From the NCBI GenBank assembly GCA_965655095.1, contig OZ296648.1:161882001-161946000 (forward strand): 64,000 nt of DNA, in the 5' to 3' direction. Position numbers and translations under genes: made by a program. This DNA comes from Haplodiscus bocki. Its lineage: Eukaryota. Positions 1-64,000 of this stretch are shown piece by piece. A model generated the notes under the pieces. The model was given only the letters and a program-made list of their open reading frames with translations, made no database searches and had not been told where the DNA came from. How positions within the stretch are numbered: the first letter of the stretch is position 1; every line of letters begins with the position of its first letter.

Positions 1-429
1 AACAGTATTTTTTTTCAATATTCTCCTGCTTTTTCAATTCTTCATAATTTCTCAAAGTGCTAAATGTTTCGAATTTGTTGGAGCGTGAGAGGGATTTCAC
101 CAGAAAATCTCAAGACCAGCAATTTTGGAACTTCTGAATCAAGTTGCAAAAGCGTTTGAACTTTCAAAGTCCAACTTGACTGTCACTTTTTTTGACATAC
201 ACTTCTTGCCCCTCGATTCTCGCGTTGCCGATAATGCCGAACGTTACAAGTTTTTACAGATTCCACTAAATTTGCCAAACACCAGCTTCACTCATCAGTA
301 CCAAAAAATCTCTTCCTTGAAAAACTTGTAGCTGCTTTCATGATTTTCATTAAAACTGACTGTGCCGAAAGTTGGGGAAAGGTATCGATTTCAAGTATTT
401 TAAAAGGGAAGTTCTGGTGAGCAGCTTCA

Positions 430-3400
430 ATAAAATCTATTGAGCAATCTCTCTCAATGGTTACTTTGTCGGAATTTTTCGAACAAATTGCAGGGTGTCA
501 AAAAATCGAAAAGTACAGAAATATTAGGAAACGACATTACCAATCTAATCAACAGAAAAAAAAATTTCAAAAAGTTTCAGGTGACAATTTCAAACTGCAT
601 TCCATTTTCTCAAAAGTTTGCTGTTTTCTTTCTCCCCATTGGGCCTCAAATCTGAAATATTCGGGACGGCCAGAAATTCAAATTTTTCTGAAAGTTACAT
701 AAAAGTTACAAAGAAAACCAGTAGTGAAACAAGTCACTAACGAGGATGTTTTCACAAGGGAACAGAATTTATGAATTTGTGGCTGTTGTTTTCGAATCTG
801 CTTAAGGTGTCATTGTATTATTCTTTTATATTTTGCAGTGCAGATTGTAGAGACCGACGATACTATTTGATTTCCATCAAATTCATGGGGTTTAAAATTA
901 CGGTACTGTGAAAGACTTGTGAAGGTCCTAAAAGATTTTGCCAGGGGTGATAGTGACGATACTTCTGAAAAAATGGTGGTTTGAATGGATTGTAGAATAG
1001 GTTACTAATGAGTTGATTTTTTCCTTGAAAAAAAACCGCACGTTGAAATTGTCAGATTGTTCCAATTTTCCATGTTTTTATCTTTTTGAAGTTTATCAAA
1101 TGAGATCCAAAGCACAGAAAATGTTAGAGACTTTAAAATTTCTCAGAAATGACAGAGATCTTAATCGTTACAATTGGAAAACCTTGAACCAATTTTAAAC
1201 ATGAAAAGTGGGAATTGCTTCAAATTTCATCAAACCTTTTCGGTTTGACCTTTTTCCCGACAAAGTCTCACTGTCCCGAAACGACCACCAAAGATACATC
1301 TTCTCGGAAGATTATCTACAAGTTCTAAAGGTTAGTTTGAAACTAGTTCGCTACGTGTAATATTACAAACTATCAGATTATTTTTTCTTTAATCTGCTGC
1401 TTTCTTATTTCTCCATAAAATCTGAAAGTGCCAAAAATTCCGGATTTGTTAAATCGTGATAAGGTTTTCACCAGAATTTCCCTTCGCGAACAGCAATAAA
1501 AAAAACTGTGAATCAAATTGCAGGTGGTTGAACATACAAAGTCTAACTAGACTCTTAGAAATTTTGACAAAAACCTTAAGCCCCTCGGTTCCCTTGATGC
1601 CTATAAAGGGGAAAAGTTACAAAATTGCAGTTTCCATTATCGGTGCACAAGATGAGCCTACATCATCAGTATCATAAAGTCTTTTCTTTGAAATCCTCCA
1701 GCTGTTTTCATGGTTTTCATTAAAGTTGACTGTGCCGAAAGTTGAGGAAAGGTGCCAAATTCAAGTATTTGTAAATCGAGGTTCTTGTGAGCAGCTACAC
1801 TAAAATCTAAGAATCGAGATCGTTACTTTTAAACGTTCCAGTTGTAGCAATCTCTGTCAATGGTTTACTTTGTCGGAACTTTTCGAACAACTTGCAGGGT
1901 GTCAAAAAATCGAAAAGTATACAAGTATTAGGAAACGACATTACCAATCTAATCAACAGAAAAAAAACTTTCAAAAAAGGCTCAGGTGACAATTTCAAAC
2001 TGCATTACATTTTCTCAAAACCTGGCTGTTTTCTTTCTCCCCATTAGGCCTCAAATCTGAAATATTCGGGACGGCCAGAAATCCAACTTTTTCTGAAAGT
2101 TATATAAAACTTACAAAGAAAACCAGTAGTGAAACAAGTCACTAACGAGGATGTTTTCACAAGGGAACAGAATTTATGAATTTGTGGCTGTTGTTTTCAA
2201 ATCTGCTTAAGGTGTCATTGTATTATTCTTTTATATTTTGCAGTGCAGATTGTAGAGACCGACGATACTATTTGATTTCCATCAAATTCATGGGGTTTAA
2301 AATTACTGTACTGTGAAAGACTTGTGAAGGTCCTAAAAGATTTTGCCAGGGGTTAGGGTGACGATACTTCTGAAAAAATGGTGGTTTGAATGGATTGTAG
2401 AATAGGTTACTAATGAGTTGATTTTTTCCTGGAAAAAAAACCGCACGTTGAAATTGTCAGATTGTTCCAATTTTCCATATTTTTATCTTTTTGAAGTTTA
2501 TCAAATGAGATCCAAAGCACAGAAAATGTTAGAGACTTTAAAATTTCTCAGAAATGACAGAGATCTTAATCGTTACAATTGGAAAACCTTGAACCAATTT
2601 TAAACATGAAAAGTGGGAATTGCTTCAAATTTCATCAAACCTTTTCGGTTTGACCTTTTTCCCGACAAAGTCTCACTGTCCCGAAACGACCACCAAAGAT
2701 ACATCTTCTCGGAAGATTATCTACAAGTTCTAAAGGTTAGTTTGAAACTAGTTCGCTACGTGTAATATTACAAACTATCAGATTATTTTTTCTTTAATCT
2801 GCTGCTTTCTTATTTCTCCATAAAATCTGAAAGTGCCAAAAATTCCGGATTTGTTAAATCGTGATAAGGTTTTCACCAGAATTTCCCTTCGCGAACAGCA
2901 ATAAAAAAAACTGTGAATCAAATTGCAGGTGGTTGAACATACAAAGTCTAACTAGACTCTTAGAAATTTTGACAAAAACCTTAAGCCCCTCGGTTCCCTT
3001 GATGCCTATAAAGGGGAAAAGTTACAAAATTGCAGTTTCCATTATCGGTGCACAAGATGAGCCTACATCATCAGTATCATAAAGTCTTTTCTTTGAAATC
3101 CTCCAGCTGTTTTCATGGTTTTCATTAAAGTTGACTGTGCCGAAAGTTGAGGAAAGGTGCCAAATTCAAGTATTTGTAAATCGAGGTTCTTGTGAGCAGC
3201 TACACTAAAATCTAAGAATCGAGATCGTTACTTTTAAACGTTCCAGTTGTAGCAATCTCTGTCAATGGTTTACTTTGTCGGAACTTTTCGAACAACTTGC
3301 AGGGTGTCAAAAAATCGAAAAGTATACAAGTATTAGGAAACGACATTACCAATCTAATCAACAGAAAAAAAAACTTTCAAAAAAGGCTCAGGTGACAATT

Positions 3401-6400
3401 TCAAACTGCATTACATTTTCTCAAAACCTGGCTGTTTTCTTTCTCCCCATTAGGCCTCAAATCTGAAATATTCGGGACGGCCAGAAATCCAACTTTTTCT
3501 GAAAGTTATATAAAACTTACAAAGAAAACCAGTAGTGAAACAAGTCACTAACGAGGATGTTTTCACAAGGGAACAGAATTTATGAATTTGTGGCTGTTGT
3601 TTTCAAATCTGCTTAAGGTGTCATTGTATTATTCTTTTATATTTTGCAGTGCAGATTGTAGAGACCGACGATACTATTTGATTTCCATCAAATTCATGGG
3701 GTTTAAAATTACTGTACTGTGAAAGACTTGTGAAGGTCCTAAAAGATTTTGCCAGGGGTTAGGGTGACGATACTTCTGAAAAAATGGTGGTTTGAATGGA
3801 TTGTAGAATAGGTTACTAATGAGTTGATTTTTTCCTGGAAAAAAAACCGCACGTTGAAATTGTCAGATTGTTCCAATTTTCCATATTTTTATCTTTTTGA
3901 AGTTTATCAAATGAGATCCAAAGCACAGAAAATGTTAGAGACTTTAAAATTTCTCAGAAATGACAGAGATCTTAATCGTTACAATTGGAAAACCTTGAAC
4001 CAATTTTAAACATGAAAAGTGGGAATTGCTTCAAATTTCATCAAACCTTTTCGGTTTGACCTTTTTCCCGACAAAGTCTCACTGTCCCGAAACGACCACC
4101 AAAGATACATCTTCTCGGAAGATTATCTACAAGTTCTAAAGGTTAGTTTGAAACTAGTTCGCTACGTGTAATATTACAAACTATCAGATTATTTTTTCTT
4201 TAATCTGCTGCTTTCTTATTTCTCCATAAAATCTGAAAGTGCCAAAAATTCCGGATTTGTTAAATCGTGATAAGGTTTTCACCAGAATTTCCCTTCGCGA
4301 ACAGCAATAAAAAAAACTGTGAATCAAATTGCAGGTGGTTGAACATACAAAGTCTAACTAGACTCTTAGAAATTTTGACAAAAACCTTAAGCCCCTCGGT
4401 TCCCTTGATGCCTATAAAGGGGAAAAGTTACAAAATTGCAGTTTCCATTATCGGTGCACAAGATGAGCCTACATCATCAGTATCATAAAGTCTTTTCTTT
4501 GAAATCCTCCAGCTGTTTTCATGGTTTTCATTAAAGTTGACTGTGCCGAAAGTTGAGGAAAGGTGCCAAATTCAAGTATTTGTAAATCGAGGTTCTTGTG
4601 AGCAGCTACACTAAAATCTAAGAATCGAGATCGTTACTTTTAAACGTTCCAGTTGTAGCAATCTCTGTCAATGGTTTACTTTGTCGGAACTTTTCGAACA
4701 ACTTGCAGGGTGTCAAAAAATCGAAAAGTATACAAGTATTAGGAAACGACATTACCAATCTAATCAACAGAAAAAAAACTTTCAAAAAAGGCTCAGGTGA
4801 CAATTTCAAACTGCATTACATTTTCTCAAAACCTGGCTGTTTTCTTTCTCCCCATTAGGCCTCAAATCTGAAATATTCGGGACGGCCAGAAATCCAACTT
4901 TTTCTGAAAGTTATATAAAACTTACAAAGAAAACCAGTAGTGAAACAAGTCACTAACGAGGATGTTTTCACAAGGGAACAGAATTTATGAATTTGTGGCT
5001 GTTGTTTTCAAATCTGCTTAAGGTGTCATTGTATTATTCTTTTATATTTTGCAGTGCAGATTGTAGAGACCGACGATACTATTTGATTTCCATCAAATTC
5101 ATGGGGTTTAAAATTACTGTACTGTGAAAGACTTGTGAAGGTCCTCAAAAAGATTTTGCCAGGGGTTAGGGTGACGATACTTCTGAAAAAATGGTGGTTT
5201 GAATGGATTGTAGAATAGGTTACTAATGAGTTGATTTTTTCCTGGAAAAAAAACCGCACGTTGAAATTGTCAGATTGTTCCAATTTTCCATATTTTTATC
5301 TTTTTGAAGTTTATCAAATGAGATCCAAAGCACAGAAAATGTTAGAGACTTTAAAATTTCTCAGAAATGACAGAGATCTTAATCGTTACAATTGGAAAAC
5401 CTTGAACCAATTTTAAACATGAAAAGTGGGAATTGCTTCAAATTTCTTCAACCCTTTTCGGTTTGACCTTTTTCCCGACAAAGTCTCACTGTCCCGAAAC
5501 GACCACCAAAAATACATCTTCTCGGAAGGTTTTCTACAAGTTCTAAAGGTTAGTTTGAAACTAGTTCGCTATGTGGAAACTTACAAACTATCAGATTATT
5601 TTTTCTTTAATCTGCTGCTTTCTTGTTTCTCCATAAAATCTGAAAGTGCCAAAATTTCCGGATTTGTTAAATCGTGATAAGGTTTTCACCAGAATTTCCC
5701 TTCGCGAACAGCAATAAAAAAAACTGTGAATCAAATTGCAGGTGGTTGAACATACAAAGTCTAACTAGACTCTTAGAAATTTTGACAAAAACCTTAAGCC
5801 CCTCGGTTCCCTTGATGCCTATAAAGGGGAAAAGTTACAAAATTGCAGTTTCCATTATCGGTGCACAAGATGAGCCTACATCATCAGTATCATAAAGTCT
5901 TTTCTTTGAAATCCTCCAGCTGTTTGCATGGTTTTCATTAAAGTTGACTGTGCCGAAAGTTGAGGAAAGGTGCCAAATTCAAGTATTTGTAAATCGAGGT
6001 TCTTGTGAGCAGCTACACTAAAATCTAAGAATCGAGATCGTTACTTTTAAACGTTCCAGTTGTAGTAATCTCTGTCAATAGTTTACTTTGTCGGAACTTT
6101 TCGAACAATTTGCAGGGTGTCAAAAAATCGAAAAGTATAGAAATATTAGGAAACGACATTACCAATCTAATCAACAGAAAAAAAACTTTCAAAAAAGGTT
6201 CAGGTGACAATTTCAAACTGCATTACATTTTCTCAAAAGTTTGCTGTTTTCTTTCTCCCCATTGGGCCTCAAATCTGAAATATTCGGGACGGCCAGAAAT
6301 TCAACTTTTTCTGAAAGTTATATAAAAGTTACAAAGAAAACCAGTAGTGAAACAAGTCACTAACGAGGATGTTTTCACAAGGGAACAGAATTTATGAGTT

Positions 6401-7900
6401 TGTGGCTGTTGTTTTCAAATCTGCTTAAGGTGTCATTGTATTATTCTTTTATATTTTGCAGTGCAGATTGTAGAGATCGACGATACTATTTGATTTCCAT
6501 CAAATTCATGGGGTTTAAAATTACTGTACTGTGAAAGACTTGTGAAGGTCCTAAAAGATTTTGCCAGGGGTTATAGTGACGATACTTCTGAAAAAATGGT
6601 GGTTTGAATGGATTGTAGAATAGGTTACTAATGAGTTGATTTTTTCCCTGAAAAAAACCACACGTTGAAATTGTCAGATTGTTCCAATTTTCCATGTTTT
6701 TATCTTTTTGAAGTTTATCAAATGAGATCCAAAGCACAGAAAATGTTAGAGACTCTAAAATTTCTCAGAAATGACAGAGATCTTAATCGTTACAATTGGA
6801 AAACCTTGAACCAATTTTGAACATGAAAAGTGGGAATTGCTTCAAATTTCTTCAATCCTTTTCGGTTTGACCTTTTTCCCGACAAAGTCTCACTGTCCCG
6901 AAACGACCACCAAAGATACATCTTCTCGGAAGAATTTCTACAAGCTCTAAAGGTTAGTTTGAAACTAGTTCGCTACGTGGAAACTTACAAAATATCAGAT
7001 TATTTTTTCTTTAATCTGCTGCTTTTTTATTTCTCCATAAAATCTGAAAGTGCCAAAAATTCCGGATTTGTTAAATCGTGATAGGGTTTTCACCAGAATT
7101 TCTCTTCGCGAACAGCAACAAAAAAAACTGTGAATCAACTTGCAGGCGGTTGAACATACAAAGTCTAACTAGACTCTTAGAAATTTTGACAAAAACCTTG
7201 TGCCCGTCGGTTCCCTTGATGCCAATAATGGTCAAAAGTTACAAAATTGCACAGTCTCCATTATCGGTGACTAGGAAGAGCTTAGATCATCAGTATCATA
7301 AAGTGTTTTCTTTGAAATCCTCCAGCTGTTTTCATGGTTTTCATTAGAATTGACTGTGCCGAAGGTTGAGGAAAGGTGCCAAATTCAAGCATTTGTAAAT
7401 CGAGGTTCTTGTGAGCAGCTACACTAAAATCTAGGAATCGAGATCGTTACTTTTAAACATTCCAGTTGTAGCAATCTCTCTCAATGGTTACTTTGTCGGA
7501 ACTTTTCGAACAACTTGCAGGGTGTCAAAAAATCGAAAAGTATAGAAATATTAGGAAACGACATTACCAATCTAATCAACCGAAAAAAAACTTTCGAAAA
7601 AGGTTCAGGTGACAATTTCAAACTGCATTTCTTTTTCTCAAAAGTTTGCTGTTTTCTTTCTCCCCATTAGGCCTCAAATCTGAAATATTCGGGACGGCCA
7701 GACATCCAACTTTTTCTGAAAGTTATATAAAACTTACAAAGAAAAACAGTAGTGAAACAAGTCACTGAGGAGGATGTTTTCACAGAGGAACAGAATTTGT
7801 GAATTTGTGGCTTTTGTTTTCAAATCTGCCTAAGGTGTCATTGTATTATTCTTTTATATTTTGCAGTGCAGATTGTAGAGACCGGCGATACTATTTGATT
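430..7900. repeat. Subfamily A1 block, period 1405-1407 bp (~5 units), sharing a ~130 bp internal deletion
   Basis: Anchor spacings are 1405, 1406, 1407, 1406. Units read GGGGTTTAAAATTACTGTACTGTGAAAGAC where other subfamilies have an extra ~130 bp segment. Block boundaries are approximate. Confidence 0.92.
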
Positions 7901-10900
7901 TCCATCAAATTCGTGGGGTTTAATTTTGAAATTGGTTGCAACCTTTTGACGTTTTTTGGCAAAAAAGTTTTTGTCCATGGAATTTCACAGTGCCAAAACT
8001 GCCGGAATTTTTACCACAAAGAACATTTTACTCCAATAATCTGTCGTACAAACATACTCTTCGTTGGAGAACCTGTGAATGTAGTCATTGGTATTTTCAA
8101 GGCTCACAATGACGACAGTTCCCAAAAAAATAGTGATTTCATTGAATTGCAATTTTGGTTACCTGTGAAATAGTTTTTTATTTCTTTGTTTTCAGAACCG
8201 CACATTCGAATTGTCATACTGTTCCAATTTCTAGTGTTTGTAACTTGTTGAAGCCTTTCAAATCAGAACCAAAGCCCGGAAAGTGTGAGGGACTTTAGAG
8301 CTTCTCAGAATTGATAAAGATGCTAATCGTTAAAATTAAAAAACCTTGAACCAATTTTGAACATGAAAAGTGGGAATTGCTTCAAATTTCTTCAATCTTT
8401 TTCGTTTTCGGTTTTACCTTTTTCCCGACAAAGTTTCACTGTCCCAAAATGACCGCAGAAGATACATCTTCCCAGAAGAATTTCTAGAATTTCTAAAGGT
8501 TAGTTTGAAGCTAGTTCGCTACGTTGAAACTTACACACTATCAGATTATTTTTTCTTTAATCTGCTGCTTTCTTATTTCTCCATAAAATCTGAAAGTACC
8601 AAAAATTCCGGATTTGTTAAATCGTGATAGGGTTTTCACCAGAATTTCCCTTCGCGAACAGCAATAAAAAAAACTGTGAATCAACTTGCAGGCGGTTGAA
8701 CATACAATGTCTAACTAGACTCTTACAAATTTTGACAAAAACTTTTTGCCCCTCGGTTCCCTTGATGCCTACAATGGGGAAAAGTTACAAATTTGCAGTT
8801 TCCATTATCGGTGCACAAGATGAGCCTAAATCATCAGTATCATAAAATCTTTTCTTTGAAATCCTCCAGCTGTTTGCATGGTTTTCATTAAAGTTGACTG
8901 TGCCGAAAATTGAGGAAAGGTGCCAAATTCAAGCATTTGTAAATCGAGGTTCTTGTGAGCAGCTACACTAAAATCTAGGAATCGAGATCGTTACTTTAAA
9001 ACGTTCCAGTTGTAGCAATCTCTCTCAATGGTTACTTTGTCGGAACTTTTCGAACAACTTGCAGGGTGTCAAAAAATCGAAAAGTATAGAAATATTAGGA
9101 AACGACATTACCAATCTAATCAACCGAAAAAAAACTTTCAAAAAAGTTCAGGTGACAATTTCAAACTGCATTTCATTTTCTCAAAAGTTTGCTGTTTTCT
9201 TTCTCCCCATTAGGCCTCAAATCTGAAATATTCGGGACGGCCAGACATCCAACTTTTTCTGAAAGTTATATAAAACTTACAAAGAAAAACAGTAGTGAAA
9301 CAAGTCACTGAGGAGGATGTTTTCACAGAGGAACAGAATTTGTGAATTTGTGGCTTTTGTTTTCAAATCTGCCTAAGGTGTCATTGTATTATTCTTTTAT
9401 ATTTTGCAGTGCAGATTGTAGAGACCGGCGATACTATTTGATTTCCATCAAATTCGTGGGGTTTAATTTTGAAATTGGTTGCAACCTTTTGACGTTTTTT
9501 GGCAAAAAAGTTTTTGTCCATGGAATTTCACAGTGCCAAAACTGCCGGAATTTTTACCACAAAGAACATTTTACTCCAATAATCTGTCGTACAAACATAC
9601 TCTTCGTTGGAGAACCTGTGAATGTAGTCATTGGTATTTTCAAGGCTCACAATGACGACAGTTCCCAAAAAAATAGTGATTTCATTGAATTGCAATTTTG
9701 GTTACCTGTGAAATAGTTTTTTATTTCTTTGTTTTCAGAACCGCACATTCGAATTGTCATACTGTTCCAATTTCTAGTGTTTGTAACTTGTTGAAGCCTT
9801 TCAAATCAGAACCAAAGCCCGGAAAGTGTGAGGGACTTTAGAGCTTCTCAGAATTGATAAAGATGCTAATCGTTAAAATTAAAAAACCTTGAACCAATTT
9901 TGAACATGAAAAGTGGGAATTGCTTCAAATTTCTTCAATCTTTTTCGTTTTCGGTTTTACCTTTTTCCCGACAAAGTTTCACTGTCCCAAAATGACCGCA
10001 GAAGATACATCTTCCCAGAAGAATTTCTAGAATTTCTAAAGGTTAGTTTGAAGCTAGTTCGCTACGTTGAAACTTACACACTATCAGATTACTTTTTCTT
10101 TAATCTGCTGCTTTCTTATTTCTCCATAAAATCTGAAAGTACCAAAAATTCCGGATTTGTTAAATCGTGATAGGGTTTTCACCAGAATTTCCCTTCGCGA
10201 ACAGCAAAAAAAAAACTGTGAATCAACTTGCAGGCGGTTGAACATACAATGTCTAACTAGACTCTTACAAATTTTGACAAAAACTTTTTGCCCCTCGGTT
10301 CCCTTGATGCCTACAATGGGGAAAAGTTACAAATTTGCAGTTTCCATTATCGGTGCACAAGATGAGCCTAAATCATCAGTATCATAAAATCTTTTCTTTG
10401 AAATCCTCCAGCTGTTTGCATGGTTTTCATTAAAGTTGACTGTGCCGAAAATTGAGGAAAGGTGCCAAATTCAAGCATTTGTAAATCGAGGTTCTTGTGA
10501 GCAGCTACACTAAAATCTAGGAATCGAGATCGTTACTTTAAAACGTTCCAGTTGTAGCAATCTCTCTCAATGGTTACTTTGTCGGAACTTTTCGAACAAC
10601 TTGCAGGGTGTCAAAAAATCGAAAAGTATAGAAATATTAGGAAACGACATTACCAATCTAATCAACCGAAAAAAAACTTTCAAAAAAAGTTCAGGTGACA
10701 ATTTCAAACTGCATTTCATTTTCTCAAAAGTTTGCTGTTTTCTTTCTCCCCATTAGGCCTCAAATCTGAAATATTCGGGACGGCCAGAAGACCAACTTTT
10801 TCTGAAAGTTATATAAAACTTACAAAGAAAAACAGTAGTGAAACAAGTCACTGAGGAGGATGTTTTCACAAAGGAACAGAATTTGTGAATTTGTGGCTGT

Positions 10901-12950
10901 TGTTTTCAAATCTGCCTAAGGTGTCATTGTATTTTTCTTTTATATTTTGCAGTGCAGATTGTAGAGACCGGCGATACTATTTGATTTCCATCAAATTTGT
11001 GGGGTTTAATTTTGAAATTGGTTGCAACCTTTTGACGTTTTTTGGCAAAAAGTTTTTGTCCATGGAATTTCACAGTGCCAAAACTGCCGGAATTTTTACC
11101 ACAAAGAACATTTTACTCCAATATTCTATCGTACAAACATACTGTTCGTTGGAAGACTCGTGAATGTAGTCATTGGTTCTTTCAAGGCTCACAATGACGA
11201 AAGTTCCTTAGAAATGATGATTTCATTGAATTACAATTTTGGTTACCTGTGAAAAAGTTTTTTATTTCTTTGTTTTCAGAACCGCATATTCGAATTGTCA
11301 AACTGTTCCAATTTCTAGTGTTTGTAACTTGTTGAAGCCTTTCAAATCAGAACCAAAGCCCGGAAAGTGTGAGGGACTTTAGAGCTTCTCAGAATTGATA
11401 AAGATGCTAATCGTTAAAATTAAAAAACCTTGAACCAATTTTGAACATGAAAAGTGGGAATTGCTTCAAATTTCTTCAATCTTTTTCGTTTTCGGTTTTA
11501 CCTTTTTCCCGACAAAGTTTCACTGTCCCAAAACGACCGCAGAAGATACATCTTCCCAGAAGAATTTCTAGAAGTTCTAAAGGTTAGTTTGAAGCTAGTT
11601 CGTTACGTTGAAACTTAAAAAAAAACAGATTTCTTCTTCATTAATCTGCTGCTTTTTTATTCCTCCATAAAATCTCAAAGCGCCGAAAAATCCGAAGATG
11701 TTAAAGCTTGATAAGGTTTTCACCAGAATTTTTCTTCAAGACCAGCAATAACAAAAACTGTGAATCACCTTCCAGGCGGTTGAACATACAATGTCTAACT
11801 AGACTATTACAAATTTTGACAAAAACTTTTTGCCCCTCGGTTCCCTTGATGCCTATAATGGGGATAAGTTACAAAATTGCAGTTTCCATTATCGGTGCAC
11901 AAGATGAGCCTAAATCATCAGTATCATAAAGTCTTTTCTTTGAAATCCTCCAGCTGTTTGCGTGGTTTTCATTAAAATTGACTGTGCCGAAAGTTGAGGA
12001 AAGGTGCCAAATTCAAGTATTTGTAAATCGAGGTTCTTGTGAGCAGCTACACTAAAATATAGGAATCGAGATCGTTACCTTTAAACGTTCCAGTTGTAGC
12101 AATCTTTCTCAATGGTTACTTTGTCGGAACTTTTCGAACAACTTGCAGGGTGTCAAAAAATCGAAAAGTATAGAAATATTAGGAAACGACATTACCAATC
12201 TAATCAACAAAAAAAAACTTTCAAAAAAGGTTCAGGTGACAATTTCAAACTGCATTACATTTTCTCAAAACCTGGCTGTTTTCTTTCTCCTCATTAGGCC
12301 TCAAATCTGAAATATTCGGGACGGCCAGAAATCCAACTATTTCTGAAAGTTATATAAAACTTACAAAGAAAAACGCTAGTGAAACAAGTCACTGAGGACG
12401 ATGTTTTCACAAAGGAACAGAATTTATGAATTTGTGGCTGTTGTTTCCAAATCTGCCTAAGGTGTTATTGTATTATTCTTTTATATTTTGCAGTGCAGAT
12501 TGTAGAGACCGGCGATACTATTTGATTTCCATCAAATTCGTGGGGTTTAATTTTGAAATTGGTAGCAACCTTTTGATGTTTTTTGGCAAAAAGTTTTTGT
12601 CCATGGAATTTCACAGTGCCAAAATTGCCGGAATTTTTACCACAAAGAACATTTTACTCCAATATTCTGTCGTACGTACAAACATACTGTTCGTTGGAAG
12701 ACTCGTGAATGTAGTCATTGGTTCTTTCAAGGCTCACAATGACGAAAGTTCCTTAGAAATGATGATTTCACTGAATTGTAATATTGGTTACCTTTGAAAT
12801 GTTTTTTAATTTCTTTGTTTTAAGAACCGCACGTTCAAATTGTCAGAACGTTCCAATTTCTAGTGTTTGTAACTTGTTGAAGCTTTTCAACTCAGAACCA
12901 GAGCCCGGAAAGTCCCCGACACTTTCAAGCTTCTCAGAATTGATAAAGAT
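7900..12950. repeat. Subfamily A2 block, period 1542-1544 bp (~3.3 units)
   Basis: Anchor spacings are 1544, 1542, 1542; identical ORFs 7799 and 9342 are offset by 1543 bp. Confidence 0.9.
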
Positions 12951-14199
12951 GCTAATCGTTAGAAACAAAAAACTTTGAACCAAAGTTCAACATGAAAAAT
13001 GGGAATTGATTCAAACTTCCCCAATATTTTTCGGCTTTAATTTTTTTCCCATTAAGTCTGGCGGTCCCAAAAAACCCGCAAAAAATACGTCCCATCAGTT
13101 TTTTTTACAATTTCAAGAGTTTAGCAGCTTTAAACACTTTGAAATTAGTTCAGCAACTTGGAACTTAGAAACCGAAACAGTTTTCCTGTTTTTGCTGTTT
13201 TTCCAATTATTCAATAAATCTTGAAGTGCAGATAATTCCAAAAATGTTAGAGCGTTGCAAGCGCTTCAACAAAGTTTCTCAAGACCAGCCATAATAAAAC
13301 AATTGAATCAACTTCCAAGCGTTTGAACATTCAAAGGCTAACTTCACTTGCTAAGTTTTCCCTCAACACTTTCTGCGCATCCAGTCTCGTGACGCCAACA
13401 GTGGCGAACATTTACAAATTAGCAGAGATTCCACCGAATGAGACAAGCATCAGCTTTACTTTCTTTCTTTTCGAAAACTTTCTTCGTTGAAAAACTTGTA
13501 GCTGGTTCTGATGGTTTTCACCATGTCTGACTGCGCCGAAAGTTGGTGGAAGGCATTCACTTCACAGAAATTTGAATCGAGGTTCTGATGAGCAGCTACA
13601 GAAAAATCTAGGAATTGATATCATGACGTTTAAAAGTATAGGTTATGGCAGTCTTTCTCAGTGGTTACTTTGTCCGAACTATTCAGACGATTTGCAGGCT
13701 GTAGATAAAGTCGGGAACTTTGGAGTTGTTAAGGTGGGACATTAAAATTCCAATCAACAGAAAAAAATAAGTCGTTCATAAAATGTTCAGGTGGCAATTT
13801 CAAACTGCCCTTAGACTTTCTCAACAGGTTGTTGTGTGCTTTCTGGAAATTAAATACAATTTACAAATATAACCAGTATTAAACTCTATGAAACAAGTTC
13901 GTAACAAGGGTACTTTCGAATTGAATCAGAACTTCTGAACGTGTGGCTGTTTTTTTAAATCTGCCTCAGATCTGATTGTTTCATTCTGTCAGATTTTTTA
14001 GTGGAGGTTCCAGAGACTGGTAATTGAATTCATTCGAATCAAATTCATTGGGTTTTACTATTCAATCGATCACAATCTTTTTAATTTTTTTGGCAAACGT
14101 ATTTTGTCCATGGAACCTCAGAATACCGAAACTGCGGGAAATCTTAGAGTTTCTTACATACTTTACCAGAAAGGACTTTCACGCCAAACTTCAGTCGCT

Positions 14200-17100
14200 C
14201 TGAAATACTGTACGTTGAAAGACTTGTGAAGGTCCTCAAAGGTTTTTCCATGGCTCATAGTGGCGATAATTTTGAAAATATGGTGGTTTGAATGGTTTGT
14301 TGTATAGGATACTGATGAATTGATTGTTTTTCTTTGAAATGAAAACCACACGCTTAAATTGTCAGATCGTTCCAATTTCTCGTGTTTTTAACTTTCTCAA
14401 GTTTTTTAAATAGAATCCAGAGCGCGGAAAGTGTCAGAGATTTTGAAGCTTCTCAGAAATTATAAAGTTGCTAATCATTCTAATCATTACAAATTTAAAA
14501 CCTTGAATCAGGTTCCAACATGACAAAAATGGAATTGCTTCAAACTTCCTCAATCTTTTCCGGTTTAATCTTTTTCCCAATAAAGTCTCACGGTCGCAAA
14601 AAAACTGGTGTGATACATCTTCCCAGACGACTTTTTACAAGTTCTAAACCTTAGTTTGAATCCAGTTCGCTACTTTGAAACTTACAAATGCAACAATTTT
14701 TCTCAATTTTGCGCCGCCATTTCAATTCTCCATAAATTCTTAAAGTGCCGAAAGAACCGAAATTGTTACAGCGTGACAGAGGTTTCATCCATTTTTCTCA
14801 ACACTAGCAGTAATGAAACCTATGAAGCAAGTTTCAAGATTTTGAATTTTCAATATCTCTTTTGACTGTCACTTTTTGACAAACACTGTTTCTCGGTTCT
14901 CGCGTTGCCAATGATGAGGAAACGTTACAAATTGGCACAGTTTCCACTAAATTTGCCAAACATCAGCTTTACTCTTAAGTATCAAAAAAAGTTTCGTCGA
15001 AAAAATTGTAGCTGTTTTCATGGTTTTCATCATGGCTGACTGCGCCGAAAGTTATTGGAAGGCATTCATTTCACAGAATTGTGAATCGAGGTTCTGATGA
15101 GCAGCTACAATAAAATCTAGGAATCGAGATCATGACGTTTGAAAAAAACAAGTTTTGGCAGTCTTTCTCAATGGTTACTTTGTCGGAACTATTCAGACAA
15201 TTTACAGGCTGCCGACAAAGTCGGGAACTTTGGAGTTGTTAAGGTGGGACATTAAAATTCCGATCAACAAAAAAAAATAAATTTTTCAAAAAATTGTTCA
15301 GGTAAAAATTTCAAACTGCATTAGACTTTCAGACTTTCTCAAGTGTTTGTTGTGTGCTTTCTGCCCCTGTAGGTCTCAAATCTGAAATAGTCGAAGAGGC
15401 CAGAAACCTAACTCTTTCTGGAAATTAAATACAATATTCAAATATAACCAGTATTAAACTCTATGGAACAAGTTCGTAACAAGGATACTTTCGAAATGAA
15501 TTAGAACTTCTGAAACTTAGGCTGTTTTTTACAGTCCGCGTCAGATCTCATTATAACATTTATTACTTTTTGCAGTGGAGATTCCAAGGACCAGTGATAA
15601 TAATTCAATCCAATCAAATTCGCTGAGTTTAACTATTCAATCGATCACAATCTTTTGAATTTTTTTGGCAAAGGTATTTTGTCCATGGAACCTCAGAGTA
15701 CCGAAACTGCTGGAATTCTTAGGGTTTCTCACAGATTCTATCAGAAGGGACATTTCACTCCAAACTTCAGTCGCTCAAAAATACTGTACGTTGAAAGACT
15801 TGTGAAGGTCCTCAAAGGTTTTTTCAAGAATCATAGTGGCGATATTTCCAAAAAATGGGGTGGTTTGAGTGGATTGTAGTATAGGTTACTGATGAGTTGA
15901 TTGTTTTTCTTTGAAATGAAAGCCGCATTTTTAAATTGTCAGATCGTTCCAATTTCTCGTGTTTTTAACTTTCTCAAGTTTTTTAAATAGAATCCAGAGC
16001 GCGGAAAGTGTCAGGGATTTTGAAGCTTCTCAGAAAATATAAAGTTGCTAATCATTCTAATCATTACAAATTTAAAACCTTGAATCAAGTTCCAACATAA
16101 AAAAATGGAATTGCTTCAAACTTCCTCAATCTTTTCCGGTTTAATCTTTTTCCCGATAAAGTCTCACGGTCGCAAAAAAACTGGTGTGATACATCTTCCC
16201 AGACGACTTTTTACAAGTTCTAAACCTTAGTTTGAATCCAGTTCGCTACTTTGAAACTTACAAAGTGCAACAATTTTTCTCAATTTTGCGCCGCCATTTC
16301 AATTCTTCATAAATTCTTAAAGTGCCGAAAGAACCGAAATTGTTAAAGCGTGACAGAGGTTTCATCCATTTTTCTCAACACCAGCAGTAATGAAACCTCT
16401 GAAGCAATTTTCAAGATTTTGAATTTTCAATATCTTTTTTGACTGTCACTTTTTGACAAACAATTTTTGCCTCTCGGTTCTCCCGTTGCCAATGATGAGG
16501 AAACGTTAAAAATTTGCACAGTTTCCACTAAACTTTCCAAATATCAGCTTTACTCTTAAGTATCAAAAAAAGTTTCGTTGAAAAAATTGTAGCTGTTTTC
16601 ATGGTTTTCATCATGGCTGACTGCGCCGAAAGTTATTGGAAGGCATTCATTTCACAGAATTGTGAATCGAGGTTCTGATGAGCAGCTACAATAAAATCTA
16701 GGAATCGAGATCATGACGTTTGAAAAAAACAAGTTTTGGCAGTGTTTCTCAATGGTTACTTTGTCGGAACTATTCAGACAATTTACAGGCTGCCGACAAA
16801 GTCGGGAACTTTGGAGTTGTTAAGGTGGGACATTAAAATTCCGATCAACAAAAAATATAAATTTTTCAAAAAAATTTTCAGGTAAAAATTTCAAAGTGCA
16901 TTAGACTTTCAGACTTTCTCAAGTGTTTGTTGTGTGCTTTCTGCCCCTGTAGGTCTCAAATCTGAAATAGTCGAAGAGGCCAGAAACCTAACTCTTTCTA
17001 GAAATTAAATACAATATTCAAATATAACCAGTATTAAACTCTATGAAACAAGTTCGTAACAAGGATACTTTCGAAATGAATTAGAACTTCTGAAACTTAG

Positions 17101-20100
17101 GCTGTTTTTTACAGTCCGCGTCAGATCTCATTATAACATTTATTACTTTTTGCAGTGGAGATTCCAAGGACCAGTGATAATAATTCAATCCAATCAAATT
17201 CGCTGAGTTTAACTATTCAATCGATCACAACCTTTTCAATTTTTTTGGCAAAGGTATTTTGTCCATGGAACCTCAGAGTACCGAAACTGCTGGAATTCTT
17301 AGGGTTTCTCACAGATTCTATCAGAAGGGACATTTCACTCCAAACTTCAGTCGCTCAAAAATACTGTACGTTGAAAGACTTGTGAAGGTCCTCAAAGGTT
17401 TTTTCAAGAATCATAGTGGCGATATTTCCAAAAATTGGGGTGGTTTGAGTGGATTGTAGTATAGGTTACTGATGAGTTGATTGTTTTTCTTTGAAATAAA
17501 AACCGCATTTTTAAATTGTCAGATCGTTCCAATTTCTCGTGTTTTTAACTTTCTCAAGTTTTTTAAATAGAATCCAGAGCGCGGAAAGTGTCAGGGATTT
17601 TGAAGCTTCTCAGAAAATATAAAGTTGCTAATCATTCTAATCATTACAAATTTAAAACCTTGAATCAAGTTCCAACATAAAAAAATGGAATTGCTTCAAA
17701 CTTCCTCAATCTTTTCCGGTTTAATCTTTTTCCCGATAAAGTCTCACGGTCGCAAAAAAACTGGTGTGATACATCTTCCCAGACGACTTTTTACAAGTTC
17801 TAAACCTTAGTTTGAATCCAGTTCGCTACTTTGAAACTTACAAAGTGCAACAATTTTTCTCAATTTTGCGCCGCCATTTCAATTCTCCATAAATTCTTAA
17901 ATTGCCGAAAGAACCGAAATTGTTACAGCGTGACAGAGGTTTCATCCATTTTTCTCAACACTAGCAGTAATGAAACCTCTGAAGCAAGTTTCAAGATTTT
18001 GAATTTTCAATATCTTTTTTGACTGTCACTTTTTGACAAACAATTTTTGCCTCTCGGTTCTCCCGTTGCCAATGATGAGGAAACGTTAAAAATTTGCACA
18101 GTTTCCACTAAACTTTCCAAACATCAGCTTTACTCTTAAGTATCAAAAAAAGTTTCGTTGAAAAAATTGTAGCTGTTTTCATGGTTTTCATCATGGCTGA
18201 CTGCGCCGAAAGTTATTGGAAGGCATTCATTTCACAGAATTGTGAATCGAGGTTCTGATGAGCAGCTACAATAAAATCTAGGAATCGAGATCATGACGTT
18301 TGAAAAAAACAAGTTTTGGCAGTGTTTCTCAATGGTTACTTTGTCGGAACTATTCAGACAATTTACAGGCTGCCGACAAAGTCGGGAACTTTGGAGTTGT
18401 TAAGGTGGGACATTAAAATTCCGATCAACAAAAAATATAAATTTTTCAAAAAAATTTTCAGGTAAAAATTTCAAAGTGCATTAGACTTTCAGACTTTCTC
18501 AAGTGTTTGTTGTGTGCTTTCTGCCCCTGTAGGTCTCAAATCTGAAATAGTCGAAGAGGCCAGAAACCTAACTCTTTCTAGAAATTAAATACAATATTCA
18601 AATATAACCAGTATTAAACTCTATGAAACAAGTTCGTAACAAGGATACTTTCGAAATGAATTAGAACTTCTGAAACTTAGGCTGTTTTTTACAGTCCGCG
18701 TCAGATCTCATTATAACATTTATTACTTTTTGCAGTGGAGATTCCAAGGACCAGTGATAATAATTCAATCCAATCAAATTCGCTGAGTTTAACTATTCAA
18801 TCGATCACAACCTTTTCAATTTTTTTGGCAAAGGTATTTTGTCCATGGAACCTCAGAGTACCGAAACTGCTGGAATTCTTAGGGTTTCTCACAGATTCTA
18901 TCAGAAGGGACATTTCACTCCAAACTTCAGTCGCTCAAAAATACTGTACGTTGAAAGACTTGTGAAGGTCCTCAAAGGTTTTTTCAAGAATCATAGTGGC
19001 GATATTTCCAAAAATTGGGGTGGTTTGAGTGGATTGTAGTATAGGTTACTGATGAGTTGATTGTTTTTCTTTGAAATAAAAACCGCATTTTTAAATTGTC
19101 AGATCGTTCCAATTTCTCGTGTTTTTAACTTTCTCAAGTTTTTTAAATAGAATCCAGAGCGCGGAAAGTGTCAGGGATTTTGAAGCTTCTCAGAAAATAT
19201 AAAGTTGCTAATCATTCTAATCATTACAAATTTAAAACCTTGAATCAAGTTCCAACATAAAAAAATGGAATTGCTTCAAACTTCCTCAATCTTTTCCGGT
19301 TTAATCTTTTTCCCGATAAAGTCTCACGGTCGCAAAAAAACTGGTGTGATACATCTTCCCAGACGACTTTTTACAAGTTCTAAACCTTAGTTTGAATCCA
19401 GTTCGCTACTTTGAAACTTACAAAGTGCAACAATTTTTCTCAATTTTGCGCCGCCATTTCAATTCTTCATAAATTCTTAAAGTGCCGAAAGAACCGAAAT
19501 TGTTAAAGCGTGACAGAGGTTTCATCCATTTTTCTCAACACCAGCAGTAATGAAACCTCTGAAGCAATTTTCAAGATTTTGAATTTTCAATATCTTTTTT
19601 GACTGTCACTTTTTGACAAACACTTTTTGCCTCTCGGTTCTCCCGTTGCCAATGATGAGGAAACGTTAAAAATTTGCACAGTTTCCACTAAACTTTCCAA
19701 ACATCAGCTTTACTCTTAAGTATCAAAAAAAGTTTCGTTGAAAAAATTGTAGCTGTTTTCATGGTTTTCATCATGGCTGACTGCGCCGAAAATTATTGGA
19801 AGGCATTCATTTCACAGAATTGTGAATCGAGGTTCTGATGAGCAGCTACAATAAAATCTAGGAATCGAGATCATGACGTTTGAAAAAAACAAGTTTTGGC
19901 AGTCTTTCTCAATGGTTACTTTGTCGGAACTATTCAGACAATTTACAGGCTGCCGACAAAGTCGGGAACTTTGGAGTTGTTAAGGTGGGACATTAAAATT
20001 CCGATCAACAAAAAAAATAAATTTTTCAAAAAATTTTCAGGTAAAAATTTCAAGCTGCATTAGACTTTCAGACTTTCTCAAGTGTTTGCTCTGTGCTTTC

Positions 20101-23100
20101 TGCCCCTGTAGGTCTCAAATCTGAAATAGTCGAAGAGGCCAGAAACCTAACTCTTTCTGGAAATTAAATACAATATTCAAATATAACCAGTATTAAACTC
20201 TATGAAACAAGTTCGTAACAAGGATACTTTCGAAATGAATTAGAACTTCTGAAACTTAGGCTGTTTTTTACAGTCCGCGTCAGATCTCATTATAACATTT
20301 ATTACATTTTGCAGTGGAGATTCCAAGGACCAGTGATAATAATTCAATCCAATCAAATTCGCTGAGTTTAACTATTCAATCGATCACAATCTTTTGAATT
20401 TTTTTGGCAAAGGTATTTTGTCCATGGAACCTCAGAGTACCGAAACTGCTGGAATTCTTAGGGTTTCTCACAGATTCTATCAGAAGGGACATTTCACTCC
20501 AAACTTCAGTCGCTCAAAAATACTGTACGTTGAAAGACTTGTGAAGGTCCTCAAAGGTTTTTTCAAGAATCATAGTGGCGATATTTCCAAAAATTGGGGT
20601 GGTTTGAGTGGATTGTAGTATAGGTTACTGATGAGTTGATTGTTTTTCTTTGAAATAAAAACCGCATTTTTAAATTGTCAGATCGTTCCAATTTCTCGTG
20701 TTTTTAACTTTCTCAAGTTTTTTAAATAGAACCCAGAGCGCGGAAAGTGTCAGGGATTTTGAAGCTTCTCAGAATTTATAAAGTTGCTAATCATTCTAAT
20801 CATTACAAATTTAAAACCTTGAATCAAGTTCCAACATGAAAAAATGGAATTGCTTCAAACTTCCTCAATCTTTTCCGGTTTAATCTTTTCCCCGATAAAG
20901 TCTCACGGTCGCAAAAAAACTGGTGTGATACATCTTCCCAGACAACTTTTTACAAGTTCTAAACCTTAGTTTGAATCCAGTTCGCTACTTTGAAACTTAC
21001 AAAGTGCAACAATTTTTCTCAATTTTGCGCCACCATTTCAATTCTTCATAAATTCTTAAGGCGCCGAAAGAACCGAAAGTGTTAAAGCGTGACAGAGTTT
21101 TCATCCATTTCTCTCAACACTAGCAGTAATGAAACCTCTGAAGCAAGTTTCAAGATTTTGAATTTTCAATATCTTTTTTGACTGTCACTTTTTGACAAAC
21201 ACTTTTTGCCTCTCGGTTCTCCCGTTGCCAATGATGAGGAAACGTTAAAAATTTGCACAGTTTCCACTAAACTTTCCAAACATCAGATTTACTCTTAAGT
21301 ATCAAAAAAAGTTTCGTTGAAAAAATTGTAGCTGTTTTCATGGTTTTCATCATGGCTGACTGCGCCGAAAATTATTGGAAGGCATTCATTTCACAGAATT
21401 GTGAATCGAGGTTCTGATGAGCAGCTACAATAAAATCTAGGAATCGAGATCATGACGTTTGAAAAAAACAAGTTTTGGCAGTCTTTCTCAATGGTTACTT
21501 TGTCGGAACTATTCAGACAATTTACAGGCTGCCGACAAAGTCGGGAACTTTGGAGTTGTTAAGGTGGGACATTAAAATTCCGATCAACAAAAAAAATAAA
21601 TTTTTCAAAAAATTGTTCAGGTAAAAATTTCAAACTGCATTAGACTTTCAGACTTTCTCAAGTGTTTGTTGTGTGCTTTCTGCCCCTGTAGGTCTCAAAT
21701 CTGAAATAGTCGAAGAGGCCAGAAACCTAACTCTTTCTGGAAATTAAATACAATATTCAAATATAACCAGTATTAAACTCTATGGAACAAGTTCGTAACA
21801 AGGATACTTTCGAAATGAATTAGAACTTCTGAAACTTAGGCTGTTTTTTACAGTCCGCGTCAGATCTCATTATAACATTTATTACTTTTTGCAGTGGAGA
21901 TTCCAAGGACCAGTGATAATAATTCAATCCAATCAAATTCGCTGAGTTTAACTATTCAATCGATCACAATCTTTTGAATTTTTTTGGCAAAGGTATTTTG
22001 TCCATGGAACCTCAGAATACCGAAACTGCTGGAATTTTTAGGGTTTCTCACAGATTCTGTCAGAAGGGACATTTCACACCAAACTTCAGTCGCTCAAAAA
22101 TACTGTACGTTGAAAGACTTGTGAAGGACCTCAAAGGTTTTTTCAAGAATCATAGTGGCGATATTTCCAAAAAATGGGGTGGTTTGAGTGGATTGTAGTA
22201 TAGGTTACTGATGAGTTGATTGTTTTTCTTTGAAATAAAAACCGCATTTTTAAGTTGTCAGATCGTTCCAATTTCTCGTGTTCTTAACTTTCTCAAGTTT
22301 TTTAAATAGAATCCAGAGCGCGGAAAGTGTCAGGGATTTTGAAGCTTCTCAGAAATTATAAAGTTGCTAATCATTCTAATCATTACAAATTTAGAACCTT
22401 GAATCAAGTTCCAACATGAAAAAATGGAATTGCTTCAAACTTCCTCAATCTTTTCCGGTTTAATCTTTTCCCCGATAAAGTCTCACGGTCGCAAAAAAAC
22501 TGGTGTGATACATCTTCCCAGACAACTTTTTACAAGTTCTAAACCTTAGTTTGAATCCAGTTCGCTACTTTGAAACTTACAAAGTGCAACAATTTTTCTC
22601 AATTTTGCGCCACCATTTCAATTCTTCATAAATTCTTAAGGCGCCGAAAGAACCGAAAGTGTTAAAGCGTGACAGAATTTTCATCCATTTCTCTCAACAC
22701 TAGCAGTAATGAAACCTCTGAAGCAAGTTTCAAGATTTTGAATTTTCAATATCTTTTTTGACTGTCACTTTTTGACAAACACTTTTTGCCTCTCGGTTCT
22801 CCCGTTGCCAATGATGAGGAAACGTTAAAAATTTGCACAGTTTCCACTAAACTTTCCAAACATCAGCTTTACTCTTAAGTATCAAAAAAAGTTTCGTTGA
22901 AAAAATTGTAGCTGTTTTCATGGTTTTCATCATGGCTGACTGCGCCGAAAATTATTGGAAGGCATTCATTTCACAGAATTGTGAATCGAGGTTCTGATGA
23001 GCAGCTACAATAAAATCTAGGAATCGAGATCATGACGTTTGAAAAAAACAAGTTTTGGCAGTCTTTCTCAATGGTTACTTTGTCGGAACTATTCAGACAA

Positions 23101-26100
23101 TTTACAGGCTGCCGACAAAGTCGGGAACTTTGGAGTTGTTAAGGTGGGACATTAAAATTCCGATCAACAAAAAAAATAAATTTTTCAAAAAATTGTTCAG
23201 GTAAAAATTTCAAACTGCATTAGACTTTCAGACTTTCTCAAGTGTTTGTTGTGTGCTTTCTGCCCCTGTAGGTCTCAAATCTGAAATAGTCGAAGAGGCC
23301 AGAAACCTAACTCTTTCTGGAAATTAAATACAATATTCAAATATAACCAGTATTAAACTCTATGGAACAAGTTCGTAACAAGGATACTTTCGAAATGAAT
23401 TAGAACTTCTGAAACTTAGGCTGTTTTTTACAGTCCGCGTCAGATCTCATTATAACATTTATTACTTTTTGCAGTGGAGATTCCAAGGACCAGTGATAAT
23501 AATTCAATCCAATCAAATTCGCTGAGTTTAACTATTCAATCGATCACAATCTTTTGAATTTTTTTGGCAAAGGTATTTTGTCCATGTAACCTCAGAGTAC
23601 CGAAACTGCTGGAATTCTTAGGGTTTCTCACAGATTCTATCAGAAGGGACATTTCACTCCAAACTTCAGTCGCTCAAAAATACTGTACGTTGAAAGACTT
23701 GTGAAGGTCCTCAAAGGTTTTTTCAAGAATCATAGTGGCGATATTTCCAAAAAATGGGGTGGTTTGAGTGGATTGTAGTATAGGTTACTGATGAGTTGAT
23801 TGTTTTTCTTTGAAATAAAAACCGCATTTTTAAATTGTCAGATCGTTCCAATTTCTCGTGTTCTTAACTTTCTCAAGTTTTTTAAATAGAATCCAGAGCG
23901 CGGAAAGTGTCAGGGATTTTGAAGCTTCTCAGAAATTATAAAGTTGCTAATCATTCTAATCATTACAAATTTAGAACCTTGAATCAAGTTCCAACATGAA
24001 AAAATGGAATTGCTTCAAACTTCCTCAATCTTTTCCGGTTTAATCTTTTCCCCGAAAAAGTCTCACGGTCGCAAAAAAACTGGTGTGATACATCTTCCCA
24101 GACGACTTTTTACAAGTTCTAAACCTTAGTTTGAATCCAGTTCGCTACTTTGAAACTTACAAATGCAACAATTTTTCTCAATTTTGCGCCGCCATTTCAA
24201 TTCTCCATAAATTCTTAAAGTGCCGAAAGAACCGAAATTGTTACAGCGTGACAGAGGTTTCATCCATTTTTCTCAACACTAGCAGTAATGAAACCTCTGA
24301 AGCAAGTTTCAAGATTTTGAATTTTCAATATCTTTTTTGACTGTCATTTTTTGACAAACACTTTTTGCCTCTCGGTTCTCCCGTTGCCAATGATAAGGAA
24401 ACGTTTAATATTTGCACAGTTTCCACTAAATTTTACAAACATCAGCTTTACTCTTAAGTATCAAAAAAGTTTCGTTGAAAAAATTGTAGCTGTTTTCATG
24501 GTTTTCATCATGGCTGACTGCGCCGAAAGTCATTGGAAGGCATTCATTTCACAGAATTGTGAATCGAGGTTCTGTTGAGCAGCTACAATAAAATCTAGGA
24601 ATCGAGATCATGACGTTTGAAAAAAAACAAGTTTTGGCAGTCTTTCTCAATGGTTACTTTGTCGGAACTATTCAGACAATTTACAGGCTGCCGACAAAGT
24701 CGGGAACTTTGGAGTTGTTAAGGTGGGACATTAAAATTCCGATCAACAAAAAAATAAATTTTTCAAAAAATGTTCAGGTAAAAATTTCAAACTGTATTAG
24801 ACTTTCAGACTTTCTCAAGAGTTTGTTGTGTGCTTTCTGCCCCTGTAGGTCTCAAATCTGAAAAAGTCGAAGAGGCCAGAAACCTAACTCTTTCTGGAAA
24901 TTAAAAACAATATTCAAATATAACCAGTATTAAACTCTATGAAACAAGTTCGTAACAAGGATACTTTCGAAATGAATTAGAACTTCTGAAACTTAGGCTG
25001 TTTTTTAGAGTCCTCGTCAGATCTCATTATAACATTTATTACATTTTGCAGTGGAGATTCCAAGGACCAGTGATAAAAATTCAATCCAATCAAATTCGTT
25101 GAGTTTAACTATTCAATCGATCACAATCTTTTGAATTTTTTTGGCAAAGGTATTTTGTCCATGGAACCTCCAAGTACCGAAACTGCTGGAATTCTTAGGG
25201 TTTCTCACAGATTCCATCAGAAGGGACATTTCACTCCAAACTTCAGTCGCTCAAAAATACTGTACGTTGAAAGACTTGTGAAGGTCCTCAAAGGTTTTTT
25301 CAAGAATCATAGTGGCGATATTTCCAAAAAATGGGGTGGTTTGAGTGGATTGTAGTATAGGTTACTGATGAGTTGAGTGTTTTTCTTTGAAATAAAAACC
25401 GCATTTTTAAATTGTCAGATCGTTCCAATTTCTCGTGTTCTTAACTTTCTCAAGTTTTTTAAATAGAATCTAGAGCGCGGAAAGTGTCAGGGATTTTGAA
25501 GCTTCTCAGAAATTATAAAGTTGCTAATCATTCTAATCATTACAAATTTAGAACCTTGAATCAAGTTCCAACATGAAAAAATGGAATTGCTTCAAACTTC
25601 CTCAATCTTTTCCGGTTTAATCTTTTCCCCGATAAAGTCTCACGGTCGCAAAAAAAACTGGTGTGATACATCTTCCCAGACGACTTTTTACAAGTTCTAA
25701 ACCTTAGTTTGAATCCAGTTCGCTACTTTGAAACTTACAAAGTGCAACAATTTTTCTCAATTTTGCGCCGCCATTTCAATTCTTCATAAATTCTTAAAGT
25801 GCCGAAAGAACCGAAATTGTTAAAGCGTGACAGAGGTTTCATCCATTTTTCTCAACACTAGCAGTAATGAAACCTATGAAGCAAGTTTCAAGATTTTGAA
25901 TTTTCAATATCTCTTTTGACTGTCACTTTTTGACAAACACTTTTTGCCTCTCGGTTCTCCCGTTGCCAATGATAAGGAAACGTTTAATATTTGCACAGTT
26001 TCCACTAAATTTCACAAACATCAGCTTTACTCTTAAGTATCAAAAAAAGTTTCGTTGAAATAACTGTAGCTGTTTTCATGGTTTTCATCATGGCTGACTG

Positions 26101-27100
26101 CGCCGAAAGTCATTGGAATGCATTCATTTCACAGAATTGTGAATCGAGGTTCTGATGAGCAGCTACAATAAAATCTAGGAATCGAGATCATGACGTTTGA
26201 AAAAAACAAGTTTTGGCAGTCTTTCTCAATGGTTACTTTGTCGGAACTATTCAGACAATTTACAGGCTGCCGACAAAGTCGGGAACTTTGGAGTTGTTAA
26301 GGTGGGACATTAAAATTCCGATCAACAAAAAAAAATAAATTTTTCAAAAAATTGTTCAGGTAAAAATTTCAAACTGCATTAGACTTTCAGACTTTCTCAA
26401 GTGTTTGTTGTGTGCTTTCTGCCCCTGTAGGTCTCAAATCTGAAATAGTCGAAGAGGCCAGAAACCTAACTCTTTCTGGAAATTAAATACAATATTCAAA
26501 TATAACCAGTATTAAACTCTATGAAACAAGTTCGTAACAAGGATACTTTCGAAATGAATTAGAACTTCTGAAACTTAGGCTGTTTTTTAGAGTCCTCGTC
26601 AGATCTCATTATAACATTTATTACATTTTGCAGTGGAGATTCCAAGGACCAGTGATAAAAATTCAATCCAATCAAATTCGTTGAGTTTAACTATTCAATC
26701 GATCACAATCTTTTGAATTTTTTTGGCAAAGGTATTTTGTCCATGGAACCTCCAAGTACCGAAACTGCTGGAATTCTTAGGGTTTCTCACAGATTCCATC
26801 AGAAGGGACATTTCACTCCAAACTTCAGTCGCTCAAAAATACTGTACGTTGAAAGACTTGTGAAGGTCCTCAAAGGTTTTTTCAAGAATCATAGTGGCGA
26901 TATTTCCAAAAATAGGGTGGTTTGAGTGGATTGTAGTATAGGTTACTGATGAGTTGATTGTTTTTCTTTGAAATAAAAACCGCTTTTTTAAATTTTCAGA
27001 TCCTTCCAATTTCTCGTGTTTTTAACTTTCTCAAGTTTTTTAAATAGAATCCAGAGCGCGGAAAGTGTCAGGGATTTTGAAGCTTCTCAGAAGTTTTAAA
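14200..27100. repeat. Subfamily B1 block, period 1578-1581 bp (~8 units)
   Basis: Anchors at 15099, 16680, 18260, 19840, 21419, 22999, 24577, 26157; diagnostic GTCTCACGGTCGCAAAAAAACTGGTGTG. Confidence 0.92.
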
Positions 27101-30100
27101 GTTGCTAATCATTCTAATCATTACAAATCTAAAACCTTGAATCGAGTTCCAACATGAAAAGTTGGAATTGCTTCAAACTTCCTCAATCTTTTTCGGTTTT
27201 ATCTTTTCCCCGATAATTCTCACTGTCGCAAATGAACCGGTGTGATACATCTTCTCAGACGAATTTTTACCAGTGCTAAACACAAGTTTGAACCCAGTTC
27301 GCTTATTTGAAGCTTACAAACTTACAAACTAAAACGTTTGTCAAATTTTTGCTGCTTTTTCAATTTTTCAAATAATGTCAAAGTGCCGAAAGATCCGAAC
27401 TTGCTAGAGTGTGACAGGCTTTTCACCAGAGTTTCTCAACACCAGCAAAAATGAAAGCACTGACACAAGTTCCAAGTGTTTCATCTTTCACTGTCTTACT
27501 TGACTGTCACTTTTTGACAAACACTGTTTCTCGGTTCTCGCGTTGCCAATGATGAGGAAACGTTACAAATTGGCACAGTTTCCACTAAATTTGCCAAACA
27601 TCAGCTTTAATCTTAAGTATCAAAAAAAGTTTCGTTGAAAAAATTGTATCTGTTTTCATGGTTTTCATCATGGTTGACTGCGCCGAAAGTCGTTGGAAGG
27701 CATTCACTTTACAGATTTGTCGACCGAGGATCTGATGAGCAGCTACAATAAAATCTAGGAATCGAGATCATGACGTTTGAAAAAAACAAGTTTTGGCAGT
27801 CTTTCTCAAGGGTTACTTTGTCGGAAATATTCAGACAATTTACAGGCTGCCGACAAAGTCGGGAACTTTGGAGTTGTTAAGGTGGGACATTAAAATTCCA
27901 ATCAACAGCAAAAATAAATTTTTCACAAAATGTTCAGGTAAAAACTTCAAACTGCATTAGACTTTCAGACTCTCTCAACAGTTTGTTATGTGCTTTCTGC
28001 CCCTGTATGTCTCAAATCTGAAATAGTCGAAGAGGCCAGAAACCTAATTCTTTCTGGAAATTAAATACAATATACAATTATAACCAGTATTAAACTCTAT
28101 GAAACAAGTTCGTAACAAGGATACTTTCGAATTGAATTAGAACTTCTGAAACTTCGGCTGTTTTTTCAAGTCCTCCTCAGATCTCATTATAACAGTTATT
28201 TAGATTTTGAAGTGTAGCTTCCAAGGACCGGTGATAATAATTCAATCCAATCAAATTCGTTGAGTTTAACTATTCAATCGATCACAATCTTTTGAATTTT
28301 TTTGGCAAAGGTATTTTGTCCATGGAACCTCAGAGTACCGAAAATGCTGGAATTCTTAGGGTTTCTCACAGATTCTACCAGAAAGGACATTTCACTCCAA
28401 ACTTCAGTCGCTCAAATATACTGTACGTTGAAAGACTTGTGAAGGTCCTCAAAGGTTTTTCCAAGGCTCATAGTGGCGATATTTCCAAAAGTATGGTGGT
28501 TTGAGTGGATTGTAGTATATGTTACTGATGAGTTGATTGTTTTTCCTTGAAATAAAAACTGCATTTTTAAATTGTCAGATCGTTCCAACTTCTCGTGTTT
28601 TTAAATTGCTGAAGTTTTTCAAATGGAATCCAGAGCGCGGAAAGTGTCAGGGATTTTAAAGCTTCTCAGAAATTTTAAAGTTGCTAATCATTCTTATCAT
28701 TACAAATTTAAAACCTTGAATCGAGTTCCAACATGAAAAGTTGGAATTGCTTCAAACTTCCTCAATCTTTTTCGGTTTTATCTTTTCCCCGATAATTCCC
28801 ACTGTCGCAAATGAACCGGTGTGATACATCTTCTCAGACGAATTTTTACCAGTGCTAAACACAAGTTTGAACCCAGTTCGCTTATTTGAAGCTTACAAAC
28901 TTACAAACTAAAACGTTTGTCAATTTTTTGCTGCTTTTTCATATTTTCAAAAAATGTCAAAGTGCCGAAAGATCCGAACTTGCTAGAGTGTGACAGGCTT
29001 TTCACCAGAGTTTCTCAACACCAGCAAAAATGAAAGCACTGACACAAGTTCCAAGTGTTTCATCTTTCACTGTCTTACTTGACTGTCATTTTTTGACAAA
29101 CACTTTTTGTTTTTCGGTTCCCGCGTTGCCAATGATGAGGAAACGTTACAAATTGGCACAGTTTCCACTAAATTTGCCAAACATCAGCTTTAATCTTAGA
29201 TATCAAAAAAAGTTTCGTTGAAAAAATTGTATCTGTTTTCATGGTTTTCATCATGGTTGACTGCGCCGAAAGTCGTTGGAAGGCATTCACTTTACAGATT
29301 TGTCGACCGAGGATCTGATGAGCAGCTACAATATAATCTAGGAATCGAGATCATGACGTTTGAAAAAAACAAGTTTTGGCAGTCTTTCTCAAGGGTTACT
29401 TTGTCGGAAATATTCAGACAATTTACAGGCTGCCGACAAAGTCGGGAACTTTGGAGTTGTTAAGGTGGGACAGTAAAATTCCAATTAACAGAAAAAATAA
29501 ACTTTTCAAAAAGTGTTCAGGTAAAAACTTCAAACTGCATTAGACTTTCAGACTCTCTCAACAGTTTGTTATGTGCTTTCTGCCCCTGTAGGTCTCAAAT
29601 CTGAAATAGTCGAAGAGGCCAGAAACCTAACTCTTTCTGGAAATTAAATACAATATACAATTATAACCAGTATTAAACTCTATGAAACAAGTTCGTAACA
29701 AGGATACTTTCGAATTGAATTAGAACTCTGAAACTTCGGCTGTTTTTTCAAGTCCTCCTCAGATCTCATTATAACAGTTATTTAGATTTTGAAGTGTAGC
29801 TTCCAAGGACCGGTGACAATAATTCAATCCAATCAAATTCGTTTAGTTTAACTATTCAATCGATCACAATCTTTTGAATTTTTTTGGCAAAGGTATTTTG
29901 TCCATGGAACCTCAGAGTACCGAAAATGCTGGAATTCTTAGGGTTTCTCACAGATTCTACCAGAAAGGTCATTTCACTCCAAACTTCAGTCGCTCAAATA
30001 TACTGTACGTTGAAAGACTTGTGAAGGTCCTCAAAGGTTTTTCCAAGGCTCATAGTGGCGATATATCCAAAAGTATGGTGGTTTGAGTGGATTGTGGTAT

Positions 30101-33100
30101 ATGTTACTGATGAGTTGATTGTTTTTCCTTGAAATAAAAACCGCATTTTTAAATTGTCAGATCGTTCCAACTTCTCGTGTTTTTAAATTGCTGAAGTTTT
30201 TCAAATGGAATCCAGAGCGCGGAAAGTGTCAGGGATTTTAGAGCTTCTCAGAAATTTTAAAGTTGCTAATCATTCTTATCATTACAAATTTAAAACCTTG
30301 AATCGAGTTCCAACATGAAAAGTTGGAATTGCTTCAAACTTCCTCAATCTTTTTCGGTTTTATCTTTTCCCCGATAATTCCCACTGTCGCAAATGAACCG
30401 GTGTGATACATCTTCTCAGACGAATTTTTACCAGTGCTAAACACAAGTTTGAACCCAGTTCGCTTATTTGAAGCTTACAAACTTACAAACTAAAATGTTT
30501 GTCATTTTTTTGCTGCTTTTTCATATTTTCAAAAAATGTCAAAGTGCCGAAAGATCCGAACTTGCTAGAGTGTGACAGGCTTTTCACCAGAGTTTCTCAA
30601 CACCAGCAAAAATGAAAGCACTGACACAAGTTCCAAGTGTTTCATCTTTCACTGTCTTACTTGACTGTCATTTTTTGACAAACACTTTTTGTTTCTCGGT
30701 TCCCGCGTTGCCAATGATGAAGAAACGTTACAAATTTGCACAGTTCCCACTAAATTTGCCAAACATCAGCTTTAATCTTAAGTATTAAAAAAGTTCCTCG
30801 TTGAAAAAATTGTATCTGTTTTCATGGTTTTCATCTTGGTTGACTGCGCCGAAAGTCGTTGGAAGGCATTCACTTTACAGAAGATTTGTCGACCGAGGAT
30901 CCGATGAGCAGCTACAATAAAATCTAGGAATCGAGATCATGACGTTTGAAAAAACAGGTTTTGGCAGTCTTTCTCAATGGTTACTTTGTCGGAACTATTC
31001 AGACAATTTACAGGCTGCCGACAAAGTCGGGAACTTTGGAGTTGTTAAGGTGGGACAGTAAAATTCCAATTAACAGAAAAAATAAATTTTTCAAAAAATG
31101 TTCAGGTAAAAATTTCAAACTGCATTAGACTTTCAGACTTTCTCAACAGTTTGTTATGTGCTTTCTGCCACTGTAGGTCTAAAATCTGAAATAGTGGAAG
31201 AGGCCAGAAACCTAACTCTTTCTGGAAATTAAATACAATATACAATTATAACCAGTATTAAACTCTATGAAACAAGTTCGTAACAAGGATACTTTCGAAT
31301 TGAATTAGAACTTCTGAACCTTCGGCTGTTTTTTCAAGTCCTCCTCAGATCTCATTATAACAGTTATTTAGATTTTGAAGTGTAGCTTCCAAGGACCGGT
31401 GACAATAATTCAATCCAATCAAATTCGTTGAGTTTAACTATTCAATCGATCACAATCTTTTGAATTTTTTTGGCAAAGGTATTTTGTCCATGGAACCTCA
31501 GAGTACCGAAACTGTTGGAATTCTTAGGGTTTCTCACAGATTCTACCAGAAGGGACATTTCACTCCAAACTTCAGTCGCTCAAATATACTGTACGTTGAA
31601 GGACTTGTGAAGTTCCTCAAAGGTTTTTCCAAGGCTCATAGTGGCGATATTTCCAAAAATATGGTGGTTTGAATGGATTGTAGTATAGGTTACTGATGAG
31701 TTGATTGTTTTTCTTCGAAATAAAAACCGCATTTTTAAATTGTCAGATCGCTCCAATTTCTCGTGTTTTTAAATTGCTGAAGTTTATCAAATGGAATCCA
31801 GAGCGCGGAAAGTTTCAGGGATTTTGAAGCTTCTCAGAAATTATAAAGATGCTAATCATTGAAATCATTACAAATATAAAATCCTGAATCAAGTTCCAAC
31901 ATGAAAAGTTGGAATTGCTTCAAACTTCCTCAATCTTTTTCGGTTTTATCTTTTCCCCGATAATTCTCACTGTCGCAAATGAACCGGTGTGATACATCTT
32001 CTCAGACGAATTTTTACCAGTGCTAAACACAAGTTTGAACCCAGTTTGCTTATTTGAAGCTTACAAACTTACAAACTAAAACGTTTGTCAATTTTTTGCT
32101 GCTTTTTCAATTTTTCAAAAAATGTCAAAGCGCCGAAAGATCCGACCTTGCTAGAGTGTGACAGGGTTTTCACCAGAGTTTCTCAACACCAGCAAAAATG
32201 AAACCACTGACACAAGTTCCAAGTGTTCCATCTTTCACTGTCTTACTTGACTGTCATTTTTTGACAAACACTTTTTGCTTCTCGGTTCTCGCGTTGCCAA
32301 TGATGAGGAAACGTTACAAATTGGCACAGTTTCCACTAAATTTGCCAAACATCAGCTTTAATCTTAAGTATCAAACAAAGTTTCGTTGAAAAAAATGTAG
32401 CTGTTATCATGGTTTTCACCATGGCTGACTGCGCCGAAAGTTATTGGAAGGCATTCATTTCACAGAATTGTGAATCGAGGTTCTGATGAGCAGCTACAAT
32501 AAAATCTAGGAATCGAGATCATGACGTTTGAAAAAACAGGTTTTGGCAGTCTTTCTCAATGGTTACTTTGTCGGAACTATTCAGACAATTTAGAGGCTGC
32601 CGACAAAGTCGGGAACTTTGGAGTTGTTAAGGTGGGACATTAAAATTCCAATCAACAGAAAAAGTAAATTTTTCAAAATATGTTCAGGTAAAAATTTCAA
32701 ACTGCATTAGACTTTCAGACTTTCTCAACAGTTTGTTGTGTGCTTTCTGCCCCTGTAGGTCTCAAATCTGAAATAGTCGAAGAGGCCAGAAACCTAACTC
32801 TTTCTGAAAATTAAATACAATATACAAATATAACCGGTATTAAACTCTATGAAACAAGTTCGTAACAAGGATACTTTCGACTTGAATTAGAACTTCTGAG
32901 ACTTCGGCTGTTTTTTCAAGTCCTCCCCAGATCTCATTATAACAGTTATTTAGATTTTGCAGTGTAGATACCAAGGACCGGTGATAATAATTCAATCCAA
33001 TCAAATTCGTTGAGTTTAACTATTCAATCGATCACAATCTTTTGAATTTTTTTGGCAAAGGTTTTTTGTCCGTGGAACCTTAGAGTACAGAAAATGCTGG

Positions 33101-36100
33101 AATTCTTAGTGTTTCTCATAGATTCTACCAGAAGGGACATTTCACTCCAAACTTCAGTCGCTCAAATATACTGTACGTTGAAGGACTTGTGAAGGTCCTC
33201 AAAGGTTTTTCCAAGGCTCATAGTGGCGATATTTCCAAAAATATGGTGGTTTGAATGGATTGTAGTATAGGTTACTGATGAGTTGATTGTTTTTCTTCGA
33301 AGTAAAAACCGCTGTTTTAAATTGTCAGATCGCTCCAATTTCTCGTGTTTTTAAATTGCTGAAGTTTTTCAAATGGAATCCAGAGCGCGGAAAGTGTCAG
33401 GGATTTTAATGCTTTTCAGAAATTATAAAGATGCTAATCATTGTAATCATTACAAATATACAACTTTGAATCAAGTTCCAACATGAAGAGTTGGAATTGC
33501 TTCAAACTTCCTCAATCTTTTTCGGTTTTATCTTTTCCCCGATAATTCTCACTGTCGCAAATGAACCGGTGTGATACATCTTCTCAGACGAATTTTTACC
33601 AGTGCTAAACATAAGTTTGAATCCAGTTCGCCTATTTGAAGCTTACAAACTTACAAACTAAAACTTTTGTCAATTGTTTGCTGCTTTTTCAATTTTACAA
33701 AAAATGTCAAAAGGCCGAAAGATCCGAACTTGCTAGAGTGTGACAGGGTTTTCACCAGAGTTTCTCAACACCTGCAAAAATGAAACCACCGACACAAGTT
33801 CCAAGTGTTTCATGTTTCACTGTCTTACTTGACTGTCATTTTTTGACAAACACTTTTTGTTTCTCGGTTCTGGCGTTGCCAATGATGAGGAAACGTTACA
33901 AATTGGCACAGTTTCCACTAAATTTGCCAAACATCAGCTTTAATCTTAAGTATCAAAAAAAGTTTCGTTGAAAAAATTGTAGCTGTTATCATGGTTTTCA
34001 TCATGGCTGATTGCGGCAAAAGTTATTGGAAGGCATTCATTTCACAGAATTGTGAATCGAGGTTCTGATGAGCAGCTACAATAAAATCTAGGAATCGAGA
34101 TCATGACGTTTGAAAAAACAGGTTTTGGCAGTCTTTCTCAATGGTTACTTTGTCGGAACTATTCAGACAATTTAGAGGCTGCCGACAAAGTCGGGAACTT
34201 TGGAGTTGTTAAGGTGGGACATTAAAATTCCAATCAACAGAAAAAGTAAATTTTTCAAAATATGTTCAGGTAAAAATTTCAAACTGCATTAGACTTTCAG
34301 ACTTTCTCAACAGTTTGTTGTGTGCTTTCTGCCCCTGTAGGTCTCAAATCTGAAATAGTCGAAGAGGCCAGAAACCTAACTCTTTCTGGAAATTAAATAC
34401 AATATACAAATATAACCGGTATTAAACTCTATGAAACAAGTTCGTAACAAGGATACTTTCGACTTGAATTAGAACTTCTGAGACTTCGGCTGTTTTTTCA
34501 AGTCCTCCCCAGATCTCATTATAACAGTTATTTAGATTTTGCAGTGTAGATTCCAAGGACCGGTGATAATAATTCAATCCAATCAAATTCGTTGATTTTA
34601 ACTATTCAATGGATCACAATCTTTTGAATTTTTTTGGCAAAGGTTTTTTGTCCGTGGAACCTTAGAGTACAGAAAATGCTGGAATTCTTAGTGTTTCTCA
34701 TAGATTCTACCAGAAGGGACATTTCACTCCAAACTTCAGTCGCTCAAATATACTGTACGTTGAAGGACTTGTGAAGGTCCTCAAAGGTTTTTCCAAGGCT
34801 CATAGTGGCGATATTTCTAAAAATATGGTGGTTTGAATGGATTGTAGTATAGGTTACTGATGAGTTGATTGTTTTTCTTCGAAGTAAAAACCGCTGTTTT
34901 AAATTGTCAGATCGCTCCAATTTCTCGTGTTTTTAAATTGCTGAAGTTTTTCAAATGGAATCCAGAGCGCGGAAAGTGTCAGGGATTTTAATGCTTTTCA
35001 GAAATTATAAAGATGCTAATCATTGTAATCATTACAAATATACAACTTTGAATCAAGTTCCAACATGAAGAGTTGGAATTGCTTCAAACTTCCTCAATCT
35101 TTTTCGGTTTTATCTTTTCCCCGATAATTCTCACTGTCGCAAATGAACCGGTGTGATACATCTTCTCAGACGAATTTTTACCAGTGCTAAACATAAGTTT
35201 GAATCCAGTTCGCCTATTTGAAGCTTACAAACTTACAAACTAAAACTTTTGTCAATTTTTTGCTGCTTTTTCAATTTTACAAAAAATGTCAAAAGGCCGA
35301 AAGATCCGAACTTGCTAGAGTGTGACAGGGTTTTCACCAGAGTTTCTCAACACCAGCAAAAATGAAACCACCGACACAAGTTCCAAGTGTTTCATCTTTC
35401 ACTGTCTTACTTGACTGTCATTTTTTGACAAACACTTTTTGTTTCTCGGTTCTGGCGTTGCCAATGATGAGGAAACGTTACAAATTGGCACAGTTTCCAC
35501 TAAATTTGCCAAACATCAGCTTTAATCTTAAGTATCAAAAAAAGTTTCGTTGAAAAAATTGTAGCTGTTATCATGGTTTTCATCATGGCTGATTGCGGCA
35601 AAAGTTATTGGAAGGCATTCACTTTACAGATTTGCGGATCGAAGATCTGATGGGCAGCTACAATAAAATCTAGGAATCGAGATCATGACGTTTGAAAAAA
35701 CAGGTTTTGGCAGTCTTTCTCAATGGTTACTTTGTCGGAACTATTCAGACAATTTACAGGCTGCCGACAAGGTCGGGACCTTTGGAGTTGTTAAGGTGGG
35801 ACATTAAAATTCCAATCAACAGAAAAAGTAATTTTTTCAAAAAATGTTCAGGTAAAAATTCCAAACTGCATTAGACTTTCAGACTTTCTCAACAGTTTGT
35901 TGTGTGCTTTCCGCCCCCGTAGGTCTCAAGTCTGAAATAGTCGAAGAGGCCAGAAACCTAACTCTTTCTGGAAATTAAATACAATATACAAATATAACCA
36001 GTATTAAACTCTATGAAACAAGTTCGTATCAAGGATACTTTCGAATTGAATTAGAACTTCTGAAACTTCGGCTGTTTTTTCAAGTCCTCCTCAGATCTCA

Positions 36101-39100
36101 TTATAACAGTTCTTTAGATTTTGCAGTGTGGATTCCAAGGACCGGTGATAATAATTCAATCCAATCAAATTCGTTGAGTTTAACTATTCAATCGATCACA
36201 ATCTTTTGAATTTTTTTGGCAAAGGTATTTTGTCCACGGAACCTTAGAGTACAGAAACTGCTGGAATTCTTAGGGTTTCTCACAGATTCTATCAGAAGGG
36301 ACATTTCACTCCAAACTTCAGTCGCTCAATTATACTGTACGTTGAAAGACTTCTGAAGGTCCTCAAAGGTTTTTCGAAGGATCATAGTGGCGATATTTTC
36401 AAAAGTATGGTGGTTTGAGTGGATTGTAGTATAGGTTACTGATGAGCTGATTGTTTTTCTTCGAAATAAAAACCGCATCTTTAAATTGTCAGATCGCTCC
36501 AATTTCTCGTGTTTTTAAATTGCTGAAGTTTTTCAAATCGAATCCAGAGCGCGGAAAGTGTCAGGGATTTTAAAGCTTCTCAGAAATTATAAAGATGCTA
36601 ATCATTGTAATCATTACAAATATACAACTTTGAATCAAGTTCCAACATGAAGAGTTGGAATTGCTTCAAACTTCCTCAATCTTTTTCGGTTTTATCTTTT
36701 ACCCGATAATTCTCACTGTCGCAAATGAACCGGTGTGATACATCTTCTCAGACGAATTTTTACCAGTGCTAAACATAAGTTTGAATCCAGTTCGCCTATT
36801 TGAAGCTTAAAAACTTACAAACTAAAACTTTTGTCAATTTTTTGCTGCTTTTTCAATTTTACAAAAAATGTCAAAAGGCCGAAAGATCCGAACTTGCTAG
36901 AGTGTGACAGGGTTTTCACCAGAGTTTCTCAACACCAGCAAAAATGAAACCACCGACACAAGTTCCAAGTGTTTCATGTTTCACTGTCTTACTTGACTGT
37001 CATTTTTTGACAAACACTTTTTGTTTCTCGGTTCTGGCGTTGCCAATGATGAGGAAACGTTACAAATTGGCACAGTTTCCACTAAATTTGCCAAACATCA
37101 GCTTTAATCTTAAGTATCAAAAAAAGTTTCGTTGAAAAAATTGTAGCTGTTATCATGGTTTTCATCATGGCTGATTGCGGCAAAAGTTATTGGAAGGCAT
37201 TCACTTTACAGATTTGCGGATCGAAGATCTGATGGGCAGCTACAATAAAATCTAGGAATCGAGATCATGACGTTTGAAAAAACAGGTTTTGGCAGTCTTT
37301 CTCAATGGCTACTTTGTCGGAACTATTCAGACAATTTACAGGCTGCCGACAAGGTCGGGACCTTTGGAGTTGTTAAGGTGGGACATTAAAATTCCAATCA
37401 ACAGAAAAAGTAATTTTTCCAAAAAATGTTCAGGTAAAAATTTCAAACTGCATTAGACTTTCAGACTTTCTCAACAGTTTGTTGTGTGCTTTCCGCCCCC
37501 GTAGGTCTCAAGTCTGAAATAGTCGAAGAGGCCAGAAACCTAACTCTTTCTGGAAATTAAATACAATATACAAATATAACCAGTATTAAACTCTATGAAA
37601 CAAGTTCGTATCAAGGATACTTTCGAATTGAATTAGAACTTCTGAAACTTCGGCTGTTTTTTCAAGTCCTCCTCAGATCTCATTATAACAGTTATTTAGA
37701 TTTTGCAGTGTGGATTCCAAGGACCGGTGATAATAATTCAATCCAATCAAATTCGTTGAGTTTAACTATTCAATCGATCACAATCTTTTGAATTTTTTTG
37801 GCAAAGGTATTTTGTCCATGGAACCTTAGAGTACAGAAACTGCTGGAATTCTTAGGGTTTCTCACAGATTCTATCAGACGGGACATTTCACTCCAAACTT
37901 CAGTCGCTCAATTATACTGTACGTTGAAAAACTTCTGAAGGTCCTCAAAGGTTTTTCGAAGGATCATAGTGGCGATATTTCCAAAAGTATGGTGGTTTGA
38001 GTGGATTGTAGTATAGGTTACTGATGAGTTGATTGTTTTTCTTCGAAATAAAAACCGCATCTTTAAATTGTCAGATCGCTCCAATTTCTCGTGTTTTTAA
38101 ATTGCTGAAGTTTTTCAAATCGAATCCAGAGCGCGGAAAGTGTCAGGGATTTTAAAGCTTCTCAGAAATTATAAAGATGCTAATCATTGTAATCATTACT
38201 AATATAAAACCTTGAATCAAGTTTCAACATGAAAAGTTGGAATTGCTTCAAACTTCCTCAATCTTTTTCGGTTTTATCTTTTCCCCGATAATTCTCACTG
38301 TCGCAAATGAACCGGTGTGATACATCTTCTCAGACGAATTTATAAAAGTGCTAAACATAAGTTTGAATCCAGTTCGCTTCTTTGAAGCTTACAAACTTAC
38401 AAACTAAAACGTTTGTCAATTTTTTGCTGCTTTTTCAATTTTTCAAAAAATGTCAAAGTGCCGATAGATCCGAACTTGCTAGAATGTGACAGGGTTCTCA
38501 CCAGAGTTTCTCAACACCAGCAAAAACGAAACCTCTGACACAAGTTTCAAGTGTTTCATCTTTCACTGTCTTACTGGACTGTCATTTTTTGACAAACACT
38601 TTTTGTTTCTCGGTTCTCGCGTTGCCAATGATGAGGAAACGTTACAAATTTGCACAGTTTCCACTAAATTTTCCAAACATCAGCTTTACTCTTAAGTATC
38701 AAAAAAAGTTTCGTTGAAAAAATTGTAGCTGTTTTCATGGTTTTCATCATGGTTGACTGCGCCGAAAGTCGTTGGAAGGCATTCACTTTACAGATTTGTC
38801 GACCGAGGATCTGATGAGCAGGTACAATAAAATCTAGAAATCGAGATCATGACGTTTGAAAAAACAGGTTTTGGCAGTCTTTCTCAATGGTTACTTTGTC
38901 GGAACTATTCAGACAATTTACAGGCTGCCGACAAAGTCGGGAATTTTTGAGTTGTTAAGGTGGGACATTAAAATTCCAATCAACAGAAAAAGTAATTTTT
39001 TCAAAAAATGTTCAGGTAAAAATTTCAAACTGCATTAGACTTTCAGACTTTCTCAACAGTTTGTTGTGTACTTTCCGCCCCCGTAGGTCTCAAATCTGAA

Positions 39101-39200
39101 ATAGTCGAAGAGGCCAGAAACCTAACTCTTTCTGGAAATTAAATACAATATACAATTATAACCAGTATTAAACTCTATGAAACAATTTCGTAACAAGGGT
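27100..39200. repeat. Subfamily B2 block, period 1582-1586 bp (~7.7 units)
   Basis: Anchors at 27737, 29320, 30906, 32488, 34070, 35652, 37234, 38816; diagnostic CACTGTCGCAAATGAACCGGTGTG and duplicated CTTACAAACTTACAAA. Confidence 0.92.
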
Positions 39201-42200
39201 ATTTTTGAATTGAATTAGAACTTCTGAAAGTGTGGCTGTCGCTGTTTTTTCAAATCTGCCTCAGACCTGATTGTAACATTCTGTCAGATTTTGTAGTGGA
39301 GGTACCAGAGACTGGTGATTAACTTCATTCGAATCAAATTCGTTGAGTTTTACTACTCAATCGATCACAATCTTTTGAAGTTTTTTGGCAAAAGGATTTT
39401 GTTCATGGAACCTCACACTACCGAAACTGCGGGAAAACTTATAGTCCCTTTAGATTCTACCAAGAAGGTTATTTGACTCCAAATTTCATATTTTTGAAAA
39501 TGTGGTGGTTTGAGTGTATTGTAGTATAGGTTACTGATTAGTTGATTTGTTTTCCTTGAAATTAAAACCGCACGTTTAATTTGTCAGATTGTTCCAATTT
39601 CTTCTGAATTTAACTTGTTGAATTTTTTCAAATGAAATCCAAAGCGCGGGAAGTGTCAGGGACATTAAAGGTTCACAGAAATTAAAAAGATACTAATCAT
39701 TCCAACAAAAAAACCTTCAATCAAGTTTCAACATTTTTTTCGGAATTGCTTCAAACGTCCTCAATCTTTTTCGGTTTTATCTTTTCCCCAATATTTCTCA
39801 CGATCGCAAAATATCCGGTGAGATACATCTTCCCAGACGAGTTTTTACTAGTGCTAAACATAACTTTGAATCCAGTTCGCTAATTTGAAGCGCACAAACT
39901 AAAACAACGTTTGTCAAATTTTCGCTGCTCTTTCAATTTTTCAAAAAATGTCAAAGCGTCGAAAGATCCGAACTTGCTACAGTGTGCCGGGGTTTTCACA
40001 AGAGTTTCTCAACAGCAGCAAAAATGAAACCTCTGACACAAGTTGCAAGTGTTTCATCTTTCAATGTCTTACTTGACTGTCATTTTTTGACAAACACTTT
40101 TTGCCTCTCGGTTCTCGCGTTGCCAATGATGAGGAAACGTTACAAATTTGCACAGTTTCCACTGAATTTTCCAAACATCAGCTTTAGTGTTAAGTATCAG
40201 AAAAATTCTCCGTTGAAAAAATTGTAGCTGTTTTCATGGTTTTCATCTTGGCCGACTGCGCCGAATGTAGTTGTCGGCACTCACTTCACAAATTTTTGAA
40301 TCGAGGCTCTGATGAGCAACTAAAACAAATTCTAGGAATCGATATCATGACGCTTAAATGTACAGGTTGTAGCAGTCTTTCTCAATGCTTCCTTTGTCGG
40401 AATTTTTCAGACGAACTGCAGGGTGTCGACAAAGTCGGAGACTATGGAGTTGTTAAGGAGGGACATTAAAATTCCAATCAACAGAAAAAATAAAACTTTC
40501 AAAAAATGTTCAGGTGACAATTTCAAACTGCATTAGACTTTCTCAACAGGCTGTTGTGTGCTTTCTGCCCCAGTAAGTCTCAAATCTGAAATTGTCGAAA
40601 AGGCCAGAAACCTAACTTTTCTGGAAATTAAATACAATTTAAAAATATAACCAGTATTAAACTGTATGAAACAATTTCGTAACAAGGGTATTTTTGAATT
40701 GAATTAAAAACATTGTGTATAGAAAGACTTCCGAATAACCTGATAGGTTTTTTTCAAATTCACAATGCCGCTAGTTCTCAATAATGGTGGTTTCAGTGAA
40801 CTGTTATCCAAGTGACTAATGAGCTGCTTTTTTCGATTCCTTCAAATCAAAAACCACACTATTAAATGGTCAAATTGTTCCAATTTTTTGTGTTTTTAAA
40901 TTGTTGAAGTTTTTCAAAACAGATCCAAATTGCAGAAAGTGTCAGAAACTATAAAGTTTCTCAAAATTGAAGAAGATGCTAATCGTTACAAATAAAAAAA
41001 CCTTGAACCAAACTTTAACATGAAGATTGGGAATTGCTCCGAATTTTCTCAATCTTTTTCGGTTTTACTTTTTCCTCGATCAAGTCTCACGGTCCAAAAG
41101 GACCGCAAAAAAAACATCTTCTCAGAAGATTCTCTACAAGTTCTAAACATTAGTTTGAAACTAGTTTGCTTCATTGAAACTTACAAACTCCAACAACTTT
41201 TCTCAATTTTTCGCCGCCTTCTCAATTCTGCATAAAGTCTCAAAGTGCCGGAAGATCCGAAATTGTTAAAGCGTGACAGAAGTTTCATCCAATTTTCTCA
41301 ACACCAGCAGTAATGAAACCCCCAAAACAAGTTCCAAGCGTTTGAATTTTCTCTGTCTTACTTGACTTGCAGATTTTTGACAAGCAGTTTCTGCCTCTCG
41401 GTTCTCGCGATGCCGATAATGGGGAAACCTTACATTTTTGCACAGATTCCACGAAATTTGGCAGACATCAGCTTCACTCGTCAGTATCAAAGAATATCTT
41501 CGCTGAAATACTGGTAGCTGTTGTCGTTGGTTTCATTAGGGCTGACTGTTACGAAAGTTGGGGAAGGTACCGAATTCAAGTTTTTGTAAATCGAAGTTCT
41601 TCTGAGCAGCTACAGTAAAATCTAGGAATCGAGATCTTTACGTTTAAACGTTCAAGTTGTGGCGGTCTTTCTCAATGGTTACTTTGTCGGAACTTGTCAG
41701 ACGAACTGCAGGGTGTCGAAGAAAACTCAAACTTTAGAGTTGTTACTGAGCAACATTAAAATTCTTATCAACAGAGAGAACAAAATTTTCAAAAATTGTT
41801 CATGTGACAATTTCAAACTGCTTTCGGTTTTCTCAAGTGGTTTCTGTGTTCATTTCCCCCATTAGGCCTGTAATCCGAAAATCTGGTTAATGGCGCAAAT
41901 CCAACCTTTTCTGAAAGTTAAAAACAAGTTACAAATATAATCAGTAGTAAATTCTACAGAACAAGTTCATAACAAGCATGTTTTAAAAAAGAAACAGAAT
42001 TTCTGAAAACTTGGAAGTTTTTGCAAATCTGTCTCAGATATCATTGTACCTTTTTCTAGATTTTGCAGTGGAGATTCTAGTGACTGGTGATATTTACTCG
42101 GTCCAATGAAATTAGTTGGGTTCAATTATTATATCTAATACAATCTTCTGAAATTATCTGGCGAAAAGATTTTGTCCGTGGAACTTCACAGCACCGAAAC

Positions 42201-42999
42201 TGCCGGAATTTTTATAGTTCCTTATACATACTCAAAAGGGACATTTCACTCCAAAATTCAGCCATACAAAAATACTGTACATTGAAAGACTTGTGAAGGT
42301 TGAAGTTTACAAACAAAAACATTTTCCAATTTTTTTTTGTTTTTTCAACTATTCATAAATTCCCAAAGCGACAAATCTTCCGAATTTGTTAGAGCGTGTC
42401 AAAGGCTTCACTAGAGTTTCTCAAAACCAGCAGTAACCATCAATTTTAAAACCTCTGAATCAAGTTACAAGCGTTTTAACTTTCAAAGAGTACCTTGAAT
42501 TTCCTTTTTGATGGACAACACATTTTGCCCATCCAGTCTCGCTGAAACATACAAATCAAAATAGTTTTTCTATTTTTGCTGTTTTTCAACTCCTCATTAT
42601 CCCTCAGAGTGCTGAGAGTTCCGAATGAGTTAGAGTGGGTGAAAAACTTAACCAGATTTTGTCAAGACCAGCAACAATGAAACTTCTGAATGACTTTCCA
42701 AGCGTTCGCAATTTCAATGGCTAACTTGAATTCTGTTTTTTGCCAGGCACTTTTTGATCAACGTGTCTCGCGATGCCGAAAAAGGAGGAAACGCTACAAG
42801 TTGCACAGATTCCACTGCATGTTAGAACTATCAGCTTTAGCCACCTGTATCAAAAAGTCTCTTCGCTGAAGAACTTTTAAATGTTTTCTTTGTTCTCAGC
42901 AAGGCTGACTGTGCCAAAAACTGGGGAAAGATTTTGAATTTAATGATTCGTGAATCGAATATCTGATGAGCACCTTCATTTAAATCTAGGAAACGGGAT

Positions 43000-45900
43000 C
43001 CTTACGTTTGAAAGTTGAAGTTGTGGCGGTTTCTATCTTTCTTTACCTTGTCGTAGTTTTCAATCGTATTGCAGAGTGTCTAAAAGGTCAAAAAGTAGAG
43101 AGCTTTTAGGAGTTGACATTAAATTACCAACCAACAGAAAAACTTCAAGATTCAAAAAATATGCAGATGACCTTTTCAAAATTAGACTTTGTCAACAGGT
43201 TGCCGTGTTCATATTTTCCGCTAGGTATCAAACGTCAAAGTATCGAAAAAGCACGAATTCTAAAATCTTCTTGAAAGTCCTAGAAGAGTAACATAAATAA
43301 GTGGTGTTATATTTCGTGAAATAAGTGACATGCGATGAAACTTTGTATATGAAACAGAATTTCTGAATTTAAGCTGTCCTTCCAAGTTTTTATCAGGTGT
43401 AATTGTAACACCTTCTTAGTTTCTACAGCGGAAGTTCTGCTGATCCGCGATGTTATTTGAGTCCAATCAAATTCGTTTGGTTTAACCTTTCAATTGGTGA
43501 CAAGATTTTCATTTTTTTGGCAAAACGATTTTATCCATAGAGGCTCACAGTGCCCAAACTGGTGGAGATTTTTAATTTCTCATAGTTTCTATGAAAAGTG
43601 ACCTTTTATTCTAGGTTTCAGCCCTCTATAAACACTGTACGTTGAAAGACTTGCTAAAATCTTCAAAGATTTTACAAAGGCTCACAATTCCGACAGTTCT
43701 TAAAATATGATGGTATTATTGCTTTAAAATCTAGCTTACTAATGAGCAGCTCTTTTGAGTTTTGTGAAATCAGATCCCAACGTTCAAATTTTCGGGTTGT
43801 TCTCGTTCCTTTCGCTTTGTAAACTTGTTGATATTTTTTAAACGAGATCCACATGGCGGAAACTGTCAGAAACTTTGAAATTCCTCAAGAAATAACAAAG
43901 CTTGAACTCATGACAATTAATAAACTTTGAAACGGTGTTTTTAGAAGAAAAGTGGGAATCGTTTCAAATACCTGCATTTTTTCTAGTGTTTATTAAATTA
44001 CTGATGACGTCCCACGGTTCTAAAATCCGGCAAAAAAATAAGGTTTTTTCAGACTTTTTTTAGCATTTTCAAACTTTTAGTACTTTTAAACACTATGAAA
44101 CGAGTTCGCTAGGTTGAAACATACAAACCCAGATTAGTTTTTCAATTTTTGCTGTTTTCATTTCCTCATTATCCCTCAGAGCTCAGAGTGCTGAAAGTTC
44201 CGAATGAGTTAGAGTTGGTAAAAAGCTTCACCAGAGTTTGTCAAGACCAACAACAATGAAACCAGTGAATCATTTTCCAACCGTTCGAAATTTCAATTAC
44301 TAACTTGAAGTTCCGTTTTTTGCCAAACACATTTTGCTCGTCGTGTCTTGAGATGCCGAAAGTGGAGGAAACGCTACAAGTTGCACAGATTCCACCGCAT
44401 TTGGGAACTATCAGCTTTAGCCACCTGTATCAAAAAGTCTCTTCGCTGAAGAACTTTTAGATGTTTTCTTTGTTCTCGTCAAGGCTGACTGTGCCAAAAA
44501 TTGGGGAAAGGTTTTAAATTCAATGATATGTGAATTGACTATCTGATGAGCAGCTACATTTAAATCTAGGAATCGGGATCTTTACGTTTGAAAGTTGAAG
44601 TTGTGGCGGTCTCTATCTGTTTTTTACCTTGTCGGAGTTTTTCAAACGTATTGCAGAGTGTCGAAAGTTTCAAAAAGTATAGAGTTGTTAGGCGTTGACA
44701 TTAAATTACCAACCAACAGAAAAACTTCAAGATTCAAAATATATGCAGATGACCTTTTCAAACTGCATTACATTTTGTCAGCAAGTTATCGTGTTCATCT
44801 TTTCCATTAGGTCTCAAACGTCAAAGTGTCGAAAAGGCAGGGAATCTAACTTCTTTTTGAAAGTTCTCGAACAGTAACATATATAACTAGTGTTATTTTT
44901 TGTGAAGCAAGTTCCTTACGATGAGGCTTTGTAAATGAAACAGAATTTCTGAATTTTAAGCTGTCTTTCCAAGTCTGTATCAGGTGTAATTGTAACACCT
45001 TCTTAGATTCTACAGCGGAGGTTCTGGTGATCTGCGATTTTTTTTAGTCCAATCAAATTCGTTTGTTTTAACCTTTCAATTGGTAACAAGGTTTAAAATT
45101 TTTGGCAAAACGGTTTTGTCCATAGAGGCTCACAGCGCCGAAACTGGTAGATTTTTTTAGTTTCTCAAAGTATCTATTAAAAGTGACCCTTTATTCTAAA
45201 TTTCAGCCCTGTAAAGACACTGTACGTTGAAAGACTTGCTAATGTCTTCAAAGATTTTACAAATGCTCACAATTTTGACAGCTCTTAAAATATGATGGTA
45301 CCAATGCTTTAAAATCTAGCTTACTAATGAGCAGCTCTTTTGAGTTCCGTGAATTCATATCCCCACGTTCAAATTTTCGGGTTGTTCTCGTTCTTTTCGC
45401 TTTGTAACTTTGTTGATATTTTTCAAACGAGATCCACAGGGCAGAAACTTTCAGAAACTTTGAAATTCCTCAAGAAATAACAAAGCTTGAACTCATGACA
45501 ATTAATAAACTTTGAAACGGTGTTTTTAGAAGAAAAGTGGGAATCGTTTCAAATACCTGCCTTTTTTCTAGTGTTTATTAAATTACTGATGACGTCCCAC
45601 GGTTCTAAAATCCGGCAAAAAAATAAGGTTTTTTCAGACTTTTTTTTAGCATTTTCAAACTTTTAGTACTTTTAAACACTATGAAACGAGTTCGCTAGGT
45701 TGAAACATACAAACCCAGATTAGTTTTTCAATTTTTGCTGTTTTCATTTCCTCATTATCCCTCAGAGCTCAGAGTGCTGAAAGTTCCGAATGAGTTAGAG
45801 TTGGTAAAAAGCTTCACCAGAGTTTGTCAAGACCAACAACAATGAAACCAGTGAATCAATTTCCAACCGTTCGAAATTTCAATTACTAACTTGAAGTTCC

Positions 45901-48900
45901 GTTTTTTGCCAAACACATTTTGCTCGTCGTGTCTCGAGATGCCGAAAATGGAGGAAACGCTACAAGTTGCACAGATTCCACTGCATTTGGGAACTATCAG
46001 CTTTAGCCACCTGTATCAAAAAGTCTCTTCGCTGAAGAACTTTTAGATGTTTTCTTTGTTCTCATCAAGGCTGACTGTGCCAAAAATTGGGGAAAGGTTT
46101 TAAATTCAATGATATGTGAATTGACTTTCTGATGAGCAGCTACATTTAAATCTAGGAATCGGGATCTTTACGTTTGAAAGTTGAAGTTGTGGCGGTCTCT
46201 ATCTGTTTTTTACCTTGTCGGAGTTTTTCAAACGTATTGCAGAGTGTCGAAAGTTTCAAAAAGTATAGAGTTGTTAGGCGTTGACATTAAATTACCAACC
46301 AACAGAAAAACTTCAAGATTCAAAATATATGCAGATGACCTTTTCAAACTGCATTACATTTTGTCAGCAAGTTATCGTGTTCATCTTTTCCATTAGGTCT
46401 CAAACGTCAAAGTGTCGAAAAGGCAGGGAATCTAACTTCTTTTTGAAAGTTCTCGAACAGTAACATATATAACTAGTGTTATTTTTTGTGAAGCAAGTTC
46501 CTTACGATGAGGCTTTGTAAATGAAACAGAATTTCTGAATTTTAAGCTGTCTTTCCAAGTCTGTATCAGGTGTAATTGTAACACCTTCTTAGATTCTACA
46601 GCGGAGGTTCTGGTGATCTGCGATTTTTTTTTAGTCCAATCAAATTCGTTTGTTTTAACCTTTCCATTGGTAACAAGGTTTTAAAATTTTTGGCTAAACG
46701 GTTTTGTCCATAGAGGCTCACAGCGCCGAAACTGGTAGATTTTTTTAGTTTCTCAAAGTATCTATTAAAAGTGACCCTTTATTCTAAATTTCAGCCCTGT
46801 AAAGACACTGTACGTTGAAAGACTTGCTAATGTCTTCAAAGATTTTACAAATGCTCACAATTTTGACAGTTCTTAAAATATGATGGTACCAATGCTTTAA
46901 AATCTAGCTTACTAATGAGCAGCTCTTTTGAGTTCCGTGAATTCATATCCCCACGTTCAAATTTTCGGGTTGTTCTCGTTCTTTTCGCTTTGTAACTTTG
47001 TTGATATTTTTCAAACGAGATCCACAGGGCAGAAACTTTCAGAAACTTTGAAATTCCTCAAGAAATAACAAAGCTTGAACTCATGACAAAGAATAAACAT
47101 TGTAACGGTGTTTTTAGATGAAAAGTGGGAATCGTTTCAAATACCTGCATTTTTTCTAGTCTTGATTAAGTTACTGATGACGTCCCACGGTTCTAAAATC
47201 CCGCAAAAAAAAGTTTTTTCAGACTTTTTTAGCGTTGTCAATTTTTTAGCACTTTTAAACACTATGAAACCAGTTTGCTAGGTTGAAACATACAAACCCA
47301 GATTAGTTTTTCTATTTTTGCTGTTTCTCAAGTCCTCATTATCCCTCAGAGTGCTGAAAGTTCCGAATGAGTTAGAGTTGGTAAAATACTTCACCAGAGT
47401 TTGTCAAGACCAGCAACAATGAAACCTGTGAATCATTTTCCAAGCGTTCGAAATTTCAGTTACTAACTTGAAGTTCTGTTTTTTGCCAAACACATTTCGA
47501 TCAACGTGTCTCGCGATGCCGAAAAAGGAGGAAACGATACAAGTTGCACAGATTCCACTGCATTTGGGAACTATCAGCTTTATCCACCTGTATCAAAAAG
47601 TCTCTTCGCTGAAGAACTTTTAGATGTTTTAGATGTTTCCTTTGTTTTCAGCAAGGCTGACTGTGCCAAAAATTGGGAAAGGTTTTGAATTCAATGATAT
47701 GTGAATTGACTTTCTGATGAGCAGCTATATTTAAATCTAGGAGTCGGGATCTTTACGTTTGAAAGTTGAAGTTGTGGAGGTCTCTATCTGTTTTTTACCT
47801 TGTCGGAGTTTTTCAAACGTATTGCAGAGTGTCGAAAGTTTCAAAAAGTATAGAGTTGTTAGGAGTTGACATTAAATTACCAACCAGCAGAAAAACTTCA
47901 AGATTCAAAATATATGCAGATGACCTTTTCAAACTGCATTACATTTTGTCAGCAAGTTATCGTGTTTATCTTTTCCATTAGGTATCAAACGTCAAAGTGT
48001 CGAAAAGGCAGGGAATATAACTTCTTTTTGAAAGTTCTCGAACAGTAACATATATAACTAGTGTTATTTTTTGTGAAGCAAGTTCCTTACGATGAGGCTT
48101 TGTAAATGAAACAGAATTTCTGAATTTTAAGCTGTCTTTCCAAGTCTGTATCAGGTGTAATTGTAACACCTTCTTAGATTCTACAGCGGAGGTTCTGGTG
48201 ATCTGCGATTTTTTTTTAGTCCAATCAAATTCGTTTGTTTTAACCTTTCCATTGGTAACAAGGTTTTAAAATTTTTGGCTAAACGGTTTTGTCCATAGAG
48301 GCTCACAGCGCCGAAACTGGTAGATTTTTTTAGTTTCTCAAAGTATCTATTAAAAGTGACCCTTTATTCTAAATTTCAGCCCTGTAAAGACACTGTACGT
48401 TGAAAGACTTGCTAATGTCTTCAAAGATTTTACAAATGCTCACAATTTTGACAGTTCTTAAAATATGATGGTACCAATGCTTTAAAATCTAGCTTACTAA
48501 TGAGCAGCTCTTTCGAGTTCTGTCAATTCAGATCCCCACGTTTAAATTTTCGGGTTGTTCGCGTTCCTTTCGCTTTTTTTGACTGATTGGTATTTTTCAA
48601 ACGAGTTCCACATGGCAGAAACCGTCAGAAACTCTAAAATTCCTCAAGAAATAACAAGGATTCTATTCTTGACAATTAATAAACATTGTGACGGTTTTTT
48701 TAGGTGAACAGTGGGAGTCGTGTCAAATATCTGCATTTTTTTCTTTTGTTTATTAAGTTACTGATGAGGTCCCACGGTTCTAAAATCCCGCAAAAAAAAA
48801 TAAATTTTTTCAGACTTTTTTGACGATTTTAGAATTTTAGCACTTTTAAACACTATGACACCAGTGTGCTACGTTGAAACATTCAACCCAAAAAAGTTTT

Positions 48901-51900
48901 TCTAATTTTGCTGTTTTTCAGTTCCTCATTATCTCTCAGAGTGCTGGAAAATCCGAAAGAGTTAGAGTGGGTAAAAAACTTCACCAGAGTTTGTCAAGAC
49001 CAGCAACAATGAAACCCCTGAATCATTTTGCAAGCGTTCGAAGTTTCAATGGCTAGCTTGAAGTTCTGTTTTTTTGCCACACACATTTTGCTCGTCGTGT
49101 CTCCAGATGCCGCAAATGGAGGAGACGCTACAAGTTGCACAGATTCCACTGCATTTGGGAACTATCAGTTGTATCTACCTGTATCAAAAAGTCTCTTCGC
49201 TGAAGAACTTTTAGATGTTTTCTTTGTTCTCATCAAGGCTGAGTGTGCCAAAAATTGGGGAAAGGTTTTGGATTGAATGATATATGAAGTGACTTTCTGA
49301 TGAGCAGCTACATTTAAATCTAGGAATCGAGATCTTTACGTTTGAAAGTTTGAAGTTGTGGCGGTCTCTATCTGTTTTTTACCTTGTCGGAGTTTTTCAA
49401 ACGTATTGCAGAGTGTCGAAAATGTCAAAAAGTATAGAGTTGTTCGGAGTTGACATTAAATTACCAACCAACAGAAAAACTTCAAGATTGAAAACATAGG
49501 CAGATGACCTTTTTAAACTGCATTACATTTTGTCAGCAAGTTATCGTGTTTATCTTTTCCATTAGGTATCAAACGTCAAAGTGTCGAAAAGGCAGGGAAT
49601 CTAACTTCGTTTTGAAAGTTCTAGAACAGTATCATATATAACCAGTGTTATTTTTCGTGAAGCAGGTTCCTTACGATGAGGCTTTGTGAATGAAACAGAA
49701 TTTCTGAATTTTAAGCTGTCTTTCCCAGTCTGTATCAGGTGTAATTGTAACACCTTCTTAGATTCTACAGCGCAGGTTCTGATGATCTGTGATAATATTT
49801 GAGTCCAATCAAGTTCGTTTGTTTTAACCGTTCAATTGGTAACAAGGTTTTAATTTTTCTGGCAAAACGATTTTGTCCATAGAGGCTCACAGCGGCGAAA
49901 CTGGTGGATTTTTTTCAAATTCTCATAGTATCTATCAAAAGTGACCTTTTATTCTAAAATTCAGCCCTGTATAATTACTGTACGTTGAAAGACTTGCTAA
50001 TGTCTTCAAAGATTTTACAAATGCTCACAATTCTGACAGTTCTTAAAATTCGATCGTTTCAATGCTTTAAAATCTAGCTTACTAATGAGCAGCTCTTTCG
50101 AGTTCTGTCAATTCAGATCCCCACGTTCAAATTTTTGGGTTGTTCGCGTTCCTTTCGCCTTCTTTGACTGGTTGGTATTTTTCAAACGAGTTCCACATGG
50201 CGGAAACCGTCAGAAACTCTAAAATTCCTCAAGAAATAGCAAGGATTCTATTCATAAACATTGTAACGGTTTTTTTAGGTCAACAGTGGGAATCGTGTCA
50301 AATATCTGCATTTTTTTCTTTTGTTTATTAAATTACTGATGAGGTCCCACGGTTCTACAATCCCGCAAAAAAAAATAATTTTTTTCAGACTTTTTTGACA
50401 ATTATAGAATTTTAGCACTTTTAAACACTATGACACCAGTGTGCTGCGTTGAAACATTCAACCCAAAAAAGTTTTTCTAATTTTGCTGTTTTTCAGTTCC
50501 TCATTATCTCTCAGAGTGCTGAAAAATCCGAAAGAGTTAGAGTGGGTAAAAAACTTCGCCAGAGTTTGTCAAGACCAGCAACAATGAAACCCATGAATCA
50601 TTTTGCAAGCGTTCGAAGTTTCAATGGCTAACTTGAAGTTCTGTTCTTTTGCCACACACATTTTGCTCGTCGTGTCTCGAGATGCCGAAAATGGAGGAAA
50701 CGCTACAAGTTGCACAGATTCCACTGCATTTGGGAACTATCAGTTTTATCCACCTGTATCAGAAAGGCTCTTCGCTGAAGAACTTTTAGATGTTTTCTTT
50801 GTTCTCATCAAGGCTGACTGTGCAAAAAATTGGGGAAAGGTTTTAAATTCAATGATATGTGAATTGACTTTCTGATGAGCAGCTACATTTAAATCTAGGA
50901 ATCGGGATCTTTACGTTTGAAAGTTGAAGTTGTGGCGGTCTCTATCTGTTTTTTACCTTGTCGGAGTTTTTCAAACGTATTGCAGAGTGTCGAAAGTTTC
51001 AAAAAGTATAGAGTTGTTAGGCGTTGACATTAAATTACCAACCAACAGAAAAACTTCAAGATTCAAAATATATGCAGATGACCTTTTCAAACTGCATTAC
51101 ATTTTGTCAGCAAGTTATCGTGTTCATCTTTTCCATTAGGTCTCAAACGTCAAAGTGTCGAAAAGGCAGGGAATCTAACTTCTTTTTGAAAGTTCTCGAA
51201 CAGTAACATATATAACTAGTGTTATTTTTTGTGAAGCAAGTTCCTTACGATGAGGCTTTGTAAATGAAACAGAATTTCTGAATTTTAAGCTGTCTTTCCA
51301 AGTCTGTATCAGGTGTAATTGTAACACCTTCTTAGATTCTACAGCGGAGGTTCTGGTGATCTGCGATTTTTTTTTAGTCCAATCAAATTCGTTTGTTTTA
51401 ACCTTTCCATTGGTAACAAGGTTTTAAAATTTTTGGCTAAACGGTTTTGTCCATAGAGGCTCACAGCGCCGAAACTGGTAGATTTTTTTAGTTTCTCAAA
51501 GTATCTATTAAAAGTGACCCTTTATTCTAAATTTCAGCCCTGTAAAGACACTGTACGTTGAAAGACTTGCTAATGTCTTCAAAGATTTTACAAATGCTCA
51601 CAATTTTGACAGTTCTTAAAATATGATGGTACCAATGCTTTAAAATCTAGCTTACTAATGAGCAGCTCTTTTGAGTTCCGTGAATTCATATCCCCACGTT
51701 CAAATTTTCGGGTTGTTCTCGTTCTTTTCGCTTTGTAACTTTGTTGATATTTTTCAAACGAGATCCACAGGGCAGAAACTTTCAGAAACTTTGAAATTCC
51801 TCAAGAAATAACAAAGCTTGAACTCATGACAAAGAATAAACATTGTAACGGTGTTTTTAGATGAAAAGTGGGAATCGTTTCAAATACCTGCATTTTTTCT

Positions 51901-52690
51901 AGTCTTGATTAAGTTACTGATGACGTCCCACGGTTCTAAAATCCCGCAAAAAAAAGTTTTTTCAGACTTTTTTAGCGTTGTCAATTTTTTAGCACTTTTA
52001 AACACTATGAAACCAGTTTGCTAGGTTGAAACATACAAACCCAGATTAGTTTTTCTATTTTTGCTGTTTCTCAAGTCCTCATTATCCCTCAGAGTGCTGA
52101 AAGTTCCGAATGAGTTAGAGTTGGTAAAATACTTCACCAGAGTTTGTCAAGACCAGCAACAATGAAACCTGTGAATCATTTTCCAAGCGTTCGAAATTTC
52201 AGTTACTAACTTGAAGTTCTGTTTTTTGCCAAACACATTTCGATCAACGTGTCTCGCGATGCCGAAAAAGGAGGAAACGATACAAGTTGCACAGATTCCA
52301 CTGCATTTGGGAACTATCAGCTTTATCCACCTGTATCAAAAAGTCTCTTCGCTGAAGAACTTTTAGATGTTTTCTTTGTTCTCATCAAGGCTGACTGTGC
52401 CAAAAATTGGGGAAAGGTTTTAAATTCAATGATATGTGAATTGACTTTCTGATGAGCAGCTACATTTAAATCTAGGAATCGGGATCTTTACGTTTGAAAG
52501 TTGAAGTTGTGGCGGTCTCTATCTGTTTTTTACCTTGTCGGAGTTTTTCAAACGTATTGCAGAGTGTCGAAAGTTTCAAAAAGTATAGAGTTGTTAGGCG
52601 TTGACATTAAATTACCAACCAACAGAAAAACTTCAAGATTCAAAATATATGCAGATGACCTTTTCAAACTGCATTACATTTTGTCAGCAG
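43000..52690. repeat. Subfamily C block, period 1575-1586 bp (~6 units)
   Basis: Anchors at 42968, 44548, 46134, 47719, 49302, 50877, 52454; diagnostic GTTTGAAAGTTGAAGTTGTGGCGG. The block ends abruptly at ~52690. Confidence 0.92.
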
Positions 52691-54450
52691 AATTTCTCTA
52701 ATGAACATCAAAATTAAATGGCTTTTTTTGAATTTCCAGACTGCAACAGAATTTTCATTTTTTTGGCCATTCTTTTTTGTACATGGAGCCTCACAATGCC
52801 AAAGCTTCGTGAAGTTTTACAGTTCCTCGTAAGTTCTGATAGGAGTGCCCTGTAACTGTAAAACTCGGCCGTTCAAAAATTCGTTAGGTTGGAAGACTTG
52901 TTGCTGTTTTCGGCAACTCCATCAAAGCTCACAGTCCAAAAAAGCTGTAAATGTGGTGGCTTTACAGTTCTGTATATTTTGTTACCAGTGAGCAGCTTCA
53001 AAAGAACCTATAAACTGGGATCCGTGGGTTTAAACTTCCAGAATGTAACACCTTCTCTCAGTTTTCAAATTGTAAAAACTTTTCAAACGTACTCCCGCGT
53101 GGCCAACAAGTCGGAAGATTTGGGGATGTCTTGAAATGGCACTGAAAACTGTAATCATTGGAAAAATTGAAGCTTGATAAATTGTTTAAGTTCTTTACTT
53201 GAATTTTGCAAATTGCCTCAGTTTTTCCCAACATATTGCTGCCTTCTTTTTTCCGATTAGGTCCCACAGTGCCACAAAAGCAAGGCTCTTTTTTGCGTTT
53301 TCAAAGAATTTCACGGACAGGTACTAATCATTATCAGTATTAAAGGATGCTGAGACAGGTTCTATACGTTAAAGTATTTTTAAATTTGCAAAATGCTTTA
53401 GTTTTTTTGAACGTTCTACTGCCTTCTCGTTTTGATCAAGAAGCTAGAGTAATGGTTTCAGTTTCCTGGAAATCTATAGACAACTTCCAGTCATCAACAG
53501 TGTTGAACACAGCGAAAAAAGATCACTTCGTTGAAATTCAATTTCGAAACTGTTTTTCTAAAAGTCTTGCTGTCTTTTTTCCACAATCAAGTCGTATGGT
53601 GTTGAAAGTTCCAGAATTCCCACAGTGTGACGACTTTTCCAACAGATTGTCTATTGACCAGAAAAACTAAATGGCTGGCTATTGAATTTTCAAAAAGCAA
53701 CACAGTTTTCAATTTTTTGGTTTTTTCCCTTTGTCCAAGGAGACTCAAAAAGCCAAAATTTCCGGCAATTTTACAGTTCCACCAAAATTCTACATTAAGT
53801 GCCACTTAACTGTTATCGTCTGCCATTTAAAAACTCTCCATATAGAAAATTTTGCTGTTCTTTTTAAAAAGTGTAATTAAACCTCACGGTCGTAAAAAAA
53901 TTGTTAGGAGGGTGGTTTCAAAAATTTTTAAACTGGGTTACTAATGAGCAGCTATTTCAATTTTTTTTAAATCAAAATCCCTACGCATAAACCTTTACGC
54001 TCTACTAAATTCTTCTTTTTGAATCTTTTTTTGAAATTTCAAGTCATTTCAACTTTGTGGCAAATGTCAGAAACACAAGATTGTTCAGATATCTCAAATA
54101 ATTTTCTAATCAGAAATATTAATGCTTGTAAAAGTTCTCTAACCAAAAAAATGCAGATTGCATTTCCTTTTCATGATATTTTGCTGACTTTTTTCTCCCA
54201 ATCAGGTCTGTAAAAGCCAAAAAATCCAGAATTATAAAAGTTTCTCAGGCCTTTTTTTTTAATTCCCAATCATCAACAGTTTTGAACTCCAGAAAAAAAA
54301 CTTCCTACGTTGAAGTAATCAAGTTGCACTAAAGTTTCTAACTTTCCAGTTTTTTTGTTACCCCATCATGTTTCATCGGGCTGAAAAATGCAGAATTGTT
54401 GCAGTGTCAAAATTTTTTCAACAGCGTTTTTGAAGCTTGTCCTTTTCTAA
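52690..54450. repeat. Highly diverged satellite remnants at the array edge
   Basis: Recognisable relics: CATGGAGCCTCACAATGCCAAA (~52782), GTTACCAGTGAGCAGCT (~52981), GGTTACTAATGAGCAGCT (~53937). Confidence 0.75.
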
Positions 54451-54509
54451 CGAAAGAGAGAAAAAAAGGAGTTTCTAAAAGCTAATTGAACTGTTTTATT
54501 TTTCTCCGG

Positions 54510-54616
54510 TGTAATGAAATACAAAGTTCGGACCATTAAAACAAAAAGCCGTTTTTGAATAAAAAGATATAAAACTTTCTAAAAAGAGTTTTCTGTGAAT
54601 ATTTTATTTCATTACA
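54510..54616. mobile_element. Candidate short LTR (or MITE): 107 bp, TG...CA, 12 bp terminal inverted repeat
   Basis: TGTAATGAAATA (54510-54521) is the exact reverse complement of TATTTCATTACA (54605-54616). No TSD, canonical PBS or adjacent PPT is seen. Confidence 0.45.
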
Positions 54617-54785
54617 GTTGCATAAGCCGGAGTAAGGGAGTTCACCATATGACGATACACTAATTCTATCCAATAATTGTCATAGTTCGGGTCGAAGTTC
54701 GACTCGTCATCAGTCTCAGTTCAGTCTCGGTGACTTTTTGTGTTTTTGGGATGATCATTGCTAATAATCAGACAAAATTTTAGGT

Positions 54786-54842
54786 TCAGAAATACGGCAC
54801 ACTACCCAACCGTTCCGGTGGTTCAAATATTCGTTTAGACTT
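54786..54842 (-). pseudogene. Putative C-terminal tail of a Ty3/gypsy-like Pol, truncated by the Polinton insertion
   Basis: Hand translation gives KSKRIFEPPERLGSVPYF*, which resembles the (R/K)S.R...P.RL motif common at Ty3/gypsy integrase C-termini. Only 18 aa. Confidence 0.4.
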
Positions 54843-54875
54843 TAGTAGTAGAGTAGTGAGCTGATCAGGTGGGGG

Positions 54876-54949
54876 GGTTGAAGACCCTATGTATTCAGAT
54901 AGGCTATAGCGAGCCAAGTCGAGCCAAGAGCCGAGAAGGGTCTTCAACC
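54876..54949. repeat. 13 bp perfect inverted repeat near the element terminus
   Basis: GGTTGAAGACCCT (54876-54888) and AGGGTCTTCAACC (54937-54949), 48 bp spacer. Confidence 0.85.
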
Positions 54950-54962
54950 GTAGCCGAGAGCT

Positions 54963-55038
54963 CTCGGGTGACGTAATACTCGATTCTGATTGGCTGACGA
55001 CTCGGGTTACGTAATACTCAAATTTGATTGGCTGCCGA
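54963..55038. promoter_or_regulatory. 2 x 38 bp direct repeat, each copy with a CRE/ATF-like site and an inverted CCAAT box
   Basis: CTCGGGTGACGTAATACTCGATTCTGATTGGCTGACGA and CTCGGGTTACGTAATACTCAAATTTGATTGGCTGCCGA. The repeat is seen directly; the regulatory role is inferred. Confidence 0.6.
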
Positions 55039-55042
55039 CCGT

Positions 55043-55503
55043 AATGTATTAAGATAGGGTATAGTTCAGCTCAATGTTTTAAGATAGGGTATAGTTCGGC
55101 TCAATGTATTAAGATAGGATATAGTTCCGCTCAATGTATTAAGATAGGGTATAGTTCGGCAATGTATTATGATAGGGTATAGTTCGGCTCAATGTATTAA
55201 GATAGGATATAGTTCGGCTCAATGTATTAAGATAGGGTATAGTTCGGCAATGTATTAAGATAGGGTATAGTTCGGCTCAATGTTTGAAGGTAGGGTATAA
55301 TTGGGCAATGTAATAAGATAGGGTATAGTTCGGGTCAAAGTATTAAGATAGGGAATAGTTCGGTTCAATGTATTATGATAGGGTATAGATCGGTTCAATG
55401 TATTAAGATAGGGTACAATTGGGGTCAATGTAATAAGATAGGGTATAGTTCGGTTCAATGTATTAACATAGGGTATAGTTAACGACATTGTATCAAGATA
55501 GGA
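55043..55503. repeat. Subterminal minisatellite, ~15.5 copies of a 28-30 bp unit
   Basis: Consensus AATGTATTAAGATAGGGTATAGTTCGGCTC; 28 bp variants lacking the final TC start at 55133, 55221 and 55279. Confidence 0.97.
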
Positions 55504-55630
55504 AATGTCCCTAAGTACCTAAGTAGTATAGGGGATAGGAGTGTTCACAACGGGGGGGGGTCCTTTGCCAATGTGGGGTTTACAACGGGTCTAATCCTTC
55601 CTTATTTGGATATAGTTTTTGTGGGCCTGC

Positions 55631-55710
55631 ATATTTTATTACGCGTGCGGATAAATTATTACGCGTGCGGAAGAATTATTACGCGTACGGAAAGTTTAGT
55701 ACGCCTACGG
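55631..55710. repeat. 4 x 20 bp tandem repeat containing ACGCGT
   Basis: ATATTTTATTACGCGTGCGG ATAAATTATTACGCGTGCGG AAGAATTATTACGCGTACGG AAAGTTTAGTACGCCTACGG. Confidence 0.92.
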
Positions 55711-55857
55711 CTCCCTTCTGCTGACGCTTCTTTATACTGATATGACTTAATGCTATGTAAAAAGATTGTATTAATGTTTTTAAAAGTTAATTAGAGTGTA
55801 TAAATATTAGCAATTACATTGTATAACCTGCACATTTACAATAGAAAAATTTGAAAA

Positions 55858-56247
55858 GTACATGTATTTACTTATGAATGAAAGTACATTAACATCGTGA
55901 ACTCCTGTAATTTCTGCTTATCGAAAATTGAAGAGATGAAAAACTGCATAAATCGTGTAGATACCGCAAACGCTGGGATGGGACTGTAGTGGTTCTGGCA
56001 TCATCTGTTCATATTGCTGCTTGAGGAAACTGTACTTTTTACGACCAAGAGAGTCTGCAAAATACAAATTTTCACGAGAGTTTGCAATCATTATCCAATG
56101 CTCACCCTGCATATTGCTGGGTTGCGTGTTTATAAAGGCAAAAGTGACATTGTCAAGAGTTGGAACATAGTCATAGGGAAAAGAGCGACGGTACCAATAT
56201 TTGAGTAATGGGATACGGTTGAATATTTGCTGGAGAGAAACATTAAC
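55858..56247 (-). pseudogene. Adenain-like (clan CE) virion maturation cysteine protease
   Basis: INTQPSNMQGEHW...YFADSLG...LQSHPSVCGIY gives H, D, Q, C in adenain order. The frame is open upstream to ~56247 without an ATG. There is a probable premature TAA at 55918-55920 followed by AEITGVHDVNVLSF. Confidence 0.88.
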
Positions 56248-57588
56248 ACTTTTTTTCCAACAACACCAAACTTGTCAACTGCAACCGATGATATTCGTTC
56301 TCCCAATACAATGAGTTCAGTAACATGTTCCAGAAGAAAAGTAAAGTTTAGCTCCAGCCCCAACGGTTCTCCAAAAAGTTCTCGGTAATGACAATTTTCA
56401 GTAGCATCTTGCATCGAAGTCAGATCAAACACTAGTACATAGTGGTCTTTGAGATTATCAATTGGAATTGAGGGGATATCATCTTGAAAGTTCATTGCTT
56501 TCATTGTAGTAACATAAAGGCGACAATTATCAGCAGTATCAAAGTCTACGGTTGGCTGACCTCCTCGGAGTATTCTAATTTGTCTAAGATCAAATTGTTG
56601 ATACCAGAATGGATTTTCAGTATAAGATCCAGTGAATGCAGAATTTGTATTCATTGCAATAGCAATCCGACGAACTGGAGCATTGTTGAAAATGTTTCCT
56701 TGAATGAATTGGTTTTGTCTGGCAGGAATGATGAAAGTCTTTGCAAGAGTTACCAAATAGCTGAACTCTACAGGGGTGTAAGCAAGCATGTCCATTCATT
56801 TCTCGTGATAATCATCCTTGAGAGCAATACGACGAGTTTAAAGTGAACAATCAACAATTCCAGGACCAACGTTAGGGTTGTCGCTAATCATGTAGAAATT
56901 AGGTCTGGCTCTGATTAGTCCTAGCCTAAATTTCATATTAGGATATAACAATTCGGAAGTGGAGAAAAAGTCATTCCCCAGTTTACCATACAACATGAAG
57001 CCATCAGGTCTGCTAAGCATTTTCTTTCTCCTTGCGAAAAAAGGTTGAGACAAAGGCGCTTCCATAATTTCATCAGGAAATTCTTCGTAGTTGTACCCCT
57101 CGCAATGCAAAACTCCCTTGTATTCAGAGATGGCTCTTTTCAAGTTGTTAGAAATATACGATTTGTGCAAATACAATCCATTAAATTGGTAAAATTGTTG
57201 ATTGTTGATGTACACTTCAACATTGGAAAAATTTGAGTGTAAAATGTTGTTTACATGAGTAACGAGAGGAACTGGAGCGTCTTCCTCCGCCATCTCTTCC
57301 TCTTCTGCTTTTGCCTCTTCTTTGTGTTCCTTTTTTACTTGTTTGGTATTTTAAATTTCGTAACCACGGCCCCTGACAGGTTTCAGTTTCAAAGCCAAGT
57401 ACGTCTGTCTCAAATCAACGTGATAGTTCCGATTCGTTTGAAATTCTAACTCTACAGTTTTCATCGAGTGACGTTGTAGGATAGATTTCTTGTTCATGGG
57501 ACGACAAGACATCGTCATCTACTGGGACTTTCCCTCCAAGATTTCCAGAAACTGCCACAAAAGGTTGGTACCGAAAATTACTCGACAT
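56248..57588 (-). pseudogene. Polinton/adintovirus major capsid protein (double jelly-roll), fragmented
   Basis: Reconstructed from MSSNFRYQPF (ATG 57588), VDLRQTYLALKLK, VNNILHSNFSNVEVYINNQ, NIFNNAPVRRIAIAM, GSYTENPFWYQQFDL and LVFDLT. Frameshift ~57455, stop ~57350, break ~56838. Confidence 0.88.
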
Positions 57589-57590
57589 GA

Positions 57591-57977
57591 TTAATGAAAA
57601 ATGTTTGTAAAAATGTCTCTTCGTGACCGACTGGTTTGTTTTGCAGATTTTGTTGGAATGAATCTGATTGCCTGCCGTACGGCTATGGCTCCCTTCCTTT
57701 TCCTGCTACCACTACCCAACTGTTTTCTCAGAGTCTGTCTTCCCACACTCTTTGCAGCTGTCTTGCTATTCTTTCTGCCACTAACAACCTCTGCAACTTC
57801 TGGCACCGTAAAGTCCAACAAGTCAGCATCTAAGCGTTTTGCAGCTGGGAAAACATATTTATGCAAAAGTGGAATTGCAGTTCTCCCAATAACTTGTGCA
57901 AGTGCACCGAATCCCCGTCCACGTTGTCGACCAACACCTTTATAGTATGGAAACTCTACTTGTCTTGAAGTATCCAT
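57591..57977 (-). CDS. Basic virion protein with an amphipathic N-terminal helix (protein VI/pX-like)
   Basis: Intact 128 aa ORF; YYKGVGRQRGRGFGALAQVIGRTAIPLL motif; K/R-rich C-terminus; lies between penton and MCP. Confidence 0.72.
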   Translation of the reverse strand: MDTSRQVEFPYYKGVGRQRGRGFGALAQVIGRTAIPLLHKYVFPAAKRLDADLLDFTVPEVAEVVSGRKNSKTAAKSVGRQTLRKQLGSGSRKRKGAIAVRQAIRFIPTKSAKQTSRSRRDIFTNIFH

Positions 57978-57995
57978 CTTGTAACGTCTTTTAGA

Positions 57996-58798
57996 TTAGA
58001 AATGAATGTTGGAGGCTTTTCTGAACATCAAAACAAGACAAGTGATACCGACAGATACAAAGGGTATTTTTTCGCCGCTCGTGTCTCTCAAGTCAATGTG
58101 AATACTGTGAAAGGAATTTTTGAGCAGCGGTCTGAATTGCAGGTTGCTAGATGTCTGATAGTTCATGTACTGTCCGGTAGTTATAATGTCTCCAGACTTG
58201 AGCTTCGAAACAAAAGGAAAGCAACGCAGCAAGGGAGTTTTTGTGTCACCAACGATATTGTATTCAAACACGTCGGTGTATATCATGAGAGAGTGTATGC
58301 GGACAATGTCGTAAGCAAATTCAGGTTTGTGAGGTCCTTTTCCTCTCAACGTTACTCCAAATTCATTACCAACATTACTTCCGATAATGTGTCGCAGATC
58401 CGTACTGAAGAATGCAAGACCAGATTTTTCATTTGCAAGGTAAATCTCAACTTTTTGCGTTCTTCGAGACACTTTAGCTTTGATACAGTTTTCGCTGTGA
58501 TTGTGCCTTTCTTGAATGAGAATGTTCATGGTTTCAACAAAATCCGTAATGGAAGGGTGAAGACCAGCTTCCAGGTAATAGAATTCTGATGTGTTTGAAA
58601 ATTTCTTGTCAAAGAACATAAATTTCCCTTCCGTAACGTTTTGGTAGATTGATGGTAGGATGTTTTTGAAGCTGCAACCTCCCATTGACCATCCAGATTC
58701 AGTTGCTCTGGTAAAAAGTTTGTAAAAGAGCTCAGTTTTTTGTCTGGAAATAGTTGTGCAGATGCATTTGCAACCAACTCTCTTGTAAACGATTCCAT
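57996..58798 (-). pseudogene. Minor capsid protein (penton, single jelly-roll), one frameshift
   Basis: N-terminus MESFTRELVANASAQLFPD...FLPEQLNLDGQWEVA (ORF 58526-58798) shifts frame near 58665 into ...IYTDVFEYNIVGDTKTPLLR...IHIDLRDTSGEKIPF...LVLMFRK (ORF ending 57996). Confidence 0.88.
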
Positions 58799-58800
58799 TG

Positions 58801-59692
58801 TTAAATGACTTTGACCATCTCCTTCTGATAAAAATTTCCGCGGATAATCTCTTCCTGTTCATCCTTTTTTGTGTTTGTTGGTGGTTTTCTGGAAGAAATT
58901 GCAACTATTTTGAAAACATCTTTTGTAAACTGTGACTTATAACCCCTCCTGAAGGGTAAATCATACTTAGAGATGCGAACTCTGTCTCCAATTTTAGACT
59001 GGGGTTTTCTAAATTCTCGTAGTGGTTTGCTGTACAAATGGACAAAAAGTCGGAATTCTTTACATTCTTTGGTATCAAGTCTATCGAGCAAGTTCTTCTA
59101 GAATTTAGTGTTGTAACAAATTGAGTCAATTTGTGAGTGTACTTGTATCCATTGTCTTCCATGTAACGGTAAAGTATATTTTTCAGGGATCGTATGGTAC
59201 GTTCAGCAAATGCGGCCTTGGTCTCGCTCCTTGTAGAGTAACTTTGTATTCCTTCAGCTTTGCATAATTTTTAAAACTCTGCAGCAATTTCTGTTCCCTT
59301 GTCAACTTAAATGTTTTTGGGTCGATTCTTTCTTGTAATCATAGTCAAAAATGCACGAACAGTTTCCTTGGAATCTTTTTTCATTCCTTTTGCATCTACA
59401 GTTATATCAAACAGGTCTTGAAGAACTAGAAGATATTTTACACCGTTATTATTTTCGGCTAGTTTATCAACGTATGCCAAGTCGATACAACAAATTTCAT
59501 TTTTGAATCTGGCAAATGCTTTCATGCCCTTGAATTTACTTGCAGTGGGAGTAAATTTTGTATAGGAAGGTTTTGAATGCAAAAATTGTCTCACCTTTGA
59601 TACTGACAGATTGTTAGATTGCACTAAGTTGCGCACAGAGCCATAAGCAGCACCACCCTCTGTGTACACTCTCTGCAGCTTCTGACGATCAG
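58801..59692 (-). pseudogene. Retroviral-type DDE integrase of the Polinton
   Basis: AAYGSV..., CCIDLAYV (D), *VDKGTEI (D), KAAFAERTIRSLK (E), KIGDRVRISK, RGNFYQKEM. Two in-frame stops (59307 and ~59272) and a frameshift at ~59040. Confidence 0.93.
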
Positions 59693-60099
59693 TTTTTGAA
59701 AGGGACCCAGCTTCCTCTCTCTTTAGCTTTGGCTTTCTGATTCAGAATCAAAGTCGGAGATATACCAGCGACGTCAAGTAAATTAAAGTAAATGTCTGGA
59801 ACGTCTGCATTCTTACGACGCAGTTGTTGAGCAAAGTCCGGCAGGAAAATTCCACTTTCTACACCATCCAAATTTAAAGTTTGTGAATTTGAGAATTTGA
59901 TACGTGGAGAAGACAAAATTTTGTCTACTAAAGTGTCTGTTTTGGAAAATCAGTTTTGGTTTACCTCCTTTTTAAGTGAATCAATTTGGCACGTGAGATT
60001 TTGTGAAGGCTGATACTTTGGAAGTTCCTGCTTTGTAACTGACTGGGTAATCAAACTTGTGTTGTACCCAGAAGCAGGAACGAGGGCAAACTGGTCCAT
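59689..60099 (-). pseudogene. Polinton protein of unknown function, one in-frame stop
   Basis: ATG at 60099 (MDQFALVPAS...) is in frame with ORF 59689-59916 across a single TGA; it fills the gap between neighbouring genes exactly. Confidence 0.6.
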
Positions 60100-60100
60100 A

Positions 60101-60403
60101 TCAAGACAAATGGTTAAGGACGGGAGGAGTAATAACTTTAATGAGCTGTAACCCGCTTTCGGACGCCAGAATGTCTCTTCTTTGCTTCCAAGTTGTACGT
60201 TTTAGAGACAATAGTCGAACTTCGCTTTGAAATTTTGCCACGTAATGTCTTTTTATGCTTTGCAGGTTTCTTTTGAGCAGATTTATTATGCAATCGCAAA
60301 GAAACTGGATAACCTCTTTTGGGCAAGACTGAAGGAGAAGACTTTTGCATCTGTGGGATATTGATTGGAACACTTGGAGAGTAGAAAAATCTTGTGTGTT
60401 CAC
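60101..60403 (-). CDS. Small basic Polinton protein (C.C..NLL motif), overlapping the ATPase 3' end
   Basis: QFLCDCIINLLKRNL...VRLLSLKRTTWKQRRDIL...GLQLI resembles a small protein I recall downstream of the ATPase in adintovirus-like elements. Start uncertain. Confidence 0.55.
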   Translation of the reverse strand: MNTQDFSTLQVFQSISHRCKSLLLQSCPKEVIQFLCDCIINLLKRNLQSIKRHYVAKFQSEVRLLSLKRTTWKQRRDILASESGLQLIKVITPPVLNHLS

Positions 60404-61036
60404 CGTCCAAATTTTTTGATTGTTTCAGTCGGTCCGGGATATGAAATTTTGAGAGAATAGATCCAGTGTTTGTACAATAACGTAACTGAGCGTCCGTGCG
60501 TGGTAACAAATCAATCAGCAAATGACCAAAGGGAACAGACGTTGCATCTCGATACCACTCAACTAGTTCTGAACCAAGACCCAACTGTGTGCTAAGGGTA
60601 GTTACTTGAGGAGAGCAATGTGAGTGTTTTGTAACTCAACGTCTCCTCCTAGTTTGCTCTGGTGAAAAAAGTTGTGTTTAATGTAGATTGTGCTCAGACC
60701 CCGAAGTCTCCCAGTGGTGGCAATGTCAACAAAGGCCTTTGAATTCCAAATCTCTTCACAGGAGTTGTCAAAATATAACAAATACTTTGTACCGTTGTTT
60801 TTTAATGAATCAATAAATTCAAAGTTTACTCCACGAACAAACTCGAGATTTTCAATTTCCTTTTGCATACCATCGTAAAGAAGTTGGGAATGTTGATGAA
60901 AAAAGTAAATTTTGTCAAACTTTGATTGAAATGTTCCAATTTTCAGCCAATTGTAAATAAGCTGCAATTTTCCAGTTTCTGATGGACCAACCAATGAAAA
61001 AAAGACTCTATTTTTTGTAGAAATTAACTTGTTCAT
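60138..61036 (-). pseudogene. A32/FtsK-like genome packaging ATPase, frameshifted
   Basis: Walker A LVGPSETGK, Walker B LLYFDN, GRLRGLSTIYIKHNFF (degenerate GRH arginine-finger region). It breaks at ~60602 and resumes QVTTLSTQLG...YRDATSVPFGHLLIDL...LRYCTN. Confidence 0.92.
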
Positions 61037-61293
61037 AATCTTGGTGAGGGTGAAATGTATCCTGCCACACTGCACAATATTCCAACCCAAACAGTTGATT
61101 CGTCAAAAGTTTTTGAAAAGTGAAATCTCCAAAATCAACCAAAGATGATTCACAAAATGACAAAAAGTTGGGACGGAAACGCAATTAGCGATATGGAACA
61201 GGTTGGTCCCAAACAGGCCCAAAATTTCCTCGCTTGATTGTTGTCGTCATAGACAATTTTACCTGGATTTTTTTTATCTTCTCGATCAGTCAT
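61033..61293 (-). pseudogene. Small two-hydrophobic-segment protein (86 codons, two internal stops), absent from the ORF track
   Basis: MTDREDKKNPGKIVYDDNNQARKFWACLGPTCSISLIAFPSQLFVIL*IIFG*FWRFHFSKTFDESTVWVGILCSVAGYISPSPRL*; its stop overlaps the ATPase start (ATGA). Confidence 0.62.
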
Positions 61294-61401
61294 CTGTTTC
61301 GTAAGCTCAAGTTCTCAAAATGAATGCTATAGAAAAAATCATGTCGATTTGAAAGAATTGAATTAGTAGTAAACACAAATACAATAAACACAAACAAAAC
61401 T

Positions 61402-61857
61402 TTACAAATGTTGCACAGCCCATTCTCCGTATACCTTTGCTTTCCTCTCGGCACAGTGAAGCCTTGTTTTGTGTCAGAAAGGGTACATAGAGCAGATCCA
61501 CGAACTGTCCGTTTTAACAAGATCTCGAACTTTTGGGCAACCATAGTCATCCAAATTTTCTACATTTCGTCCAAGAAGATTGGTCAACAGTCTACACTTT
61601 TCAAACCCTTTAGCAAACACTTCTGCATTCATTAGTTTTCTGTCGTAAAAGACAGCAAACAGCTTCTCATAATGCAGCTTTCCAATGCTCCACGCAATTC
61701 CATGTAGATGACTTGTGTTCCATGTTGTCTGTTTATTAGGTTTAAAAGTTTTTGGCGGACAAAATGAAAATCCTTGTAGAAAACCATCTATATAAAATCC
61801 CAGTTCTTGAATTATGATTTTATCAGTTAGCTCTATATCTAGTACAATCAGAGACAT
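61402..61857 (-). pseudogene. DEDD-superfamily 3'-5' exonuclease-like protein, one nonsense codon
   Basis: IVLDIE...IQELG, HLHGIAW..G, VFAKGFEK, NLDDYGCPK; an in-frame TGA at 61474 is followed by HKTRLHCAERKAKVYGEW..HL*. Confidence 0.62.
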
Positions 61858-61863
61858 ACTGTT

Positions 61864-62268
61864 TCAAAAATCAACAGAATTGAAAATGGAGGGCAGAAAG
61901 ATTTTTACGTAAAGGCAAAAGAGTAATCCAGTCACGTGACCGAGCAAACATGAATTTGGTCCTCTTCCAATCATGTAGCAGTAGCCTTGACTTTTGCCAC
62001 TATGTGCCCGCACTGCTCCAGCAGCATCATGTAGTATTGCGTGTACTCTAAATAATTTGAAATGACGAATTTAAAACTCCAAATACGAGTCCCCATAACC
62101 AATGGTTCCACCAAATTTCAATTTTTGGTCCATTTCACGTAAAGAAAGTCTAGAATCCCAACAGAAACACGCACTTAGAAACAAGTTTTTGCGAACACTA
62201 TTGTCTTCAAATGACATTTTGAATCCCGAGTACAATCAGAAAATGCTCATGAGGAAGAGAACATCCAT
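61864..62268 (-). pseudogene. HD-dyad protein, possibly phospholipase A2-like (134 codons, two internal stops), absent from the ORF track
   Basis: Hand translation: ...KFGGTIGYGDSYLEF*IRHFKLFRVHAILHDAAGAVRAHSGKSQGYCYMIGRGPNSCLLGHVTGLLFCLY...; it fits between its neighbours. Confidence 0.55.
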
Positions 62269-62285
62269 TCTTGACAGAGTTTGTT

Positions 62286-62579
62286 TCAATTATGAAAAGT
62301 TGTTTCATCCAGTACAATGCACCGCTTGTAGAATATGTCAATGTAGCTCAAGAGATAGACTCCTTTTGCCAGAAGTGACAGATATTCTGTTAATTTCAGA
62401 TCAACTTCATTATGTTTGAGGTATAAATTGTTTCGGTAACGGTACACGACAATGTTCAACTTGTCTGTATCCGTCTGGAAGTTCACACATACTTTCCTCC
62501 TACCATTATATATTGTCCATTTTAGGCGAGATATTTCTTCTTTGGAGTCAGTCTTTTCAATGTTTGGCAATTGTTGCAT
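62286..62579 (-). CDS. Hypothetical protein, possibly PC4-like ssDNA-binding fold
   Basis: Alternating beta-strand pattern (RKVCVNF, LNIVVYRY, EVDL) followed by helix TEYLSLL; co-oriented with the gene block. Confidence 0.4.
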   Translation of the reverse strand: MQQLPNIEKTDSKEEISRLKWTIYNGRRKVCVNFQTDTDKLNIVVYRYRNNLYLKHNEVDLKLTEYLSLLAKGVYLLSYIDIFYKRCIVLDETTFHN

Positions 62580-62799
62580 TTCAACTACAGCCAGTGTAAG
62601 TTTTTCGGGAGAAGTTTTGGAGTTGTAAGTACAACATGATAAAGTCCCATTTTTGATTTTAACTTGAGAAAGAAGTTTCTAATTTCTCCAATGTTCCAAC
62701 TCATCTTGACTCGAAAAGGAAGAAAAATATTAAAGTGTAAATATATGGATATACTTCTTCTAGAACATTACAAATGGGTTTAACAGCAATAAAGTTATC

Positions 62800-63190
62800 A
62801 GATACAGAATTCATTACATCAATGAGATAGATACATTCTTCAACTTTTTAATTCACATAAAAGACTGGTTGAAAATTCTCGTCCTTCTTCTTCCCTGCAA
62901 TTATTCGGACATGAGTTTTAGAACTCTCTGACTTGTCCACGCTGTCTCGTAGCAGAGTCACACAAACCTTTCTGTTTGTTCCGTCCAGTATGTCAACCAC
63001 ATTTTTAGCCAGTTTGAGTTGTTCATCCATGTCTTTGCACCTTGTTGGCATCAGCACCGGAGACAAGTTTCCTTTTCTAACAAAGTTTTCTGCTGCAATG
63101 ATCAGCTGATTCGTCAATCGCATGAACTGATTGAAATTTGCCTCTCCCGTTGAAGATTTTGTACCAGTCGGAAATCTTTGTTGTCATCTC
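62800..63190 (-). pseudogene. Disrupted hypothetical protein with tandem PC4-like strand-strand-helix motifs
   Basis: DDNKDFRLVQNL (frameshift) GEANFNQFMRL...NRKVCVTLL...HVRII...VFYVN*KVEECIYL; shares RKVCV with ORF 62286-62579. Confidence 0.35.
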
Positions 63191-63879
63191 AGATATCACA
63201 TTGAAGTATTAGGAGACATCAAAGAGTTGCTACAAAAATTGGATGCATTCTGTTTCAACTAACAACACGTAGACTGTCTGATTACACTTTTCAAGTTTAT
63301 ATCGATTGGGTGGCAAAATTGTAGTCAAGAGTGCACAACTCTTTGATAAGGTACAGAGGGCATTCCATTTGAACCGCCAAAACAGAGGAGTGTGCAGAAT
63401 GCCCAGCATCGTGAAAAAAAGACTCTTCAGGGAAAAGTAGCAAAAACAATTCTTGAGCTCCTTCCAAACGAATAAATTGACGCAAATTAGTAGACCAGTC
63501 CTTGCAGACAGAATTGAGCAAGTTAATAGGCTTTAATTCGAGATAGAAGTGACAACACTTCTAGATTGTTTTCTCGATGCTTATGGTTACCACATTAACA
63601 ATTTAGTATCTTTTAAAAAAAAGTTCTTAATGAACCAATCATTTTTTGAATTCCAAAGAAATTTGTACTAATCAATTGGTAGTGCGATTCACGTAATCAT
63701 CACAACCAACTGCCATTAGGAAAACAAGAACCAAACATATAGCACCAGATGTGAGACAAACACATGCCATACACTCCTTAAAAATTTTCACCCAGAGCCG
63801 TTGTAATTTTCCAACAAAATATTCTTTCATTTTGGTAAAACATTGATATTAAGTCAGCAAGAATCTGAGAGAACGATAT

Positions 63880-64000
63880 ACAACCCCGATTTTTAAATTA
63901 AAATTTAACAACGCGTCGGATTTTAAATTAAACTTTTTACAAATTGTCGGGTTTTATATTAAAAGAAAATACAACGAGTTAGATTTTGAATACAAATTTT
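63880..64000. repeat. Start of a ~28-32 bp degenerate tandem repeat inside the element
   Basis: Units start ACAA at 63880, 63908, 63939 and 63971; consensus approximately ACAACGCGTCGGATTTTAAATTAAAATTT. Confidence 0.7.

What the first reader, a model, noticed from the sequence alone, without database searches (positions are those of the whole stretch)
14700..16330. The 1.58 kb unit is a higher-order repeat: a dimer of ~790 bp halves, possibly 10 x ~158 bp
Seen: colinear matches offset by ~790 bp within one unit, namely TTTTGACAAA (14874) vs TTTTGGCAAA (15663), CGTCGAAAAAATTGT vs CGTTGAAAGACTTGT (~15789), and AGGTT-CTGATGAG (15094) vs AGGTTACTGATGAG (15889). A looser motif (T-run, CCAT...CTCAnAGTGCCGAAA-like) recurs near 14745, 14900, 15040, 15210, 15390, 15570, 15700, 15835, 16000, 16165 and 16322, about ten times per unit. 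Inference: a nucleosome-sized monomer built into a 5-mer and then a 10-mer. This architecture resembles primate alpha-satellite HORs and makes the array a candidate centromeric or pericentromeric satellite.
Basis: partly seen in the sequence, partly recalled or inferred. Interest (0 to 1): 0.75.

Follow-up and report, generated by a model that had tools for sequence, protein, structure and literature searches.

The report
Hidden ten-monomer satellite inside a transposon arm
The 1.58-kb repeat really is built from ten very old copies of a ~158-base piece arranged as two five-piece halves, but it lies inside one overgrown arm of a 111-kb jumping-gene copy, so it shows a transposon giving birth to satellite DNA and gives no sign of a centromere.

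Summary
Observation confirmed. One unit compared with itself shows nothing above shuffled controls. Profiles built from the three old lineages of the array (64-72% alike) do show the structure: a half-unit peak at z 13.5, smaller peaks near every multiple of ~156 bp, and profile hits at ~790 bp down to E 3e-11, with no reversed decoy below E 0.01. A monomer HMM finds exactly ten sites per unit, on average 158 bp apart. All ten pass a leave-one-out test; m8 is the weakest. For seven of ten monomers the best partner is the one five places away.

The same monomer family forms the arms of a dispersed foldback-like transposon, seen as at least 13 inverted pairs that end in (ACT)n. This locus is one such copy: 111,384 bp, with inverted ends (E 8e-51) and a 5/6-matching 6-bp target duplication. 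Its right arm has grown to about 78 kb of monomer arrays, made of the 54-kb ten-monomer array, a 21-kb array with 8- and 16-monomer periods, and older monomers. A 19-kb virus-like element is inserted between the two arrays.

The ten-monomer unit was found at this locus only. A centromere role is untested and nothing supports it. This is a known kind of event (a transposon-derived satellite, as with Tetris). The scan has already reported similar hidden 173-177-bp satellites elsewhere in this genome.

The parts
14717..14875 (+). monomer m1 (159 bp), carries the box CTTAAAGTGCCGAAAG
   Evidence: Iterated monomer HMM, E 5e-28. Left out of training: 25-47 bits, against 4.8 bits or less for decoys.
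14876..15012 (+). monomer m2 (137 bp)
   Evidence: E 1e-8. Left out: 9.5-17 bits. Best partner m7.
15013..15179 (+). monomer m3 (167 bp), closest to the genome-wide monomer type
   Evidence: E 6e-26. Left out: 17-41 bits. Its own HMM scores 26-51 bits on monomers of other chromosomes.
15180..15359 (+). monomer m4 (180 bp)
   Evidence: E 4e-5. Left out: 9-13 bits in lineages C, D and F. Best partner m9, 49%.
15360..15503 (+). monomer m5 (144 bp)
   Evidence: Left out: 10-15 bits. Best partner m10.
15504..15668 (+). monomer m6 (165 bp)
   Evidence: Left out: 12-24 bits in C, D and F. Best partner m1.
15669..15807 (+). monomer m7 (139 bp), box CCTCAGAGTACCGAAAC; deleted in subfamily A
   Evidence: E 2e-11. 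Left out: 12-27 bits. The alignment shows the deletion in A.
15808..15968 (+). monomer m8 (161 bp), the most decayed
   Evidence: Left out: 10 bits or less, and only in F. Lost when m3 is also left out. Recognised through its ~790-bp partner m3, 49%.
15969..16139 (+). monomer m9 (171 bp)
   Evidence: E 3e-14. Left out: 3.5-19 bits. Best partner m4.
16140..16296 (+). monomer m10 (157 bp)
   Evidence: E 2e-16. Left out: 3-25 bits.
14717..15503 (+). first five-monomer half (787 bp)
   Evidence: Profile hits at ~790 bp offset with E down to 3e-11. Profile autocorrelation z 13.5 at half the unit.
15504..16296 (+). second five-monomer half (793 bp)
   Evidence: Same evidence as for the first half.
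1..52600 (+). array of about 35 ten-monomer units, starting ~1.3 kb before the window. Blocks: A 1-7005 (1405 bp), B 7005-13180 (1543 bp), C 13180-27338 (1580 bp), D 27338-38413 (1582 bp, paired into 3164), E 38413-42700 (deleted variants), F 42700-52600 (1585 bp, partly 4743)
   Evidence: Word offsets, BLAST of one unit against the window, alignment and identity table, left edge in L001.
52600..54434 (+). old, diverged single monomers of the same family on the right flank of the array
   Evidence: Monomer HMM hits on the + strand, E 1e-12 to 0.02. Position HMMs give only 10-61 bits.
54844..64000 (+). left part of a 19,145-bp virus-like element inserted in the arm. It ends at window coordinate 73,988 and its decayed genes lie on the - strand.
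   Evidence: Ends AGTAGTAG... and ...ACTACT, flanks GACTTT and GACCTT. Inverted 30-bp-repeat arms. ORFs conserved in other copies. Observed only.

Best explanation
The 1.58-kb unit is a real higher-order repeat. It consists of ten head-to-tail, same-strand monomers of about 158 bp (137-180 bp) that are now only 34-49% alike, arranged as two five-monomer halves of 787 and 793 bp that descend from one block duplication.

The monomer does not belong to a private satellite. It belongs to a genome-wide ~160-bp family that forms the long inverted arms of a dispersed, gene-less, foldback-like transposon. Each arm is a ~2-3 kb monomer array capped by a ~550-bp end sequence that finishes in (ACT)n.

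The whole locus is one copy of that transposon, 111,384 bp long (window coordinates -12,378 to 99,005). Its left arm keeps 7 monomers. Its right arm grew by repeated unequal exchange or replication slippage into about 78 kb of monomer arrays: first a ten-monomer stretch of already diverged arm monomers was copied as a block about 35 times, then sub-blocks were re-amplified (A, C) and stacked into two- and three-unit repeats (D, F). A 19-kb virus-like element later landed in the arm, and beyond it lies a second array with 8- and 16-monomer periods.

Shown here: the repeat layers, the family, the inverted ends and the target duplication. Inferred: the order of events, the mechanism, and that the array is selectively neutral non-coding DNA.
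For: - Ten sites per unit and leave-one-out validation against reversed decoys.
- Half-unit and ~156-bp-multiple peaks in the profile autocorrelation.
- 102 off-diagonal + strand profile hits, against 1 on the - strand and 0 in decoys.
- Best partner five places away for seven of ten monomers.
- The monomer HMM finds tandem ~160-165-bp arrays on C2, C3, C4 and C5.
- The array-plus-end module occurs as at least 13 inverted pairs, - copy on the left and + copy on the right, with the end sequence outermost. These elements span 8-29 kb, and there are 364 first-look candidates.
- Eight copies share a sharp terminus.
- The left end of this locus (L002 7796-8273) is an inverted repeat of L022 4434-4920, 111 kb away: 499 bp, 75% identical, E 8e-51.
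- The flanks read GGCATA and GGCACA.
- Old monomers flank the array on both sides.
- There is no long ORF with a Pfam hit, no tRNA and no Rfam family in the units.
- On C5 another copy carries a 16-kb homogeneous arm array, so arm growth recurs in this family.
Against: - The transposon class is not established: no transposase or integrase was found in the copies read.
- The target duplication matches at only 5 of 6 bases.
- m8 is recognised only through m3.
- The similarity between the inner part of this copy and that of other copies is weak: 140-190 bp at 76-79%.
- Neutrality is assumed, not shown. No RNA or chromatin data exist.
Confidence: 0.8

Rival explanations
1. The array is a functional centromeric or pericentromeric satellite. 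Its nucleosome-length monomers and higher-order repeats would bind centromeric chromatin as alpha satellite does.
For: The layout is that of a higher-order repeat, with near-identical young blocks set among older copies and old single monomers at both flanks. Monomer length is 137-180 bp. A short box (GTGCCGAAA-like) stays recognisable in otherwise decayed monomers.
Against: The ten-monomer unit was found at one locus only. The array is 54 kb long and lies inside one transposon copy with intact ends. No family member was found in the flanking samples. The same monomers sit in hundreds of short dispersed transposon arms. There are no chromatin data.
Confidence: 0.06
2. The sub-periodicity is chance similarity in A+T-rich DNA, and the 1.58-kb unit has no internal repeats.
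For: Single-unit autocorrelation, half-against-half alignment and word offsets are all within the shuffled range.
Against: Profile tests with reversed decoys and the opposite strand as controls. Independent recovery of tandem arrays on other chromosomes with an HMM trained on this window only.
Confidence: 0.01
3. The monomers encode a structured RNA, for example a hammerhead ribozyme as in newt or cricket satellites. The CTGATGAG and CGAAA motifs would be its core.
For: CTGATGAG at 15094 and 15889, and a GAAA box in most monomers. A weak Hammerhead_II match at 15043-15110: 18.4 bits, E 1.4.
Against: The score is half the gathering threshold of 37. The F unit gives no match and nothing in the whole window reaches gathering thresholds. 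The CTGATGAG word is TTGTGAG, TAATGAG or CTGTGAA in lineages A, B and F, and TAATGAG or TAATGAC in the family at large. The 9-bp inverted repeat around it does not covary.
Confidence: 0.02
4. The array length or order is an assembly artefact, a collapsed or over-extended repeat.
For: Long near-identical repeats are hard to assemble. Only short contigs of public runs could be laid on it.
Against: Units differ in an ordered, block-wise way, with six sub-families and distinct lengths. Two samples of one study hold the words at high depth. Unique ends and a target duplication frame the whole structure.
Confidence: 0.05

Closest known systems
Tetris / Foldback (FB) transposons of Drosophila and the satellites born from their arms (PMC4079207)
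   Same: Long inverted arms built from internal tandem repeats with a unique terminal sequence. There are dispersed copies whose arm length varies, and the arm repeats expand into long tandem arrays that behave as satellite DNA.
   Different: Here the expansion is seen within a single copy that still has both ends and its target duplication. The expanded arm is organised in at least four nested layers: 158 bp, 790 bp, 1580 bp, then 3160 or 4743 bp. The ends are AGT/ACT triplets with a poly-G tract and a 6-bp duplication, unlike FB. No sequence similarity to Tetris was tested.
Primate alpha-satellite higher-order repeats
   Same: Monomers of nucleosome-like length lie head to tail on one strand. 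A multimer of diverged monomers is repeated with much higher identity than the monomers share, old single monomers lie at the flanks, and monomer types are shared between loci.
   Different: The monomers are far more diverged (34-49% alike; for alpha satellite I recall about 60-80%). The array is 54 kb at one locus, not megabases on every chromosome. It is split into three lineages only 64-72% alike and lies inside a transposon arm. Centromere association is unknown.
Transposon-derived satellites in general (reviews PMC10048060, PMC5615363; PMC5932611)
   Same: The same repeat is found both dispersed in mobile elements and as long local arrays, and arrays seeded by a transposon then grow by unequal exchange.
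   Different: PMC5932611 describes arrays seeded by double insertions of whole elements. Here the seed is the element's own internal tandem repeat.
Polinton/Maverick elements and their gene-less derivatives
   Same: Ends read 5'-AG...CT-3', here (AGT)n and (ACT)n. There is a 6-bp target duplication, long inverted ends and a size of 8-20 kb. These hallmarks are recalled from my own knowledge of the Polinton literature. A neighbouring 19-kb virus-like element has similar ends with a poly-G tract.
   Different: No protein-primed polymerase, integrase, protease or capsid domain was detected by Pfam or PHROGs in any copy read. Only a language-model lead points to a viral minor-capsid-like protein. 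Membership is therefore open.

Membership tests
Higher-order-repeat satellite (alpha-satellite-like architecture) | Unit made of several head-to-tail monomers of one family on one strand | tested here: met
   Ten sites per unit, spaced 137-180 bp, all on the + strand.
Higher-order-repeat satellite (alpha-satellite-like architecture) | Copies of the multimer are much more alike than the monomers within it | tested here: met
   Monomers are 34-49% alike. Units are 97-100% alike within blocks A and C, 90% between C and D, and 64-72% between lineages.
Higher-order-repeat satellite (alpha-satellite-like architecture) | The monomer family also exists outside the higher-order unit | tested here: met
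   Flanking old monomers, a 16-kb homogeneous array on C5, and short arrays on C2, C3 and C4.
Centromeric satellite | Binds centromeric histone or lies at the primary constriction | not testable with these tools
   No chromatin or cytological data exist, and no RNA runs either.
Centromeric satellite | Long arrays of the same unit at one place on each (or most) chromosomes | tested here: not met
   Unit-length matches occur only at C1:161.88-161.93 Mb. Elsewhere the matches are single monomers of 190 bp or less. The census is a lower bound.
Foldback-like transposon with tandem-repeat arms (FB/Tetris-like) | Long inverted terminal arms | tested here: met
   At least 13 inverted pairs in the genome. 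This copy: 499 bp, 75% identical, E 8e-51 between its two ends.
Foldback-like transposon with tandem-repeat arms (FB/Tetris-like) | Arms made of tandem repeats, capped by a shared unique end | tested here: met
   13-21 monomers followed by a ~550-bp end sequence in L010-L015. The terminus is sharp in eight copies.
Foldback-like transposon with tandem-repeat arms (FB/Tetris-like) | Target-site duplication at the insertion | tested here: inconclusive
   GGCATA and GGCACA, 5 of 6 bases, for the one copy with both ends in hand. The chance of at least 5 of 6 at a fixed place is about 0.005.
Foldback-like transposon with tandem-repeat arms (FB/Tetris-like) | A transposase, in this copy or in an autonomous partner | tested here: not met
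   No ORF of 120 aa or more with a family hit in the copies read. A partner was not searched for genome-wide.
Polinton/Maverick | Protein-primed DNA polymerase B and retroviral-type integrase | tested here: not met
   No Pfam or PHROG hit in the gene-less element, in the neighbouring virus-like element, or in the ENA copy L030.
Polinton/Maverick | 5'-AG...CT-3' ends, inverted ends, 6-bp target duplication | tested here: met
   AGTAGTAGT... and ...ACTACT ends, with 6-bp flanks matching 5/6, for both elements. That these features define the family is from memory.
Hammerhead-ribozyme satellite | Conserved catalytic core with helices I-III scoring above the Rfam threshold | tested here: not met
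   18.4 bits against a threshold of 37 in one lineage, none in F, and the core is not conserved.

The most novel reading that the evidence does not exclude
A gene-less element family with Polinton-like ends carries arms made of nucleosome-length monomers, and these arms act as a genome-wide nursery of higher-order satellites. That would make it the common source of several of the hidden ~160-177-bp satellites this scan has met in this genome. On this reading the reiterated GTGCCGAAA-like box is the binding site of the mobilising integrase or transposase, or of a host chromatin protein, and that is why it survives in monomers that are otherwise near random.
Probability: 0.25. Interest if true: 0.6.

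Novelty: new member of a known kind. Interest (0 to 1): 0.45.

Why it matters
It is an unusually clean picture of a satellite being born. One transposon copy still has both ends and its target duplication, while one arm has grown about thirty-fold into layered higher-order repeats. This lets the source, the order of the layers and the rough ages be read from a single locus.

It also gives two practical warnings. Kilobase macrosatellites can hide nucleosome-length monomers that a self-comparison of one unit cannot see but lineage profiles can. And an alpha-satellite-like layout is not in itself evidence of a centromere.

Tried and rejected
- Single-unit ungapped autocorrelation, half-against-half alignment and 6- to 8-mer offset counts gave no signal. 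They are not sensitive enough at 34-49% identity with indels of up to 43 bp between monomers.
- TRF with a maximum period of 500 misses the array.
- A first profile run gave strong hits at an offset of -1471 columns. These were an artefact of one misaligned truncated unit (E3). It was removed and the run repeated.
- Hammerhead or other RNA family: rejected. tRNA origin: none found.
- Coding potential of the units: only 90-124-aa ORFs, without Pfam hits.
- 'The monomer arrays are the inverted ends of the virus-like element': rejected. That element has its own ends and target duplication, it is hyper-abundant (about 13,000 first-look candidates), and most array-bearing elements lack its genes.
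- An exact-box pattern census was not attempted, because only one monomer in four to six keeps GCCGAAA.
- A whole-genome search with the sequence-only model R1 failed twice.
- The class of the virus-like element stays open after Pfam, PHROGs, the large protein search and a gene-context look-up. All were uninformative.
- Laid contigs show only that two samples hold the words at high depth. They give no copy number and no spanning piece.
- Organism names are coded.
Full report
**What is in the window.** Word offsets show that window 1-52,600 is one tandem array with periods of 1,405, 1,543, 1,580-1,586 bp and some deleted variants. There are further offsets at two units (3,158-3,168) and three units (4,743-4,746). 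One unit (14,700-16,279) matches the whole stretch on the + strand at identities from 70% to 98%. An alignment of 19 units resolves three old lineages. AB is 72% like CD, and F is 64-66% like both. Within lineages there are young blocks at 90-100%. The genome is a 1.5-Gb eukaryote, and the window is C1:161,882,001-161,946,000 of a 197.9-Mb sequence. The units have no ORF with a Pfam hit, no tRNA and no Rfam family at gathering thresholds.

**Checking the observation.**
- The circular ungapped autocorrelation gives z 2.3 at lag 790 and z 0.4 at lag 158. The best lag (335, z 3.5) is no better than the best lag of dinucleotide shuffles.
- A local alignment of the two halves scores 28, against 25.3 +/- 2.9 for shuffles, and is not even colinear.
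- Counts of shared 6- to 8-mers by offset are unremarkable.

**Profile tests.** The three lineages are independent samples of the ancestral unit, so I used them as a profile. HMMs were built from 170-column slices of the alignment and searched against nine representative units and their reversed (not complemented) copies. One misaligned unit had produced artefacts in a first run and was removed.
- At E<1e-4 there were 102 off-diagonal hits on the + strand, 1 on the - strand and none in the decoys.
- The offsets cluster at about 810 alignment columns (about 790 bp), 310-320, 500 and 680, and also 980. These correspond to 5, 2, 3, 4 and 6 times about 158 bp.
- The ~790-bp hits are colinear over 14,786-15,337 and 15,573-16,135, with a best E of 3e-11.
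- A lineage-weighted profile autocorrelation over 1,566 columns gives z 13.5 at lag 783, exactly half the unit. It gives z 5.2 at 303, 4.4 at 480, 3.8 at 619 and 3.3 at 155, against a 95% null maximum of about z 4.
- After smoothing over +/-6 columns, all five multiples (about 160, 308, 466, 618 and 780) exceed the null maximum.

**The ten monomers.** An HMM seeded on the first ~165 columns and iterated recruited no decoy (best decoy E 0.47). It ended with ten sites per unit, in C1 starting at 14,717, 14,876, 15,013, 15,180, 15,360, 15,504, 15,669, 15,808, 15,969 and 16,140. The spacings are 137-180 bp with a mean of 158.

Iteration can be circular, so I left out each position in turn, in all lineages, retrained and scored it.
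- Decoys never exceeded 4.8 bits.
- m1, m3, m7 and m10 reach 20-47 bits.
- m2, m4, m5, m6 and m9 reach 9-24 bits.
- m8 reaches 10 bits or less, and only in lineage F.

With both a position and its partner five places away left out, m1, m2, m3, m7 and m10 still score 9-43 bits, m4, m5, m6 and m9 score 5-11 bits, and m8 is lost. In a joint alignment the monomers are 34-49% alike. The best partner is the monomer five places away for 2/7, 3/8, 4/9 and 5/10 and for m6. For m1, m7 and m10 that partner falls within 0.5-3 points of the best. So both claims hold: two halves of five monomers, and ten monomers of about 158 bp. m8 is the only member recognised solely through its partner.

**The monomer family elsewhere.** Searches of the genome with whole units found unit-length matches only at this locus. 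They also found short monomer-sized matches on C2, C3, C4 and C5. I fetched those places and scanned them with the monomer HMM trained on this window only. Every one holds a head-to-tail array of 160-165-bp monomers, with E down to 1e-21 and decoys at 0.11 or worse.
- Five places hold 13-21 monomers (2-3 kb).
- C5:36.316-36.333 Mb holds a homogeneous 16-kb array.

Position-specific HMMs show that the dispersed arrays are also made of unlike monomers. In four or five of them a run of m7-like, m3-like, m9/m4-like and m1/m5-like monomers recurs in the same order as in each half of the unit. This suggests, but does not prove, that the five-monomer order is older than this locus. Old single monomers of the family also flank the array on both sides, at L001 6,844-8,608 and window 52,600-54,434.

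**What carries the monomers.** The dispersed loci share sequence beyond the arrays, in particular a ~550-bp piece ('R') on one side. A genome search with array plus R returned 364 first-look candidates. Among the 40 scored there were at least 13 inverted pairs, always the - copy on the left and the + copy on the right with R outermost, spanning 8-29 kb. Aligning eight ends shows about 330 bp of shared terminal sequence with a poly-C tract. It stops sharply after ...CTACTACT, beyond which the copies are unrelated. This is the anatomy of a foldback-like transposon whose arms are tandem repeats. No transposase was found in the copies read.

**This locus is one such copy.**
- About 10 kb left of the array, L002 holds R and 7 monomers on the - strand.
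- To the right of the window lies a 19,145-bp insertion, then 3.6 kb of other sequence, then a second + strand array of the same family at C1:161,959,632-161,980,506, with periods of 1,276 and 2,554 bp. R on the + strand follows it.
- The left end (L002 7,796-8,273) is an inverted repeat of L022 4,434-4,920, 111 kb away: 499 bp, 75% identical, E 8e-51.
- The element runs from C1:161,869,622 (AGTAGTAGTAAT...) to C1:161,981,005 (...CTACAACTACT), which is 111,384 bp. It is flanked by GGCATA and GGCACA.
- Samples 20-100 kb to the left and 40-270 kb to the right hold no member of the family.

The simplest reading is that one arm of one transposon copy grew from a few kilobases to about 78 kb of monomer arrays. 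The C5 copy, whose R ends bracket the 16-kb array, shows that this happens repeatedly.

**The inserted element.** From window 54,844 to coordinate 73,988 lies an element with ends AGTAGTAGAGTAGTGAGC... and ...ACTACTCGACTACT, a poly-G tract, inverted arms of 30-bp repeats and flanks GACTTT and GACCTT. Its decayed ORFs are conserved at 58-77% in two other copies. One 219-residue piece has about 13,000 first-look candidates in the genome, many within intact 279-residue frames. Neither Pfam nor PHROGs recognises any of its genes, here or in an ENA contig copy. A language-model comparison points to viral proteins, including a virophage minor-capsid family, which is a lead only. I only observed this element and made no consensus of it. 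Its ends resemble those of the array-bearing element. From memory, AG...CT ends with 6-bp duplications are Polinton/Maverick hallmarks, but with no polymerase or integrase detected, membership is open.

**Mechanism and rivals.** Shown here: the nested periods, the family, the inverted ends and the duplication. Inferred: growth by unequal exchange or slippage in the order monomers, five-monomer block, ten-monomer unit, array, re-amplified blocks (A at 99-100%, C at 97-98%), then two- and three-unit stacks.
- Centromere reading: it keeps only its architectural resemblance. The unit is single-locus, short and inside a transposon. It cannot be excluded without chromatin data.
- Ribozyme reading: rejected. 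The only match is 18.4 bits against a threshold of 37, it is absent from lineage F, and CTGATGAG is a local variant of the family's TAATGAG.
- Public runs: two samples of one study hold the words at high depth, but only as short contigs, and no RNA run was found.

**Comparison with what is known.** The closest described case is Tetris, a foldback transposon of Drosophila virilis whose internal tandem repeats became a satellite (PMC4079207). Reviews describe many repeats that live both in mobile elements and as arrays (PMC10048060, PMC5615363). This locus is therefore a new member of a known kind. It is notable for showing source and product in one intact copy, and for the depth of nesting.

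**Earlier notes of this scan.** They report similar hidden 173-177-bp satellites with nested repeats in this genome. One of them has units that also sit in small transposon-like elements. Another describes a gene-less element with (AGT)3 ends and long inverted arms. I did not compare sequences with those findings.

Noticed in passing
window 54,844-64,000 and on to window coordinate 73,988 (L016): A 19,145-bp virus-like element with AGTAGTAG.../...ACTACT ends, a poly-G tract, 30-bp-repeat inverted arms and a 5/6-matching 6-bp target duplication. One of its ORFs has about 13,000 first-look candidates in the genome, many of them intact, yet no gene has a Pfam or PHROG hit. Its class is open. Observed only.
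   Followed up: partly
C1:161,959,632-161,980,506 (L017 3,632 to L022 4,506): A second array of the same monomer family in the same transposon arm, organised in 1,276-bp (8-monomer) and 2,554-bp (16-monomer) higher-order repeats.
   Followed up: partly
L009-L010 (C5:36,316,600-36,332,824): A 16-kb fairly homogeneous array of ~162-bp monomers, all closest to type m3, bracketed by the transposon end sequences at C5:36,304,173 (-) and C5:36,332,663 (+). This is a second case of an overgrown arm.
   Followed up: partly
L020+L014+L018+L019 (C3:91,883,001-91,923,000), local 14,397-28,512: Inverted monomer arrays (77% alike over ~1 kb) bracket an ~11-kb copy of the virus-like element. The right arm lacks the end sequence. 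This is probably an insertion of the abundant element into a foldback-like copy.
   Followed up: partly
L027 (C1:162,086,001-162,096,000), L028 (C1:162,126,001-), L008 (C1:161,782,001-): Unrelated macrosatellites with periods of about 2,457, 2,514 and 1,349 bp lie within 250 kb of the window. None matches the monomer HMM.
   Followed up: no
window 7,799-8,173, 9,342-9,716 and 12,426-12,797: Subfamily B units each carry a 123-124-aa ORF on the + strand without any Pfam hit. This is most likely a chance frame in repeated DNA.
   Followed up: partly
window 38,413-42,700: Block E holds three units with different internal deletions (about 1,499, 1,288 and 1,500 bp) at the border between lineages CD and F. 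It may mark an old junction or breakpoint of the array.
   Followed up: no
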